Below the pieces are notes generated by a model, which was not told the origin of the DNA, did no database searches, and saw only the letters and a list, made by a program, of their open reading frames with translations. A DNA stretch of 64,000 bases from positions 6,496,001-6,560,000 of the forward strand of contig OY760175.1 of NCBI GenBank assembly GCA_963663165.1, read 5' to 3'. The stretch comes from an uncultured Desulfospira sp. Its GTDB lineage: Bacteria > Desulfobacterota > Desulfobacteria > Desulfobacterales > Desulfobacteraceae. How positions within the stretch are numbered: position 1 is the first letter of the stretch; the number at the start of each line of letters is the position of its first letter. Shown here one piece after another: positions 1 to 64,000 of the stretch. The position numbers were made by a program, and so were the translations under genes.

Positions 1-3000
1 CTGGGTTCATCTTTCACTTATGATTCCCAAGTGGATGATGATTATTCCGGTACCCTTTACATCAATGCTGAATCAGTTTCCAAAGCAGGACTCTCTCAGC
101 TGAACATCGGGGCCTACGATGAGGATTTGGATGAGAACGTGCTGGATACTCTGGAGGAGGCCGGATATACGGTGGAAGACGGGGTGATTTCCTGTGAAAC
201 CATTACCATTGAATCCGGGGCTGAGCTTTCAGGTCAGAGCATTACCCTGATTGCTGAAAAGGATATTGTCCTTGAAAAGGGGGCAGGGGTATCGGTGAGC
301 GGAGACAATGCTTATGCCGATATTGTCTCTACCTCAGGCACGCTTTCTTTGGCCGATAATTCATATATTATTTCTGAGCAATACTTGCGGCTGGAGGCGG
401 ATGCTCTTGAACGTTCCGGAACGATCACTGCCGGAACCGGCATCTCTTTTATATCCGACTATCTTTATCTGGCCGATATATCCGGCGAACAAAGTATTTC
501 AAAAGGCTTCGTGATTGATCAGAAATTGTGGGAAAGTTTGGCCTCTGTGGATACAGTATGGCTGACAGGTTACGAAGAGGTGGGATTTTCCGGAAAGGTG
601 AACCTTAAAACCGGTAGCGCCATTGTAATTGACTCCCCGCTTGTGGCCGGTCTTACAGATTCTGGAACAAAAGCAAGCCTCGTTTCGGATAGTATTTATC
701 TGTATAACTCTTCAGCAGATGAGGGCAGTGACATTTATTCAGGCAATGCGGGAAGCTTGTCAGCCGCTGCAGACAATATTTATATCGGATATGGGCAGGT
801 TCAGGCAACCGGGTTCTCTTCCATCAGCCTGACAGCAGACGAATATCTTACTTTTGTGGGAGAGGGCGGTTTTGTCACTAATGACGGAAACCTGAATATG
901 ATCGCCGGCATGGTCACTGGCACATACCGGACCTATACGGATGATGACGATGAAACTGCCTATGAAGCTGTGGATTTTACAATTGATTCCGGTGCAGGCA
1001 ATATTGCTATTAATTCCAGCGGCACTAATATATCCAACAACGGCAATATCGGTGGCAGCCTTGAGTTTACCGGAAATAGCATCATCAGTTCCGGCACCGT
1101 TTCTCTGAGTTCTGGTTATCTTTCCTTTACCGCTACCGGTACCGGCGATGAAGACGGCGTATTTTTAGAAAATGGTGCATTGGTATCTGCCGCCGGCTCA
1201 AGTTTGGATGATGTGGACTATGACGCCGGTACCGTGGTTTACCAGGCTGAGTCAGGCGCTGTCTTTCTTTCTGAAGGGTCAACGACCAATGTATCTGCCT
1301 CAAGCGCCAATGGAGATGCCGGCACCATCGCAATTTATGCGACTGAGGGTGAACTTTCTATTGAAGGCCGTCTTGAAGGCAGTTCAGAGAACGGCCTTGG
1401 TGGATCTTTCCTTCTCGATGCACTGGAACTGTCAGACCTCTCCAGCCTGATCGATACGCTTAGCGAGGGAGGGATTAATCATGATATTGATCTTAGGGCC
1501 CGGTCAGGAGACGTCAGCTTAACAACCGATGTCACCGCATACAACTTCAGGCTTTCTGTTGATGATGGAAATGTCAGTATCGACGCCGTAATCGACGCAT
1601 CTGGCGATGACGAAGGGGGACTGGTGGAAATTTATGCCGGCGGGGATCTTATCCTGTCCGACAACACCATGATTCTGGCCAAAGGAAATGACAACGGTGC
1701 TGCTGGCGGCGAAATAATTTTAGCCAATGCCACCACATCAGGCGGTTTTATGGATCTTGGCGACGCTGTCCTCAATGTTTCAGGGGGAAAAGGCGGCACA
1801 GGCGGCTCAATTTATCTTCGGGTGAACAGAACCGATGATAATTCAGATATAAAATTAAACCTGAATAGTGAAAAAATGATCGGGGCTTCGGAGCAGACTA
1901 TCGAGGGTGCTGCATTTTATCAGTCCACCTATAAATATACGTACAGAATTAAGGACGATGATTTCGAAACAGACAGCACCGCATATATGGAAGCATCGTC
2001 TTTTATTCTATCAGTTGAAGCTCAGGCTGATGAGGGCGGAGATTTTGAAGGATTTACCATTATTCCCGGTGTTGAATTCTGGTATGACGGAGAAGAGGAG
2101 CTTGTATGGTATGATGATGTAGATTTCACCGAATGGCGTTTCGGCAGTCAGAATGTACCAGTTGCTCTAACTCTCAGATCGTCAGGCGACCTTAAGGTTG
2201 ACGGCATCATTGTGGACGGTCCTACCAGCCTCTCCTACTATGACAACACCTTGAGTTCGGAAACGGTCCAGGATTCAATGAATATCACACTGGTGGCCGG
2301 TGCTACGTTAACCAGTGCGGATCCTTTTGCCGTTGAATCCGGAGTCGGCAATTTGGAAATTGATTCCGGGGAACTGGTGTATACCGAAAGCGGAAACATC
2401 AATTTCGCATCAGGCGGCGATACCCTTATTGAAAAGGTAAGTACCAGCTCCAGTGACTATTCCTACGGTGACACAAACGCATACATGACCTGGAATAAAT
2501 TAAATTACAGCATAGGGACCTATTCAGGCACCATCCGGGGGCAGGTGGGAGGAAATCTGGACCTGTATGGCGGGATTATTCAGACAGCAACCGGGGATAT
2601 TGTCCTGGAGGTTATGGAGAGCCTGTACCAAAGATCTTCTGGCGGAAATCTGGGCACTATCCGAACTCTCGGGGAGTTGGTTTCCGGGAGTTATGTTGAT
2701 AACGGTTTGTTTCAATACGACCAAACTACTCAGACGTCACTTTATTCCAATGGTGGCAATATCAGCATCACGACCGGTGAAGATGTGCTTGTGTGCACAA
2801 AGGATTACAGCCCTTCGGAATCTCTAATTGATTCTGACGCATGGGATACCGCAAGTTGGGTTTATGACGAAGACTATACCCCGTATCAATATGCATGGTC
2901 AGCAGATTATGATGACGGAACCCAGGGAATTGTTGCCATGGGAGGGGGGGATGTGACGATTATAGCCGGCGGGGATGTGCTGACTGCTGCAGGGACCTTT

Positions 3001-4950
3001 GGCACTGGTGACCTGTGGGTATCTGCCGGAGGAAATATTAACGGCGGGTATCTCAATTATGCAGGCACAGCTGAGATTTCCAGTCTGGGCAGTATTGGAA
3101 ATTTGGATGATGACGATGACGGTGACTGGGTCATTGAAGCCTTTGATTCAGAAATTACATTGCTTGCCCAAGGAAATATAACCTTGGCTTCGGTGGTCAA
3201 TCCTTCCCTCACAAGCAGTGATTTTTATAATTCCTGGAATTTTGGGTATACGGAGGATACTTCGGTGGCAATGACTGCCCGTACAGGGAATATTACCCTT
3301 ACTGGGGATGCGGACGAAGATCTGGATTTAACCACTACCAGCCGTCTTAAAATTTTGCCCGGCAGTGTATATCTGTCGGCTGGGATCGATATTGTATTTC
3401 AAAGTAATTTTTATCTGGCCCCAGCGTCTGACGGGTCATTGGAACTATATCCCGGAGAAAATATCAGTGCTGTCAATACCTCTGATTCTGAAAAATCTTA
3501 TACCATTCTCATGTCTGACGCTGACCCGGATGAGGTCTACGGAACACAGGAGAGTGCAAGAACAGCTTTAAGCCTGTTAACCAGCAAAAGTGAACACGGC
3601 AGCTCAATTCTCCACAAAAATGATGATTCACCTGTTGTAATCCTGGCTGGTTATAATATTGAAAATATAGGATTTGTTCTCCCCAAGGCGGCCACTATAA
3701 CGGCCGAAAATGATATTACCAACCTTTATCTTTTTTCCCAGAATCTCAGTGACGAAGATATCACGCTAGTTTATGCCGGTAATGACATTACCTTTAGGAC
3801 GGTAAGAGATGGGTCAGGTTCCTCGAACACGGGTATTACAGTCGGCGGTCCCGGTTTGACGGTTGTCCAGGCCGGTGGGAATATAGATCTTGGATCATCG
3901 GCCGGGGTAAAAGCTGTGGGAAGCTCTGAAAATACGTTGTTAAAAGAAGGAAATAACGATTTGGTAGTCATAGCAGGGCTGACAGCAAGCTATGCAGTGG
4001 AAAAAACGCAGGATTTTTTTGAGTATCTGACCGGCTTTTTTGAGGACCTGCTGGATGCGGGCAACGCATACGTAACGGCACAAAATGCCGGAGATACGGA
4101 TGGGGCAGATGCCATTGTTGCCGAGGCCAGACAGACAATCATTGCCGATCTGTTGGAAAATGCTTCCGGCAATGATGGAAATATTTCCCTTATAAACTCT
4201 ATGATTTATGTATCAGGTGGTTCTGGTAGTATCAACCTGGTCGCCACAGGGGACCTGGATGTAGGGGTCAGTGCGGTTGAACCTCCGCCTATCTTCGGTA
4301 CAGATAGCAGCAGCAGCGATGACAGCTCTGGGATCTACACCACTGTCGGAGGCAGCATAAATATTTATGCCTATGGCGATATCAACGTTAATGAATCTCG
4401 GGTTATGACTTTTGACGGTGGTGATATTGTACTCTGGTCCGACTACGGGGATATCAATGCTGGATACGGGTCGAAGGCGGCGGTGGCGTCTTCAGATTTT
4501 TATTATGTCCTACAGGATGATGGCAGCTATAAGAAGGTTTACCAGGTCCCGGCTATTGGTTCCGGTGTCCGGGCGACAGCCTCCAATTATGCAGCTGCCG
4601 GTGATATTTATGCCTTTGCCCCTTCAGGGATCATTGATGCCGGGGAAGCCGGCATTGCCGGTAACAACGTGACCCTGGCCGCCACGGAAATTCTCAATGC
4701 TCAGAATATTGAAGTGTCAGGGCTTGCTATCGGGTTTACAGCCGCCTCCGATTCTTCCGGCAGTGTGAGCGGATTGTCCGGTTCCAGTGGTCTTGCGGAT
4801 ACCGCCATGATGGATGAGGCCACCAGTGCGTTGAGTTCGGCCAAGGACCAGATGGGACAGGAAACAGCGGAAGGCTACAGCTATGAGCCCCGGTGGGTGG
4901 ATGTGGAAGTGGTGGGGTTTGAGGAAGATACGGATCAGGAAAAAGGATAA
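1..4950 (+). CDS. Filamentous-haemagglutinin-like (TpsA-like) large acidic exoprotein with DUF3739-type C-terminus; 5'-truncated by the window edge
   Basis: Frame is open from base 1. More than 1640 aa of Gly/Ser/Asp/Thr-rich beta-helix-like repeats (e.g. GDVTIIAGGDV, GSINIYAYGDINV). C-terminal segment GDIVLWSDYGDINAGYGSK...GSGVRA...GDIYAFAPSGIIDAGEAGIAG resembles the DUF3739 tail of FHA-family proteins. Confidence 0.8.
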   Translation: MGSSFTYDSQVDDDYSGTLYINAESVSKAGLSQLNIGAYDEDLDENVLDTLEEAGYTVEDGVISCETITIESGAELSGQSITLIAEKDIVLEKGAGVSVSGDNAYADIVSTSGTLSLADNSYIISEQYLRLEADALERSGTITAGTGISFISDYLYLADISGEQSISKGFVIDQKLWESLASVDTVWLTGYEEVGFSGKVNLKTGSAIVIDSPLVAGLTDSGTKASLVSDSIYLYNSSADEGSDIYSGNAGSLSAAADNIYIGYGQVQATGFSSISLTADEYLTFVGEGGFVTNDGNLNMIAGMVTGTYRTYTDDDDETAYEAVDFTIDSGAGNIAINSSGTNISNNGNIGGSLEFTGNSIISSGTVSLSSGYLSFTATGTGDEDGVFLENGALVSAAGSSLDDVDYDAGTVVYQAESGAVFLSEGSTTNVSASSANGDAGTIAIYATEGELSIEGRLEGSSENGLGGSFLLDALELSDLSSLIDTLSEGGINHDIDLRARSGDVSLTTDVTAYNFRLSVDDGNVSIDAVIDASGDDEGGLVEIYAGGDLILSDNTMILAKGNDNGAAGGEIILANATTSGGFMDLGDAVLNVSGGKGGTGGSIYLRVNRTDDNSDIKLNLNSEKMIGASEQTIEGAAFYQSTYKYTYRIKDDDFETDSTAYMEASSFILSVEAQADEGGDFEGFTIIPGVEFWYDGEEELVWYDDVDFTEWRFGSQNVPVALTLRSSGDLKVDGIIVDGPTSLSYYDNTLSSETVQDSMNITLVAGATLTSADPFAVESGVGNLEIDSGELVYTESGNINFASGGDTLIEKVSTSSSDYSYGDTNAYMTWNKLNYSIGTYSGTIRGQVGGNLDLYGGIIQTATGDIVLEVMESLYQRSSGGNLGTIRTLGELVSGSYVDNGLFQYDQTTQTSLYSNGGNISITTGEDVLVCTKDYSPSESLIDSDAWDTASWVYDEDYTPYQYAWSADYDDGTQGIVAMGGGDVTIIAGGDVLTAAGTFGTGDLWVSAGGNINGGYLNYAGTAEISSLGSIGNLDDDDDGDWVIEAFDSEITLLAQGNITLASVVNPSLTSSDFYNSWNFGYTEDTSVAMTARTGNITLTGDADEDLDLTTTSRLKILPGSVYLSAGIDIVFQSNFYLAPASDGSLELYPGENISAVNTSDSEKSYTILMSDADPDEVYGTQESARTALSLLTSKSEHGSSILHKNDDSPVVILAGYNIENIGFVLPKAATITAENDITNLYLFSQNLSDEDITLVYAGNDITFRTVRDGSGSSNTGITVGGPGLTVVQAGGNIDLGSSAGVKAVGSSENTLLKEGNNDLVVIAGLTASYAVEKTQDFFEYLTGFFEDLLDAGNAYVTAQNAGDTDGADAIVAEARQTIIADLLENASGNDGNISLINSMIYVSGGSGSINLVATGDLDVGVSAVEPPPIFGTDSSSSDDSSGIYTTVGGSINIYAYGDINVNESRVMTFDGGDIVLWSDYGDINAGYGSKAAVASSDFYYVLQDDGSYKKVYQVPAIGSGVRATASNYAAAGDIYAFAPSGIIDAGEAGIAGNNVTLAATEILNAQNIEVSGLAIGFTAASDSSGSVSGLSGSSGLADTAMMDEATSALSSAKDQMGQETAEGYSYEPRWVDVEVVGFEEDTDQEKG

Positions 4951-4975
4951 ATTGATTTCAATGTGGAGGAAAAAC

Positions 4976-6790
4976 GTGACTGAGGCGAGGGTTGGCAAAT
5001 TTTTATGGTTGTTGATGCTTCTGGTGATGATGACCTGGGCGATTGGACTGTCCAGCGCATCGGCCTGGTGGAATGAAGAGTGGCAGTACCGGAAAAAAAT
5101 CAGCCTGAACACTGGGGGCACCGGCATGGATGTCTCCCAGAATTTGATGGATTTCCCGGTTCTGATCAGGCTTCATTCCGGTAATTTTGATTTTACTCGG
5201 GCCAGGGAGAACGGGGAGGATATCCGGTTTGTCGGTGCCGATGACACCACCTTGCTCAAATATCATATTGAAGCCTTTGACATTGTGGACGAGCTGGCCC
5301 TGATCTGGGTCAAGGTGCCCAATCTTGCCGGAAACTCCGGCCAGGGCGCTGTGTTCATGTATTACGGCAATCAGGCCGCCGCTGCCGGGGACGACCCAAA
5401 GGGCTGCTTTGACCCCGCTTACCAGGGCGTCTATCATTTCAACGAGTTTGAGGGAATCCCCAAGGATTCATCCTCCTACGGCATGAATTCTTCTGAGTAT
5501 ACGGCCGGCCTGGGACTTGCCGGCGTTATCGGCAACGGCGGCACCTTCAGCGGGGCCGGCAATTATATGCGCCTGCCCGATAACCCGGCCTTTGATTTTT
5601 CCAAGGGGGTGACCTTTTCCACCTGGTTCAAGATGTTCCAGGCCCAGGATAATGCCTGGCTGTTTTCAAGGATTTCGTGGGAAGACGGCCTTGTTATTGC
5701 CATAAAGGGAACCCGGATACAAGTCAGGATCGTTGCTGAAGGGAAACAAACCGTTTATGAGGACGAGTCTTTTGACCTGCCCATAGAAGGGTGGCATCAT
5801 CTTGCGGTCACCATTGATCCCAAGGGACAGATTAAATTTTTTCTGGACGGGGCTGAAACCTCAACGGTTGAAAGCGGTGCCGGCCTGGCCGGGCTCAAAG
5901 GCGATATTCTGGTGGGATCCAATGCAGATGGAAATTATTCTTTTGCCGGCGACCTGGACGAGGTGAGGATCTCCGGAGCCCCAAGGCTTTTGGGGTGGAT
6001 CAAAGGCTGTTCTGCCTCCCAGGGGCCCGGGGCCAATTTATGCGGCTATGCGGTTGAAGAGATCCTTGAAGGCTCCGGGGGGATGCCCGTATTCTATCTT
6101 GCCACCATTTTCAAGAGCATTACCCTGGATGGCCTGGTGGTTATCGGTATCCTGATTTTCATGGGGGCTTGCTCTGCTGTGGTGATTTTGTCCAAGGCCC
6201 TGTTTCTTTTATCGACTTCCAAAAGCAATAAAAAGTTTATGGAAGCCTTTAATACCGCCCAGGACCCGGTGGCACTGGGAAATGGGAGCGGCTCTTTTAA
6301 CGGGTCCAGTATTTACAGAATTTATGAAGCCGGCCTGAAAAGTCTGAATATCAAAAAAACCGTAAACCCGGAAAGTGCTGAAATTGAGAGCCGGATTCCG
6401 GGACTGCACCTTACTTCAAAGGCAGTTGAAAGCTTGAAGGCTGTCCTGGAAAAAGGGCTGATTGACGAATCCAAGCGGTTGAACTCCTGGATGGTCATCC
6501 TGACCATGTCCATTTCCGGGGGACCGTTTCTGGGGCTTTTGGGAACGGTCTGGGGGGTTATGAATACCTTTGCCGCCATGGCTGAAGCCGGGGAGGCCAA
6601 TATCATGGCCATTGCCCCGGGCGTTGCCTCTGCCCTGTCCACAACGGTTTTTGGGTTGATTGTCGCCATTCCGGCCCTGTTTGGCTATTCCTTTCTGGTG
6701 GGCCGGATCCGGGATACCACGGCGGATCTGACCGTGTTCGTGGATCAGTTTCCTTTAAAAGTAGACGCCGTATATGGAGATGAATCGTGA
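4976..6790 (+). CDS. exbB: DUF2341 + LamG (ConA-like) domain protein fused to a MotA/TolQ/ExbB proton channel
   Basis: Signal peptide, then WWNEEWQYRKKI...DFPVLIRL...GEDIRF...LIWVKVP (DUF2341-like), WHHLAVT...FAGDLDEVRIS (LamG), and ExbB helices GGPFLGLLGTVWGVM and IAPGVASALSTTVFGLIVAIPA. GTG at 4976 follows GGAGGA; ATG 4961 is the alternative start. Confidence 0.85.
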   Translation: MTEARVGKFLWLLMLLVMMTWAIGLSSASAWWNEEWQYRKKISLNTGGTGMDVSQNLMDFPVLIRLHSGNFDFTRARENGEDIRFVGADDTTLLKYHIEAFDIVDELALIWVKVPNLAGNSGQGAVFMYYGNQAAAAGDDPKGCFDPAYQGVYHFNEFEGIPKDSSSYGMNSSEYTAGLGLAGVIGNGGTFSGAGNYMRLPDNPAFDFSKGVTFSTWFKMFQAQDNAWLFSRISWEDGLVIAIKGTRIQVRIVAEGKQTVYEDESFDLPIEGWHHLAVTIDPKGQIKFFLDGAETSTVESGAGLAGLKGDILVGSNADGNYSFAGDLDEVRISGAPRLLGWIKGCSASQGPGANLCGYAVEEILEGSGGMPVFYLATIFKSITLDGLVVIGILIFMGACSAVVILSKALFLLSTSKSNKKFMEAFNTAQDPVALGNGSGSFNGSSIYRIYEAGLKSLNIKKTVNPESAEIESRIPGLHLTSKAVESLKAVLEKGLIDESKRLNSWMVILTMSISGGPFLGLLGTVWGVMNTFAAMAEAGEANIMAIAPGVASALSTTVFGLIVAIPALFGYSFLVGRIRDTTADLTVFVDQFPLKVDAVYGDES

Positions 6791-7194
6791 GACGAGATCT
6801 TTTTCAGCAGGAAGATTTTAACGATATCAACTTAAGCCCCTTGCTGGACCTTGCCTGGACCCTGCTGGTGGTATTTATCATTGCGGTGACGGCTTCGGTT
6901 CAGGGAATCAAGGTTAATTTGCCCAAGGCCAGCAATGTGCCAAGCCTGGTTAAGCCCAAGACCAAGGCCATTACCATTGATGACCGGGGCCAGCTTTACC
7001 TGGATGCCTATCCCGTGACCATGACCGAACTCGAACAGAATCTGAGAGCCCACAAGGCCGTGGACCCCGATTTTCCCGTGGTGATCAAGGGGGATGCCAA
7101 AATCTATTACCAGAATGTCATGGATGTACTGGATTTAATGCAGAAACTTGAAATCACTCAATTGGGTCTGGTCACCCAGAAGCTGGTTAAATAA
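6787..7194 (+). CDS. exbD: Biopolymer transport protein ExbD/TolR
   Basis: DINLSPLLDLAWTLLVVFII transmembrane segment with the conserved Asp, then IKVNLP and VVIKGD..YQNVMDVLD. Overlaps the exbB stop (GTGA). Confidence 0.9.
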   Translation: MRRDLFQQEDFNDINLSPLLDLAWTLLVVFIIAVTASVQGIKVNLPKASNVPSLVKPKTKAITIDDRGQLYLDAYPVTMTELEQNLRAHKAVDPDFPVVIKGDAKIYYQNVMDVLDLMQKLEITQLGLVTQKLVK

Positions 7195-7198
7195 GCAC

Positions 7199-7897
7199 AT
7201 GGCCCGGTTGACTGACAGTCGAAAAAAGATCCTGGTGATCGGGGTGTCCTGCCTGGTGATGGTCTGCCTGATTTTTACGGCGTTTATCGTGATGAAAATG
7301 CTGCTCAATGATGAAGGCAAGTCCAGGAAACGGCAGATTCAGCGGGTGACGCTGGTTAAACCGCCGCCGCCGCCGCCCAAGATCAAGGAAAAACCCCCGG
7401 AGCCGGAGATCAAGAAAAAAGAGGAAATCGTTGAACCTGAGCTGGATGAACCGCCCCCGGAAGATATGGATTCCAGTGACGAACCGCCTCCGGGAGAAGA
7501 TCTGGGACTTGATTCTGACGGCACCGGCGGAGCCGACGGGTTCGGGCTCAGGGCCAAAAAGGGGGGGCGGTCCCTGATCGCCGGAGACGGCGGCGGAAAA
7601 AGATCCCTGATGAAACAGTATGCCTGGTATACCCGGATTCTGCAGGATGAAATCAGGGAAAAGGTCAACAAGTACCTTGAGGATAAAGAGGGCCTGCCCT
7701 CAGGCAAACACCGGATCATGATCCGGATTGAACTGGACCCCAATGGAAATCTGGTGAAGGCGTCTATTTTCGGATCAAGCGGAACTCCGAAGGTGGATAA
7801 TGCCGTGGAGCAGGCCATGGCAGGATTCAGGGCCAGCGAAAGCCCGCCTGAAGAGATGCCCAGGATATTAAAATTGAAAGTGACATTTAAAAGTTGA
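7199..7897 (+). CDS. TonB/TolA-like energy transducer
   Basis: N-terminal TM helix, Pro-rich linker (KPPPPPPKIKEKPPEPE), and TonB-C-like domain (SSGTPKVDNAVEQAM). Start ATG 7199 lies just after the exbD stop. Confidence 0.8.
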   Translation: MARLTDSRKKILVIGVSCLVMVCLIFTAFIVMKMLLNDEGKSRKRQIQRVTLVKPPPPPPKIKEKPPEPEIKKKEEIVEPELDEPPPEDMDSSDEPPPGEDLGLDSDGTGGADGFGLRAKKGGRSLIAGDGGGKRSLMKQYAWYTRILQDEIREKVNKYLEDKEGLPSGKHRIMIRIELDPNGNLVKASIFGSSGTPKVDNAVEQAMAGFRASESPPEEMPRILKLKVTFKS

Positions 7898-7919
7898 AAA
7901 AATCACAGCCAAGGAACCG

Positions 7920-9716
7920 ATGATGAAGGGTAGATTAAACGGATTGAAAAGGAAACTGACCGGTATTGCAATTGTTGTGCTGCTTGCGGCGTTGAGCATG
8001 CCGATCGCCTGGGCCGATGAAAAGGCTTCAGGGGCGGACTTAGACAGTACCCTGGCCTTGATTGAATTGTTAAAGGACAAGGGCGTGATCAATGAAAAAG
8101 AAGCCTCATCCTTTCTGGACAGGCTCAGGCTCAAGGCAGAGGCAAGCCGGCAGACCGTTCATATCCTTCCCGCCCGGGATCAGGAAGATATCATGAAAAA
8201 GGTCACTGCCCGGGTAACAAAGGATGTCACAAAGCAGATTAATGATACTCAAAAAGAAGCCTATGCCACAAACCAGTACATGGCCCGGCGTTCCTCGCTT
8301 TTGGAACAGGAAGTGGAAGACCTTAAAGATGCCCTGTCAAAGGAAAAAAGTGTGCGGGAAAAATCCTGGGCCAACCGGATACGGTTTGGGGGGGATATCC
8401 GGCTGCGCCACGAGTCAGTGCTTTATGAAAAGGGAAATGCCACGGATATTGAAGACCCCAGTGATCCGGATTCCTATCTGAATACCACCAATGATGAACA
8501 CCGCCAGCGGGTTCGCCTCAGGCTCGGCCTGACCGCCACCGTGGTCAAGCCAAAGGATATTGGCGAGCTGTTCGGCCTCAGGGAATGGGAAAAGGTGAAT
8601 GCCGGCCAGGTGGATGTGGGCGTCCGGGTGGCTACCGGAAGCGTTGGGAACCCGGTTTCCACCAACTACACCTTGGGAGATGATGACAGCACCCGGTCTG
8701 ATATTGTTTTAGACCGGGCTTACCTTCAATGGTCCTATAAACCCAGGGAAGGGGTCTGGGGCGGAAAGTTCCCCCAGGCAATGGTCACCGGCGGCATCAT
8801 GGCCAACCCCTGGTATACTTCCTATTCCACTCTGATCTGGGATTCGGACCTGGCCTTTGAAGGACTGGCTTTAAACTTTACCACCGACACCATTGAGGTC
8901 AATCCCTTTAAAGCTTTTTTGACCCTGGGATATTTCCCCATCCAGGAGTCTGAATGGAACCAGGACGACAAGTATATGCTGGGCGCCCAGGTCGGCTTTT
9001 CCCTTAAACCCCTCAGAGGGTGGCAGGCCAAACTGGCGGCCGGGTATTACGAATATTACAATGTGGCAGGCCAACTTATTACCGACACGTACCGGACCAG
9101 GGAGGATATGTACAAACTCCAGGCCATGACACCAAAATTTATGCAGAAGGGAAACACCACTTTTTTGATGGATCGGACCACAATTTACTACGACGGTATC
9201 AGTGACGACGCCTATGAGGAGTACGGGCTGGCATCAGAATTTAAGCTGATTAACATCACCGGCCAGATTGACAACACCTATTTCTGGCCGGTTTACGTCA
9301 CCCTTTACTGGGACTGGGTAAGGAACCTCGGATATGATGCCGGTGAAATGGCGGATAAAATCGGGGTCTCTGCTTCGACCATTAAAGAATGGTCCGGGGA
9401 TACCGGATATCAGCTGGGGCTGAGGGTCGGGTATCCCAAAATCAAGAAACGGTGGGACTGGAGCCTTTACGTGGCCTACCGCTACCTTGAAACCGATGCG
9501 GTTCTGGATGCGTATACCGATTCGGATTTCATGGGCGGCGGGACCAATGTCAAGGGATTTATTTTTGGCGGCGAGCTGGGCCTGATGAAAAATGTCTGGC
9601 TTGCGGCCCGGTGGATGAGCGGGGATGAGATTACCGATTTTGAAGCCGTGTCTTCAGATCAGGATGAGGATTATGCCGTGGATATTTTACAGGTTGATCT
9701 GAACGCAAAATTTTAA
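7920..9716 (+). CDS. Putative outer-membrane porin / beta-barrel ('putative porin' family) with N-terminal periplasmic helical region
   Basis: Signal peptide, LIELLKDKGVINEKEA N-terminal motif, RIRFGGDIRLRHE, RQRVRLRLG, DAVLDAYTDSDF.GGGTNVKG, and C-terminal QVDLNAKF (terminal Phe, BAM signal). Confidence 0.8.
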   Translation: MMKGRLNGLKRKLTGIAIVVLLAALSMPIAWADEKASGADLDSTLALIELLKDKGVINEKEASSFLDRLRLKAEASRQTVHILPARDQEDIMKKVTARVTKDVTKQINDTQKEAYATNQYMARRSSLLEQEVEDLKDALSKEKSVREKSWANRIRFGGDIRLRHESVLYEKGNATDIEDPSDPDSYLNTTNDEHRQRVRLRLGLTATVVKPKDIGELFGLREWEKVNAGQVDVGVRVATGSVGNPVSTNYTLGDDDSTRSDIVLDRAYLQWSYKPREGVWGGKFPQAMVTGGIMANPWYTSYSTLIWDSDLAFEGLALNFTTDTIEVNPFKAFLTLGYFPIQESEWNQDDKYMLGAQVGFSLKPLRGWQAKLAAGYYEYYNVAGQLITDTYRTREDMYKLQAMTPKFMQKGNTTFLMDRTTIYYDGISDDAYEEYGLASEFKLINITGQIDNTYFWPVYVTLYWDWVRNLGYDAGEMADKIGVSASTIKEWSGDTGYQLGLRVGYPKIKKRWDWSLYVAYRYLETDAVLDAYTDSDFMGGGTNVKGFIFGGELGLMKNVWLAARWMSGDEITDFEAVSSDQDEDYAVDILQVDLNAKF

Positions 9717-9727
9717 GGGGAAGGGTC

Positions 9728-10432
9728 ATGCGGTTAAAAATAATAAAAATCCTGGTGGTTCTTTTTATGTTGGCAGGCCTGTGCGGTTCAGCCTATTTCT
9801 GGAATGAAATGACCAAACGGGATGACCGGATTGCGGGTTTGAACAACGAGCTGGATGTCGCCAACACACAGCTGAGGGCTGCCCGTAAAAAATATACCCA
9901 GGAAAAGGCAAAGCTCGGGACCTGCATGCGGATGAAAATGGCTGAAGAGGCCAAAAAGCTTCAGTTTCAAAAACGGGTTAAGTTACTGGCCGAAGAAATG
10001 AAGGTTCTTGTGGCCCAGAATGAAGTGCTTGTGAAAAAACTTGAGGTTGCCGCAGCTTCCCTGGAAAATAAAGACAAATGGATAGAGGCCTATAAATCCA
10101 AAGTGGCCAAAATGGATGAGCGGTATGAAACCCTTGTGGCAAAGTACAAGGAGGCCGTGGTTCTGGACAGAAAGAAAACAGGTGACATCCGGCAACTGGA
10201 AGCTCAAAAGAAAGAAGTTGAATCAGAACTTGCCTTAACTCAAAAAAGCCTTGAGCGAAGCATCGGCCATAACAAAAGGCTTTGTGAACTTTCCGAGGAA
10301 CTGGTGGACAAATATTGGGATAAGAACAAAGACAAGGCTGAACCCTTTACTAAAATCGGGATGGTTGAACTCGAGCATCTGGTTCAGGAATATATTAAAC
10401 AGATTGATAAGGAGCAGATAATTGAGCAATGA
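9728..10432 (+). CDS. Membrane-anchored coiled-coil protein
   Basis: N-terminal hydrophobic anchor followed by about 200 aa of Lys/Glu-rich heptads; tightly linked to the porin gene. Confidence 0.75.
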   Translation: MRLKIIKILVVLFMLAGLCGSAYFWNEMTKRDDRIAGLNNELDVANTQLRAARKKYTQEKAKLGTCMRMKMAEEAKKLQFQKRVKLLAEEMKVLVAQNEVLVKKLEVAAASLENKDKWIEAYKSKVAKMDERYETLVAKYKEAVVLDRKKTGDIRQLEAQKKEVESELALTQKSLERSIGHNKRLCELSEELVDKYWDKNKDKAEPFTKIGMVELEHLVQEYIKQIDKEQIIEQ

Positions 10433-11562
10433 AAGGCGGGTTTAAATTTTTGTTCGTTTCCGCTGTTTTGCTGGCCTGGGCAGCTGGGGTTCCGGCCTCT
10501 GCCCAGGTTTTAAAATTAAGCTATGATCAGGGGGCTGTGAGCCTGCAGCCGGGACGGGCATCTGTCGCATCCATTCTGGAAAGCCTGGCAGACTTGGCCA
10601 AGGTAGAGATTTATATCACAGAACCATTTAAAGACTATTCAAATGATTTAGAATTTAAGCGGATTCCCCTTGAATCGGCCCTGGAAAAATTACTCAAAGA
10701 TTATAATTATGCCGTGATTTACAATCAGAGTACGGCTGAACCGTTCAGATGCTTTGCCTATACGGATGCTGATGCTTTCAGCCCGGTTGGCCGGGGCCGG
10801 ACAGGCAGCGGCACCCCGGGAAAAAAACAATGGAAATCCCCTGGGGAAACCGGCAGGGACCGTCATGCTATTGGCTTTTTTCCGGGGCAGGACGGCCAGA
10901 AATCAGGGAAGAGCGGCCAAAGATTTGGTTCAAAAAGTTCTTCGGATATAAGGTCAAAGGCGGGCGCCGCCGGGGCGTTCAATCCATCGGAAAATGCTGT
11001 GGCCCATAATGATGATGCATCCTTGGAAAACAGTGAATCAGATGATTCAGCCTATGATACCGACAGCAGCTTGGGTTCCGCTGAAAGCGGATCAACCGGT
11101 TCTATTTCCAGTGGAATTTCTCAAAGCAGTACCGGTTCACAGGACAGCAGCACCACGGCCCAAACCGTCGAGGACGCTTCAACTCAGACCGCCTATATCA
11201 ATTCATCAGATGAATCCGACGGCACTTCAGATACCGGTATCGATGAATCTGACCCATCGGATACTGATGATTCGGGCAGCTCAGGTTCCGATGATTCAGG
11301 TTCAGAAAGCAGCTTCGCTGAAGACGTTGATCTGGCAGATGGAACGGAAAATCAGACCCAGACGGCGGAAACAGACGCCACGGCATCACAGATCGCAAAA
11401 CTTGAATATCAGGTTGAGAAGCTGGAAGAGGATATCTCAAGCGGAAGGGCAGAGAAGTTCTGGAATTTATGGACTTCAAAGAAAGAAGCAAAGTATGTCT
11501 ACAGCCATGTGGATGACCTGGCCGCCAAAAAAGCAAAACTGGCTGAATTGAAAGGTGAATAA
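10429..11562 (+). CDS. Exported protein: STN/secretin-N0-like domain, long Ser/Asp-rich linker, C-terminal coiled coil
   Basis: Signal peptide (AWAAGVPASA), ASVASILESLADLAKVEIYI...IPLESALEKLLKDYNYAVIY resembling STN/N0 domains, and a low-complexity SDDSGS region. Overlaps the upstream stop. Confidence 0.6.
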   Translation: MKGGFKFLFVSAVLLAWAAGVPASAQVLKLSYDQGAVSLQPGRASVASILESLADLAKVEIYITEPFKDYSNDLEFKRIPLESALEKLLKDYNYAVIYNQSTAEPFRCFAYTDADAFSPVGRGRTGSGTPGKKQWKSPGETGRDRHAIGFFPGQDGQKSGKSGQRFGSKSSSDIRSKAGAAGAFNPSENAVAHNDDASLENSESDDSAYDTDSSLGSAESGSTGSISSGISQSSTGSQDSSTTAQTVEDASTQTAYINSSDESDGTSDTGIDESDPSDTDDSGSSGSDDSGSESSFAEDVDLADGTENQTQTAETDATASQIAKLEYQVEKLEEDISSGRAEKFWNLWTSKKEAKYVYSHVDDLAAKKAKLAELKGE

Positions 11563-11607
11563 AATTAATCCCTTCAGCCGGAGTACCAGCAGTCTTTTAA
11601 AAACCTA

Positions 11608-12141
11608 ATGAAAGGAAACCGCAGTATGTACAAACAAACAGCATGTCTGGCCATCGGCGTTATTTTTATTTTACTTTCTGCCTGTACCGGAATGGCCGGC
11701 AGCAAGGTCGGGTATATTGACCTTAAGCGTCTGGTCCAGGAGTCCACCCTGGGCAAAGCGGCCATGGCCGATATTGACCGGTTAAGGCAAGAAAAGCAAA
11801 AGCCCATTGCCGAGTTGCTTAAAACGATCAATAACATTAAAATTGACCTTCAGGCCAATGAAGAGTTGTTCAAAAATGAGGAAAAAAGAGAAAAGGTCGA
11901 TGAACTCAATGACCTGACCAAAGAATATAAGAGAATGGTCGCCGATGCCAAAGAAGAGATCCAGAAACAGGACCGGGACCTGGTGGCCCAGATCCTGAAA
12001 AAGGCGGACAGCATCGTTAAAGCCGTGGCTCAGAAAAATAAATACACCATCATTCTCAAAGATCCCCAGGCCATCGGGTATCTTGATCCTTCCGTGGATA
12101 TTACAGACGAAGTCCTGGCAGAACTTAATAAGACAAATTAA
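11608..12141 (+). CDS. skp: OmpH/Skp periplasmic chaperone
   Basis: Signal peptide, KVGYIDLKRLVQES..GKAA, helical body, and C-terminal VDITDEVLAELN. Confidence 0.85.
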   Translation: MKGNRSMYKQTACLAIGVIFILLSACTGMAGSKVGYIDLKRLVQESTLGKAAMADIDRLRQEKQKPIAELLKTINNIKIDLQANEELFKNEEKREKVDELNDLTKEYKRMVADAKEEIQKQDRDLVAQILKKADSIVKAVAQKNKYTIILKDPQAIGYLDPSVDITDEVLAELNKTN

Positions 12142-12725
12142 TTGTTGATGAAGCCCCGGTCCAGATGCGTGTCCACATACCGGGCCAGGATTTCGGCTGT
12201 CTGGGGCGGGGGGTTGACTGTCAGGTAGTGGTCTATGATGGAGTGGGCCAGTTCGTGGGCCAGCATGCCCTGGTGAAGGTCCTGGACGTTGAGGTAGATG
12301 GCGTTGGTCTTGAACCGGTACCAGGCCCTGAGCCGGCATTCTCCGGAATAGATGCTCTCATATGCTTTCTTTAAGGCCTTTTTATCCGGGTAAACAAAGA
12401 CGGTGACCGGATCATCGAACAGTTTTCTCATGTCCAGAATTTCCTGGGCCCGGGTGAAAATGGCGTCTACTTTTTGAGTGACCATATCCTCAATCTGCTC
12501 ATGGGTCAGGTCTTCGAGTTCCAGGGACCGGTTCAGGTCCAGGGGGCCGAATTCTACGGCCGTGTGAAACCGGGCCAGATCCCGGGCAGATTTGTATTTT
12601 ATAATGGTGTGCTGGGTTTTGAGAATTCGCCAGGAAATAATGTGGATTTCGTCCGCTCCGGCAGATAATGGGCAAACCATTAAGATAAGCAGCGCAAGGT
12701 GTATGGCCAAAAAAGGAGTTTTCAA
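12138..12725 (-). CDS. Exported protein with HExxH zincin-like motif
   Basis: Signal peptide (CPLSAGA) and GMLAHELAHSII motif followed by a downstream Glu (AEILA). Confidence 0.65.
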   Translation of the reverse strand: MKTPFLAIHLALLILMVCPLSAGADEIHIISWRILKTQHTIIKYKSARDLARFHTAVEFGPLDLNRSLELEDLTHEQIEDMVTQKVDAIFTRAQEILDMRKLFDDPVTVFVYPDKKALKKAYESIYSGECRLRAWYRFKTNAIYLNVQDLHQGMLAHELAHSIIDHYLTVNPPPQTAEILARYVDTHLDRGFINN

Positions 12726-12750
12726 AGAAAGCCCTGCAGGGTTCTTAGGA

Positions 12751-13323
12751 TTAGTTATTCAATTTAAACTGGTTCCTTATGTCGGATTTGAGAGCGGCGA
12801 TTTCCTCGCCCATACGCCCGTTGTCCATTCCTTCTATCTGTGAAAGCCTGGCATCAATGTGAGAGATTTTTTCATGCATGGAAGACGTCATCTGGTTTAA
12901 TGCCGTTGATATGTCGGACAACTGGTCTTTTTTGCGCAGGTTGACCTTTACCCTGAGATCCCCCTGGGCCACTTCCTTTATCCCTTTCTCAAAATGGAAA
13001 AGCGGGCCCGCTATTTTGTGGGAAATAAAGAGCATGACGGCCATGGAAAACAGGCAAATCAGGCCGAGGGTGACCAGGTTGGTGACCAGGACAGCCGGAA
13101 GGATGGCCTGACCCGTGCTTTTAATCTCAAGCCTTGAATGGGCGTAACAGGAGGTCAGGCTGTCCTGGGACAGTGAGAACAGCAGGATGGTTGATATCAG
13201 AATCCCTGCCAGGACAATGAGGCTGAATTTCAGGATAACACCGGCCTGAAATCTTTTTTTAATGAAATATTGGTTTCTTTTGCACGGTTCTTCCTGACAG
13301 GTTGCCGTCCGGGTTTGGTTCAT
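12751..13323 (-). CDS. Two-TM membrane protein with HAMP domain and no output domain
   Basis: RNQYFIKKRFQ N-terminus, two TM helices, and HAMP (SHKIAGPLFHFEKGIKEVAQGDLRVKVNLRKKDQL); ends shortly after the HAMP. Confidence 0.75.
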   Translation of the reverse strand: MNQTRTATCQEEPCKRNQYFIKKRFQAGVILKFSLIVLAGILISTILLFSLSQDSLTSCYAHSRLEIKSTGQAILPAVLVTNLVTLGLICLFSMAVMLFISHKIAGPLFHFEKGIKEVAQGDLRVKVNLRKKDQLSDISTALNQMTSSMHEKISHIDARLSQIEGMDNGRMGEEIAALKSDIRNQFKLNN

Positions 13324-13364
13324 GATTCTATCCTTTTTAAAAAGCTAACAGCTAAAACCAACAG

Positions 13365-13958
13365 CTATAAAAGTTCGTCGTATACTTTGATGTCGGCTTT
13401 ATTCTTTAAGCTGTCCACCCATTGATCGATAAGGGCGGCCTGTTTTTCCTGTTTAAGTTTTTGAGCAATTTTTTGTTCTACCTGCTCTATAGGCGGCAGG
13501 TCCTTTTTCTGGGTTTTCAGTTGATCATACCGGGTTTTTATTTCCTGGTCCGTGACAAAGGTTTTGGTTTGAATTTCTTTCATCTGGGCTTCCATGAGGT
13601 TTTTGATCAGGGTGGCTTCCCAGTATTTTTCAATGGTCCGGATAAAGGATTGTTCCTTGTCCATTTTCCGGCTGACCGCCTCCTGGATCAACAGTTCCTG
13701 CCGGATCATCCGGTCAAGAAATTCTTTTCTTGCCTTGGCCGTGGCCTTGTAGGTTGAATCGTACTCCAGCTCCCGGACAAATCCGGCTTCGTATTCATCC
13801 AGTGTCAGTTCGTAGCCGTTGATTCTGGCAATAACCTGTTGGTCCGGATTTGAAGGCGTTGTTGAGCAGGCCGGCAAATAAAAGGCCAGGAAAATTGCCC
13901 CGCCCAGAATTCCGGCGGCAAAGGCCCTTTGGGACCGGGTGCTGCTGTGAAAAAACAT
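13365..13958 (-). CDS. SurA N-terminal-domain (chaperone-like) lipoprotein
   Basis: Lipobox-like LPAC, VIARINGYELT, FLDRMIRQELLIQEA, and C-terminal WVDSLKNKADIKVY; no parvulin domain. Start placed at ATG 13958. Confidence 0.75.
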   Translation of the reverse strand: MFFHSSTRSQRAFAAGILGGAIFLAFYLPACSTTPSNPDQQVIARINGYELTLDEYEAGFVRELEYDSTYKATAKARKEFLDRMIRQELLIQEAVSRKMDKEQSFIRTIEKYWEATLIKNLMEAQMKEIQTKTFVTDQEIKTRYDQLKTQKKDLPPIEQVEQKIAQKLKQEKQAALIDQWVDSLKNKADIKVYDELL

Positions 13959-14344
13959 GGTACGATTTCCTTGCTGCCAAAGGTCATTTTTACAGACTTT
14001 GAATTTAATATAGAACCCTGGCAACGGTCAAATTAGGAAATGGTTAGGATATATCGCCTTCCCCTGAAAACCCAATCGCCATGGGGCCTGAAAACCTTCA
14101 CCACGGAGGAATTCGGCTTGACATGGTCAGGTGATACCGATATATTAAAATCAAATTTAATTTTCTCCAGCAATCGGTTTCGTCTATCTTTAATATTCTA
14201 TCTCATCTGGTTTTTGACAGCTGTTTCAAAGAATACATAATTCGAATCTGTTTTTTCGCGGTGACAGGCCCCGGACTCCCGGACCTGTCAGTCCCCGGCC
14301 GATAAAACGGCATGAATAACGGCCATACCCTAAAGGGCAGAAAC

Positions 14345-14518
14345 CGGGCCGCCTTGGTTATCCAACCAAGAACTGGCCGCAACAAATATTGAAAGAACTC
14401 AAAAGGTTGCTGAGTCTTTCATATAACGGCCACGGGCCGCCTTGGTTATCCAACCAAGAACCGCCCACAACGAATAATGAAAGTCTTATCAGGATGTTAG
14501 TGAGACTTTCATATAAAA
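14345..14518 (+). repeat. Two tandem copies of a roughly 85-95 bp structured repeat element
   Basis: cgggccgccttggttatccaaccaagaac...tgaaag...ctttcatataa occurs twice. The segment 14424-14518 recurs inverted at 40296-40390 with one mismatch. Confidence 0.9.
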
Positions 14519-14577
14519 GCCTTAGAATGGATCATCGTATAAACCTTAACCCAAATTCGCGGCAAGGAGGAAGGCAA

Positions 14578-16713
14578 ATGCATTTCAGGAATTTGAAAAT
14601 CAAAGTTAAAATCATCATGATTGTGGTGCTGGCTATTTTTATTTCAGTCGGAATTGTGGGCGGGTACTCGCTTTATAACACCACTGCCAGGGCCAAAGAT
14701 GATATCGCCTCGCATAAAAGCGAATTGATAACCGAAACCAGGCAGAAACTCAAAGACCTTGTGGATGCCGCATATACCATTGTCAACAAAGTATACAACC
14801 AGACCGCAACCATTGACGCCATTAAAAAAGAGTATGGAAAAGAGCTTCAATCCCTTGTGGATATTCCCTATACGATAATGGATAAAGAGTATAAAAAGAT
14901 CGGACAGGAATTTCCAGGATTCGGACAATCGCTTCAAATAACCCCCCAGGATGCACAAAATACGGTGAAGGACGTTCTTGGCGGGATCCGGTATGCCGGC
15001 AACAATTATTTCTGGATCAATGACATGGAGACCCGGATGGTGATGCACCCGGTGGCGTCTTCGCTTAACGGAAAGATTATGGACAAATTTTCAAAGAACG
15101 GTAAACTGGTAACGGCCGAAGGCACTGACCGGTCCATGTTTATTGAAATGGTCCGGGTCTGCCAGAATTCAGGGGCAGGGTATATCAGCTATTTGTGGCC
15201 GTCTCCCGATGATGAGTCAAAGTGGGTCAGAAAACTGTCCTATGTCAAACTTTTCAAACCCTGGGACTGGATCGTGGGCACCGGCATCTATGTGGATCAG
15301 GCTGAAGCCGAAGCACAGCACACGGCCATTGATATTCTCACCGACATGAAATACGGCCATAATGATTATTTTTTCATATTGGACAGCAAGGGCACCGTGG
15401 TCGCCCATCCGGATAAAGACCTGATAGGACAAAGCATGCTGGATCAAAAGGATTCATCCGGAAACTATGTTTATAAGAAAATTGTTGAAACGGCCAAAAG
15501 CGAGGGGGCCGGGCAGATTGAATACATATGTTCCAAAGCCGGCGTGGACGCTTCAACACCAAGGATGTCTTCTTTCCGCATGTTCAAGGCCTGGGACTGG
15601 ATCATTGTCACCGGGATCTGCCTGGAAGATTTGTATTTAAAAATTGGGGAAAAGGAAAAAAAGGTCCGCGCCGCTGTCCGGAATCAGGCCCTTTTTATGA
15701 TCATTACCAGTGTGATATTCATCATCGGCAGCCTTTTGTGGGTGATGTTCATGAGCCGCAGGTTTATTGAACTGCCTCTGGCCATCGGCGTGAAAGCGGC
15801 CAATCAGCTGGCAAAAGGGAATCTTGATGTGGATATTGAGGTGTGTGGCGAGGATGAAATCGGGCAGCTTCAGAGCGCTATGAAGGATATGGTGGCATCG
15901 TTGGTTGACATTGTCGGTGAGGTTCAGAGTGCCGTGGGCAATGTGGCCTCCGGCAGCGAAGAGTTAAGCTCAACTGCGGAAACCATGTCCCAGGGTGCCA
16001 CACAACAGGCGTCTGCGGCTGAACAGGCCTCTTCTGCCATGGAGGAAATGTCCGGCAATATTAAACAGAATGCGGACAATGCAAGGACAACGGAACGGTT
16101 GGCGGTTCAGGCAGCGGATGATGCCCAGAACGGAGGGGAAGCCGTCAGCAAGACCGTGGAGGCCATGAAAGAAATTGCTGAAAAAATTCTGATTGTCGAA
16201 GAGATTGCCCGGCAGACCAACATGCTGGCACTGAACGCGGCCATTGAGGCGGCCCGGGCCGGCGAACACGGCAAGGGATTCGCCGTTGTGGCGGATGCGG
16301 TCCGGAAACTGGCCGAAAGAAGCCAGGCCGCTGCCGGTGAAATCAGCAACCTGTCCAGCACCAGCGTGGAAATTGCCGAAACCGCTGGCGGGATGCTGGA
16401 TAAAATTGTTCCGGACATCCGTAAAACTTCGGACCTGGTCCAGGAGATCAATGCGGCATCTGCAGAGCAGAGTATCGGGGCCGAACAGATCAATACCTCC
16501 CTTCAGCAGCTGGACCAGGTCATTCAGCAGAACGCCAGCCTGGCCGAAGAAATGTCTTCCACGGCTGAAGAATTGTCTGCCCAGGCCGAACAGCTTCAGC
16601 AGTCCATTGCCTTTTTCAGGATTGGGAGCGCGGGGTATGCTGCCAGACAAACGGGGGCTCAGGAATCTGGTGCCGGCCCGGAAGATGATTCCGGGTTCGA
16701 TGATCAGGATTAG
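14578..16713 (+). CDS. Methyl-accepting chemotaxis protein with double Cache_2-type sensor
   Basis: AGGAGG RBS before ATG 14578; two [12 protein letters not shown]...HP...WDWI Cache modules, HAMP, and signalling hairpin [27 protein letters not shown]. Confidence 0.95.
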
Positions 16714-16930
16714 ATTTGATTTTAGACCTTAGACGTTAGATCTTCGACCTTAGACTTGACTAAATCGGCCCGAGGGCCTGTCTCAAGTCTAAGGTTTTTT
16801 TTAGGGTAAGTCCGCTTCATGTCAGGCAAAAATTTTGCCGCTACTTGCCAATGCCGGGAAAAAGCGTTATAGAATCCAATTTTAACTGACCCAAATTTTA
16901 ACTCACCAGCGGGCTGAAAAGAGACGTGCC

Positions 16931-18244
16931 ATGAATCAAAAAACAGCTTTTGGACAGGAAAATTCGGCAGAAATTGGGAAAACAGCGGCAGGGGCCATGT
17001 CCGTATTGGAGACACAGGCCAAAGATCAGGCCCTTAAAAAAATTATCCAGGCCCTGGAAGAAAACAAGGAAAAGATCTTTGAGGCCAACCGGGCCGACAT
17101 GGACCGCTCTGCCAGGGAAGGACTTGATGCAGCCCTGCTCAAACGGCTTAAGTTTGATGAAGGCAAACTGGTTGAATCTGTGGCGGGGCTTGACAGCCTG
17201 ATCCGGCTGGCCGATCCTGTGGGAAAAACCCTGTCTGCCCTGGAACTGGATACCGGGCTGGAATTGTTTAAGGTCAGCCGCCCGTTAGGCCTGATCGGGG
17301 TTATTTTTGAGTCCAGGCCCGATGCCCTGGTCCAGATCGCCTGTCTTTGCCTGAAAAGCGGGAATGCGGTGTTGTTAAAGGGCGGCAGTGAGGCTGCCCG
17401 GACCAACCGGGTCCTGGCCGATACCATCCATGATGCCGGGGTCGCCAGCGGACTTCCTGTGGGCTGGCTGGGCCTTCTGGAAACCCGGGATGATGTGGCC
17501 CAGATTCTCAAGCAGGACCAATATATCGATTTGATTATCCCCAGGGGGTCCAACGCCTTTGTCCGGTATATCATGGAAAATACCCTGATCCCGGTCTTGG
17601 GCCATGCCGACGGGATCTGCCACCTTTATATTGATCGGGATGCCGATCCGGTCATGGCCGTTGACCTGGCCGTAGACGGAAAGACCCAGTATGTGGCGGT
17701 CTGCAATGCCATAGAGACTATTTTGATCCATGAAAAGGCGGTGCCGGCTGTCCTTGGACCCATGGCCGCCGCTTTGAAAGAGCGGAACGTAAAAATTTTC
17801 GGATGCCCTGAAACCTGTGCCCTGATTGATGGGGCCCAACCGGCCACTGAAGACAGCTGGAAAACCGAATACCTGGATTATATGGTGTCGGTCCGGGTGG
17901 TTCCCTCCATGGACCAGGCCCTGGACCATATTAACCGTTACGGGTCCGGCCACACCGATGTCATTGTGTCCGCGGACAGGCACCGGGCCGTGGATTTCAT
18001 GAACCGGGCCGACACAGCCGATGCCTTCTGGAATTGTTCGAGCCGGTTTGCCGACGGGTTCAGGTTCGGTTTAGGCGCCGAGGTGGGCATCAGCACCAAC
18101 AAGATTCATGCCCGGGGGCCGGTGGGCCTTGAAGGCCTGATGACCAGCCAGTGGCGGCTCATGGGCAACGGCCATAAGGTGGCGGATTACTCCGGTCCGG
18201 CCGGCCGGTCCTTTACCCATATCCCTTTAGACAAGACGTTTTAG
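16931..18244 (+). CDS. proA: Gamma-glutamyl phosphate reductase
   Basis: PLGLIGVIFESRP, LKSGNAVLLKGGSEA, CNAIETILIH, SRFADGFRFGLGAEVGIST.KIHARGPVGLEGL. Confidence 0.97.
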   Translation: MNQKTAFGQENSAEIGKTAAGAMSVLETQAKDQALKKIIQALEENKEKIFEANRADMDRSAREGLDAALLKRLKFDEGKLVESVAGLDSLIRLADPVGKTLSALELDTGLELFKVSRPLGLIGVIFESRPDALVQIACLCLKSGNAVLLKGGSEAARTNRVLADTIHDAGVASGLPVGWLGLLETRDDVAQILKQDQYIDLIIPRGSNAFVRYIMENTLIPVLGHADGICHLYIDRDADPVMAVDLAVDGKTQYVAVCNAIETILIHEKAVPAVLGPMAAALKERNVKIFGCPETCALIDGAQPATEDSWKTEYLDYMVSVRVVPSMDQALDHINRYGSGHTDVIVSADRHRAVDFMNRADTADAFWNCSSRFADGFRFGLGAEVGISTNKIHARGPVGLEGLMTSQWRLMGNGHKVADYSGPAGRSFTHIPLDKTF

Positions 18245-18256
18245 ACAGGTTCTTCC

Positions 18257-19396
18257 ATGCCCCAGGAAAGATTGTTAAATGCCGGCCGCGTTGTGGTCAA
18301 GTTAGGTTCCAATGTGATCACGGCAAAAAACGGCCTCAACCTTGAGGTTATGGCATCCATTTCCCGTCAGATCTCCACCCTCATGGACAGGGGACTTGAG
18401 GTTATTCTGGTCTCTTCCGGGGCCATGGCCGCCGGTCTTCGCAAGATGGGCATGGCAAAACGGCCCGACGAGATCCCCAAACGCCAGGCCGTCTCCGCCA
18501 TCGGCCAGACCGAGGTCATGTATACCTACGAAAAGGAATTTGCCAGGTTCGGTAAAAAGGTATCCCAGATCCTGCTCACGGCGGAGGATCTAAATGACCG
18601 GGAACGGTATCTGAACGCCCGGAACGCCTTGCACACCCTGATGGAATGGAAAGTCGTTCCCATTATCAACGAAAACGATACCATCAAAGTTGAGGAAATC
18701 AAGCTCGGGGACAACGACAACCTGGCCGCCATGATTGCCCTGCTGCTGGATGCGGATTTTCTGTTTATCCTCACGGATATTGACGGGCTGTATGACAAGG
18801 ACCCGAGGGTTTATCCCACCACGGCCCACCTGATTCGCAGGGTCGCTGCCTTTGAAGAAGAAATCGAGGCCTATGCCGGTGCCATCCCCGGGACCCTGGG
18901 AACCGGGGGCATGCTGACCAAAATCCAGGCCGCCAAAAAGGTCACTTCCTCGGGCATCCCCATGATTGTGGCCAGGGGAACGGTTCCGGATATTCTGCTG
19001 CGCCTGTTTGACGGGGAACCTTTAGGGACCTATTTTCTGGCTGCCGGCAAAAAGCTGTCTTCCCGGAAATGCTGGATTGCCCATACCATTAAGCCCAAGG
19101 GAAGCCTTATTTTAGACTGGGGCGCGGTCCGGGCGATCAAAGAGAACGGCAAGAGCCTGTTGCCCAGCGGCATCCTGGACGTTACCGGCAACTTTTCTCA
19201 AGGGGAGGCCGTGTTTCTTAAAGATCCGGACAATAACGTGGTGGGCACCGGCCTGGTCAACTATCCGGTGGATGATGTCCGGCTGATCCGGGGCCTGAAA
19301 AGTTCCCAGATTGAGGCCTGCCTGGGCGCCAAGCACTATGACGAGGTGGTCCACCGGAACAATCTGGTGATTCGTGAAGCGCTTTTGGAAGGATGA
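18257..19396 (+). CDS. proB: Glutamate 5-kinase
   Basis: VVVKLGSNV, VPIINENDT, GDNDNLAA, GTGGMLTKIQAA, and C-terminal PUA domain. Confidence 0.97.
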   Translation: MPQERLLNAGRVVVKLGSNVITAKNGLNLEVMASISRQISTLMDRGLEVILVSSGAMAAGLRKMGMAKRPDEIPKRQAVSAIGQTEVMYTYEKEFARFGKKVSQILLTAEDLNDRERYLNARNALHTLMEWKVVPIINENDTIKVEEIKLGDNDNLAAMIALLLDADFLFILTDIDGLYDKDPRVYPTTAHLIRRVAAFEEEIEAYAGAIPGTLGTGGMLTKIQAAKKVTSSGIPMIVARGTVPDILLRLFDGEPLGTYFLAAGKKLSSRKCWIAHTIKPKGSLILDWGAVRAIKENGKSLLPSGILDVTGNFSQGEAVFLKDPDNNVVGTGLVNYPVDDVRLIRGLKSSQIEACLGAKHYDEVVHRNNLVIREALLEG

Positions 19397-19399
19397 GAG

Positions 19400-21415
19400 A
19401 TGTCTGAAAGGATGAGGGATGAACCAGGGCTTCCGGAACAAGGACATAGGCCTTCTATCCTGGCGCCGGCCGGGGACAGGGAATCTTTTTTGGCGGCCCT
19501 GGCTGCCGGAGCCGATGCCGTTTACTGCGGGCTTAAGATTTTTTCGGCCCGGATGGAGGCGGATAATTTCGGCATGGAAGAACTGGCAGGCCTCACGGCC
19601 CTGGCACGGTCCAAAGGGGTTGAGGTCTATGTGGCCTTTAATTCCATGATCAAAGAAGGCGAACTGGACAAGACCCTCAGAATTTTAAAGAAGCTTTGTG
19701 TTTACGTTAATCCCCACGGCCTGATCGTCCAGGATCTGGCCATGATTTCCCTTTCACGACAGGCCGGTTTCAAGGGGCAGATTCATTTGTCTACGCTGGC
19801 CAATGCCTCATTCGGTCAGGGACTTTCCCCGGTTAAAGCCCTTGGGATTGACCGGGTGGTGCTGCCCCGGGAGCTCACCGTGGATGAGATCAAGTCCATG
19901 GCCGAACAGGCGCCCAAAGGGCTTGATTTAGAGGTGTTTGTCCATGGGGCCCTGTGTTATGCCGTGTCGGGAAGGTGTTACTGGAGTTCCTGGTTTGGGG
20001 GCAAGAGCGGGCTTAGGGGGCGGTGTGTTCAGCCCTGCCGCCGGGTATATACCCAGAATCGGGAAAAATCCCGGTTTTTTTCCTGCATGGATCTGTCTGT
20101 TGACGTTCTGGTCAAGGTCTTAAAAGAGATCCCCAAAATAAGCACCTGGAAAATCGAGGGCCGGAAAAAGGGCCCCCATTACGTTTTCTATACGGTCAAA
20201 GCCTATCAGATGCTCCGGGACGAGGGGCATGACCCTCAGAAACGAAAAACCGCCATGGCGTTTTTAGACTATGCCATGGGAAGGCCCGCTACCCATTATA
20301 ATTTCCTGTCCCAGCGCAAAATCAATCCCGTTAACAAGGATTCGGAAACCGGTTCCGGCTTGTTTGCCGGCCGGGTCAGGCAGGGCACTTCGCCTTATTT
20401 TATTACCCGGGAAGCCTTGTTTGGCGGGGATTTGCTTCGCCTGGGATATGAGGATCACAAGGGACATTCGATCCAGCGGGTTAACCGGCCCGTTCCCAAA
20501 AAAGGCAAATTTGTCCTGAAAAAGGATAAATACCTTTCAAAAGGGACCCCGGTGTTTATCGTGGACCGGAAAGAGCCTGAGATCATGGAACAGGTGAACC
20601 GGCTGGAACGGGAACTTGAGGCAATGCCGAAAGTCAAAGTGAAACCCCAGCCGTCAGGGATATCCCCAAAGCCTCCGGCTGCCCGGCAAAGAAAAACAAC
20701 AAGGCACAGGGAAAGGGGACCTGTTGATGTCCGGCTTACCCGGAATGCCCAAAAAACAAAAGGCCGCATGGGCCAGGCGGTCTGGCTGAGCATGGACCAG
20801 AAGGTGAAACTGCCGGGCAGGGCGGTCAAAGAGATCTGGTGGTGGCTTCCCCCTGTGGTCTGGCCGGACAGGGAAAAGGATCTGGCACAGGCCATCGGGC
20901 AGGTCATGGCAAAAGGGGGGCGTAAATTTGTCCTGAACATGATCTGGCAAAAATCTTTATTTCCTGAAGACAAAGGCCTTGAACTCTGGGCCGGCCCCTT
21001 TAACAACCTGGCCAATGCGGCGGCCGTTAACTGCCTTAAGCCTTTGGGATTTTCAGGGGCCGTGGTCAGCCCGGAACTGGGGGGCAAGCAGTTCATGCAA
21101 TTGCCCAAAGAGACCGAATTGCCCCTGGGGGTGGTGGTCAAAGGCAACTGGCCCCTTTGTGTCTCCCGGAGTCTGTCAACCGATATCCGGCTGGATACCC
21201 CGTTTTTAAGCCCCATGGGTGAGGCCGCCTGGGTGACCCGCCGGGATGGGGATTTCTGGGTGTTTCCGGCCTGGCCCCTGGATCTGACGTCCAAGGAACA
21301 GGAGTTTAAAAAGGCTGGTTACCAGATGGTGATCACCATGGAGGAACCCGTCCCCAAGGGGGTGGTCATGAAACGGCGGCAGGGGCTCTGGAACTGGAAT
21401 CTGTCGGTTTTGTAG
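19400..21415 (+). CDS. Peptidase U32 family protein (probable RNA hydroxylation enzyme)
   Basis: ILAPAG...GADAVYCG, LEVFVHGALCYAVSGRCYWSS..GG.SG.RG.CVQPCRR, KIEGR. Confidence 0.9.
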   Translation: MSERMRDEPGLPEQGHRPSILAPAGDRESFLAALAAGADAVYCGLKIFSARMEADNFGMEELAGLTALARSKGVEVYVAFNSMIKEGELDKTLRILKKLCVYVNPHGLIVQDLAMISLSRQAGFKGQIHLSTLANASFGQGLSPVKALGIDRVVLPRELTVDEIKSMAEQAPKGLDLEVFVHGALCYAVSGRCYWSSWFGGKSGLRGRCVQPCRRVYTQNREKSRFFSCMDLSVDVLVKVLKEIPKISTWKIEGRKKGPHYVFYTVKAYQMLRDEGHDPQKRKTAMAFLDYAMGRPATHYNFLSQRKINPVNKDSETGSGLFAGRVRQGTSPYFITREALFGGDLLRLGYEDHKGHSIQRVNRPVPKKGKFVLKKDKYLSKGTPVFIVDRKEPEIMEQVNRLERELEAMPKVKVKPQPSGISPKPPAARQRKTTRHRERGPVDVRLTRNAQKTKGRMGQAVWLSMDQKVKLPGRAVKEIWWWLPPVVWPDREKDLAQAIGQVMAKGGRKFVLNMIWQKSLFPEDKGLELWAGPFNNLANAAAVNCLKPLGFSGAVVSPELGGKQFMQLPKETELPLGVVVKGNWPLCVSRSLSTDIRLDTPFLSPMGEAAWVTRRDGDFWVFPAWPLDLTSKEQEFKKAGYQMVITMEEPVPKGVVMKRRQGLWNWNLSVL

Positions 21416-21784
21416 GCTGAAAAAGTGAAGCCAGAATAGCCCTGGCTGCCATCTTGGCCCCGCCTTTACAGGATTCAATATATGCCAGGGCCTGATGGCG
21501 AAGATCGGCGCGGCTGACCGGCGTATCAAGAAAGGACTCCATGGCCCTGGCCGCTTCCAGCCAGTTCTTGGCTTTTAAAACAATCTTTTTTTCAAAAATG
21601 CCCCCCCCACACACAAACGGCCGATGCCGCCTGTATCCGGATATCGGATTTGGGCAGGCCCTTAGGGGTGACCCGGGCATCAAATGAGGGGTGAGCCGTT
21701 TGTTTTGCCTTAGAAAAGGTGGGCCGTCCGCCACAGGATATTGTAAAACCTTAAAAAATTAGGTATAAAGGCACTCTTTGTCAT
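21414..21784 (-). pseudogene. waaA: Internally deleted, frameshifted Kdo transferase (waaA/kdtA) remnant
   Basis: Minus-strand pieces in different frames: MTKSAFIPNFLRFYNILWRTA / PFLRQNKRLTP / FDARVTPKGLPKSDIRIQAASA, joined to GIFEKKIVLKAKNWLEAARAM...LRHQALAYIESCKGGAKMAARAIL. These resemble the N- and C-termini of deltaproteobacterial WaaA. Divergent from msbA. The 3' boundary is approximate. Confidence 0.65.
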
Positions 21785-21837
21785 GAGGGGGGGGATGCTC
21801 TCATGTTTTTTAAATATTCACAATACTTAAATTATAG

Positions 21838-23592
21838 ATGAAACCCCTGAAAAACAAACTGTCCTTGTCCCGTCAGAAAAAAATTATTTTGCTGGTCTCA
21901 ACCCATTGGCGGCGCCTGGTTCTGGCTGCCCTTTGCATGACCGTTGTGGCCGGGGCCAACGGGGCCATGGCACTGCTGGTCAAACCGGTGCTCGACGATA
22001 TTTTTATCGCTAAAAACAAAGAGATGCTGTTGTTCATCCCGGGGCTTGCCATCCTGGTGTTTCTGCTCAGGGGAATGGGAAATTACAGTTCTGAATACCT
22101 GATGAACTACATTGGGGCAAAGATTATCCGGCATTTCAGGGACGAGCTGTATGAAAAAATTACCCGGATGCCCATAGCGTTTATTCACCGGGAAACCACC
22201 GGGGCCCTCATGTCCCGGATTACCAATGATGTGAACATTGTCAAAGGCATGGTCTCCACGGCGGTCATCAATGTGTTCCGGGACTTTTTTTCAGTGATTG
22301 CCTTTTTGATCGTGATTTTTTACCGGGACTGGAAGCTGGCCATTGGCGCTTTTATTGTCCTGCCCCTGGCCTTTTATCCCATTTTGCTCTTCGGCCGCAG
22401 GGTCCGGCGGTTTTCCACGGGAACCCAGGAAACCATGGCCGATCTGACCGCCTTTCTTCATGAAACCTTTACCGGGGCCAAAGTTATTAAAGTGTTTTGC
22501 ATGGAATCCTTTGAAGTAAAACGGTTCAAGGATCTGACCCGGGCCCTTTTCCGCCTGGAGATGAAAAAGGTGGTTTTCAAATCCCTGTCGTCGCCGGTCA
22601 TGGAATTTTTAGGGGGGCTGGGCATTGCTTTTGTCATCTGGTTTGGCGGGGTAAGGGTGATTAACGGGACCTCTACCCCGGGGATCTTTTTTTCCTTTTT
22701 AACGGCGGTAATGATGCTTTACGAACCGGTAAAGCGGCTGACCAAACTCAATAATACCATTCAGGAAGGGGTGGCGGCCGCCGAAAGGGTTTTTGATATT
22801 CTGGAGCGGGATCAGGCCATTGAAGAAAAACCCAACCCTGAACAGCTTAAAGGCTCCCGTCTGGATGTGGAATTTGACCGGGTCTCATTTGCCTATGCCC
22901 CTGAAAGCGACCCCGCCTTAAAAGAGATCAGCCTTAAGGTCGCGCCAGGGGAGGTCCTGGCGTTAGTGGGCATGAGCGGCGGGGGAAAAACCAGTCTGGT
23001 CAACCTGTTGCCAAGGCTTTATGATGTGACGGAAGGCCGTGTGAAAATTGCCGGAAAAGACGTGCGGGACCTGTCCATAGCCTCTTTGCGGGCCCATGTG
23101 TCTATTGTGACCCAGGAACCCATTTTGTTTAACGAAAGTATCCGTGACAATATCCGGTACGGCCGGATGGATGCCACGGACCGGGAAATAGAAGATGCCG
23201 CAAAAGCCGCCTATGCCTATGACTTTATTCAGGGCTTTGACAAGGGGTTTGATACGGTTATCGGGGAATTGGGATCCCGGCTTTCCGGCGGAGAAAAACA
23301 GCGGATCTGCATTGCCCGGGCCCTGATCAAGGACGCCCCGGTCCTGATCCTGGACGAGGCCACGTCCGCTTTGGATTCACAGGCAGAGCGGGTGGTCCAG
23401 AAAGCCCTGGAAAATCTCATGAAAGGGCGGACATCTTTTGTGATTGCCCACCGGCTGTCCACCATTGATTATGCCTCACGGATCATTGTCCTAAAGGACG
23501 GGGCCATTGTAGAACAGGGCAGCCACACTGAACTGATGGATCTTAAAGGGGAGTATTTTAAACTTCGGACCATGCAACAAAATAACCACTGA
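21838..23592 (+). CDS. msbA: Lipid A export ABC transporter MsbA
   Basis: TM domain plus Walker A GMSGGGKT, LSGGEKQR, ILDEATSALD, IAHRLST; followed by a Trm112 gene as in msbA loci. Confidence 0.88.
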   Translation: MKPLKNKLSLSRQKKIILLVSTHWRRLVLAALCMTVVAGANGAMALLVKPVLDDIFIAKNKEMLLFIPGLAILVFLLRGMGNYSSEYLMNYIGAKIIRHFRDELYEKITRMPIAFIHRETTGALMSRITNDVNIVKGMVSTAVINVFRDFFSVIAFLIVIFYRDWKLAIGAFIVLPLAFYPILLFGRRVRRFSTGTQETMADLTAFLHETFTGAKVIKVFCMESFEVKRFKDLTRALFRLEMKKVVFKSLSSPVMEFLGGLGIAFVIWFGGVRVINGTSTPGIFFSFLTAVMMLYEPVKRLTKLNNTIQEGVAAAERVFDILERDQAIEEKPNPEQLKGSRLDVEFDRVSFAYAPESDPALKEISLKVAPGEVLALVGMSGGGKTSLVNLLPRLYDVTEGRVKIAGKDVRDLSIASLRAHVSIVTQEPILFNESIRDNIRYGRMDATDREIEDAAKAAYAYDFIQGFDKGFDTVIGELGSRLSGGEKQRICIARALIKDAPVLILDEATSALDSQAERVVQKALENLMKGRTSFVIAHRLSTIDYASRIIVLKDGAIVEQGSHTELMDLKGEYFKLRTMQQNNH

Positions 23593-23604
23593 ACGGGAGA
23601 CAAT

Positions 23605-23778
23605 ATGGCTGTTTCTAAAGAATTGCTGGACATTCTGGTTTGCCCCAAGTGCAAAGGGGATATCCGGCTGACGGACAAAGAAGACGGACTGGTCTGCGAA
23701 CATTGCCGCCTGGTTTATGAAATTCGGGATGATATTCCCATTATGTTGGTAGAAGAGGCGAAACCTTACGAAGGCTGA
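23605..23778 (+). CDS. Trm112/YcaR family protein (57 aa, absent from the ORF track)
   Basis: Translated by hand: MAVSKELLDILVCPKCKGDIRLTDKEDGLVCEHCRLVYEIRDDIPIMLVEEAKPYEG*; GGGAGA RBS upstream. Confidence 0.93.
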   Translation: MAVSKELLDILVCPKCKGDIRLTDKEDGLVCEHCRLVYEIRDDIPIMLVEEAKPYEG

Positions 23779-23854
23779 AGGTGAATAGACTGAAGGATAG
23801 AGGTTCTGAAGTGCTGCCATCCTTCAGCCCAAACCCCTAAATAAGGGCTGTTAA

Positions 23855-24421
23855 ATGAGTACCCCTAAACCGCCGGATCCGGCCAAACTGGTAATTTCCG
23901 TTTTTACGAAGGACAAGGCCCTTTTCGGCCCGGTGTATGAGGCCTTTGAAAAGGTGGCCGGGCCAGGTGACCTGGTTTCCGGCTGGCTCGATTTTAACTA
24001 TACGGATTATTATTACCGGGAAATGGGATCTCCCCTTTTTAGACGGGTAGTGGCCTTTAAAGACCTGATTGCCCAGGACAGTTTGTCCAAATTTAAGCTG
24101 GCGGCCAATGAGATTGAAAAACAGTATCAGGAAAATGACTGCCGCCGGGTAAATATTGACCCGGGATATTTGCTCCGGTCCCGGTTTATTCTGGCCACGG
24201 GCAAGGACTATTCCCACCGGATTTATATCGGGGATCAGATTTATGCCGACCTGACCCTGATGTATACCAAGCAGGGATTTAAACCCCTGGAATGGACCTA
24301 CCCGGATTATGCCTCAGTGGATATGATGGGTTTTCTTGAAAAAATAAGGGAAAAATATATCCTTGACCTTAAACATGATCTCTCCCGGAACCGGCTGGAA
24401 TACCAGGAAATGAAAAAATAG
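23855..24421 (+). CDS. DUF4416 family protein
   Basis: YTDYYYREMG, RRVNIDPGYL...ILATGKDYSHRIY, LEWTYPDY. Confidence 0.85.
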   Translation: MSTPKPPDPAKLVISVFTKDKALFGPVYEAFEKVAGPGDLVSGWLDFNYTDYYYREMGSPLFRRVVAFKDLIAQDSLSKFKLAANEIEKQYQENDCRRVNIDPGYLLRSRFILATGKDYSHRIYIGDQIYADLTLMYTKQGFKPLEWTYPDYASVDMMGFLEKIREKYILDLKHDLSRNRLEYQEMKK

Positions 24422-24456
24422 TCAGACAAAAGTCATTCAACCACAAGGAAATTTAA

Positions 24457-25353
24457 ATGATAAAGAGCATGACCGCTTTTGCAAAGGCGGCTCACGAAAG
24501 CGGCCATATTACGGCCGATGTTACCATCCGGTCTTATAATTCAAAGGGACTGGATTTTGCCGTTTACCTTCCCGAAGCCTGCCGGCCCCTGGAAGAGGAT
24601 ATTAAAAAGCTGGTATCCGCCGTGATCCAGCGGGGCCGGGTGGAAATCCGGGTCAATATTCAGGACGACACCCCGGAAGCCGACTTGTTTGAAGTGGATG
24701 CGGCCAGAGCCGCATCTTATTACCGGGCCCTGGTCACGGTTAAAGAAACCCTTAACTTTGAGTCTTCCCCCACCATGGAGCAGGTGCTGGCGGCCGGGAA
24801 ACTGATCCTGCCCAAGACCGTTGAACTTGACACGGATCTGTTATGGGATGTCGTATCCAAAGCCGTTGAAACAGCGGTAAATGATCTGGACGGCATGAGG
24901 GCCTCAGAAGGTGCCAACCTTTTTGCCGATCTGTCCGGCCGGATAAATGATATTGAAATGAAATTGGCCGATGTTGAAAAGCTTGCCCGGGAAATTCCCG
25001 CCATTTACAAACAGCGGCTAATGGAGCGGCTCGAACGGCTGACCGCAGATATACCCCCGGGGGATTCAGCCTGCATTGATCCGGTAAGGCTGGCCCAGGA
25101 AGCAGCCATTCTCGCGGACAAAAGTGATGTGTCCGAAGAAATTGTCCGGTTGCACAGCCATATCAGCCAGTTCCGGCAGATCATGGATACGGGACAATCC
25201 CAGGGCAGGAAACTCAACTTTCTGATCCAGGAATTTAACCGGGAGTTTAATACCATTGGATCTAAATCCGGCCATGCCGACCTTTCCCATATGGTGGTGG
25301 ACTTGAAATCAGAACTTGAAAAAATCAGGGAACAAGTCCAGAATATTGAATAG
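24457..25353 (+). CDS. yicC: YicC/YloC family endoribonuclease
   Basis: MIKSMTAF, DVSEEIVRL.SH, GRKLNFLIQEFNREFNTIGSK, ELEKIREQVQNIE. Confidence 0.95.
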   Translation: MIKSMTAFAKAAHESGHITADVTIRSYNSKGLDFAVYLPEACRPLEEDIKKLVSAVIQRGRVEIRVNIQDDTPEADLFEVDAARAASYYRALVTVKETLNFESSPTMEQVLAAGKLILPKTVELDTDLLWDVVSKAVETAVNDLDGMRASEGANLFADLSGRINDIEMKLADVEKLAREIPAIYKQRLMERLERLTADIPPGDSACIDPVRLAQEAAILADKSDVSEEIVRLHSHISQFRQIMDTGQSQGRKLNFLIQEFNREFNTIGSKSGHADLSHMVVDLKSELEKIREQVQNIE

Positions 25354-25357
25354 AAAA

Positions 25358-25433
25358 TGGACATGGGATATGGGACTTGGGATATGGGGAAAAAGCATCC
25401 GGCACCCCCAAGTCCCAAAACCCAGGCCCCAAA
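25358..25433. repeat. TGGGA(C/T)N heptamer hairpin element, copy 1
   Basis: tgggata-tgggact-tgggata ... cccaagt-cccaaaa-cccaggc; related in inverted orientation to 26304-26384. Confidence 0.8.
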
Positions 25434-25453
25434 TCTAAATATTAGGATAAATT

Positions 25454-25747
25454 ATGGAGCAACTCCTTCTTAACATCGGTTTTGGCAATACAGTGGTGGC
25501 AGAACGGGTGGTGGCCATCCTCTCTCCAAATTCGTCGCCCATGAAACGGCTCAAGGACGAGGCAAGACAAGAACGGTGCCTCGTTGATGTGACCCACGGC
25601 CGGAAGACCCGGGCCATCATTCTCATGGATTCCAACCATGTCATTTTGTCGGCTATCCAGGCGGAAACCGTAGCTGCCAGGTTCGAGGCTCTCATGAAAG
25701 AGCAGGAAGAAAAAAAGAATCTGAAGGCAGGGGGCGCAAATGGATAA
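25454..25747 (+). CDS. remA: DUF370 / RemA family protein
   Basis: [10 protein letters not shown]...[15 protein letters not shown]...[26 protein letters not shown]. Confidence 0.92.
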
Positions 25748-26300
25748 AAAAGGAACGCTCTTTGTGGTTTCGGCCCCTTCCGGGGCGGGAAAGACCACCC
25801 TGGTGACCCGGGTGTTAAACCGTTTTCCTCGGCTGTCTTATTCAGTGTCCCATACCACAAGGCAGCCCCGGACCGGCGAAGTTCACGGTAAAGATTATTT
25901 TTTTGTAACCCCGGATGAATTTAGGGGGATGGTAGACCGGGGCATGATGCTGGAATGGGCCAAGGTTCATGATAATTACTATGGCACCTCCAGAGCCTTT
26001 GTGGAAAAGACGTTGGAAAAAGGGGACAGCCTGATCATGGATATTGATGTCCAGGGGGCTTATCAGATCATGGATGCCGATCTTAAATCCGTATCCATTT
26101 TTATCATGCCGCCGTCCATGGAAGTCCTTGAGCAACGGCTTAAAAACCGGAGAACCGAACCAAAAGACGTGATTGCCATGCGCCTGGAAAATGCCAGAAA
26201 AGAAATCGCACAAAAAGATAGATATACCCATGTGATCGTTAACGATCAGTTAGACCGGGCTGTGGAAGAGATCTGTGCCATATTTGAACGCAATATTTAG
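25740..26300 (+). CDS. gmk: Guanylate kinase
   Basis: [39 protein letters not shown]. Confidence 0.97.
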
Positions 26301-26303
26301 GGG

Positions 26304-26384
26304 TGGGGCCTGGGACCTGGGATATGGGACTTGGGGTGCCGAGCGCCTTTTTCCGCAAGCCCCATATCCCATGTCTCATCTCCC
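26304..26384. repeat. TGGGA(C/T)N heptamer hairpin element, copy 2
   Basis: tggggcc-tgggacc-tgggata-tgggact-tggggtgccg ... ccccatatcccatgtc. Confidence 0.8.
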
Positions 26385-26426
26385 GGATATCGAAATATTA
26401 TCGGCCGGGACAGGGAATATTATCTG

Positions 26427-27194
26427 ATGGCAAAAAAACAATCATGGGAAATTTTATTCGGGTTCCATTCAGTGGCCGAGGCTATAAAGGCCGGCAAACG
26501 GCAGTTTGAGGCCGTGTTTATTTCAGGCCACAGGACCGGCAGCCGGGCCGAACACATCATGGCCCTGGCCCGGGACAAAGGCGTTTCCTTAGAGGCCAGG
26601 GAGCCTGCCGTTCTGGATAAGCTCACCGGGGGCGCTGTTCACCAGGGGATTGCTGCCAAAGTCAGCCCTTTCCCCACCCGTTCCGGACTGGATATCGTCC
26701 ATGACATACAAAAAGAAGACCGGCCATGCTTCATCCTTGTCCTGGAAAACATTGAAGATCCCCATAATCTGGGGGCACTGATCCGGACGGCCCTGTGCGC
26801 CGGGGCGGACGGCATTATGATCCCTAAAAACCGGTCCGCCCTGCCGTCTCCCACTGTCTCACGGACATCGGCAGGGGCCATGGAGCATGCCAATATTTAT
26901 ATGCTGACCAATACAGCTTCGGTTTTAAGAGGGCTTAAGGAAAACGGGGTGTGGGTATATGGGCTTGAAGCCGGGGGAAATGACAGCCTTTACAACACCG
27001 ACCTTACCGGAAGCATTGCCCTTGTTGTGGGCGGGGAACACAAAGGGGTAAGGCCCGGGGTCCGAAAAGAGTGTGATTTTTTATTGTCTATTCCCATTTC
27101 AGGACAGATCAATTCCCTGAACGCCTCGGTAGCCGGCGGGATTGCCATGTTTGAGGCCCGGCGCCAGCGCCGGGCCCTTGTAAATTTAGATTAG
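26427..27194 (+). CDS. rlmB: 23S rRNA (Gm2251) methyltransferase, TrmH/SPOUT family
   Basis: HQGIAA, LENIEDPHNLGALIRTA, GGEHKGV, INSLNASVA. Start placed at ATG 26427 because the longer ORF-track start runs through the repeat element. Confidence 0.93.
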   Translation: MAKKQSWEILFGFHSVAEAIKAGKRQFEAVFISGHRTGSRAEHIMALARDKGVSLEAREPAVLDKLTGGAVHQGIAAKVSPFPTRSGLDIVHDIQKEDRPCFILVLENIEDPHNLGALIRTALCAGADGIMIPKNRSALPSPTVSRTSAGAMEHANIYMLTNTASVLRGLKENGVWVYGLEAGGNDSLYNTDLTGSIALVVGGEHKGVRPGVRKECDFLLSIPISGQINSLNASVAGGIAMFEARRQRRALVNLD

Positions 27195-27266
27195 CCCTTA
27201 GCCTTTAGCTGTTCGCCCTTAGCCGGCTGATTGCTGACAGCTAACAGCTAAAATCCAAGGAGCATT

Positions 27267-28610
27267 TTGCCAAGTTCCAAAAATAATCCGGAAAAGTTAA
27301 GAGCCGCCGCAACGGCCATATTCCAGGCCGGCATTCAGGCCGTATCCCCTGAAACCTTTATCCGCCGGTATCTTCACCTGTCCGGGGATCATCTTCAGGT
27401 CGGCGGCCGGTCTTACCGCCTTGGCAAAACCAGCCGGCTGTTTCTCATTGGTGCGGGAAAGGCCTCGGCAGCCATGGCAGAGCAGGCGGAAGAGATCCTC
27501 GGGGACCGGATTCATGACGGGCTGGTCATTACCAAGTACGATCATGGGAAACCCCTTAAGTATTGTGCCTTAATGGAAGCCGGCCACCCTGTCCCTGATG
27601 CCAACGGCGAGGCCGGGGCCGATGCCCTTTTGGACCTGGTCTCCACAGCCGGCTCCGATGATTTGATTTTGTGCATGATTTCGGGCGGGGCGTCGGCATT
27701 AACCCCGGCACCGGCCAAAGGGCTCACCCTTACCGATAAACGGGAAACCACCCGGCTTTTACTGGCCTGCGGGGCTTCCATCCACGAAATCAACACCATC
27801 CGGAAACACTTGTCCCGGATCAAGGGGGGTCAGTTGTGCCGGGCGTCAAACCATGCCCGGATGGTCTCGTTGATTTTGTCCGACGTGATCGGGGATGATC
27901 TGGATATGATCGGATCCGGTATGACCGCACCGGACAGGGGGACGTTTCAGGACTGCTATGCCATCCTTAACCGTTACGGCCTCTGGGACCGTATCCCTGA
28001 ACCGGTTCAGGCCCGGCTTACCGACGGGATGGAAGGCCGGATAAGGGAGACGCCCAAACCGGGCAGCCCCGAATTCGACCGTGTGCAGAATCAGATTGTG
28101 GGGTGTCTCACCCATGCCCTGAAGGCTGCCGGCCAGAAGGCCCAGACGTTAGGGTTTCATCCTTTGATCCTGTCTTCCATGATCCAGGGTGAGGCAAAAG
28201 AGGCGGCCAAGGTGCTATGCGCCATTGCAAAGGAGGTTTTAAATTCAGCAAATCCCTTGCCCGCACCGGCCTGCCTTCTTTCCGGCGGCGAGACCACCGT
28301 TACCCTCAAGGCAGACGGCAAAGGCGGCCGGAATACCGAATTTGCCCTGGCGGCCGGAATAGAGCTTGCCGGAGAGGATAATATTCTTCTTTTGTCTGCC
28401 GGGACCGACGGCAGTGACGGGCCCACTGATGCGGCCGGTGCCTTTGCCGATCATACCACCCTTGACCGGGCGGCCCAAATGGGCCTGTCTGCCTTGGAGG
28501 CCCTTAACTGGCATGATTCATACCGGTTTTTTGAACCGATAGGGGACCTGTTCATCACCGGTCCGACCCAAACCAATGTCATGGACCTTCAGATTTTTCT
28601 AATGGAATAG
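27267..28610 (+). CDS. Glycerate 2-kinase (DUF4147 + MOFRL)
   Basis: GAGKASAAMA, EAGHPVPD, ISGGASAL, SDVIGDD..MIGSG, GGETTV, GGRN, GTDGSDGPT, TGPTQTNVMD. Confidence 0.92.
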   Translation: MPSSKNNPEKLRAAATAIFQAGIQAVSPETFIRRYLHLSGDHLQVGGRSYRLGKTSRLFLIGAGKASAAMAEQAEEILGDRIHDGLVITKYDHGKPLKYCALMEAGHPVPDANGEAGADALLDLVSTAGSDDLILCMISGGASALTPAPAKGLTLTDKRETTRLLLACGASIHEINTIRKHLSRIKGGQLCRASNHARMVSLILSDVIGDDLDMIGSGMTAPDRGTFQDCYAILNRYGLWDRIPEPVQARLTDGMEGRIRETPKPGSPEFDRVQNQIVGCLTHALKAAGQKAQTLGFHPLILSSMIQGEAKEAAKVLCAIAKEVLNSANPLPAPACLLSGGETTVTLKADGKGGRNTEFALAAGIELAGEDNILLLSAGTDGSDGPTDAAGAFADHTTLDRAAQMGLSALEALNWHDSYRFFEPIGDLFITGPTQTNVMDLQIFLME

Positions 28611-28677
28611 TGGCTTAAAAAATAAAAAAAGATTGAAAATTAAACCAGGCTCTGATATACAAGCTAAGTTTTTTTGC

Positions 28678-28754
28678 GGTGGGTGTAGCTCAGTTGGTAG
28701 AGCACCAGGTTGTGGCCCTGGTGGTCGCCGGTTCAATCCCGGTCACTCACCCCA
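28678..28754 (+). tRNA. tRNA-His (GTG)
   Basis: G-1 GTGGGTG...CACTCAC C CCA acceptor stem, D arm GCTC/GAGC, anticodon arm CCAGG TT GTG GC CCTGG, T loop TTCAATC. Confidence 0.97.
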
Positions 28755-28767
28755 TCAAAAAATAATC

Positions 28768-28793
28768 AAAGCAGCTTCCCAGCTGCTTTTTTT
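28768..28793 (+). terminator. Intrinsic terminator after tRNA-His, probably bidirectional
   Basis: aaagcagct-tccc-agctgcttt followed by a T run. Confidence 0.75.
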
Positions 28794-28818
28794 ATGCCCG
28801 GGGAACCCTTTTTTATTT

Positions 28819-29733
28819 TTATAATCCGCGCATGTATTCCGGACGCCGGACCGCCGGGTCTTTGATCCCCTGTTCAATTCTGGATAAAAAGTCTTGTTTG
28901 TCTCTGCCAAGTTCCCCTTTTAAACTCAGGTAATTGGACGCATGATTGGTGTTGAAAATACAACCGTTGAGATCATTGTCGGTATGGGTGATCAGGGTGT
29001 GCAGTTCCTCTAAGATCTGGGTGGGGGTACAGGGGTGAAACTTATTTTCCATGGCCCAGGCCAGGATTTCCGATCCCGGGGTCATTTCTAAGGTGAGGGG
29101 GGAAATATACCATTTCCGTGGTACGGGCGGGGCCATCCGGTTGATCAGCCGGGCAGACTCCACCGCATGGCTATGGCTTTTTTCAGGGTCATTGCCGGCA
29201 AGGCCCAAAAGAAAAATGCCGGACCAGTCAATTTGGGCCTGGTGGCATTTCTGGGCGGCCTTTGCATAATCATCCTGAGTGGCGCCTTTGTTGCAGTCTT
29301 TAAGGACCTGGTTGTCCCCGCTTTCAATCCCCACATAAACCATGGTAAATCCGGCAAGGGCCAGCTGCTTTAACTCCTCATCCGATTTTTTAAGGATATC
29401 CTTGACATGGGCGTAAGAGCTGACCTTTCTCAGATTGGGGAACTGCTGGTAAGAAAACCGGGTCAACTCAATTAAGATCTCCGGCTTAACCACAAAGGCA
29501 TTGCCGTCCTCAAAGAATATCTTTTCAACCCGGGGGCCGAACAGCTGGGCGGCCTTTCGAATATCGTTCTTAATTTCTTCAATATCCTTGCGCATTGAAA
29601 ATTTTTTGGTCCGGTACATGGAGCAGAAGGTACATCGGTGAGTGCATCCGGTGGTTACACTGATTAACAATGCGTCCCACTCCGAAGGGGGTCTGTATAC
29701 AGGTTCTACCAGGTTGCCAACATCCATGTTCAT
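28819..29733 (-). CDS. Radical SAM protein
   Basis: PVYRPPSE...VTTGCTHRCTFCSMY (CxxxCxxC), YVGIESG, NHASNYL. Confidence 0.9.
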   Translation of the reverse strand: MNMDVGNLVEPVYRPPSEWDALLISVTTGCTHRCTFCSMYRTKKFSMRKDIEEIKNDIRKAAQLFGPRVEKIFFEDGNAFVVKPEILIELTRFSYQQFPNLRKVSSYAHVKDILKKSDEELKQLALAGFTMVYVGIESGDNQVLKDCNKGATQDDYAKAAQKCHQAQIDWSGIFLLGLAGNDPEKSHSHAVESARLINRMAPPVPRKWYISPLTLEMTPGSEILAWAMENKFHPCTPTQILEELHTLITHTDNDLNGCIFNTNHASNYLSLKGELGRDKQDFLSRIEQGIKDPAVRRPEYMRGL

Positions 29734-29846
29734 AAGGTTATCTATCCTTTCAACGGCCTTTGCCGGTTAATATGTTTTTGTCCACTATATGCAATGATCT
29801 TTAAGGAGATCAAATGATTTTTCATTTTTGCCGGGTGGCCCGCCTA

Positions 29847-29874
29847 TTGACAACCCGGATTTCCTTGTTAAAAT
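29847..29874 (+). promoter_or_regulatory. Sigma70-like promoter
   Basis: TTGACA-16 nt-TAAAAT with TG just upstream of the -10, about 195 nt before the ATG at 30072. Confidence 0.55.
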
Positions 29875-30071
29875 AAATCCGTAACCCGTTTTCTTTTCAG
29901 GCGGTTGCAAAAGCCAAAGCATCTGCCGTGGTCAATAACGATTTTTTGTTGAATTTTTTGACAAATTCCCGGTGATCCGGAAATTTAAGGTTTCAAATTT
30001 ATTTGCAGAAAACAGTTTAAGGGGGCCATCCCCATATTTTTTTTGCAACCCGTATCAAAAAGGAGAATACC

Positions 30072-30254
30072 ATGAGCACTCCCCAGCATTGCCCCGGTTT
30101 TGAGCAGTTCAAAGATCTTAAATCCTTTACCTGTAAATGCCACAAATGTGGAACCCAAAATGAAATTTTTTCAGACGAATTTGACAAGGCCCATAAATGC
30201 AGGAGCTGCGGCGAAGAAATTGATTTTACAACCTGTTCTTATGAGGCTGGATAA
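30072..30254 (+). CDS. Small Cys-rich zinc-ribbon-like protein (60 aa)
   Basis: AGGAG RBS; HCPG, CKCHKC..NEIFSDE..KCRSC motifs. Confidence 0.8.
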   Translation: MSTPQHCPGFEQFKDLKSFTCKCHKCGTQNEIFSDEFDKAHKCRSCGEEIDFTTCSYEAG

Positions 30255-30360
30255 CCCTTAAAAATAGACTCCCGGCCGGGCCAAGGCCGATGCGTTCAGT
30301 CTAACGCCTTGGCCCGGCCGGTTTTTGTCACAAAGATTCATCACCGGACATTTCAAATTC

Positions 30361-30882
30361 TCAACATTTTTCACTGTCACGCTGGCATTCACCTTCCCGG
30401 TGCTTTTCCGACAGCCGGACCTTTCGCCTGGCCAGGGCCTCTTTGTGCCGCCGTTTTTCCTCCGGGGTTTCGGGTATTAGCGGCGGAACCGGGCAGGGCC
30501 GCTGATCCTGTCCCAGCGCAACAAAGGTCAGATACGCCGAAGCCAGATGGGTAACCTTTCCGGTCAACAGGTCCTCTGTTTCCACCCTGGCCCCGATTTC
30601 CATTGAGGTTTTTCCGGTCATGTTAATGGCCGCCTTTACCGTAACCAGATTACCGATAAACGCGGGTTTGTAAAAATCAAGCCGGTCAATGGATGCGGTA
30701 ACACAGATTTTTCTGGTATGCCGAACCGCCGCGACTCCAGCGGCATTGTCTATTTCCTTCATGATGACCCCGCCGTGGATGATGCCGGCCGGGTTGGCAT
30801 CTTCAGGAAGCATGACCCTGGAGATCAGAACCAGGGAGTCTGAGACGCATTTTTTGTTAGCTTCAGATTGTTGGTTGGACAT
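30361..30882 (-). CDS. Acyl-CoA thioesterase (hotdog fold)
   Basis: MLPEDANPAGIIHGGVIMKEIDNAAG, VTASIDRLDF, GKTSMEIG, AYLTFVA. Confidence 0.93.
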   Translation of the reverse strand: MSNQQSEANKKCVSDSLVLISRVMLPEDANPAGIIHGGVIMKEIDNAAGVAAVRHTRKICVTASIDRLDFYKPAFIGNLVTVKAAINMTGKTSMEIGARVETEDLLTGKVTHLASAYLTFVALGQDQRPCPVPPLIPETPEEKRRHKEALARRKVRLSEKHREGECQRDSEKC

Positions 30883-31091
30883 GGTCACCTCGGATGTTTA
30901 GCGGTTAAAAGTGGTAAAATTATGGTCCTGTTTTGTTTTGTGGTTACCATAGTTTTAAGGTTGAGCCCATATGATAGGGGCTTAACCGGTTCAGTCAAGA
31001 AAAGCGTGTGGGATTCTTTTTTTTTCCTGACAATCCTATTCCCGGTGTTCTTATCCTGGCCCATCTGTTCTGCCATCCAGGGTGAAATGTG

Positions 31092-31143
31092 GTTTTAATC
31101 AAGTTCTAATCAGTTTTAATCAAGTTCTAATCATGGGCTAATC
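31092..31143 (+). promoter_or_regulatory. Phased TAATC direct repeats (candidate transcription-factor operator)
   Basis: TAATC starts at 31096, 31107, 31117, 31128 and 31139; includes a perfect tandem 21-mer gttttaatcaagttctaatca. Confidence 0.55.
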
Positions 31144-31241
31144 TTTAAGTGGAATAATCCAAACCGTATGGTGCTCCATCCTCTGGCAGCGGGAAGGACC
31201 ATCAAAACGCAAAATAGTTTTTCAAAAAAAGGAGAAGAACC

Positions 31242-31781
31242 ATGTTGCTTATTAAAAGAAGTATTTTAGCACTCATGATGTTAAGCGGGGTTGCTCTTTT
31301 TGCCTTCCCCGGCAATGCCATGGCAGCTCGTTACAGCCTGGATATCATGAGTGACGACCTTTCAAGCACGTTAGTTGACTTGAACTCTTTCCAGATTGAC
31401 ATTGTCTATTCAGATTCCGACCTGGACTTTGGCTACTGGATTGTCAGTGATGCTCTGGATCAGATCGGTGTAACCGATAACAGTACCGGCAGCGACGGTT
31501 CAGGGACAGCATCCATCAGCATCACTCTTGACAGTTCCTATCTCCTGGCCAGTAATGTCACCCTGCTCACCTTATACTTCTGGGGGGGGACTGATGCTCA
31601 GTCTGCGGTAGATGCCGTTTATCTTTCCAACGTAACTGTAGACGGTGCCCAGTGGACATCCGCTAGTGATTCAAGCAACGGTGCCATAACCATAGCCCCT
31701 GTTCCCGTACCCACCAGCCTTGGTCTTCTGGGAATCAGCCTTCTGTGCCTCACCAAAATTTCCAGAAAAGAAAAAAATTAA
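31242..31781 (+). CDS. Exported protein with PEP-CTERM/VPLPA-like sorting signal
   Basis: Signal peptide (AMA), beta-rich acidic body, and C-terminal PVPVPTSLGLLGISLLCLTKISRKEKN (Pro motif, TM helix, basic tail). Confidence 0.8.
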   Translation: MLLIKRSILALMMLSGVALFAFPGNAMAARYSLDIMSDDLSSTLVDLNSFQIDIVYSDSDLDFGYWIVSDALDQIGVTDNSTGSDGSGTASISITLDSSYLLASNVTLLTLYFWGGTDAQSAVDAVYLSNVTVDGAQWTSASDSSNGAITIAPVPVPTSLGLLGISLLCLTKISRKEKN

Positions 31782-31802
31782 TTCTATTCTCTTTTTTCTC
31801 TT

Positions 31803-31842
31803 AAGCCCTGTGAAAATCAATTCACAGGGCTTTCTGTTTTTT
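31803..31842 (+). terminator. Intrinsic terminator
   Basis: aagccctgtgaa-aatcaa-ttcacagggctt followed by a T-rich tract. Confidence 0.85.
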
Positions 31843-31934
31843 ACCCCTTTGGCATCGTTTCATTGCCGGGAATAGACAAATGGGACAACGACTGGTATAA
31901 GACGGTTTAATATATAAATTGCTGAGGATAAACC

Positions 31935-32960
31935 ATGCCAATGACCAGGATGAAAAAAATGTTTTCTACAGTCACCCGAACATTTATTGTCTGTTTTTTT
32001 GCCTGCCTTTTTTGGGGCCATGTACACGCCGATGAACTCAAAGACGGGCTGTATGCCGAATTTGAAACCAATAAAGGAAAAATTCTGGCACAGTTATATT
32101 ATAAAAAGGTCCCCTTGACCGTCACCAACTTTGTGGGCCTGGCCGAGGGAACAAAGGACTCCAACCAGGAACCCGGGAAAAAATTTTATGACGGCCTGAT
32201 ATTTCACCGGGTCATTGCGGATTTCATGATCCAGGGCGGCGACCCTCAGGGTACCGGCCGGGGCGGCCCGGGTTACCGGTTCCCGGATGAATTTGATCCA
32301 ACCCTCAGGCATGATTCCTCAGGGATTTTGTCCATGGCCAATTCCGGCCCAAATACCAATGGCAGCCAGTTTTTTATTACCCATAAGGACACCCCCTGGC
32401 TGGACGGCAAACACACGGTGTTTGGCAAGGTGGTCAAAGGACAGGATGTGGTGGACGCCATTCAACAAGGCGACCGGATTATTCACCTGACCATTATCCG
32501 GAAAGGGGAAGAAGCCAAAGCCTTCAAAGGGGACCAGGAAAGCTTCGATGCCCTGCTCAACGCCGGGCGCAAAGGATATATGGAAAAATTCAGGACAAAA
32601 ATGCTTGAAAAATACCCCGATGCCGTGACCACGGATTCCGGGCTTCTTTACGTTGTTTTAAAGACCGGAACCGGTGAACAGGTCAAACCCGGGGCCCTTG
32701 TAAAAGTTCATTATACCGGTTTTCTGGAAGATGGGAAAAAATTTGACAGTTCTCTGGACCGGGGCACCCCGTTCCAGTTCAAGGTGGGCAAAAAAGAGGT
32801 CATCAAAGGCTGGGATGTCGGGATCACCGGTATGAAAAAGTCAGAGAAACGGCGCTTGATTATTCCTTATCCCATGGCCTATGGGGAATCCGGGTATCCC
32901 GGGGTGATTCCGCCAAAGGCCACCTTGATTTTTGACGTAGAACTGGTGGACTTTCAATAG
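31935..32960 (+). CDS. Exported cyclophilin-FKBP dual peptidyl-prolyl isomerase
   Basis: Cyclophilin motifs [45 protein letters not shown] motifs [35 protein letters not shown]. Confidence 0.93.
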
Positions 32961-32968
32961 TGGTTTGC

Positions 32969-33700
32969 CTATTCGGGTAATTGCATGTTATCCATGTATT
33001 TTAGTATCCATCTTTGCCGGCTCAGCACATGAGCGCTCGGGTGCTTTACCGACCATTTATGGGGGCTTGGCAGGATCGCCGTCATCAGGGCGGCCTGGTG
33101 CCTGTTCAGGCGGTCTGCCCCGGTGGAGAAATATTTTCGAGCCCCGGCTTCGGCGCCGGCCACGCCAGTGCCCCAGTCAACGGTGTTCAGATAGACTTCA
33201 AGAATCCTTTTTTTATCCCAGGTCAGCTCCATGAGAAGGGTATACCAGGCTTCGGCCAGTTTCCTGGCCGGATGTCTTGATGCCGGCAAAAAAAGGGATC
33301 TGGCTGCCTGCATGGTAATGGTGGACGCCCCCCTGAACCGGTGCTTTTCCACCATGTCTTTTAAAACAATTTTAATTTCCTGAAAATCAAATCCGTGGTG
33401 TTCAAGAAACCGCTGATCCTCGGAGGCCATCACGGCTTTCTGGAGCAGCGGGGAAATATCTTTCATGTCTTTCCAGGTGTAGGTGGTGGCCACATACCGG
33501 GTATCCCGGATTTTATGGGAAATCCATTCATAGGCCATGTTAACGGTTCCGGGCGGGGCAATGAACTTAAAGCATAGAACCTGAAGAAAGGAAACAAGGA
33601 GCAGCAGTCCAAGCAGTTTTAATATCCATTTCCATATGCGCTTGGCAATGCCCGGTCCTTTTTTCCTTGTCACTGGTTCATCCTTATCTTTGTTTGTCAT
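32969..33700 (-). CDS. mtgA: Monofunctional peptidoglycan transglycosylase
   Basis: ASEDQRFLEHHGFD, RGASTITMQ, RKLAE, KKRILEVYLN. Confidence 0.93.
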   Translation of the reverse strand: MTNKDKDEPVTRKKGPGIAKRIWKWILKLLGLLLLVSFLQVLCFKFIAPPGTVNMAYEWISHKIRDTRYVATTYTWKDMKDISPLLQKAVMASEDQRFLEHHGFDFQEIKIVLKDMVEKHRFRGASTITMQAARSLFLPASRHPARKLAEAWYTLLMELTWDKKRILEVYLNTVDWGTGVAGAEAGARKYFSTGADRLNRHQAALMTAILPSPHKWSVKHPSAHVLSRQRWILKYMDNMQLPE

Positions 33701-33751
33701 TTCCTTTATGATAAATTGTCCATGATCACAATCAAAAAAAGGAGGCTAAAT

Positions 33752-34387
33752 TTGAAGGTTATTGGATTTAATGGGAGTTCAAGAAAAAAAGGGAATACTG
33801 CCTGCGCTATGAACACGGTTTTTGATCAATTGGAAAAAGCCGGCATTGAAACTGAAATGGTTCTGGTGGGCAAAGAAAAAATTCAGGGATGCGTGGCCTG
33901 CCACGGCTGTGTGAAAAATCAAAATGAGGCCTGTGCTTTTAAAGATGACCCTGTAAATGAATGGATACAGAAGATGAAAGATGCAGACGGCATTCTGCTT
34001 GGCTCTCCAGTCCATTTTTCCGGTGTTGCCGGGACAATGAAGGCCTTCCTTGACAGGGCCTTTTTCGTTTCTTCGGTTAACGGGGGGCTGTTCCGTCACA
34101 AAGTAGGTGCTGCGGTTGCTGCGGTCAGGCGATCCGGCGGGATTTCCACGGTTGAGACCCTTAATCATTATATCAACTACTCTGAGATGATCATGCCCTC
34201 GTCCAATTACTGGAACGTGGTCCATGGGCTGATTCCGGGAGAAATGGCGCAGGATGGTGAGGGAAAACAAATCATGGAGGTCCTGGGCAAAAACATGGCA
34301 TGGATCATGAAACTTATCGACCATGGGAAAGCCAGGTTCCCTGCACCGGCACCAGCGGCCAAGGTTATGACCAATTTCATCCGGTAA
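33752..34387 (+). CDS. Iron-sulfur flavoprotein / flavodoxin family protein
   Basis: GSSRKKGNT, CVACHGC...C, LGSPVHF, RRSGG. TTG start after GGAGG. Confidence 0.9.
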   Translation: MKVIGFNGSSRKKGNTACAMNTVFDQLEKAGIETEMVLVGKEKIQGCVACHGCVKNQNEACAFKDDPVNEWIQKMKDADGILLGSPVHFSGVAGTMKAFLDRAFFVSSVNGGLFRHKVGAAVAAVRRSGGISTVETLNHYINYSEMIMPSSNYWNVVHGLIPGEMAQDGEGKQIMEVLGKNMAWIMKLIDHGKARFPAPAPAAKVMTNFIR

Positions 34388-34401
34388 CCGGTGTTTGGCG
34401 G

Positions 34402-34908
34402 TTACCGGTTCACCTTTTCCAGGTTAAAAGAACGGTAAATGATCATTTCCCGTTCGACCCGGCCCTCTTCAATGGGTGAAAGCGTTGTGGCCGCTAAAAT
34501 TTTTTGAGCATCCTGTTTAGAGGGGATGGTGTCAAGCCCCTTGCCCACGGTCTTGCCGGTAATTGAATCCATGACCACGGCATCAATGGCATCTGTGGAG
34601 ACGGCTAAGGGGATCTGGTAGTCATAGACCAGGCGGGCCCCGGCCAGGATTTCCCTTTCATAAGAGCCGATGGAACCGGCCACGCAGGTAATGGCCATGA
34701 CCGCGGTATCATGGCAATGGACAATCAGGTCAATGACCGAGGGGTAGTCCTCTTTTTTGAACCGGACCAGAATGGGGACATCCACCTTGATATCGGTTTT
34801 TTCGTATCCTTTGGTTTCCACCAAAAATTTTTCAAACTTCTGCCGGCTGATTTCCGGCCCCACAATATCGATTTCTTTTCCTGTAATATAATCTGTAATG
34901 GCTTCCAT
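34402..34908 (-). CDS. Standalone HsdR N-terminal-like domain protein
   Basis: ITDYITG...E..RQ..E.FLV..KGY...DI, DLIV, GSIGSYERE..A.ARL; recognised by motif only. Confidence 0.6.
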   Translation of the reverse strand: MEAITDYITGKEIDIVGPEISRQKFEKFLVETKGYEKTDIKVDVPILVRFKKEDYPSVIDLIVHCHDTAVMAITCVAGSIGSYEREILAGARLVYDYQIPLAVSTDAIDAVVMDSITGKTVGKGLDTIPSKQDAQKILAATTLSPIEEGRVEREMIIYRSFNLEKVNR

Positions 34909-34929
34909 GGTTATCTGTATATAATCGGT

Positions 34930-36474
34930 TTAGAAAAGCGGGGTTCCGGTCATTTCTTCGGGCTGTTCAATCTTAAGGGCCTTTAAAATGGTGGGGGCGA
35001 TATCCCCTAGCACCCCGTCTTTGAGGGTAATGGTTTCAAATCCTTTGCCGGCAACGATAAAATTCACCGGATTGGTGGTGTGGGCGGTATGGGGAGAGCC
35101 GTCCTCGGCAATCATCTGTTCTGAGTTGCCGTGGTCTGCCGTGATAAATGCGGTGCCGCCGGTTTCCCAGATCGCCTCAGCCACTTTTTTGGCGCAGGCA
35201 TCCACGGCCTCGCATCCTTTGATAGCGGCTTCAAGGATGCCGGTATGGCCCACCATGTCCATGTTGGCAAAGTTAAGGACAACAAATTTGAATTTTTTTG
35301 ACCGGATCAGTTCACAGGCCTTGTCCGCCACCTCAAAGGCGCTCATGGACGGTTTTTCGTCGTAGGTGGCCACATCCCTGGGAGAGGGAATGAGTTCTCT
35401 TTCTTCGCCCTCAAATACCGCCTCATCCCCGCCGTTAAAAAAATAGGTGACATGGGCATATTTTTCGGTTTCCGCTATCCTGAGCTGGGGGATGTTGTGT
35501 TCACTTAAGATCTGTCCAAAGATTTTGGTCAGTTTCTGGGGGCCAAAGGCCACGGGCAGATCAAAATGTTCGTCATACCGGGTCATGCAGACAAAGGCGG
35601 ACAGATCCGGCCGGCGGCTGACATCAAATTCTTTAAAGTTTTTTTCCGTAAAGGCCCGGGTGATTTCCTTGGCCCGGTCCGCCCTGAAATTAAAAAAGAC
35701 CAGGCCGTCGGCGTCCCGGATCAGTCCGGAGTCGGGATCTTTATCATCCTGGATAAAAACAGGGGAAACAAACTCGTCGGTTTCTTTTTGGTCATAGGCG
35801 GCCTGGACGGCCTGCTCGGGATTACCGGCCCGGTTCCCTGTTCCTTTGGTGAACAGGTTATAGGCTTTCTGGACCCGGTCCCACCGGGTATCCCGGTCCA
35901 TGGCCCAGTACCGGCCGGTAATGGAGGCGATTTTGCCGTATCCATGCGCCTGGATATGGCCGGTAAGCTGCCGGATATAGGTAATGCCCGATGTCGGGGG
36001 GGTGTCCCGGCCATCCAGGATGGGGTGGATAAACAGCTTTTTAACGCCCATCTGCCTGGCCATGTCCATTAAGGCAAACAAATGGGTCATATGGCTGTGG
36101 ACCCCGCCGTCGGACAAAAGCCCCATGAGGTGAAGGCTGGTTTTCTTTTGGGCCACGGTTTCCATGGCGGATTTGAGAACCGGGTTGTCAAAAAAGCTTT
36201 GGTCCTCTATGGCGGCGTTGATCCGGACCAGGTCCTGGAGCACCCGCCGGCCGGCCCCGATATTCATGTGGCCGACCTCGGAATTGCCCATGGTCCCCTC
36301 GGGAAGTCCCACGGCAAGGCCGGAACAGGCTAAGCTGCACCGGGGGGATGAGGCAATCAGACCATCCAGAAAAGGGGTGTCGGCCAGGGCAAAGGCATTG
36401 CCCTGGCTTTTCGGATTGATTCCCCAGCCGTCCAGGATCATTAAGATATGAACCGCATTTTGATCAGAAGTCAT
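34930..36474 (-). CDS. gpmI: 2,3-bisphosphoglycerate-independent phosphoglycerate mutase
   Basis: ILDGWG, MGNSEVGH, SDGGVHSH, LDGRDTPP, GRYWAMDRD, AETEKYAHVT, NFANMDMVGHTG, TADHGN. Confidence 0.98.
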   Translation of the reverse strand: MTSDQNAVHILMILDGWGINPKSQGNAFALADTPFLDGLIASSPRCSLACSGLAVGLPEGTMGNSEVGHMNIGAGRRVLQDLVRINAAIEDQSFFDNPVLKSAMETVAQKKTSLHLMGLLSDGGVHSHMTHLFALMDMARQMGVKKLFIHPILDGRDTPPTSGITYIRQLTGHIQAHGYGKIASITGRYWAMDRDTRWDRVQKAYNLFTKGTGNRAGNPEQAVQAAYDQKETDEFVSPVFIQDDKDPDSGLIRDADGLVFFNFRADRAKEITRAFTEKNFKEFDVSRRPDLSAFVCMTRYDEHFDLPVAFGPQKLTKIFGQILSEHNIPQLRIAETEKYAHVTYFFNGGDEAVFEGEERELIPSPRDVATYDEKPSMSAFEVADKACELIRSKKFKFVVLNFANMDMVGHTGILEAAIKGCEAVDACAKKVAEAIWETGGTAFITADHGNSEQMIAEDGSPHTAHTTNPVNFIVAGKGFETITLKDGVLGDIAPTILKALKIEQPEEMTGTPLF

Positions 36475-36862
36475 AATCGTTCTCCTTTAACGAATTGACC
36501 GGATAGGCCCCGGACAGGTCCACCCTTGGGGCATCGCTCCACAGCCCCTCTAAATCATAGAAATCCCTGGCGCGGGTTTCAAATACGTGGATAATAATCT
36601 GGCCGTAATCTAAAAGAGCCCATTCCCCTTCTTTAATCCCTTCTATCCCTAAGGCCTGGATGCCGGTCCCTTTGAGTTTTTGCACAATATGCTCGGCCAT
36701 GGTGGTCACCTGTCGGGCTGATCCGGCCTCAACAATAACCACCATATCGGTGTAGGAGGTCAGGGCGCTGACATCAAGGGCGGTGACGTTAAGTGCTTTG
36801 CGTTCAAATATGGGGTCAAAATAGGGTTTAAATTCTTCTAAACGCCCGTCGGATGGGGTCAT
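36464..36862 (-). CDS. rsfS: Ribosome silencing factor
   Basis: WALLDYGQIIIHVF...RDFYDLEGLW; located next to nadD. Confidence 0.95.
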   Translation of the reverse strand: MTPSDGRLEEFKPYFDPIFERKALNVTALDVSALTSYTDMVVIVEAGSARQVTTMAEHIVQKLKGTGIQALGIEGIKEGEWALLDYGQIIIHVFETRARDFYDLEGLWSDAPRVDLSGAYPVNSLKENDYDF

Positions 36863-37506
36863 TGATAAAATTTCCTTTGCATCATGATGTTACAGACTGC
36901 CTCCGGGACAAGGGCTTTTACGGACAGACCCTTTTTGATCCGGTCCCGGACCATGGTGGAAGAAATGTCTATTCTCGGGACATTGCAAATAATGATATCC
37001 TGCATTTTGTCGTGAACAAACCGTTTATCTTTCTTTGTGTATCCTTTTGAGATGTTTTCGTCAATAAAGGATGACAGGGAAGAGGGGACGCTGCCCTCAT
37101 TTTCTATTAATTCCCGGGTCATGATAACGATGGGGACGACCTTGAACAGCTGATCCTTGTTTTTCCAGGTGTTGATATCAAAAAACGCATCAGATCCCAT
37201 CATGAGAAAAAAACGGTCCGGGTAACGGTCCTGGAACTGCCGGATGGTATCAATGGTAAACGAGGGTCCCTTTCGTTTGAGTTCAATGTCTGAGGCCTCA
37301 AATCCGTCCAGGCCTTTGATGCTGCCTTGTATCATTTCAAGCCTGTCCCGGGCCGGGGCCAGATTACAGGATGTCTTGTGGGGCGGGGCAGCCGATGGAA
37401 ATAAAATAATTTTGTTTAAGTTCAGTTCTTTTTTGGCATGCCGGGCAATACCGATGTGGCCGTTATGGATGGGATTGAAGGTGCCGCCAAAAAGTCCGAT
37501 GTCCAT
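36859..37506 (-). CDS. nadD: Nicotinate-nucleotide adenylyltransferase
   Basis: GLFGGTFNPIHNGH, PPHK, SFTIDT, MGSD, ISSTMVR. Confidence 0.96.
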   Translation of the reverse strand: MDIGLFGGTFNPIHNGHIGIARHAKKELNLNKIILFPSAAPPHKTSCNLAPARDRLEMIQGSIKGLDGFEASDIELKRKGPSFTIDTIRQFQDRYPDRFFLMMGSDAFFDINTWKNKDQLFKVVPIVIMTRELIENEGSVPSSLSSFIDENISKGYTKKDKRFVHDKMQDIIICNVPRIDISSTMVRDRIKKGLSVKALVPEAVCNIMMQRKFYQ

Positions 37507-37521
37507 GGCGTCGGTCCAAAA

Positions 37522-38517
37522 CTAATCGGTTTGAAGTTTGGATGCCAGCACTTTGATAAGGTCGCTAACCCCCTGTCCTGTGGCCGCTGAAATCTTGTGG
37601 ATTTCAAGGTGGGGCAGGGCGGTTTCAAATGCCTGGATCCGGGTTCGGGTGCCGGTTAGGTCTATCTTGTTCAGGACAATCACCTGGTCTTTTTCGGCCA
37701 GGGTCTGGCTGTACCGGGACAGCTCTTTGTTGATTAGGTTAAAGTTGTCTAAAGGAGAATCCGGGTCAATGGAACCTGAATCAATCAAGTGGATGAGGAT
37801 GCCCGTCCGTTCAATATGCCTTAAAAACTTGATTCCCAGGCCGGTCCCCTGGTGGGCCCCTTCAATCAGACCGGGGATATCGGCAATGGCAAAGGGTTCA
37901 CCAAACGGAGGTTCAACCATTCCCAAGGTGGGCGTCAGTGTGGTAAAGGGGTAATCGCCGATCTTGGGCCGTGCCTTTGACATGGACGATACCAGGGTGG
38001 ACTTGCCGGCATTGGGCAGTCCCACAACCCCGACGTCGGCCAGGAGCTTGAGTTCCAGTTTAAGTTTGAGTTCGATTCCGGAAATCCCGGGCTGGGAGTA
38101 TCTCGGGGCCCGGTTGGTGGAGGTGGCAAACCGCTTGTTTCCCCGTCCGCCCATACCCCCCTGGGCAACGATGAATTCAGCATTCTGGAGGGTCAGGTCT
38201 ACAACGGGTTCAAGGGTGTCGGCATTGCTTACCAGGGTGCCGCAGGGCAGATCAATGTAACAATGATTGCCGTTTCTGCCGTGTTTTTGCCGGCCCTGGC
38301 CGGGTTGGCCGTTTTCGGCCCGAAGCAGTTTGTGCCGGCGAAGTTCGTACAGGGTCCGTTTGGACGGGTCCGCCCTTAAGATAACATGGCCGCCGTCTCC
38401 GCCGTCCCCCCCATCAGGCCCGCCCCGTTCAATGAACCGTTCCCGTCTGAAACTGGTACATCCGGCACCGCCGTTACCGGACCTGATGGTAATAATGGCT
38501 TCATCTACAAATTTCAC
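37522..38517 (-). CDS. obgE: GTPase ObgE
   Basis: FVDEA...[44 protein letters not shown]. Confidence 0.98.
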
Positions 38518-38768
38518 GCTTCATAAACGCTGACTTTTTTCCTGTCCCGGCCTTTTCTTTCAAAGGTCACAACACCGTCGATGAGGGAGAACAGGGTGTA
38601 ATCCTTGCCCATTCCCACGTTGTTTCCCGGATGGATTTTAGTGCCTACCTGACGGACAATAATGTTGCCGGCGGTCACTTTTTCTCCGCCGAATTTTTTT
38701 ACGCCCCGCCGCTGAGCATTTGAGTCGCGGCCGTTTTTACTGGAGCCTGCTGCCTTTTTATGTGACAT
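38514..38768 (-). CDS. rpmA: 50S ribosomal protein L27
   Basis: [16 protein letters not shown]...GNIIVRQ.GT.IHPG.NVG.GKDYTLF. Confidence 0.98.
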
Positions 38769-38791
38769 GGTTCAATTCTCCTTTATATTTA

Positions 38792-38851
38792 GTGTTTGGA
38801 CGAAAGCTGCCCCAATTCCAGGTGCGGATGGGTGAATTTTCGTTCAGACAC
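38792..38851. repeat. Small inverted-repeat element (GTGTYTGRACGAAA family), copy 1
   Basis: gtgtttggacgaaa...tttcgttcagacac; its reverse complement resembles 61919-61986. Confidence 0.75.
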
Positions 38852-38854
38852 GGC

Positions 38855-39169
38855 TTATGCTGCCGAAATGGAATCGATTTTAACCTGGGTAAAATGCTGC
38901 CGATGGCCTCTCATTTTCCGGTACCCTTTGCGCCGTTTGTATTTGAACACCAGGATTTTTTTCTCCCGGCCATGTCCGACAACGTGAGCCTTGACAACGG
39001 CGTTTTCAACATTCGGGCTTCCAAGGGTGATCGTTTCCCCGTCCGAGTAGAGGAGGACATCGTTGAATTCAATTTGAGAACCTTCGTCGCCTTCAAGCTT
39101 TTCAACCTTGAGGACCTGGTCTTCCTGGACCTTGTATTGTTTTCCGCCGGTTCTGATCACTGCGTACAT
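38855..39169 (-). CDS. rplU: 50S ribosomal protein L21
   Basis: MYAVIRTGGKQYKV...FKYKRRKGY....GHRQ. Confidence 0.98.
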   Translation of the reverse strand: MYAVIRTGGKQYKVQEDQVLKVEKLEGDEGSQIEFNDVLLYSDGETITLGSPNVENAVVKAHVVGHGREKKILVFKYKRRKGYRKMRGHRQHFTQVKIDSISAA

Positions 39170-39221
39170 GTTAATCTCCTTATCAAATCAATGCTTTCTC
39201 GTATAATTTAAAAAACTCTTA

Positions 39222-39250
39222 ATACTATAACTGCCCAAAGAATTTGTCAA
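39222..39250 (-). promoter_or_regulatory. Sigma70-like promoter of rplU
   Basis: Minus strand TTGACA-17 nt-TAGTAT, about 50 nt upstream of the ATG. Confidence 0.6.
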
Positions 39251-39467
39251 TTATTATTTGAATTTGTCTTGATTAATGGCGCAATTTGAATAAAATTGTC
39301 TGGATATGGGGATTTTATCCGACCGAGGGTTAACCAGAATTTTATTGCGCTTGATCTTGCGCAATGCAATTTTTAGGGCAGGGGCAGGATTAAAAGCAAG
39401 CGCAAAATAATGGACACGGTTTGACAGCACACAACATACAGACAACATCAGAGGGAATCAATATAAA

Positions 39468-40295
39468 ATGACATGGTTAACAATTGACAAAGACAAATGT
39501 AATAAAGACGGGCTCTGTGCCGCAGAATGCCCGGCCGGTATTATTGTCATGGACGATGACGGACCGTCGCCCGTGCCCGGCGGGCAGGATTTCTGCCTTT
39601 ATTGCGGCCATTGTGTGGCCATTTGTCCCAAATCGGCACTGACCCTGGACGGCCTTTCACCAGACCAGTGTCTGCCCGTTACCCAAAGCCCTTTGTTTGA
39701 CCGGGATACGGCAGAACAATTTTTAAGATCCCGCCGGTCCATTCGCCGGTACAAGGATATTCCGGTTCCCAGGAAGGATTTTGAAAAAGCCCTTGAACTT
39801 GCCTGCCACGCCCCTACGGGCAGCAACCGGCAGCCGGTAAAATGGCTGGTCCTGGACAATAAGGAAGACGTTCAAAAAGCGGCCGGCCATGTCATTGACT
39901 GGATGCGGTTCATGATGGATGACGCGCCCGAGGTGGCCCGGACAATGAAAATGCCCATTTTTATTCGCCTGTGGCGCAAGGGCGTGGACCGGATCTGCCG
40001 AAATGCCCCGGCCCTGGTGTTTGCCTATGCGGCAGATGATATCCGCAGTGCCCCGGCCGACTGCCATACAGCCCTGGCTTACCTGGAGCTTGCCTTGCCC
40101 GGATCCGGTCTTGGCTCCTGCTGGGCCGGGTATATGAAGTATGCGGCCGAGGCCCGGTGGCCCGGCCTTCAAGCCATGTTGAATTTCCCTGAGGGGCACA
40201 CCTGCCATGGGGCATTGCTGGTGGGGGTCCCTAAGTTCAGATTCCTTAGGGCCCCGAAAAGAAATTTGCCGGATCTGCGGTATTACAGACAGTAA
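39468..40295 (+). CDS. Nitroreductase with N-terminal 2x[4Fe-4S] ferredoxin domain
   Basis: CNKDGLCAAECP, CLYCGHCVAICP, RRSIRRY, APTGSNRQ, GLGSCWAG. Confidence 0.92.
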   Translation: MTWLTIDKDKCNKDGLCAAECPAGIIVMDDDGPSPVPGGQDFCLYCGHCVAICPKSALTLDGLSPDQCLPVTQSPLFDRDTAEQFLRSRRSIRRYKDIPVPRKDFEKALELACHAPTGSNRQPVKWLVLDNKEDVQKAAGHVIDWMRFMMDDAPEVARTMKMPIFIRLWRKGVDRICRNAPALVFAYAADDIRSAPADCHTALAYLELALPGSGLGSCWAGYMKYAAEARWPGLQAMLNFPEGHTCHGALLVGVPKFRFLRAPKRNLPDLRYYRQ

Positions 40296-40390
40296 TTTTA
40301 TATGAAAGTCTCACTAACATCCTGATAAGACTTTCATTATTCGTTGTGGGCGGTTCTTGGTTGGATAACCAAGACGGCCCGTGGCCGTTA
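40296..40390 (-). repeat. Inverted copy of the 95-bp element at 14424-14518
   Basis: Reverse complement of 14424-14518 with one mismatch; begins at the base after the nitroreductase stop. Confidence 0.9.
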
Positions 40391-40725
40391 GTGGTTAGCT
40401 GTTAGCCGCCGGCTTTGTGCGCAGTCCGGTTTGCTGGCAGCTAACCGTTTCTAATTTTTACCTAAAAATCAGCTTGACAGGCCCCCTCCTTTTTTCTAAA
40501 TTAATGAATAACATTTATACGGTGAATCGCATTTGGGAAACCAGGGCATCAATTAGCACGATATCCAAAACGGTTTACCCTTTGGTTCCGACCCCTGAGT
40601 GTTCTTTCATCATGCCTCTCATATTATTATTCTGGCATCTTTCTATGCTGTTAAACGCGTTGCTTTTTCGGACACCGGTTTTTCCAAATTAAATCGTAAA
40701 TTTTAACGGTTAAAGGATTTTTCCA

Positions 40726-42738
40726 ATGAAAATTAAAACGAAAATGTTTTTTGTTTTTGGGCTGTCCGTTTTTTTGATCATGTTCCTTCTTTCACTGAGT
40801 ATATTTTTGTTTATTCAGGCCCGGCTTACCTTTAGTATTGATAATGAGAGCCGGAATATCATCGGCGGAGTAAAAGAGAGCATGAACGCTTTAGAAAATA
40901 TCGCCATTGAAAACTATCTTCGGGCAACCGCTGAGAAGACAAAGGATGTGATTCTCCATTACCATAATCAGTTTGAAAAAGGTGAAATTTCCAGCGAAGA
41001 GCTAAAGAAGAAAACGTCTGAAGTGATACTGAACAAAAAAATCGGAACTACCGGATATGCCGCCGGTGCCACCAGAAAAGGGATTCTGTCGGTCCATCCC
41101 AAAGCGGAAGGGGCTGATATCAGCGGCACACCTTTCTGGCCAAAGGTAAGGGCTTTGATGGAATCTGAAAACCAGTCCGGTTATTTTGAATATGACTGGA
41201 AAAATCCCGGTGAAACAGCCCCCAGGAAAAAATCAGGATACATTACGTATTTTGAACCCATGGATTTGATCATATGGGCATCATCTTATAAGTCGGAATT
41301 TGCCACACTGGTCAAGCCCAAAGATTTTCATAATGCCATTCTTTCATTAAAGGTCGGCAAAGCGGGATATCCCTATATCCTGGATTTTCAGGGGAATATG
41401 GTGATTCATCCCACCCTTGAAGGCCGCAATGTCTATGATGTCAAGGCTGCGGACGGGCAGAAGATTTTTCAGACCATTGTCAGTAAACGGGAAGGCAAGT
41501 TTGAATATGACTGGAAGGATCCGGACGGCCAAGTCAGGAGAAAAATCGCCATTTTTGATAAAATCCCGGGCAAGGATCTGGTGGTGGCCATCAGCTCCTA
41601 TAAGAAAGACCGGTATGCCTTGTTGTATTCCATTCGGAACCGGCTGATACTGGCCTTTTGCCTGAGCATGATCGTCATTGGCCTTGTGGTGTTTTTCTTC
41701 AGCAATATCATTACCAAACCCATTGTCAAAAGTGTGGATTTTTCGCGGGTCATGTCCGGGGGGGATTTTACAGGAAAACTGGAGATCAGGCAAAAAGATG
41801 AAATCGGGCAGCTGGCTGCGGCGTTAAATGAAATGACCGGCAATATCGGATCCACGTTTAATCAGATTCAGGGGCGCATAGAGGAGCTGGCCCTTTCATC
41901 CGGAGAGCTTGCACAGGTTTCAGACATGATGTCAGGCAGTTCTGAACAGATGTCGGAAAATTCCACCTCGCTTGCCCAGGCTGCCGGCGAAATGAACCAT
42001 AACCTTGAATCCATCTCTCATGCCAGCGACCGGGTGATGGAAAATATCAACTCCGTGGCCTTGGCAACCAAGGAAATGACCTGCACGGTATCTGAAATTG
42101 CAAAAAATTCAGAAAATGCAAAAATTATTTCAGGCGATGCGGTTTCGGTTACCGAGCAGACCACAGATCTGGTGGATAAGCTGGGAAAGTCCGCATCTGA
42201 AATCAGCAAGGTGACTGAAGCCATAGACGATATATCAGAGCAGACCAATCTGCTGGCCCTCAATGCTACCATTGAGGCGGCAAGGGCCGGCGAAGCCGGA
42301 AAAGGGTTTGCCGTTGTCGCCAATGAAATCAAGGACCTGGCCAGTGAAACGTCCAATGCCACCCGGGAGATTGAAGACCGGATCAATGATATTCAGGAAG
42401 CCATCACGGAAACAGTGGATAAAATAAAAGAAATCAGCAAGATTATCCTGGGGGTTAATGAGATTATAACCAGCATCGCAGCTGCCGTGGAAGAACAAAG
42501 TGCCACTACCGGAGAGATTTCCAGAAACATGGACCAGACCTCAACTGAAATGCAGGAAGTCAATGAAAACGTAACCAAAAGCGCCAATTTCTCGAACCAG
42601 ATAATAGAGCAGGTGACCGGCGTTCAGGATGTATCGTCAAAGATGGCGGAAAACAGCCGTACCGTGGAGCGCAATTCCAAATCCTTTAGCAAAATGGCCC
42701 AGGAGATTAAAACAATGCTTGAAAAATTTAAAGTATGA
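40726..42738 (+). CDS. Methyl-accepting chemotaxis protein with Cache sensor
   Basis: Two TM helices, IGTTGY...HP and [17 protein letters not shown] Cache modules, HAMP, and [27 protein letters not shown]. Confidence 0.95.
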
Positions 42739-42742
42739 AGGC

Positions 42743-43126
42743 CTATGATTCCCGGCCGAAATGATCCCTGAGGACATCCTGGACCATTTCCGGAGTATTG
42801 ATTATCAGGGGCTTTTGCTCTTTGGAGGGGCCTGAAGAAACATCGGCTTTTTTGGAAATTTCAAAAGAGCCTGCCCCTGAGGAAATCGACCAGTTGTCCA
42901 GATCGAAATTTAAGAATTGAACCTCGGCAATGGCGGAAAGGGACTGGCAAAGGGTTTCCACCTCCTCAATTTTCATTCCGGAGCCCGAGGTTTTTATCAA
43001 TCGTCCTGAAAAGGTGGCGGATTTTCCTGAAAATGAATAAAAGAGGCGCGAAAGATCGGTGTTGTGGGTCACCAGCAATCGTTTGATCTTCTGGTTGGTT
43101 TCGTATCGCGTTGCCTGATTTTTCAT
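42743..43126 (-). CDS. Hypothetical protein
   Basis: Plausible ORF of about 127 aa (MKNQATRYETNQKIKRLLV...) filling the gap between the MCP gene and fba. Confidence 0.6.
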   Translation of the reverse strand: MKNQATRYETNQKIKRLLVTHNTDLSRLFYSFSGKSATFSGRLIKTSGSGMKIEEVETLCQSLSAIAEVQFLNFDLDNWSISSGAGSFEISKKADVSSGPSKEQKPLIINTPEMVQDVLRDHFGRES

Positions 43127-43446
43127 AAGAAACATGATAAAAATCAGGCCTGCAGAAGTCAACAGATATTTTTCGCATCCCCAAAAAATCGCCGGCGCCC
43201 CTTAAAGGGATCATCCCATTTAAAACCGAAAAATATTCCATTTTTCGGAGAAAAGCCTTCCCTGAAAGGTTAATGCAAAATTAATTTGTTATCTTCATAG
43301 ATATGCGGTATGATGAGAAATATTCAAGTTGGCCGTATCGTCAATTTTTTCGATTTTAGCTGTGATGTCGTTTTTTTGCCCGGGCCGTCCCGAACCGGCA
43401 GCACAGGCGGACATCAGTTAATGACCCCAAACATAAGGAAAAGATC

Positions 43447-44439
43447 ATGGTTAGCTATACTCAGATCGGGTTAGTCAATACCCGTGACATGTTTCAACAG
43501 GCGATGTCGGGCGGATATGCTGTTCCTGCCTATAATTTCAACAACATGGAACAGCTCCAGGCCATTATTCAGGCCTGTGTGGAAACCCGTTCGCCGGTGA
43601 TCCTTCAGGTGTCTTCAGGGGCGAGAAAATATGCGAACCAGACCCTGTTGCAATATATGGCCCAGGGGGCCGTGGCCTATGCCGAAGAACTCGGCCTTGG
43701 CATTCCCATCAGCCTTCACCTGGATCATGGGGACACGTTTGACCTGTGCAAAAGCTGCATTGAAATGGGGTTTTCGTCGGTGATGATCGACGGGTCCCAC
43801 CACGCCTATGAAGACAATGTCGAGCTGACGGCCAAGGTGGTGGAATATGCCCATCAATACGATGTTACGGTAGAGGGTGAACTTGGGGTCCTGGCCGGTG
43901 TGGAAGACGATGTGGCGGCCGAAGAGTCCACTTACACCCGGCCGGAGCAGGTGGAAGACTTTGTGGGCCGGACAAAGGTGGATTCCCTGGCCATTTCCAT
44001 TGGGACCTCCCACGGGGCCAACAAGTTTAAACCCGAGCAGTGTACCCCGAATCAGGACGGGGTTTTGGTGCCCCCGCCATTGAAGTTTGACATTCTCGAA
44101 GAAGTGGAAAAGCGGCTGCCCGGGTTTCCCATTGTGCTTCACGGGTCATCCTCTGTGCCCATGGATGAGGTCAACACCATTAACCAGTATGGCGGCAAGC
44201 TTGAAAACGCCATCGGCATTCCCGAGGAACAGCTCAGGAAAGCCGCGGGCATGTCCGTCTGCAAGATCAATATTGATTCTGACGGCCGGCTGGCCATGAC
44301 CGCAGCCATCAGAAAGGTATTTGCAACGTCTCCGGCGGAATTTGATCCGAGAAAATACCTGGGCCCGGCCCGGGATTCCCTAAAGCAGCTTTATATGCAC
44401 AAGAATACACACGTGCTGGGATCGGCAGGGAAAGTATAA
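43447..44439 (+). CDS. fba: Class II fructose-bisphosphate aldolase
   Basis: AVPAYNFNNME, LHLDHG, SSVMIDGS, VEGELG, IGTSHGA, VLHGSS, KINIDSD, FDPRKYL. Confidence 0.97.
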   Translation: MVSYTQIGLVNTRDMFQQAMSGGYAVPAYNFNNMEQLQAIIQACVETRSPVILQVSSGARKYANQTLLQYMAQGAVAYAEELGLGIPISLHLDHGDTFDLCKSCIEMGFSSVMIDGSHHAYEDNVELTAKVVEYAHQYDVTVEGELGVLAGVEDDVAAEESTYTRPEQVEDFVGRTKVDSLAISIGTSHGANKFKPEQCTPNQDGVLVPPPLKFDILEEVEKRLPGFPIVLHGSSSVPMDEVNTINQYGGKLENAIGIPEEQLRKAAGMSVCKINIDSDGRLAMTAAIRKVFATSPAEFDPRKYLGPARDSLKQLYMHKNTHVLGSAGKV

Positions 44440-44545
44440 TAGCCGTTAGCAATTAGCTTTTAGCCATTAGGCATTTCGTACGGCTAACAGCTAACAGCTA
44501 ACAGCTAACGGCTAACGGCTAACGGCTAACAGCTAATAGCTAAAA
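44440..44545. repeat. GCTAAC(A/G) heptamer array with complementary TAGC units
   Basis: Nine GCTAANN units at 44483-44545 preceded by four reverse-type units at 44440-44470. Confidence 0.9.
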
Positions 44546-44556
44546 AAGGAGGATAC

Positions 44557-47028
44557 ATGGGGGGCGCGGGTTCAAAAAGCAAAAAGAACAACCGGGTATT
44601 AGAGATAAACCGCCTCAAACAGGATATCTGCCATCATGTCCGGTTCAACCTGGGGATGGATCCCGATGATATGAACCGGTTTTCCTGTTACATGGGGCTT
44701 GCCTTGAGTGTGAAAGACCGGCTCATTGACCAGTGGCTTACCACCCAGAAATCCTGTCGGGAGGCCATGGCCAAGCGGGTCTTTTATCTGTCCCTCGAAT
44801 TTCTTCCCGGACGGTTCCTGAAAAATTACCTGGTCAGCCTGGGCATGGAAGACCTGGCCCGGGAAGCCCTGGTGGACATGGGGTTTGAACTCGAGGCGCT
44901 GGAAGAAGAAGAATGGGATGCGGGCCTTGGCAACGGGGGGTTGGGACGGCTTGCCTCATGTTATATGGATTCCATTGCAAGACTCAGGGTGCCGGGATAC
45001 GGATACGGGATCCGTTACGATTTTGGGATTTTTTACCAGGTGATTGCCAATGGATACCAGCAGGAGAAAAGCGATAACTGGATGAGGCGGGGCAGTCCCT
45101 GGGAAATTATCCGGGCAGAGCCGGTTTTTCCCATCAAGTTTTACGGCCACTCTGAACCTTACACCGATCTGGACGGCAACCAGAGATTTCGGTGGGTCAA
45201 TACAGAAGATGTCATGGCCCTGGCCTGTGATGTGCTGATTCCCGGGATAAAAGACGGGTTTGTCACCAATATGCGGCTGTGGACCGCCACCTCAAGCCGG
45301 GAGTTTGACCTGGAATTTTTTAACCGGGGGGATTATGTGGGCGCGGCCCAAGCCAAGGTGGTGAGCGAATCCATTTCCAAGGTGTTGTACCCCAGTGATG
45401 AGATTGCAAAGGGGCGGGAACTGCGGCTCAAGCAGCAGTATTTTTTCGTGTCCGCCACCTTGCAGGATATTATCCGGCAGTACCTGCTGGAACACAAATC
45501 CTTTGACGCCTTTTCAGACTGGGCTGCCATTCAACTCAACGATACCCACCCGGCCATTGCCATTCCCGAGCTCATGCGCCTTTTTGTGGACGAATACGGG
45601 CTTGACTGGGACCAGTCCTGGGACATCTGCCGGAAAACCTTTGCCTACACCAACCACACGGTGCTGCCCGAAGCGTTGGAAAAATGGCCTGTGGAACTGA
45701 TTGCAAGGCTTTTGCCCCGGCATCTGGAAATTATTTATGAGATCAACCAGCGATTTCTGGATCACCTGAGAATCGACTTCCCCCGCGACCCTGAACTTGC
45801 CGAATACCTGTCCATTATTCAGGAAGGGGATGTCAAACAGGTGAGAATGGCCCACCTGGCCATTGTTGGTTCCCATTCGGTGAACGGGGTGGCGGCCCTG
45901 CACTCATCCATCCTTAAGGAAAGCCTGTTCCGGGAGTTTGGCCAGGTGTTTCCCGATAAGATCAAAAACGTGACCAACGGCGTTACCCCGAGGCGGTGGC
46001 TTTACCAGTCCAATCCCGGGCTGTCCGGTTTGATTACATCAGCCATTGGCCCGGACTGGGTAACGGATCTGGATCAGCTCAAAAAGCTGATTCCCCTGGC
46101 AGATGACGGGCAGTTTATCCGCCAATGGCAAAAGGTCAAACTGGAAAACAAAAAACGGCTGGCCCGGTATACCCTGCGTAAAACCGGGATGGGCATCAAC
46201 CCTTCCATGCTGTTTGACATCCATGCCAAACGGATCCATGAATACAAGCGGCAGCTGCTCAATATCATGCATGTGATTTATCTGTATAATACGATCCGGG
46301 AAAATCCCGATGCCGGGATGGTTCCCCGCTGTTTCTTTTTTGCCGGAAAGGCGGCCCCGGCCTATTTTCAGGCCAAGCTGATCATCAAGCTGATCAATGA
46401 GGTCTCGGTTGTGGTCAACACCGACCCCTTGTCCAGGGGAAAGCTCAATGTGGTGTTCCTGCCCAATTACTGCATTTCAACGGCAGAGAAAATGATCCCG
46501 GCCGCGGAAATTTCTGAGCAGATCTCCACGGCCGGGCTCGAAGCCTCAGGCACCGGGAATATGAAATTTGCCCTGAACGGGGCCCTGACCGTGGGAACTT
46601 TGGATGGCGCCAACGTGGAAATTTTAGAAGAGGTGGGGCAGGAAAATATTTTTATTTTCGGGCTCAAGGCCGATGAAGTGGTGGCCAAACGATCCTGGGG
46701 GTATAATCCCCGGCAGATCTATGAAGAAAACCAGGGCTTAAAAAAGGTGATTGACATGATTGGTGCGGGGTTTTTCAGCCCTGATGAGCCGGACTTGTTT
46801 GCGCCGGTTGTCCACTCGCTTCTGGACGGGGGGGATTATTATCTGGTGCTAGCTGATTTTGCAAGCTATGCCAGAACCCAGCAGACCGTTTCCGAGACAT
46901 ACCTGGATCAGGACCGGTGGACCCGGATGTCCATTCTCAATACCGCCAATATGGGGAAATTTTCAAGTGACCGGGCCGTAATGGAATACACCCGAAATAT
47001 CTGGGGGGCGGCTTCGTTGGCCGGATAG
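44557..47028 (+). CDS. glgP: Glycogen/alpha-glucan phosphorylase
   Basis: LGNGGLGRLASC, QLNDTHP, YTNHTVLPEALE, NGVAALH, KRIHEYKRQLL, EASGTGNMKF. Confidence 0.98.
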   Translation: MGGAGSKSKKNNRVLEINRLKQDICHHVRFNLGMDPDDMNRFSCYMGLALSVKDRLIDQWLTTQKSCREAMAKRVFYLSLEFLPGRFLKNYLVSLGMEDLAREALVDMGFELEALEEEEWDAGLGNGGLGRLASCYMDSIARLRVPGYGYGIRYDFGIFYQVIANGYQQEKSDNWMRRGSPWEIIRAEPVFPIKFYGHSEPYTDLDGNQRFRWVNTEDVMALACDVLIPGIKDGFVTNMRLWTATSSREFDLEFFNRGDYVGAAQAKVVSESISKVLYPSDEIAKGRELRLKQQYFFVSATLQDIIRQYLLEHKSFDAFSDWAAIQLNDTHPAIAIPELMRLFVDEYGLDWDQSWDICRKTFAYTNHTVLPEALEKWPVELIARLLPRHLEIIYEINQRFLDHLRIDFPRDPELAEYLSIIQEGDVKQVRMAHLAIVGSHSVNGVAALHSSILKESLFREFGQVFPDKIKNVTNGVTPRRWLYQSNPGLSGLITSAIGPDWVTDLDQLKKLIPLADDGQFIRQWQKVKLENKKRLARYTLRKTGMGINPSMLFDIHAKRIHEYKRQLLNIMHVIYLYNTIRENPDAGMVPRCFFFAGKAAPAYFQAKLIIKLINEVSVVVNTDPLSRGKLNVVFLPNYCISTAEKMIPAAEISEQISTAGLEASGTGNMKFALNGALTVGTLDGANVEILEEVGQENIFIFGLKADEVVAKRSWGYNPRQIYEENQGLKKVIDMIGAGFFSPDEPDLFAPVVHSLLDGGDYYLVLADFASYARTQQTVSETYLDQDRWTRMSILNTANMGKFSSDRAVMEYTRNIWGAASLAG

Positions 47029-47036
47029 GAGTATAT

Positions 47037-48290
47037 ATGAACACACCAACCAACGGCCAGGACCTCAATCCGGTCACCTTTGGGCGAATCCCTGTTTTTG
47101 ACGGGCAAAAAAATCTGTGGGGTTATGAACTGGCAGGATATGCCGCAGGGGGCAAGGAAAAAAAATTATCAAAAGAGGAACTGACCCCGGAGCTTGTCTC
47201 GGGCACGGCCCTGGCCATGGAACAAACCCTGGACCGGGAAAAAAAGGTTCTGGTCCGGTTTTCCCAGCAAAATATTATTGAAAACCTGCCCTATGCCCTT
47301 CCGCCCAATCGGACCGCCGTCAGGCTTACCAATGCCGATAAATTGAACCCAAAGGCCTTTAATGGCCTCCTGGCATTAAAAAAGGAAGGGTATACCATTG
47401 CCGTGGACTGGTATAAGGATGTTAAGGCGACGGATCCGGCTTTTAAAGCGGCCAATATCATTTGCCTTGACGTTTCGGCCATGGTGCTGCCGGAACTTAC
47501 GGCCGTCTGCAGGAAGATTCAACCGTTTGATGCCGCTATCCTGGCTGAGAATGTTCATGACCAGGCCGGGTTTGATGTCTGTGCCAAAGCCGGGGCTCAT
47601 TTTTTCAAAGGCGCTTTTTTCAAGCAGCCAGAAGATGTATCGGTCAAAAAAATCGTTTCCGGAACCGTTTCCCGGTTTAAACTCATGGAAGCCATTGAAC
47701 AAAAAGACCCGGATTTTGAGAAACTTGCAGGAACCATTCAGGCGGATGTGGCCATCAGTTTCAGGCTCTTGTCCTATTTAAATTCCGCCTCGTTCGGCTT
47801 CCGCCGGAAAATTGATTCCATTAAGGATGCCATTACGTTGATGGGCTGGAACCAGCTGAGAAACTGGTTGAGGGTGATTTTGCTGGCCGATGTTTCTGAA
47901 AACCGGAACGCCCCGGAGCTGGTGTTTCTGTCTGCCCAGCGGGGAAAATTCTTAGAGCAGGTGGGGCTGGATCATGATTATTGGGGATTTGAGCCCGATT
48001 CCCTGCTGCTTTTGGGAATGTTCTCTTTGCTGGATGCCTTGCTCAATCAGCCCATGGATGAAATCATCAAATACCTGCCGCTGGCGGATAAGCTCAAAGG
48101 GGCCCTGTGTCTTTCCGAAAACAATGAATATGTTCCGTTGTTGGCGCTGGCACGGTATTTTGAAGACGGGCAGTTTGAGGAAGCCCAAGCCCTGATCAGC
48201 CGGCTTGGCCTGGACATGGAAAAGGTCAGCACCGCATTTTTTGACGCCATTTGCTGGGCCAATACCATCGGGGGCATGCCGGTGGCATAA
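47037..48290 (+). CDS. Degenerate-EAL + HDOD domain protein
   Basis: GRIPVFD..KNLWGYEL, LAENV, FKGAFF, D.AISFRLLSYLNSA.FG..KIDSI..AI, GMFSLLDALL. Confidence 0.85.
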   Translation: MNTPTNGQDLNPVTFGRIPVFDGQKNLWGYELAGYAAGGKEKKLSKEELTPELVSGTALAMEQTLDREKKVLVRFSQQNIIENLPYALPPNRTAVRLTNADKLNPKAFNGLLALKKEGYTIAVDWYKDVKATDPAFKAANIICLDVSAMVLPELTAVCRKIQPFDAAILAENVHDQAGFDVCAKAGAHFFKGAFFKQPEDVSVKKIVSGTVSRFKLMEAIEQKDPDFEKLAGTIQADVAISFRLLSYLNSASFGFRRKIDSIKDAITLMGWNQLRNWLRVILLADVSENRNAPELVFLSAQRGKFLEQVGLDHDYWGFEPDSLLLLGMFSLLDALLNQPMDEIIKYLPLADKLKGALCLSENNEYVPLLALARYFEDGQFEEAQALISRLGLDMEKVSTAFFDAICWANTIGGMPVA

Positions 48291-48305
48291 CATCATCAGA
48301 AGAAC

Positions 48306-48860
48306 ATGAAAGTCAGATGCCCACAATGCCAGATTGAAAGTGAACCGTTTTTTGAATGCCCCATCTGCGGGTACCAGCTTGATGGTCAAGACCAGCACCG
48401 CATAGCCGGTCAGAAAAGCTTTGGAAAACCCATTGTTATTATATTGATAACAGCGGCTGTGTTTTTTTCAGGCTTGCTTTATAAACATCATACCAAGCCC
48501 CATGTCCCCCTTTCCAATACAAATAACTATGTTGCCACTGATACGATCAGCAATGGCGAACCCGTGGATTTAAAATCCCATATCATCCCCAACCGGTATA
48601 CCGTATTTGTATTTTACGCAGACTGGTGAGGCGGGTGCCGCCAGTTGCTGCCCCAGTTGGAGGCAGCCAATAAAACCCACAATTGGTTCGGCATTCGCAT
48701 CATCAATATTTCAGACAGAAGAAAATCCAAGGCAGCAGCGCAATATAAAGTGCGTGGTATTCCCCATTGTATGATTTATGATCCGGAAGGCGAACTGCTT
48801 GAATCCTCTTCAAAGGTCTGTTGGGTTTGTGCCAGTGAGCCTGAAAAAATAAAAAAATAG
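48306..48860 (+). CDS. Zinc-ribbon + TM + thioredoxin-like selenoprotein (UGA at 48627-48629 read as Sec)
   Basis: ORFs 48306-48629 and 48645-48860 are in the same frame. Read-through gives FYADW-U-GGC-RQLLPQL...YKVRGIPH (thioredoxin active site and cis-Pro loop). A SECIS-like hairpin follows the UGA. Confidence 0.8.
48645..48670 (+). promoter_or_regulatory. Candidate bacterial SECIS element
   Basis: ttg-ctgcc-cc-AGTT-gg-a-ggcag-c-caa hairpin; the loop starts 25 nt after the UGA and contains GU. Confidence 0.65.
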
Positions 48861-48931
48861 TTGCATTAAATAAACAGATGTGCCATAAGCATTCCTAAAG
48901 CAGTTGCTCTTTTTAACAAAAGGGGTGCAAA

Positions 48932-49585
48932 TTGGCGGAAAATAAAATCGATATGCTCATCAACCGGATCATGGACGTTACCGGTATCCACTCACAGTCA
49001 GAGCTTGCCAAGGAGCTGGGAATCAACCGTTCCGGTATCACCCATGCCCGAAATAAGAACAAAATACCGGACAATTGGATCATCCGCCTTTACCGGCGGT
49101 ACCGGCTCAACCCCGACTGGGTGGAAACCGGACAGGGCAGTGTTTTCCTTCGCAAAGAGTCTTCCGGAGACGTTCTGTTTAAACAAATCCCAAAGGTAGA
49201 GGCCAGGCTGTCCGCCGGTACGGGTTCTTTTGAGTGTGCCGATGATATTAAGGAATATTTGTCTTTTCCGGCCTCCTGGCTGGCCCGGAAGGGATCGGCC
49301 GCAGCCATGGTGGCCATGGCGGTTTTCGGTCGATCCATGGAGCCGGTGATCATGGAAGGGGATACGGTTCTTATCGACCAGTCCATGACCCGGATTCTTG
49401 CCGGCGCCATCTATGCCGTGGGGGTTGACGACACCATTTTCGTCAAACGGATTGAAAAATTGCCGGACAAGCTGGCGCTGCTCAGCGATAACAAGGATTT
49501 TTCCCCCATATATATTGAGCGGGATGAGATGCCCAAGGTCCGAATCCTTGGGAAGGTGATCTGGAGCTGCCGGGAATACCGGTAG
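48932..49585 (+). CDS. CI/LexA-like repressor: HTH + S24 peptidase
   Basis: HTH SQSELAKELGINRSGIT, cleavage site LSAG, catalytic Ser in GRSMEP and Lys in FVKR. Confidence 0.88.
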   Translation: MAENKIDMLINRIMDVTGIHSQSELAKELGINRSGITHARNKNKIPDNWIIRLYRRYRLNPDWVETGQGSVFLRKESSGDVLFKQIPKVEARLSAGTGSFECADDIKEYLSFPASWLARKGSAAAMVAMAVFGRSMEPVIMEGDTVLIDQSMTRILAGAIYAVGVDDTIFVKRIEKLPDKLALLSDNKDFSPIYIERDEMPKVRILGKVIWSCREYR

Positions 49586-49676
49586 GCTGAAAAGACGGCT
49601 TTCCTGGCGCATTGGGGGCCTCTTTTTTTGCATTAAGCGTTTACTTTTTTAAACAAATGATGAATTTTTTAACTTA

Positions 49677-49973
49677 ATGGAGTTGGATATGGACAACACT
49701 ACAGCAAAAGACAGGATCGTATTCGCCATTGCCGGAACCGCATGGGTGGCCGGGCTTTTAATCGCAGGCAGTGAAAATTATTACATGCCGTGGGTAAATC
49801 TGGCCGGCGGGGCCCTCTTTTTTGCGTCCTGCCTTGTTTTAGGCAAAGTCTTTAACCGGATGAACAGGAGGGTCCCTGAAAAAATAACTCCGGCAAAGCT
49901 TCCTGCCAGGGCCGCCGAGCCAAAAGAAAGCTTTGGCTCAGGACTTGCGCTGGGTGTTCTATTAAAAAGTTAA
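49677..49973 (+). CDS. Hypothetical small membrane protein
   Basis: Two hydrophobic helices; GGAG RBS before ATG 49689; hairpin downstream at 49993-50029. Confidence 0.65.
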   Translation: MELDMDNTTAKDRIVFAIAGTAWVAGLLIAGSENYYMPWVNLAGGALFFASCLVLGKVFNRMNRRVPEKITPAKLPARAAEPKESFGSGLALGVLLKS

Positions 49974-50964
49974 GCCAATTCCCGCTTTTTAGGCATATGG
50001 TTCCGGATGAACCTTCAGGAACCATATGCTATCCTTATTATATAGGGCCAATTGCTTTAATCATGGGGTTTGGGCCCGGCATTACAGCCAAACACGCCAT
50101 GCCCCGAGAGCAGGGTTATCGCATTTATAATTACCGATCTCTGTCTTTTGGGGGCTCTTGATCTTGCTCCTGCTCGAAGTCATAATCTGGGGCAAGCGCA
50201 TGGGCAGGATTAAGAACAAGACTTCATGAAGGTCACATACCCTTCAGCCTGAACCGCTTTAGTCTTTTAAACTTTTCTATTGTTTATTTTCTCCAAAACG
50301 CATATACACAGTTCGATAAGTGCTTTTAGGTTTGAGCCGTGGTTCGGTTGAATTCCAGGGGTGTATCTGGTATGATGCGGCCACGTTTCAACAGGGAAAA
50401 GCGGGTTGGAATAGTTTCTTAACGGGGTTTGACGGGTCAATTCTTAACAGAAGGTAAGGACATTCATATGAGTTTTCAGACAAATTTGCCTTTGGGAAAA
50501 TTTGTTGCGGTACGTGAAGCTGATGCCTTTAAAAGAATTTTTATTTCCGGTCTGATCCCCATTTTGCAACCGGTTTCCAACTCACCTTTTTATTCGCAAG
50601 TCGCAGAGACATTCAAATTTTTAATATTCCTGGTTAGCGCCGTGGTTTTTCAATTGAAAAACCTGGAAATGGCATCGTTCATTTCCAAAAATGGCCCCGG
50701 TTTCCGGCTTTTGGTTTCCTCTGAACAATGGATACGAAAGTCAATCGGCCGTAAAGACAACCCCATCGTCTTTTATGGTGAAACGGCTGTATCCTTTGCG
50801 AGGATTGCCTAGGAATTAAGATTGTTTGTTCTTCTTGAAGGACCGTTCTGCGGTGCCCTGACAAAGAACAGGCCTCTGGACTTTAAGATTAACCATCATC
50901 CGGGTTTGTTCTGTCTGGGGCCATACAGGACGCGGATATCCATCAAACAAAATATAGGTCAGAC

Positions 50965-53900
50965 ATGCAAAAGCTAAAACTTTCGGAAGACGGGCGCCCG
51001 GGCAAACATAGGGCGCTTGTTATCGGCGGCGGTGTAGGCGGAATCCGGGCTGCGCTTGACCTGGCAGAATCCAGGCGGGATGTCGTGCTCATAGACAAAT
51101 CATATTCTATCGGGGGGATCATGACCCAGCTGGACCGGACATTCCCCACCAATAACTGTGATTTATGTTCGGTTTCTTCTTACTTGTCCCAGGAATCCGG
51201 AAAGGCGTATTTTGATATTAAGCCCATGACGCGGCTTGAGCGCCTTGAAGGAGAGGCCGGCAACTTTAAGGCCACCCTGGTGACAGAACCTAGATTTATT
51301 GACATTGACAAATGTACGGCCTGCGGAGAGTGTGCCAAGAAATTCCCCGAGGCTGTCCGGTTTACCCCGGGACTGGATCCAAGGGCGCCCACCTGTATGA
51401 GATACCCCCAGGCAACGCCCTATGCCTATTCCATCGATATGGGCAAGGTCGATGATATTGCAAAGATTCAGGAAGTCTGTAAGGCCAACGCCATCGTGCC
51501 CGACGATGAGGCAAAAGAAATTACCATGGATGTGGCCTCTGTTGTTCTGAGCATGGGGGCTGAGCTTTTTGAACCTTCTGTGCTGGATAACTATGGGGGC
51601 GGAAAGCTTGATAACGTGGTGACCGGGCTTGAGTATGAACGGATCATGTCTGCCTCCGGGCCCTTCCAGGGAAATCTGGTGCGGCGGTCTGACCAGCAGA
51701 AACCCAAACGGGTGGCCTGGATCCAGTGTGTGGGATCAAGGGGGATCAACCGGGCCGATGTGCCTTATTGTTCCAGCGTCTGTTGTATGTATGCCCTCAA
51801 AGAGGCCATGGTGACCAAAGAGAGATTCGGTGACGACATTGAAACCACCATCTTTTATATGGACATGAGAACCCATGGCAAAGGGTATGAAGCCCTTTTC
51901 GACCGGGCCAAAAACGAGATGAACGTGGAAATGGTCCGTTGCAAACCCCATACCATTACCGAGGATTCCGAAACCAAGAACCTGAACATTACCTATGCCC
52001 TTGAGGACAATGGCGGCCAGCAGATCCGGGAATTTGACATGGTGGTGCTGTCCACGGGATTTCGCATGACCCAGGAGAATGTCGAACTGGCCGGAAAACT
52101 GGGCATAGACCTTAACGACCACCAGTTTGCCGCAACCGATCCCTTTAACCCGGCCAAAACCTCCAAACCCGGTGTTTATGTCTGTGGTGTTTACGAAAGC
52201 CCCAAAGATATTCCCGAGACCATGGTTCAGGCCAGTGCTGCAGCCTGTCTGGCTGCCGCCGATATTCCTGGCGGCCTCCCGGAACCGGAAGAGGAAATCC
52301 TTTTTCCGCCGGAAAGAGACATCACGGCTGAAGATCCCAAAATCGGCGTGTTCATTTGTGATTGCGACGGTGAAATCGGTTCGGTCCTGGATATCAACAA
52401 AATCGTGGAATATGCCGGTACGGTTCCGGATGTTGCCGTGGCCAAGGTCCTGGCTGATTATGGCTGTACTGACGAGTCCATGGCACAGATCGAATCCTTG
52501 ATCAAAGAAAATAACCTGAACCGGGTAGTCATCGGCGGAACTTCCCCGAGAACCCACGAAATTAAATTCCAGGAGCTTCTCAGAAGGGCCGGCTTAAACA
52601 AATACCTACTTGAAATGGTCAACTTAAGGGACCAGGTGGCCTGGGCCCATGCGGCGCAGCCTGAGCAGGCCCTTGAAAAGGCCGTTAAACTGATTCAGGT
52701 GGGCATCGCCGGGGTCAGGAGCAGTCGTCCCCTGACAGACACCGTTCTTCCCATGACCCGGACAGCCCTGGTGGTCGGCGGCGGCGTGACCGGCATGAGT
52801 GCGGCCCTTGAACTGGCTGATCAGGGAATTCAGGTCAACCTGGTTGAAAAGGATCAGGCCCTGGGCGGCCTTGCCCGTTCCATCGCCAAAACCATTGAAG
52901 GTGAAGCCGTGGCCCCCTTTGTCAAGGATCTTTCCGACAAGGTAACGGCCCATGACAAAATTGAGGTCATGACCGGGGCAACCGTGGTTGATCATTACGG
53001 GGTTCCCGGAAAGTTCACCACTTCAGTTCTGACCCAAGGCCAGGATACACCGGTTAAGATAGAGCACGGGGTGGCCATCCTCGCCACCGGCGCCCTTGCC
53101 AACCGGCCCGACGAGTACGGCCTGAACCAGTATGAGCAGGTGGTCACCCAGCTGGATCTGGACAGCATTCTTGAGGATGATCCGGACAAGATTAAAGCCA
53201 TGGACCAGGTGGTGATGATTCAGTGTGTGGGATCCCGTGAAGGGGCTAACCCCAATTGTTCCAGGATCTGCTGCCAGGCGGCCATGAAAAATGCCCTGCG
53301 CTTAAAGGAAATTAACCCGGATATTGATGTATTTGTACTTTACCGGGATATCCGGACTTACGGGTTCATGGAAGACTACTACCGGCAGGCCAGAAACCTG
53401 GGAGTCCAGTTTATCCGCTTTACCCTTGATTCCAAACCGGTTGTTGAACAAGAAGACGGGCAGCTCACGGTTCAGGTTTATGACGGCATTCTTGGCATGG
53501 ACATCAAGATACCGGCAGACTGCGTGGCTTTAAGCACCGGTCCTGTGGCCAATGTTGAAACCACAAAGGCATTGTCCACCATCTTCCATGTTCCCACAAC
53601 AGAGGATAACTTTTTCCTGGAAGACCATATCAAGCTTCGCCCGGTGGATATGGCCTTAAAAGGGTTCTTTGTTGCCGGCACGGCCCATTCTCCCAAACTG
53701 ATCCGGGAGAGTATTACCCAGGCTGATGCCGTGGCCGGCAGGGCGTTAACCTTCCTTGCCAAGGGGCAAGTCAACCTTGGCGCTGCCGTTGCCACGGTGG
53801 ACGGAACCAAATGTGCGGCCTGTCTGATCTGCGTTCGGGCATGTCCCTTTGGGGTTCCCGTAATTAACGCTGAGGGGTATTCACAGATCGATCCGGACAA

Positions 53901-54018
53901 ATGCCAGGGATGCGGCGTCTGCGCTGCCGAATGTCCGGCCAAGGCCATTCAGCTGTCGGCCTATGAAGACGATCAGATTCTGGCAAAATTAGACGGATTA
54001 TTTGAGAGGTATAACTAA
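50965..54018 (+). CDS. hdrA: Heterodisulfide reductase subunit A-like flavoprotein with two FAD modules
   Basis: Two GGG.GG/GGGVTG FAD loops, TFPTNNC, IQCVGSR...YCSSVCC and IQCVGSR...CSRICC, and ferredoxin motifs CAACLICVRACP and CQGCGVCAAECP. Confidence 0.92.
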   Translation: MQKLKLSEDGRPGKHRALVIGGGVGGIRAALDLAESRRDVVLIDKSYSIGGIMTQLDRTFPTNNCDLCSVSSYLSQESGKAYFDIKPMTRLERLEGEAGNFKATLVTEPRFIDIDKCTACGECAKKFPEAVRFTPGLDPRAPTCMRYPQATPYAYSIDMGKVDDIAKIQEVCKANAIVPDDEAKEITMDVASVVLSMGAELFEPSVLDNYGGGKLDNVVTGLEYERIMSASGPFQGNLVRRSDQQKPKRVAWIQCVGSRGINRADVPYCSSVCCMYALKEAMVTKERFGDDIETTIFYMDMRTHGKGYEALFDRAKNEMNVEMVRCKPHTITEDSETKNLNITYALEDNGGQQIREFDMVVLSTGFRMTQENVELAGKLGIDLNDHQFAATDPFNPAKTSKPGVYVCGVYESPKDIPETMVQASAAACLAAADIPGGLPEPEEEILFPPERDITAEDPKIGVFICDCDGEIGSVLDINKIVEYAGTVPDVAVAKVLADYGCTDESMAQIESLIKENNLNRVVIGGTSPRTHEIKFQELLRRAGLNKYLLEMVNLRDQVAWAHAAQPEQALEKAVKLIQVGIAGVRSSRPLTDTVLPMTRTALVVGGGVTGMSAALELADQGIQVNLVEKDQALGGLARSIAKTIEGEAVAPFVKDLSDKVTAHDKIEVMTGATVVDHYGVPGKFTTSVLTQGQDTPVKIEHGVAILATGALANRPDEYGLNQYEQVVTQLDLDSILEDDPDKIKAMDQVVMIQCVGSREGANPNCSRICCQAAMKNALRLKEINPDIDVFVLYRDIRTYGFMEDYYRQARNLGVQFIRFTLDSKPVVEQEDGQLTVQVYDGILGMDIKIPADCVALSTGPVANVETTKALSTIFHVPTTEDNFFLEDHIKLRPVDMALKGFFVAGTAHSPKLIRESITQADAVAGRALTFLAKGQVNLGAAVATVDGTKCAACLICVRACPFGVPVINAEGYSQIDPDKCQGCGVCAAECPAKAIQLSAYEDDQILAKLDGLFERYN

Positions 54019-54455
54019 TGGAAAATTTTGAACCGGAAATAGTGGCTTTCTGTTGCCATTACTGCGCCTATACAGCCGCAGATATGGCCGGTACCAGACG
54101 GGTATCCTACCCGCCCAACGTCAAAATCATCCGGGTGCCCTGTTCAGGCAAGGTAGATGCCATTCATATCATGAAGGCCCTTGAAAAAGGGGCTGATGGC
54201 GTGTTTGTGGGCGGGTGCCTGGACGGCGACTGTCATTTTAAAAACGGCAATACCCGGGCCGATGCCAGGGTTCTAAGGGTTAAAGCCTGTCTGGAAAGCA
54301 TTGGATGGGAACCGGAACGGGTTGCGATGGTAAAATTGTCTGCCGGCATGGGCGAGGGGTTTGCCAAGACGGCTGCCGACTTTACTGAAACCATAAAGAA
54401 ACTGGGCCCTAACCCCTGCAGACCGTCAGGGTTGGATGCCAAGGCCGCCAGTTAA
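54018..54455 (+). CDS. mvhD: MvhD/FlpD [2Fe-2S] subunit
   Basis: IVAFCCHYCAYTAAD.AG..R..YP..VKIIRVPCSGKV, GADGV..GC..GDCHF..GN. Confidence 0.95.
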   Translation: MENFEPEIVAFCCHYCAYTAADMAGTRRVSYPPNVKIIRVPCSGKVDAIHIMKALEKGADGVFVGGCLDGDCHFKNGNTRADARVLRVKACLESIGWEPERVAMVKLSAGMGEGFAKTAADFTETIKKLGPNPCRPSGLDAKAAS

Positions 54456-54480
54456 ATTTTGAATTTTTGGAGATAAAAAC

Positions 54481-55146
54481 ATGATTACTGCAGAACAAAA
54501 ACCCATACAGGAAATCATCCAGTATATTGCGCCTTACAGCAAAATTCTTCTGGTTGGCTGCAATGAATGTGTCACCGTCTGTTCAGCCGGCGGAAGAAAA
54601 GAAGTCGGACTTCTGGCCTCTGCCCTTCGCCTGGACGCCCAGAAACAGGGAAAAGAGCTTGATATTCAGGAAATCACCCTGGAACGGCAATGTGACCCCG
54701 AATATGTTGAAGAACTGCTCGCCAGCATTGATGGCGTGGAAGCGGTTGTATCCATGGCCTGCGGCTGCGGCGTTCAGACCGTTGCCGCCCGGTATGAAAA
54801 AACCCCGGTTTTTCCGGCGGTGAACACCAAGTTCATGGGCGCATCTGAAAGCCAGGGCGTCTGGGGCGAACGCTGTCAAGGCTGCGGCGACTGCATGCTG
54901 GGCATTACCGGCGGGATCTGTCCGGTGGCCCGCTGTTCAAAGAGCCTTCTTAACGGTCCCTGCGGCGGAACGTCCAACGGCCAGTGCGAAATCAGCCCGG
55001 ATGTGGACTGTGCCTGGCGCCTGATCTGGGAGCGGCTGGTCGCTTTAGGGATTCAGGACCGGTATGAGGAACTCAATGCAGCAAAAGACTGGCGGCCTGC
55101 TGGCGGCGGTGGACCCAGAAAAATTATCAGGGAGGACTTGGCATAA
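54481..55146 (+). CDS. metV: Methylene-THF reductase subunit MetV
   Basis: GCNECVTVC..GG, RQC, ACGCGVQ, RCQGCGDC.L..TGGICPVARCSKSLLNGPCGG, CAW. Confidence 0.9.
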   Translation: MITAEQKPIQEIIQYIAPYSKILLVGCNECVTVCSAGGRKEVGLLASALRLDAQKQGKELDIQEITLERQCDPEYVEELLASIDGVEAVVSMACGCGVQTVAARYEKTPVFPAVNTKFMGASESQGVWGERCQGCGDCMLGITGGICPVARCSKSLLNGPCGGTSNGQCEISPDVDCAWRLIWERLVALGIQDRYEELNAAKDWRPAGGGGPRKIIREDLA

Positions 55147-56069
55147 TGAAAACTGAAAGCAGATTAGAAAAAGTATTTGCCTCCGGGGCTCTGGCAGTAA
55201 CCTCTGAAGTCGGTCCGCCAAGAGGCTGCAATGTCGAGATCGTCAAGGAAAAAGCCAACCTGATCAAAGATTATTGTGACGGCATCAACATCACTGACAA
55301 CCAGACCGCCATGGTCCGGATGTCCTCCATTGCCGGCGGCGTGATCATCAAACAAATGGGTCTTGATCCCATCATCCAGATGGTATCCAGGGACAGAAAC
55401 CGGCTGGCCATGCAGGCCGACATCATCGGTGCCTATGCCCTTGGCATCAACACCATGCTCTGCCTTTCCGGCGACCATCCCAAATTCGGCGATCATCCCG
55501 AAGCCAAAGGGGTTTTCGATATTGATTCAGTCAATATGATCAAAATGGTCAAAGACATGAGAGATGAGAGTAAATTCCAGGGCGGGGCAGAGATCAAAAT
55601 ACCGCCCAAGATGTTCATCGGTGCGGCTGCCAACCCCTTTGCCGATCCCTTTGAACTGCGGGTCATGCGCCTGGCCAAAAAGGTTGCCGCAGGTGTTGAT
55701 TTCATTCAGACCCAGTGTATTTTCAACATGGACAAGTTTGAAAAATGGATGGAAGGGGTCAGAGACCGCGGGCTGGACAAAAAAGTCAAAATCCTGGCCG
55801 GTATCACCCCCATGAAGTCCCTGGGCATGGCCAAATACATGAAAAACAAAGTGCCTGGAATGGACGTGCCTGATGAGGTCATTGACCGTCTGGCCGGTGT
55901 TTCCAAGGAACAGCAGCCTGAAGAGGGCATTAAAATGGCCGTTGAGCAGATGGAACGTCTCAAAGAGTGCAAAGGCGTTGCAGGCTTCCATATCATGGCC
56001 ATTGAATGGGAAAAACGGGTACCAGAGATCGTTGAAAAAGCCGGTCTGTATCCCAGACCCCAGGTCTAA
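55146..56069 (+). CDS. metF: Methylenetetrahydrofolate reductase
   Basis: TSEVGPP, INITDN, RDRNRLAMQ, LCLSGD, KKVAAGVDFIQTQ. Confidence 0.95.
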   Translation: MKTESRLEKVFASGALAVTSEVGPPRGCNVEIVKEKANLIKDYCDGINITDNQTAMVRMSSIAGGVIIKQMGLDPIIQMVSRDRNRLAMQADIIGAYALGINTMLCLSGDHPKFGDHPEAKGVFDIDSVNMIKMVKDMRDESKFQGGAEIKIPPKMFIGAAANPFADPFELRVMRLAKKVAAGVDFIQTQCIFNMDKFEKWMEGVRDRGLDKKVKILAGITPMKSLGMAKYMKNKVPGMDVPDEVIDRLAGVSKEQQPEEGIKMAVEQMERLKECKGVAGFHIMAIEWEKRVPEIVEKAGLYPRPQV

Positions 56070-56139
56070 TACCAGGTATAACTGACAGATAAGCCCTTTA
56101 AGCGGCGGTTTCATTCGCCGTCCGGGCCATTTTAAAGAT

Positions 56140-56183
56140 AAACAGCAGGAAAGCGTTTAGACGCTTTCCTGCTGTTTTGTTTT
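56140..56183 (+). terminator. Intrinsic terminator of the hdrA-metF operon
   Basis: aaacagcaggaaagcgt-ttag-acgctttcctgctgttt followed by a T tract. Confidence 0.85.
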
Positions 56184-56286
56184 ATTATAGCAGCCTGTCC
56201 AGGCCGGAGCCCTTAAGCGGCTGCCACAGAATTTTGGATATAAAAAAAGGCTTTCAAGAAAAATTCTTAAAAGCCTTTATATTCGG

Positions 56287-56360
56287 TGGCTGGCTGACTA
56301 GGATTCGAACCTAGATTGACGGAGTCAGAGTCCGTAGTCCTGCCGTTGGACGATCAGCCA
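56287..56360 (-). tRNA. tRNA-Gln (CTG)
   Basis: Reverse complement TGGCTGATCGTCCAACGGCAGGACTACGGACTCTGACTCCGTCAATCTAGGTTCGAATCCTAGTCAGCCAGCCA; promoter-like TTGACT-17-TATAAA at 56408-56380. Confidence 0.96.
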
Positions 56361-56611
56361 GTAAAATTAATGTTCGAGGTTTATACAACAAAGACCCCCA
56401 CGAGTCAAGGCATATATAAAAAAACATCCGGGGGAAGGCGTGTCATTTGCTTCACCCGGTCAACACCGCCCACAAATTGAACGAAAAAAGCAGGTTTGCC
56501 CAGCCTGTATCAATTGTGGTAGAGTGCGTTAAACCGTTTTAAAAATAAGGTGGCAGGAGAGGGGGGCAAGCCCTAAAGCATGCTTTGTATTTTTATACCA
56601 TGGAGGAAAGT

Positions 56612-56905
56612 ATGGCTGTTACGGTGTTGATCAAACGAAAAGTCAGTCCCGGGAAAGGCGAAGAGATGGAAAATCTTTACAAGGAACTTATTGCCCAGGC
56701 GGTTAAACAGGAAGGATATCTTGGGGCCGAGACATTCCGGCGCCTGGATGTAGATGATGCATACCTGGTGATCAGCCGCTGGCAAACAGTTGAGGACTGG
56801 TCCAGATGGCTGGTCAGCGAAGATAGAAGGGCTTACCAGGACCGGATTGACGGCCTGACCGGTGCCACCACCAAATTTGAAATCTATGAGACCGCTTCTC
56901 TTTAA
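56612..56905 (+). CDS. Antibiotic-biosynthesis-monooxygenase (ABM) fold protein
   Basis: GGAGG RBS; MAVTVLIKRKV...QEGYLGAET...YLVISRWQTVEDWSRW..S..R. Confidence 0.85.
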   Translation: MAVTVLIKRKVSPGKGEEMENLYKELIAQAVKQEGYLGAETFRRLDVDDAYLVISRWQTVEDWSRWLVSEDRRAYQDRIDGLTGATTKFEIYETASL

Positions 56906-56978
56906 AAAAAAGTATCGCAAGCCCTGAACAGTCTTTTTATAGAGTTAAAAAAGCACCGGGGCGGGGTGACGTGGTTAA

Positions 56979-57025
56979 CCTCTCTCAAGGCGTTAAAGTA
57001 AACCGTTTTTAGGCCTTGAGAGAGG
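56979..57025. terminator. Hairpin between the convergent ABM gene and ndk
   Basis: cctctctcaagg ... ccttgagagagg 12-bp stem. Confidence 0.55.
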
Positions 57026-57047
57026 GAAAAGGGCGGGAAAAGAGAGA

Positions 57048-57467
57048 TTAACGGGCCTGGATTTCCAGGGCGTTGAAAAAATAACCAATTTCAAAGGCGG
57101 CGGTTTCAGGGGCATCAGAACCGTGGACCACGTTTTTTTCTATATCTGTGGCATATTCGCGCCGGATGGTGCCTTCTTCTGCTTCCTTGAAGTTGGTGGC
57201 CCCCATCAGTTTTCTGTTTTTGGCAATCACGTCTTCACCTTCCAGTACCATGACGACGATGGGGCCTGAGGTCATAAAATCGGTGAGGCTGTCAAAAAAG
57301 GGGCGTTCCTTGTGAACCGCATAAAACCCTTGGGCCTGGGGTTTGGTCAGGTGGATCATTTTCATGGCGGCAATTTTGATGCCGTTGGACTCAAAGCGTT
57401 TGATCACTTCTCCGATGATGTTTTTTTCAACACCATCGGGTTTGATGATGGATAAAGTTCTTTCCAT
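57048..57467 (-). CDS. ndk: Nucleoside diphosphate kinase
   Basis: [35 protein letters not shown]. Confidence 0.98.
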
Positions 57468-57710
57468 GGCGTTTATTTTCCTTTTTTATATCCGGTTAAA
57501 ATGGTCTGTCAAATGTCTGTTAAAACGGGCTTGCAACGTAGCACAGGTCAGGATAAAAATCAATGATCGGGGATCGAACCAAAGGGTGATTGCACGTAAC
57601 CTGCCTGCCGGTGATGTGAATTTCGATGATAAGGATAATGTATAAAAGGGAAACCGGAAGGAAGGGAGACGGGAGACCGAAACCGTCAAGTTCCCTGGTT
57701 TGAGCGGTAG

Positions 57711-57763
57711 GGTTGGAGCGGGCCATGCCCGCGATCGAATCGCGGGCATGGCCCGCTCCAACC
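57711..57763. repeat. Perfect REP-doublet-like palindrome
   Basis: ggttggagcgggccatgcccgcgat-cga-atcgcgggcatggcccgctccaacc (25-bp perfect arms). Confidence 0.85.
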
Positions 57764-58373
57764 TTGCATTGACCCAAAATGGAGCGATAGATGTCGGATG
57801 CCGGGTTCTCTTGGAGGGCGCATCCGGTCTCCTTCTTCCGGTTTCCGGTCTCCCTACATAATTGGAGTTATCCTTATTCCCCATTCCAGGATGGATTGTT
57901 TTTTTTTACATGCGATGGCCCAGATCGAACCAGACCGGAATAAGTGGACTGCCAGTGCTATGGCCGGGCCTTATAGTGAAACAGACATGACCGGCCGAAG
58001 CTGCGAAAATTAACGCTGGGAAATCTCCTGTTACGATAAGGGGATAGGGACCATTTTTTTGTCGGTTCACCTGGTTATTATCAGGTTGGTTTTGGTTCAT
58101 TCTGCCGGCAGGGCTAAAGGGCGGTACAGTCAGCAGCGCATATATCCGCTGAAATTGAAAAACAAGCCTTGACAAGATTCAAATAAAATTTTATAGATAA
58201 CAACTGTTGATGATAAACTGTCAACTATCTGTCTGTGTTTCCACAGCATTTTAAGACCTTCAAACTGCTAAAAACAGACTGCCAAGTCCAGGGTGCTGTC
58301 CTTGCAATTTGACTAACCAAAAACATAAAACAGATCATCTGATAAAACAATCAATTAAAATCCGGGAGAATGA

Positions 58374-59621
58374 ATGAATCTTGTAGATCTCAATAAGATG
58401 AAAATCAGTGAGCTGACCAAGCTTGCCAAAGAGTACAACATTGAAGGGATCAGCGGGCTGAAAAAACAGGAACTGATTTTCGCCCTGCTTCAGGCCAATA
58501 TCGAAGAAAGCGGCCAGGTTTACGGGGAAGGGACGTTGGAAATTCTCCCGGACGGATTTGGGTTTTTAAGGGCTCCCGGATATAACTATCTGCCCGGACC
58601 GGATGATATTTACGTATCGCCTTCCCAGATCCGGCGGTTTAATTTAAGGACAGGGGATACCATATCCGGTCAGGTTCGCCAGCCAAAAGATTCTGAACGG
58701 TATTTTGCCCTTCTCAAGGTTGAGGCCGTTAATTTTAAAAGCCCTGAACTGGCCGCTGAAACCATACTCTTTGATAATTTGCTCCCCCTGTACCCGGACC
58801 GGAAAATGAACCTGGAGGCAGAGCCTGAAAATTATTCCATGAGGGTGATTGATTTAATGTCCCCCATTGGATTCGGGCAAAGGGGGCTTATCGTATCGCC
58901 GCCTAAAGCCGGTAAAACCATGCTGCTTCAAAATATTGCCAACTCAATGATCAAGGCCCATAAAAATATTGTTCCCATGGTGGTTCTCATTGATGAACGA
59001 CCCGAGGAGGTCACGGACATGGCCCGGTCCGTCAATGCCGAGGTGGTCAGTTCAACTTTTGACGAACCCGCCGAGCGGCACGTGCAGGTAGCGGAAATGG
59101 TCATTGAGAAAGCCAAACGCATCGTAGAGCAGGGATATGATGTGGTGATTCTTCTGGACAGCATCACCCGGCTTGCCCGGGCCTATAACGCAGTCATGCC
59201 GCCGTCGGGAAAAATTCTTTCCGGTGGGGTGGATTCCAATGCCCTGGACCGTCCCAAACGGTTTTTTGGTGCGGCCCGGAACATTGAAGAGGGGGGCAGC
59301 CTGACCATTATTGCAACCGCCCTGATTGATACCGGGTCACGGATGGACGAGGTTATTTTTGAAGAATTCAAGGGAACCGGCAACATGGAGCTGGTCCTTG
59401 ACCGAAAGCTTGCCGACAAGCGGGTGTTCCCGGCCATTGACATCAACAAGTCCGGCACCCGAAAGGAAGAACTGCTGCTTGATCCCATGACCTTGAACCG
59501 GGTGTGGATCTTAAGAAAACTGCTGTCGAGTTTAAATTCTGTGGACAGTATGCAGTTTTTACTTGAAAAAATGCAAGGAACAAAGGATAATAAAGAGTTT
59601 CTTGAATTGATGAATTCTTAA
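58374..59621 (+). CDS. rho: Transcription termination factor Rho
   Basis: [60 protein letters not shown]. Confidence 0.99.
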
Positions 59622-59688
59622 AAGAAAGAGAAACGGTTTATATGAAAGCCTTTATACCGAGGCCAATTTTAAGGAGTTTAAGAGGGAA

Positions 59689-59907
59689 ATGAAAAAAGAC
59701 ATCCATCCGGAATACCACAAAACAACCGCTTCCTGTGCCTGCGGCGCCACCTTTGAAGTAGGCTCTACCAGAGAGAACATCAAGGTTGAAATTTGCTCAA
59801 AATGCCATCCGTTTTTTACCGGAAAGCAGAAGTTGGTTGACTCTGCCGGTAGAATTGACCGGTTTAAAAAGAAATATGCAGGGTTTGACGCAACCAAACT
59901 CGTTTAG
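59689..59907 (+). CDS. rpmE: 50S ribosomal protein L31 (zinc-binding type)
   Basis: MKKDIHPEY...CACG...[21 protein letters not shown]. Confidence 0.98.
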
Positions 59908-59994
59908 CCCAAAAATATCATTCCGTCCGAAAAGGGGGCTTGGCAAAAGCTCCCTTTTTGAATTTAAAGACCTCAAGACACCACCGGTTAAGCC

Positions 59995-61059
59995 ATGATT
60001 GAAAAGCTAAGAGGCATTGAAGAAAGATTTATCAAGCTTGAGCATTTGTTAAGCGATCCTTCGGTCATCAGCGACCAGAAAAAATACCAGGAGTATTTAA
60101 AGGAACACGGAGAGCTGAATAAAATCGTGCCGGTGTTCAGGCAGTATGAAGCCCTGTTGTCTGAAACTAAAGAAACCAAGGAGCTTCTTCGGGATGATGA
60201 TCCGGACATTCGGGAAATGGCCAAGGAAGAACTGCCAGGCCTGGAAAAAAAAGCTCAAGACCTGAAAGCCGAACTTACGGTCCTCCTCATGCCCAAAGAT
60301 CCCAGGGACGAGAAAAATGTCCTGCTTGAAATCAGGGCCGGCACCGGCGGGGAAGAAGCCGGGATCTTTGCCGGAGACCTTTTCAGGATGTATTCCCGGT
60401 ATGCGGAATCCAGGCACTGGAACGTGGAAATTATTGATAAAAATGACTCCAGTTCCGGCGGGTTTAAGGAAGTGGTGTCCCTGGTCAAAGGCAAAGGGGC
60501 CTATTCCTGCTTTAAATATGAGTCCGGCACCCACCGGGTTCAGCGGGTCCCCGAAACCGAGACCCAGGGCCGGGTCCATACCTCTGCGGTGACCGTGGCG
60601 GTTCTGCCCGAGGCCGAAGATATTGATATTGATATCAACCCTGCAGACTTGAGGGTTGATGTATTCCGGTCTTCAGGTCCGGGCGGCCAGTCCGTCAATA
60701 CCACGGATTCTGCGGTCCGGATTACCCATATCCCGACCGGGGTGGTGGCCACCTGCCAGGATGAGAAATCCCAGCATAAAAACAAGGCCAAAGCCATGGG
60801 GGTTCTAAAGTCCCGCCTTCTGGACGCAAAGATCAGGGAGGAAGAGGAAAAACGGTCTGCGGACCGGAAAGGCCAGGTGGGCACCGGAGACCGAAGCGGC
60901 CGGATCCGGACCTATAACTTCCCCCAGGGCCGGATGACGGATCACCGGATCGGCCTGACCCTTTACAAGCTGGACAGCATCATGGAAGGGGATATCCAGG
61001 ACATTATCGACGAACTTAAGACCTATAACCAGGCCCAGGCGCTTAAAGAAAAAAAATAG
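59995..61059 (+). CDS. prfA: Peptide chain release factor 1
   Basis: [21 protein letters not shown] (PxT), [17 protein letters not shown]. Confidence 0.98.
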
Positions 61060-61069
61060 GCACTGCCTG

Positions 61070-61927
61070 ATGGACTGGACCATTCTTAACCTGCTTTCCT
61101 GGACCGAGTCCTATTTTAAAAAACATGGGGTTGACAGTCCCCGGCTGACCGCCGAGATTCTGCTGGGGTTTTGCCTGAACATCCGGCGGCTGGACCTTTA
61201 TCTTCAGTATGACAGACCCATGCAGGACGATGAACTCAAGCGGTTCAAGGCCTTACTAAAAAGGCGGGTTGGCCATGAACCGGTGGCCTATATTACCGGC
61301 ACCAGGGGATTTTACGAGTCTGATTTTTCAGTCGGCCCGGGGGTGTTGATCCCTCGTCCGGAAACAGAGCTGATGGTGGAAAAGGCAGCCCAATTTCTGG
61401 AAAAGGATTTGGGCCGCCCATGGAAAATCCTGGAGCTTGGCGTGGGGTCCGGTGCCGTGATTGTCTCTGTTGCCCGGATGTTTCCTTCACATCTGTACTT
61501 TGCCTCAGATATCAGTCATACCGCCCTTGAGGTGGCCGGGAAAAATGCCAAAGAACTTTTAGAGACACCGGTTCATTTTTTTAAGGGATCATGGTTTGAA
61601 CCCTTTGCTGAAACGGCCCGGTTTGATATGATCCTGTCCAACCCTCCGTATATTCCGGCAAAAGACATTGAGGGCCTTGCCCCTGAAGTAAAAGACCATG
61701 AACCCCTGGCCGCGCTGGACGGCGGCCCGGACGGCCTTGGCGCAATCCGAAAGATACTTTTCACCGCCCCGTTGTTCCTGGCCCCCGGAGGGGTTCTTTT
61801 GCTGGAAATGGGGTTTGACCAGGCCCGGGGGGTTACGGACATTGCTTGGGAAACCAAGGCATTTGAATCTGTGACGGTTTTCAAAGATCTATCGGGTCTT
61901 GACCGCCTGTTTTTAGGTCGTGTTTGA
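61070..61927 (+). CDS. prmC: Release factor glutamine methyltransferase
   Basis: EPVAYI.G, LIPRPETE, LELGVGSG, SNPPY; follows prfA. Confidence 0.96.
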   Translation: MDWTILNLLSWTESYFKKHGVDSPRLTAEILLGFCLNIRRLDLYLQYDRPMQDDELKRFKALLKRRVGHEPVAYITGTRGFYESDFSVGPGVLIPRPETELMVEKAAQFLEKDLGRPWKILELGVGSGAVIVSVARMFPSHLYFASDISHTALEVAGKNAKELLETPVHFFKGSWFEPFAETARFDMILSNPPYIPAKDIEGLAPEVKDHEPLAALDGGPDGLGAIRKILFTAPLFLAPGGVLLLEMGFDQARGVTDIAWETKAFESVTVFKDLSGLDRLFLGRV

Positions 61928-61986
61928 ACGAAACGTCACCCATCTGCTGTGTTGCAGTCAAAATATCAGTTTTTCGTCCAGACACG
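61919..61986. repeat. Small inverted-repeat element (GTGTYTGRACGAAA family), copy 2
   Basis: cgtgtttgaacgaaa-cgtcacccatctgc...tttcgtccagacacg; overlaps the prmC stop codon. Confidence 0.75.
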
Positions 61987-62075
61987 GGGTTCTGGCCAGG
62001 CACAAAAGAAAAAAAGAAATTGATTCAATTATGATTTTTTGATATCTATGATAGGATTTTTTGCTGGAAACAAAA

Positions 62076-62160
62076 ACGCACATCCATGGACCTGGAATCC
62101 GGTGCTCTTAACCGAGTCGATTCGCGGGAAAGAAGTGGGTGAAGGCACTAAAAACCATTA
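62076..62160 (+). ncRNA. rpsB leader (t44-like S2 autoregulatory RNA)
   Basis: Located directly upstream of rpsB, with ACGCACA...CCGGTGC...GAAGGCACTAAA elements reminiscent of t44; boundaries approximate. Confidence 0.55.
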
Positions 62161-62179
62161 ATTAAAATTTGGAGAACAA

Positions 62180-63040
62180 ATGGCTTACATTACCATCAGA
62201 GAACTTCTCGAAGCCGGTGTCCATTTCGGACACCAGACCAAACGGTGGAACCCGAAAATGAAAAAATATATTTTCGGTGCAAGAAACGGTATTTACATCA
62301 TTGACCTTCAGCAGACAGTGAAACTTTTCAAGACTGCCCATGATTTTGTAAAGGATACGGCAGCCAGCGGAAAAGAAGTCCTGTTTGTGGGGACCAAAAA
62401 ACAGGCCTCCGAGGCGATTTATGAAGAGGCCAACCGGGCCGAAAGTTATTATGTGGAAAACCGGTGGCTTGGCGGAATGCTGACCAACTTTCAAACCATT
62501 AAGAACAATATTTCCCGGTTCCACTTCCTCAATTCCATTGAAAATGACGGCTCCCTTGAAAACTATCCCAAAAAAGAACAGGCCAAAATGCTCAAGGATA
62601 AAGCCAAACTTGAGTTTGATATCGGTGGTATCAGCAACATGAAAACCCTTCCGGGGGTTATTTTTATCATTGATCCCAAGAAAGAGGCCATTGCCGTTAA
62701 AGAGGCCAAGCGGCTTAAGATACCCATTGTTGCGGTGGTTGATACCAACTGTGACCCGGACGATATTGATTTTGTAATTCCGGGCAATGATGACGCCATC
62801 CGGTCCATCCGCCTGTTCGCCTCCCGCATAGCCGACGCGGCCATTGAGGGACGGCAGATTTATGAAGAAAAACAGCGGGCAGAATCGGACAAGTCCGATA
62901 CAGAAGCATTCTCCGAGGTTGAAGGAGATGAAAAAATCACCATAGAAACGGTTTCAGACGGTACAGACGGTCCTGTGGTTGAAAAGATTAAAAGAAAAAC
63001 CGCACCTGCAGAAGCCCAGGAAGCGGATACTGCAGAATAA
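62180..63040 (+). CDS. rpsB: 30S ribosomal protein S2
   Basis: [46 protein letters not shown]. Confidence 0.99.
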
Positions 63041-63100
63041 CGACTGATAAAGACTAATAACCATTCAGCTAATGCTGAAAACTAAGCAAAACCAGGGTCC

Positions 63101-63209
63101 GTAACTGTTCATCAGTGCGTCACATTTGTTTAGTCAGTACTTCGGTGCATACTTTTGTTATGTGAGAAGGCCTTAAATGAGCGAAGGCAGGGCACTGCTG
63201 AACAGTTAC
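63101..63209. repeat. MITE-like element with 18-bp terminal inverted repeats
   Basis: gtaactgttcatcagtgc ... gcactgctgaacagttac (one mismatch) in the rpsB-tsf spacer. Confidence 0.7.
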
Positions 63210-63236
63210 AAAGACTATTTTAAGGAGTGATATAAG

Positions 63237-63833
63237 ATGGCTGAGATTACAGCAGCAATGGTAAAGGAGCTTCGGGAGGCCACTGGGTCGGGCATTATGG
63301 ACTGCAAACGGGTCCTGGCTGAAGCTGAAGGGGATCTGGATAAAGCAGTTGAACTCCTCCGCAAAAAAGGACTGGCAAAGGCCGCCAAAAGGGCTGGCCG
63401 CTCTACTTCAGAAGGGATTATCTATTCCTATATCCATACCGGGGCCAAACTCGGTGTCCTGGTGGAAATCAACTGCGAATCTGACTTTGTGGCCAAAACA
63501 GACGATTTTGCCGAGTTTGCAAAAAATATTGCCATGCATATTGCAGCGGCTGCCCCGGCCGGCTTAAGCCCTGAAGACGTAGACCCCGCCGTTGTCGAAA
63601 AAGAACGGGAAATCTACAAAGCCCAGATGCTCGAAGAGGGGAAACCCGAAAATATCATCGATAAAATCGTGGATGGCAAGGTGGAAAAATTCTACAAGGA
63701 ATCCTGCCTGATGAGCCAGCAATATGTGAAAGATCCTCAGGTAACCATTACAGACCTGCTCAAGGAAACCATTGGTAAAATAGGCGAAAATATTCAGATC
63801 AAAAGATTTGCACGTTTCCAGATAGGGGAGTAA
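63237..63833 (+). CDS. tsf: Elongation factor Ts (short form)
   Basis: VKELREATGSGIMDCK, EINCESDFVA, AMHIAA, IGENIQIKRF. Confidence 0.98.
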   Translation: MAEITAAMVKELREATGSGIMDCKRVLAEAEGDLDKAVELLRKKGLAKAAKRAGRSTSEGIIYSYIHTGAKLGVLVEINCESDFVAKTDDFAEFAKNIAMHIAAAAPAGLSPEDVDPAVVEKEREIYKAQMLEEGKPENIIDKIVDGKVEKFYKESCLMSQQYVKDPQVTITDLLKETIGKIGENIQIKRFARFQIGE

Positions 63834-63837
63834 ACTT

Positions 63838-64000
63838 TTGGATAACCAGCCTGAGTTTGAGAGAATTCTGATCAAATTAAGCGGCGAAGCCCTGATGGGA
63901 AATCAGGGCTTTGGCATCACCCCTGAAATGATCAATTATGTGGCTGATGAGATCGTCAAGGTCTTTCGTCTCGGTGTTCAGATCAGCATCGTGGTGGGCG
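63838..64000 (+). CDS. pyrH: Uridylate kinase, 3'-truncated by the window edge
   Basis: Translated by hand from TTG 63838: MDNQPEFERILIKLSGEALMGNQGFGI...QISIVVG; follows tsf. Confidence 0.93.
   Translation, partial: MDNQPEFERILIKLSGEALMGNQGFGITPEMINYVADEIVKVFRLGVQISIVVG

What the first reader, a model, noticed from the sequence alone, without database searches (positions are those of the whole stretch)
1..12141. Candidate proton-motive-force-powered export/assembly system for a giant FHA-like exoprotein
Seen: eight tightly linked co-oriented genes. In order they encode an acidic FHA/DUF3739-like protein, ExbB carrying a large DUF2341+LamG extension, ExbD with its conserved Asp, a TonB-like protein, a porin-like barrel, a coiled-coil protein, an STN-like protein and Skp. 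No TonB-dependent receptor and no TolB/Pal are encoded in this cluster. Known: classical two-partner secretion needs only TpsA and TpsB and no Ton motor, while ExbBD-TonB normally serves plug-containing receptors. From memory, similar FHA/DUF2341/ExbD/TonB/porin clusters occur in other proteobacteria, but I know of no mechanism for them. Inference: this is a dedicated trans-envelope machine in which the Ton-like motor acts on the porin to secrete, anchor or import through the FHA-like protein.
Basis: partly seen in the sequence, partly recalled or inferred. Interest (0 to 1): 0.85.

Follow-up and report, generated by a model that had tools for sequence, protein, structure and literature searches.

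The report
Ton motor linked to giant adhesin
This is a gene cluster, shared by many unrelated bacteria and already listed but unexplained in Pseudomonas aeruginosa, in which a proton-powered envelope motor is inherited together with a giant surface protein and a plug-less pore, and the motor may pull on the surface protein's tail instead of on a nutrient receptor.

Summary
The eight genes are real and in the stated order, but they are the 3' part of a 13-gene unit. Upstream lie a c-di-GMP-I riboswitch, a PEP-CTERM protein, a PstS-like protein, two FKBP-like proteins, a TpsB and the start of a 3,245-aa TpsA. The core (TpsB, DUF3739-TpsA, DUF2341/LamG-ExbB, ExbD, TonB, Porin_5, coiled-coil) is co-inherited: DUF3739 and full-length Porin_5 share 9 of 9 positive genomes in one 301-genome sample and 6 of 7 in another. 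It is orthologous to P. aeruginosa pdtA/pdtB/exbB2-exbD2-tonB4/PA0696-PA0697, whose Ton part is published as uncharacterised. The STN-like and Skp genes are local extras. The porin models as an OmpM-like 16-strand barrel with a periplasmic stalk and no plug, so classical TonB gating is unlikely. Nearly all DUF3739 proteins end in a flexible spacer and a conserved free beta-strand, and VreA-type adaptors carry a paralogue of this system's TonB domain. Best guess (0.4): TonB grips that strand in the periplasm, coupling proton-motive force to a surface receptor/adhesin used for phosphate capture and attachment. No binding was shown, and the strand fails a canonical TonB-box profile.

The parts
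1..4950 (+). Last 1,649 residues of TpsA (3,245 aa, acidic: 15% D+E, 3% K+R; starts at G000:C1 6,491,213). Upstream of the window, on the same strand and part of the unit (G000:C1 positions): c-di-GMP-I riboswitch 6,484,990-6,485,132; PEP-CTERM protein 6,485,179-6,485,874; PstS/DING-like protein 6,485,903-6,487,297; FKBP-like 6,487,496-6,488,356; FKBP + thioredoxin 6,488,356-6,489,579; TpsB 6,489,596-6,491,179
   Evidence: ORFs; TPS E 3e-22, DUF3739 E 3e-28, POTRA_2 + ShlB, PBP_like_2, PEP-CTERM, Thioredoxin_7; Rfam RF01051 41 bits locally and 34.5 bits genome-wide against a cut-off of 35; PstS residues; composition
4417..4740 (+). DUF3739: last beta-helix turns of TpsA
   Evidence: Pfam; model beta-helix residues 1-135 of the last 200 aa; FHA secretion domain Z 8.0, rmsd 2.5, 93 aligned
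4888..4920 (+). Conserved C-terminal strand of TpsA (P-R-W-V-D-V-E-V-V-G-F) behind a roughly 45-residue flexible/helical spacer; candidate motor-binding box
   Evidence: Pattern in 74 of 80 distinct DUF3739 C-termini against 4 of 1,360 background windows; unpaired in the monomer model; fails a canonical TonB-box profile
4961..6790 (+). ExbB/TolQ-type channel subunit with signal peptide and periplasmic DUF2341 + LamG extension, 609 aa
   Evidence: 46/24/34% to the ExbB2-position gene of P. aeruginosa
6787..7194 (+). ExbD/TolR-type subunit with conserved Asp20
   Evidence: 56% to the ExbD2-position gene
7199..7897 (+). Dedicated TonB-like transducer: TM helix without the His motif, Pro-rich linker, TonB_2-type C-terminal domain
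7920..9716 (+). Porin_5: 16-strand barrel, no plug, N-terminal helical hairpin plus 60-residue helix (OmpM-like stalk), conserved Arg cluster on strands 1-3
   Evidence: Model pLDDT 77.6; OmpM1 Z 26.0, OprP Z 20.9; conserved charges; 31% to the P. aeruginosa putative porin
9728..10432 (+). N-terminally anchored coiled-coil protein, orthologue of the PA0697-position gene
   Evidence: Iterated profile finds the gene right after the porin across loci, including L114; present in 57 of 69 and 68 of 68 loci
10429..11562 (+). STN/secretin-N0-like domain + acidic low-complexity linker + helical end; accessory
   Evidence: homologues in only 5 loci
11608..12141 (+). Skp/OmpH chaperone; accessory
   Evidence: 4 of 59 related loci

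Best explanation
A dedicated trans-envelope machine built around a two-partner-secreted surface protein. SHOWN by sequence and genomics: TpsB and a 3,200-4,500-aa DUF3739 TpsA are co-inherited with their own ExbB(DUF2341/LamG)-ExbD-TonB motor, a plug-less stalked porin, usually a coiled-coil protein and usually a PstS-like binding protein. FROM KNOWN FAMILIES: TpsB exports the TpsA beta-helix without needing energy, and TpsAs such as HMW1, HxuA and CdrA keep their C-terminus in the periplasm. INFERRED: the conserved terminal strand of TpsA hangs in the periplasm on its flexible spacer and is gripped by the TonB C-terminal domain by beta-strand addition. TpsA then takes the place of the missing plug-and-box receptor, and proton-motive force tensions, retains, remodels or releases it. 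INFERRED, weaker: the porin stalk and the coiled-coil brace the outer membrane at this site, and the Arg-lined pore admits phosphate or phospho-compounds captured at the surface by the PstS-like protein. The job is surface-attached phosphate capture and adhesion, switched by c-di-GMP in this lineage and by PhoB/sigma-VreI in Pseudomonas. Odds by step: dedicated machine orthologous to the P. aeruginosa locus 0.95; TonB acts on the TpsA tail 0.4; phosphate-related job 0.5.
For: Co-occurrence: 9 of 9 and 6 of 7 overlaps in two 301-genome samples; DUF3739 in 48 of 48 chosen porin genomes; TonB, ExbD and DUF2341-ExbB directly upstream of the porin in 62 of 66, 61 of 64 and 52 of 55 loci. No plug and a helical N-terminus in the porin model. 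Terminal strand in 74 of 80 C-termini against 4 of 1,360 background windows, and unpaired in the monomer model after a disordered spacer. Cys pairs after the strand in 5 of 74, like the periplasmic anchors described for HMW1/HxuA and CdrA (PMC5422565; PMC11898600). VreA-type STN-TonB adaptors score 40-64 bits on the system TonB profile (7 of 7), like held-out system TonBs (29-66, 4 of 4) and above generic TonBs (7-14) and TolA (22). In G614 each of three TpsAs follows its own STN-TonB adaptor and FecR gene while one motor and porin serve all, the slot a receptor fills in cell-surface signalling. PstS-like gene in 36 of 40 regions on the tpsA side with the phosphate-site residues invariant. The P. 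aeruginosa locus is induced by phosphate starvation (PMC4971064, PMC9769906). GEMM-I hit before the head genes in 19 of 40 regions, with Rfam confirming 7 of 8 checked.
Against: The strand scores far below real TonB boxes on a profile of 23 boxes from this genome: mean -3.5 against 16-21 (training scores, so inflated), and it is the best-scoring 8-mer in only 2 of 60 tails; the likeness is one of spacing only. Covariation between the strand and TonB was not distinguishable from that with ExbD or the porin at 32-52 effective sequences. The periplasmic location of this C-terminus is not shown; most tails, including the window's, have no Cys hook. The strand could equally pair with TpsB, DUF2341/LamG or the PstS-like protein. 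In P. aeruginosa VreA is not needed for sigma-VreI activity in low phosphate or in vivo (PMC4971064, PMC7035377), and the window's genome has no VreA-type domain. No pho box was found before this operon (best match 5 mismatches). The TonB TM lacks the usual His (present in 11 of 86 homologues), so energy coupling is assumed from the ExbD Asp and the ExbB Thr motif.
Confidence: 0.4

Rival explanations
1. The motor acts on the porin: TonB, directly or through the coiled-coil protein, pulls on the periplasmic stalk to open constricting loops or to position the pore. TpsA is a passive surface scaffold that feeds ligand to it, like HxuA feeding HxuC.
For: tonB lies directly before the porin in 62 of 66 and 57 of 57 loci, a tighter link than to tpsA. 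The stalk is long (helix 88-148). Loci lacking the coiled-coil gene have longer porin N-termini: 11 of 12 at 209-418 residues against a median of 150 (upper-bound starts). Conserved Arg cluster and acidic late loop; OprP is the second-best structural match.
Against: No plug and no beta-strand box in the stalk. OmpM-type stalks act as tethers on diffusion pores (PMC10628300). This does not explain why the TpsA terminal strand is kept in nearly all members.
Confidence: 0.25
2. The motor powers secretion or surface assembly of TpsA: it acts on TpsB or on the translocating chain, with DUF2341/LamG, the PPIases and Skp as chaperones.
For: tpsB often directly precedes exbB. FKBP or PpiC isomerases recur (FKBP in 23 of 40 regions; PpiC). 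TpsA is very large and acidic.
Against: The passages read list no Ton-powered export and describe PdtA/PdtB as a TPS pair (PMC5422565, PMC7035377). Export of equally large FHA and CdiA without a motor is established knowledge (recalled). This does not explain the porin or the PstS-like gene.
Confidence: 0.15
3. A Tol-Pal-like or OmpM-like envelope brace: motor, coiled-coil and stalked porin hold the outer membrane to the cell where a giant adhesin bears load, with no transport role.
For: The best NCBIfam matches of the channel subunits are TolQ and TolR, both below cut-off. The TonB domain is TonB_2/TolA-like. The top structural match of the porin is the OM tether OmpM1. The c-di-GMP riboswitch and PEP-CTERM gene point to sessile life.
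Against: No SLH, Pal or TolB in the cluster. A separate Tol-Pal-like cluster exists at about 2.21 Mb. The phosphate-site PstS-like gene is unexplained.
Confidence: 0.12
4. An ordinary Ton set that serves unlinked TonB-dependent receptors and only shares regulation with the TPS pair.
For: 31 receptor-barrel matches in this genome. One related locus (G598, L246) has a receptor gene nearby.
Against: Near-perfect co-occurrence of DUF3739 and Porin_5, with this Ton set beside the porin. Two other ExbBD-TonB sets exist in this genome. This TonB is a distinct subfamily.
Confidence: 0.05

Closest known systems
P. aeruginosa PUMA3/sigma-VreI regulon: pdtA (PA0690), pdtB (PA0692), exbB2-exbD2-tonB4 (PA0693-95), PA0696, PA0697
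   Same: All seven core genes are homologous. The locus carrying the P. aeruginosa porin (L114) has the published gene order, with DUF3739, DUF2341/LamG-ExbB, ExbD, TonB, porin and coiled-coil. The locus tags are assigned from gene order and the papers' tables, not from accessions.
   Different: No vreA-type domain in this genome. No Hxc T2SS, LapA, Phd or YbjN gene in the cluster. Instead a c-di-GMP-I riboswitch, a PEP-CTERM protein, a different PstS-like protein and FKBP-like genes; tpsB precedes tpsA.
Haemophilus HxuA/HxuB/HxuC
   Same: A TpsA held at the surface by its C-terminus, encoded with its TpsB and a TonB-dependent outer-membrane uptake protein (PMC5422565 passages).
   Different: HxuC is a TonB-dependent transporter. 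Here the barrel is a plug-less 16-strand porin, the motor is private and TpsA is about three times longer.
OmpM1 of Veillonella parvula (PDB 8BYM)
   Same: 16-strand barrel with an N-terminal periplasmic helical stalk; Z 26.0, rmsd 3.7, 304 aligned.
   Different: No SLH domain detected; larger loops; 18% identity; encoded with a Ton motor; trimer not tested.
CdrA/CdrB of P. aeruginosa
   Same: A c-di-GMP-controlled TPS adhesin retained by a C-terminal element (PMC11898600 passages).
   Different: CdrA uses a cysteine hook and LapG cleavage, with no motor described. Here only 5 of 74 tails have a Cys pair and the constant element is a beta-strand.
OprP phosphate porin and PstS/DING proteins
   Same: Fold match Z 20.9 and a conserved Arg cluster; PstS phosphate-site residues kept in the upstream gene.
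   Different: OprP ties with general porins (Z 19-21) and trails OmpM1; selectivity is not shown. The binding protein has extra Cys-containing insertions and no linked ABC transporter here.

Membership tests
Two-partner secretion (type Vb) | TpsA with N-terminal TPS domain and beta-helix | tested here: met
   PF05860 E 3e-22, TIGR01901 above cut-off; C-terminal model matches FHA/HMW1/HxuA beta-helices
Two-partner secretion (type Vb) | Cognate POTRA + ShlB-type TpsB | tested here: met
   Adjacent gene, 33 nt upstream of tpsA
Two-partner secretion (type Vb) | TpsB-dependent export | not testable with these tools
   Needs secretion assays
P. aeruginosa pdtA-PA0697 locus type | DUF3739-TpsA, TpsB, DUF2341/LamG-ExbB, ExbD, TonB, Porin_5 and coiled-coil together | tested here: met
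P. aeruginosa pdtA-PA0697 locus type | PUMA3 (VreA/VreI/VreR) control | tested here: not met
   Six-frame scan of the genome with the system TonB profile finds only this TonB and TolA; no ECF/FecR gene among the neighbours scanned
Ton/Tol motor | ExbB/TolQ channel with Thr motif; ExbD/TolR with TM Asp; TM-anchored transducer with TonB/TolA C-terminal fold | tested here: met
Ton/Tol motor | His motif in the transducer TM helix (recalled feature) | tested here: not met
   Absent in the window's TonB; His in 11 of 86 homologues
TonB-dependent transporter | 22-strand barrel with plug and N-terminal TonB box | tested here: not met
   16 long strands and no plug in the model; no box-like 8-mer in the N-terminal region
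Canonical TonB box | Sequence profile of receptor TonB boxes | tested here: not met
   TpsA strand mean -3.5 against 16-21 for the 23 training boxes
Canonical TonB box | Binds the TonB C-terminal domain by beta-strand addition | not tested
   No complex prediction was obtained; covariation inconclusive
Tol-Pal | TolB and Pal in the cluster | tested here: not met
   a separate Tol-Pal-like cluster at about 2.21 Mb, recognised from its ORFs
OmpM | 16-strand barrel with periplasmic coiled-coil stalk | tested here: met
   (monomer model)
OmpM | N-terminal SLH domain | tested here: not met
   No SLH match in the N-terminal region of three homologues at E 0.05
OmpM | Trimer | not tested
   Monomer only
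OprP/OprO phosphate porins | Arginine ladder and phosphate selectivity | tested here: inconclusive
   Eight conserved Arg on or beside strands 1-3; Z ties with general porins; lumen geometry not inspected
c-di-GMP-I riboswitch | Rfam model above cut-off; G20 for c-di-GMP rather than A20 for cGAMP | tested here: met
   41 bits locally, 34.5 bits genome-wide; G20; rule from PMC6140456 passages
PstS/DING phosphate-binding proteins | Phosphate-site Asp and R-x-x-G-S-G-T | tested here: met
   Asp174, Arg293 and Ser-Gly-Thr 297-299 invariant in 44 aligned sequences; PDB matches; residue roles recalled

The most novel reading that the evidence does not exclude
A split TonB-dependent system: the outer-membrane target of the proton-driven motor is the C-terminal strand of a two-partner-secreted giant beta-helix. 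The passenger supplies the receptor and box, a free STN-TonB adaptor (VreA type) supplies the signalling domain where present, and an OmpM-like stalked porin supplies the channel. It would be a motor-actuated surface filament for phosphate capture and adhesion, spread over several phyla, and would name the unknown partner of P. aeruginosa TonB4 and VreA.
Probability: 0.3. Interest if true: 0.88.

Novelty: new variant of a known kind. Interest (0 to 1): 0.63.

Why it matters
Ton motors are known to act on plug-containing receptors and Tol motors on TolB, while type Vb secretion is regarded as motor-free. This machine has neither usual target, yet it occurs in about 2-3% of the genomes sampled from two phyla (7 of 301, 9 of 301) and in about 2,500 protein clusters at 50% identity. 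In P. aeruginosa the locus is strongly induced by phosphate starvation and during infection, its Ton genes were still called uncharacterised in 2020, and the partner of VreA's TonB-like domain has been open since 2009. The conserved terminal strand, the TonB-subfamily link to VreA, the plug-less stalked porin and the PstS-like partner turn that question into single-peptide and single-mutant tests. The riboswitch shows the same machine wired to c-di-GMP in sulfate reducers and their relatives.

Tried and rejected
A complex prediction of TonB with the TpsA tail was not available, so binding is untested. TonB-box profile test: negative. Inter-protein covariation: TonB Ile86 topped the list, but ExbD and porin columns scored alike and the signal follows the clade split, so it is inconclusive. 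SHOCT-like reading of the porin's N-terminal hairpin: seen by eye, not found by Pfam. Pho-box scan of 23 operon heads: no better than shuffles. Sigma-54 scan: 7 of 23 at 2 or fewer mismatches against 41 of 460 shuffles, but most hits lack the GG/GC core, so not claimed. Sigma-70 promoter and terminator scans of the cluster: near chance level. No PDB sequence relative of Porin_5 or of the DUF2341 part (only the LamG part matched). ESM Atlas gave unnamed clusters for the STN-like and coiled-coil proteins. Short Porin_5 matches (about 420-480 aa, several per genome, 35 of 301 genomes including a few marginal hits) were set aside as a different, unexamined subfamily before counting co-occurrence. 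The STN-like and Skp genes were rejected as core parts. Literature: DUF2341 (9 papers) and DUF3739 (1 paper, on maize) gave no mechanism (search listings and one paper's passages). The Sphingobium and Janthinobacterium papers were irrelevant (passages). Faure 2014 was not held. No paper supplements were read; Fig. S5 of PMC2729926 was seen as a legend only and may bear on how much of the gene association is already published.
Full report
Observation. The eight ORFs are present on the + strand from 1 to 12,141 with gaps of -4 to 45 nt. Pfam gives DUF3739; DUF2341 + LamG + MotA_ExbB; ExbD; TonB_2; Porin_5; nothing; nothing; and OmpH. The seventh gene has a sub-threshold STN/secretin-N0 domain. 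The genome has 31 receptor-barrel matches, the nearest about 165 kb away, four ExbD-type genes, and one copy each of Porin_5 and DUF3739. The closest named homologues of the porin are from Desulfobacter and Desulfobacula.

The unit is longer than the window. The first ORF is the end of a 3,245-aa TpsA with a TPS domain. It is preceded by a ShlB-type TpsB, two FKBP-like genes, a 464-aa PstS-like gene and a PEP-CTERM gene, all co-oriented, at G000:C1 6,485,179-6,491,179. A c-di-GMP-I riboswitch ends 46 nt before the first ATG: 41 bits against a cut-off of 35 in local scans, 34.5 bits in the genome-wide scan. Position 20 is G, the c-di-GMP rather than cGAMP state (PMC6140456, passages).

Co-occurrence. 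In 301 genomes of the window's phylum, full-length Porin_5 (over 350 bits) occurs in 7 and DUF3739 in 7, with 6 shared, counting the window's genome. The two mismatches are assemblies of 240 and 830 contigs. Another 35 genomes had only short Porin_5 matches and were set aside. In 301 genomes of the phylum of a Hydrogenophaga genome both occur in the same 9, counting the centre; three more genomes had only short porin matches. All 8 non-centre positives have DUF2341-ExbB, ExbD and TonB next to the porin. I gave 48 of the 80 porin loci to a genome search, chosen for long flanks: all 48 genomes hold DUF3739, 46 of them in open frames of 3,224-3,792 aa. Among 79 of those loci (one duplicate dropped), counting only loci with enough flank, TonB precedes the porin in 62 of 66, ExbD in 61 of 64, DUF2341 in 52 of 55 and DUF3739 in 45 of 48; the coiled-coil gene follows in 57 of 69, the STN-like gene in 2 of 61 and Skp in 4 of 59. 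In 80 metagenome loci found with the P. aeruginosa porin the figures are 57 of 57, 54 of 54, 45 of 45, 15 of 35 and 68 of 68, so tpsA is often further away there. Kin are not independent, but the named loci include Desulfobacterota, Nitrospira-type, Methylomirabilis and alpha-, beta- and gammaproteobacterial records. In 40 regions fetched on the tpsA side, a PstS-like gene was found in 36, TpsB in 35, PEP-CTERM in 27, FKBP in 23, and a GEMM hit before the head genes in 19. That profile was built from six riboswitches of such clusters; Rfam confirmed 7 of 8 checked.

It is the orthologue of a published locus. A P. aeruginosa protein cluster (568 aa, 1,011 members) is 31% identical to the window's porin. 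A locus that encodes it exactly (L114) reads DUF3739-TpsA end, Phd-like, TpsB, DUF2341/LamG-ExbB, ExbD, TonB, porin, coiled-coil, YbjN, PpiC isomerase, TonB-like, LysR, and a last gene read as AraC-like by eye. This is the order pdtA to PA0701a in PMC7035377, which calls exbB2-exbD2-tonB4 a still uncharacterised putative TonB system and PA0696-PA0700 unknown (passages). The tags are assigned by gene order, not by accession. PMC2729926 already noted that TPS, exbBD and PA0696 homologues go together in several bacteria; it found no single mutant attenuated in zebrafish; and it modelled VreA as STN plus a TolA/TonB domain with an unknown partner (passages). The locus needs PhoB and sigma-VreI (PMC4971064, passages), and PdtA and PA0696 are among the proteins most enriched in low phosphate (PMC9769906, passages). 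PMC12505986 names DUF2341 as an unexplained motor appendage (passages). I found no mechanism for the motor in searches of a library that lacks most subscription papers; Faure 2014 was not held.

The porin. The model (pLDDT 77.6, 35 sequences) has 16 long strands from residue 154, a helical hairpin at 43-75, a 60-residue helix at 88-148 and no plug. The best match by both methods is OmpM1 (Z 26.0, rmsd 3.7, 304 aligned); OprP (20.9) ties with general porins at 19-21, and FecA is at 12.4. OmpM1 is a trimeric porin with a coiled-coil stalk that tethers the outer membrane (PMC10628300, abstract and one section). Eight Arg on or beside the first three strands, and an acidic late loop, are conserved. 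Loci without the coiled-coil gene have longer porin N-termini in 11 of 12 cases, which suggests that stalk and coiled-coil are parts of one periplasm-spanning element. Classical plug pulling has nothing to act on here.

The TpsA tail. DUF3739 is the end of the beta-helix. It is followed by a G/S/A-rich spacer, a helix and a strand with the consensus P-[S/K]-[W/F]-h-x-V-x-V-h-[G/S]-F, then a short charged end. The pattern is found in 74 of 80 distinct C-termini and in 4 of 1,360 background windows. It is also in 134 of the 150 best profile hits, which is partly circular, out of 2,536 clusters at E 1e-10. In the monomer model the strand has no partner. Five of 74 tails add a Cys pair, the type of anchor described for HMW1, HxuA and CdrA (PMC5422565 and PMC11898600, passages). 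Against: the strand scores -3.5 on average on a profile of 23 TonB boxes taken from 28 of this genome's receptors, whose own scores are 16-21, and it ranks first in only 2 of 60 tails. Covariation with TonB could not be told from clade structure. No complex model was obtained.

The TonB subfamily. A profile of 60 system TonB domains scores four held-out system TonBs at 29-66 bits, seven VreA-type adaptors at 40-64, TolA at 22 and three generic TonBs at 7-14. In the window's genome it finds only this TonB and TolA. In G614 one motor-porin-TpsB block serves three TpsAs, each preceded by its own STN-TonB adaptor and FecR gene, with an ECF gene detected before one of the three and before the motor block. 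That is the layout of receptors in cell-surface signalling, with TpsA in the receptor slot. The counter-evidence is that VreA is dispensable for sigma-VreI activity in the conditions tested.

The PstS-like gene. In 44 homologues the G-A-x-A start, an Asp, and the Arg and S-G-T of R-x-x-G-S-G-T are invariant, and the PDB matches are PstS and DING proteins. In Pseudomonas-type loci a PBP-family gene and type II secretion genes flank tpsA; in one deltaproteobacterial genome PhoU and a PstS-type gene flank the cluster. No pho box was found before this operon, so phosphate control here is not shown; c-di-GMP control is the better-supported input.

Mechanism. Shown: composition, co-inheritance, orthology, a plug-less stalked barrel (as a model), the conserved terminal strand and the TonB subfamily. 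Inferred: that the C-terminus stays in the periplasm, that TonB binds the strand, and what the force does. I put TonB acting on the TpsA tail at 0.4, on the porin stalk or coiled-coil at 0.25, motor-assisted secretion at 0.15, a pure envelope brace at 0.12 and a generic Ton at 0.05. The likely job is attachment-linked capture of phosphate or phospho-compounds (about 0.5).

Verdict. Real and conserved; a regulatory and cargo variant of a locus known from P. aeruginosa whose mechanism is open. Novelty: new variant of a known kind. Interest 0.63, because the analysis gives a specific, cheap test of a long-open question; 0.88 if the motor proves to act on the secreted passenger (probability about 0.3).

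Noticed in passing
many genomes, e.g. L011-L023: A second, shorter Porin_5-like subfamily (about 420-480 aa, often several copies, some in tandem) in about 35 of 301 genomes of this phylum, none of which had DUF3739; neighbourhoods not examined.
   Followed up: no
window 12138-14024 (-): Three genes converging on the cluster: a secreted protein of no family, a small HAMP membrane protein, and a SurA_N/EpsD-like protein that resembles genes found after the porin in several related loci.
   Followed up: partly
L068 (G323:C1, about 1.61 Mb): The DUF3739 TpsA of this Hydrogenophaga genome is split over two overlapping frames; the DUF3739 frame is only 1,176 aa. Frameshift or sequencing error not resolved.
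   Followed up: no
L060, L065, L070, L074, L077, L093, L094, L098, L113, L195, L245: Several betaproteobacterial versions carry two tandem ExbD genes.
   Followed up: no
L114:12934-14286 and L237:6027-6485: Small stand-alone proteins with the system-type TonB domain (34 bits each), at the PA0700 position in L114; possible competitors or chaperones for the same target.
   Followed up: partly
L135, L137, L148, L173, L114 (TpsA C-termini): Pseudomonas-type TpsAs repeat a second V-Q-V-L-G strand about 25 residues after the first and end in a short helix-like stretch.
   Followed up: no
L038:4479-5862: Two cobalamin riboswitches and a c-di-GMP-I riboswitch in series before a PEP-CTERM gene downstream of the porin.
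   Followed up: no
G000:C1 6,440,000-6,453,000 (upstream of the window): CRISPR-like repeats and a cas gene set that looks like type I-E, followed by a WYL-like regulator; read from ORF starts only.
   Followed up: no
G000:C1 6,469,000-6,478,000 (upstream of the window): MoxR/vWA/Bat-like operon, recognised from ORF starts only.
   Followed up: no
window 14000-64000: Mostly housekeeping genes (proA/proB-like, gmk, obg, rho, prfA, rpsB, tsf), two tRNAs, two chemoreceptors, a lone phage-CI/S24 repressor at 48932-49582 and an HdrA-like/FlpD/MetF block at 50965-56066.
   Followed up: no
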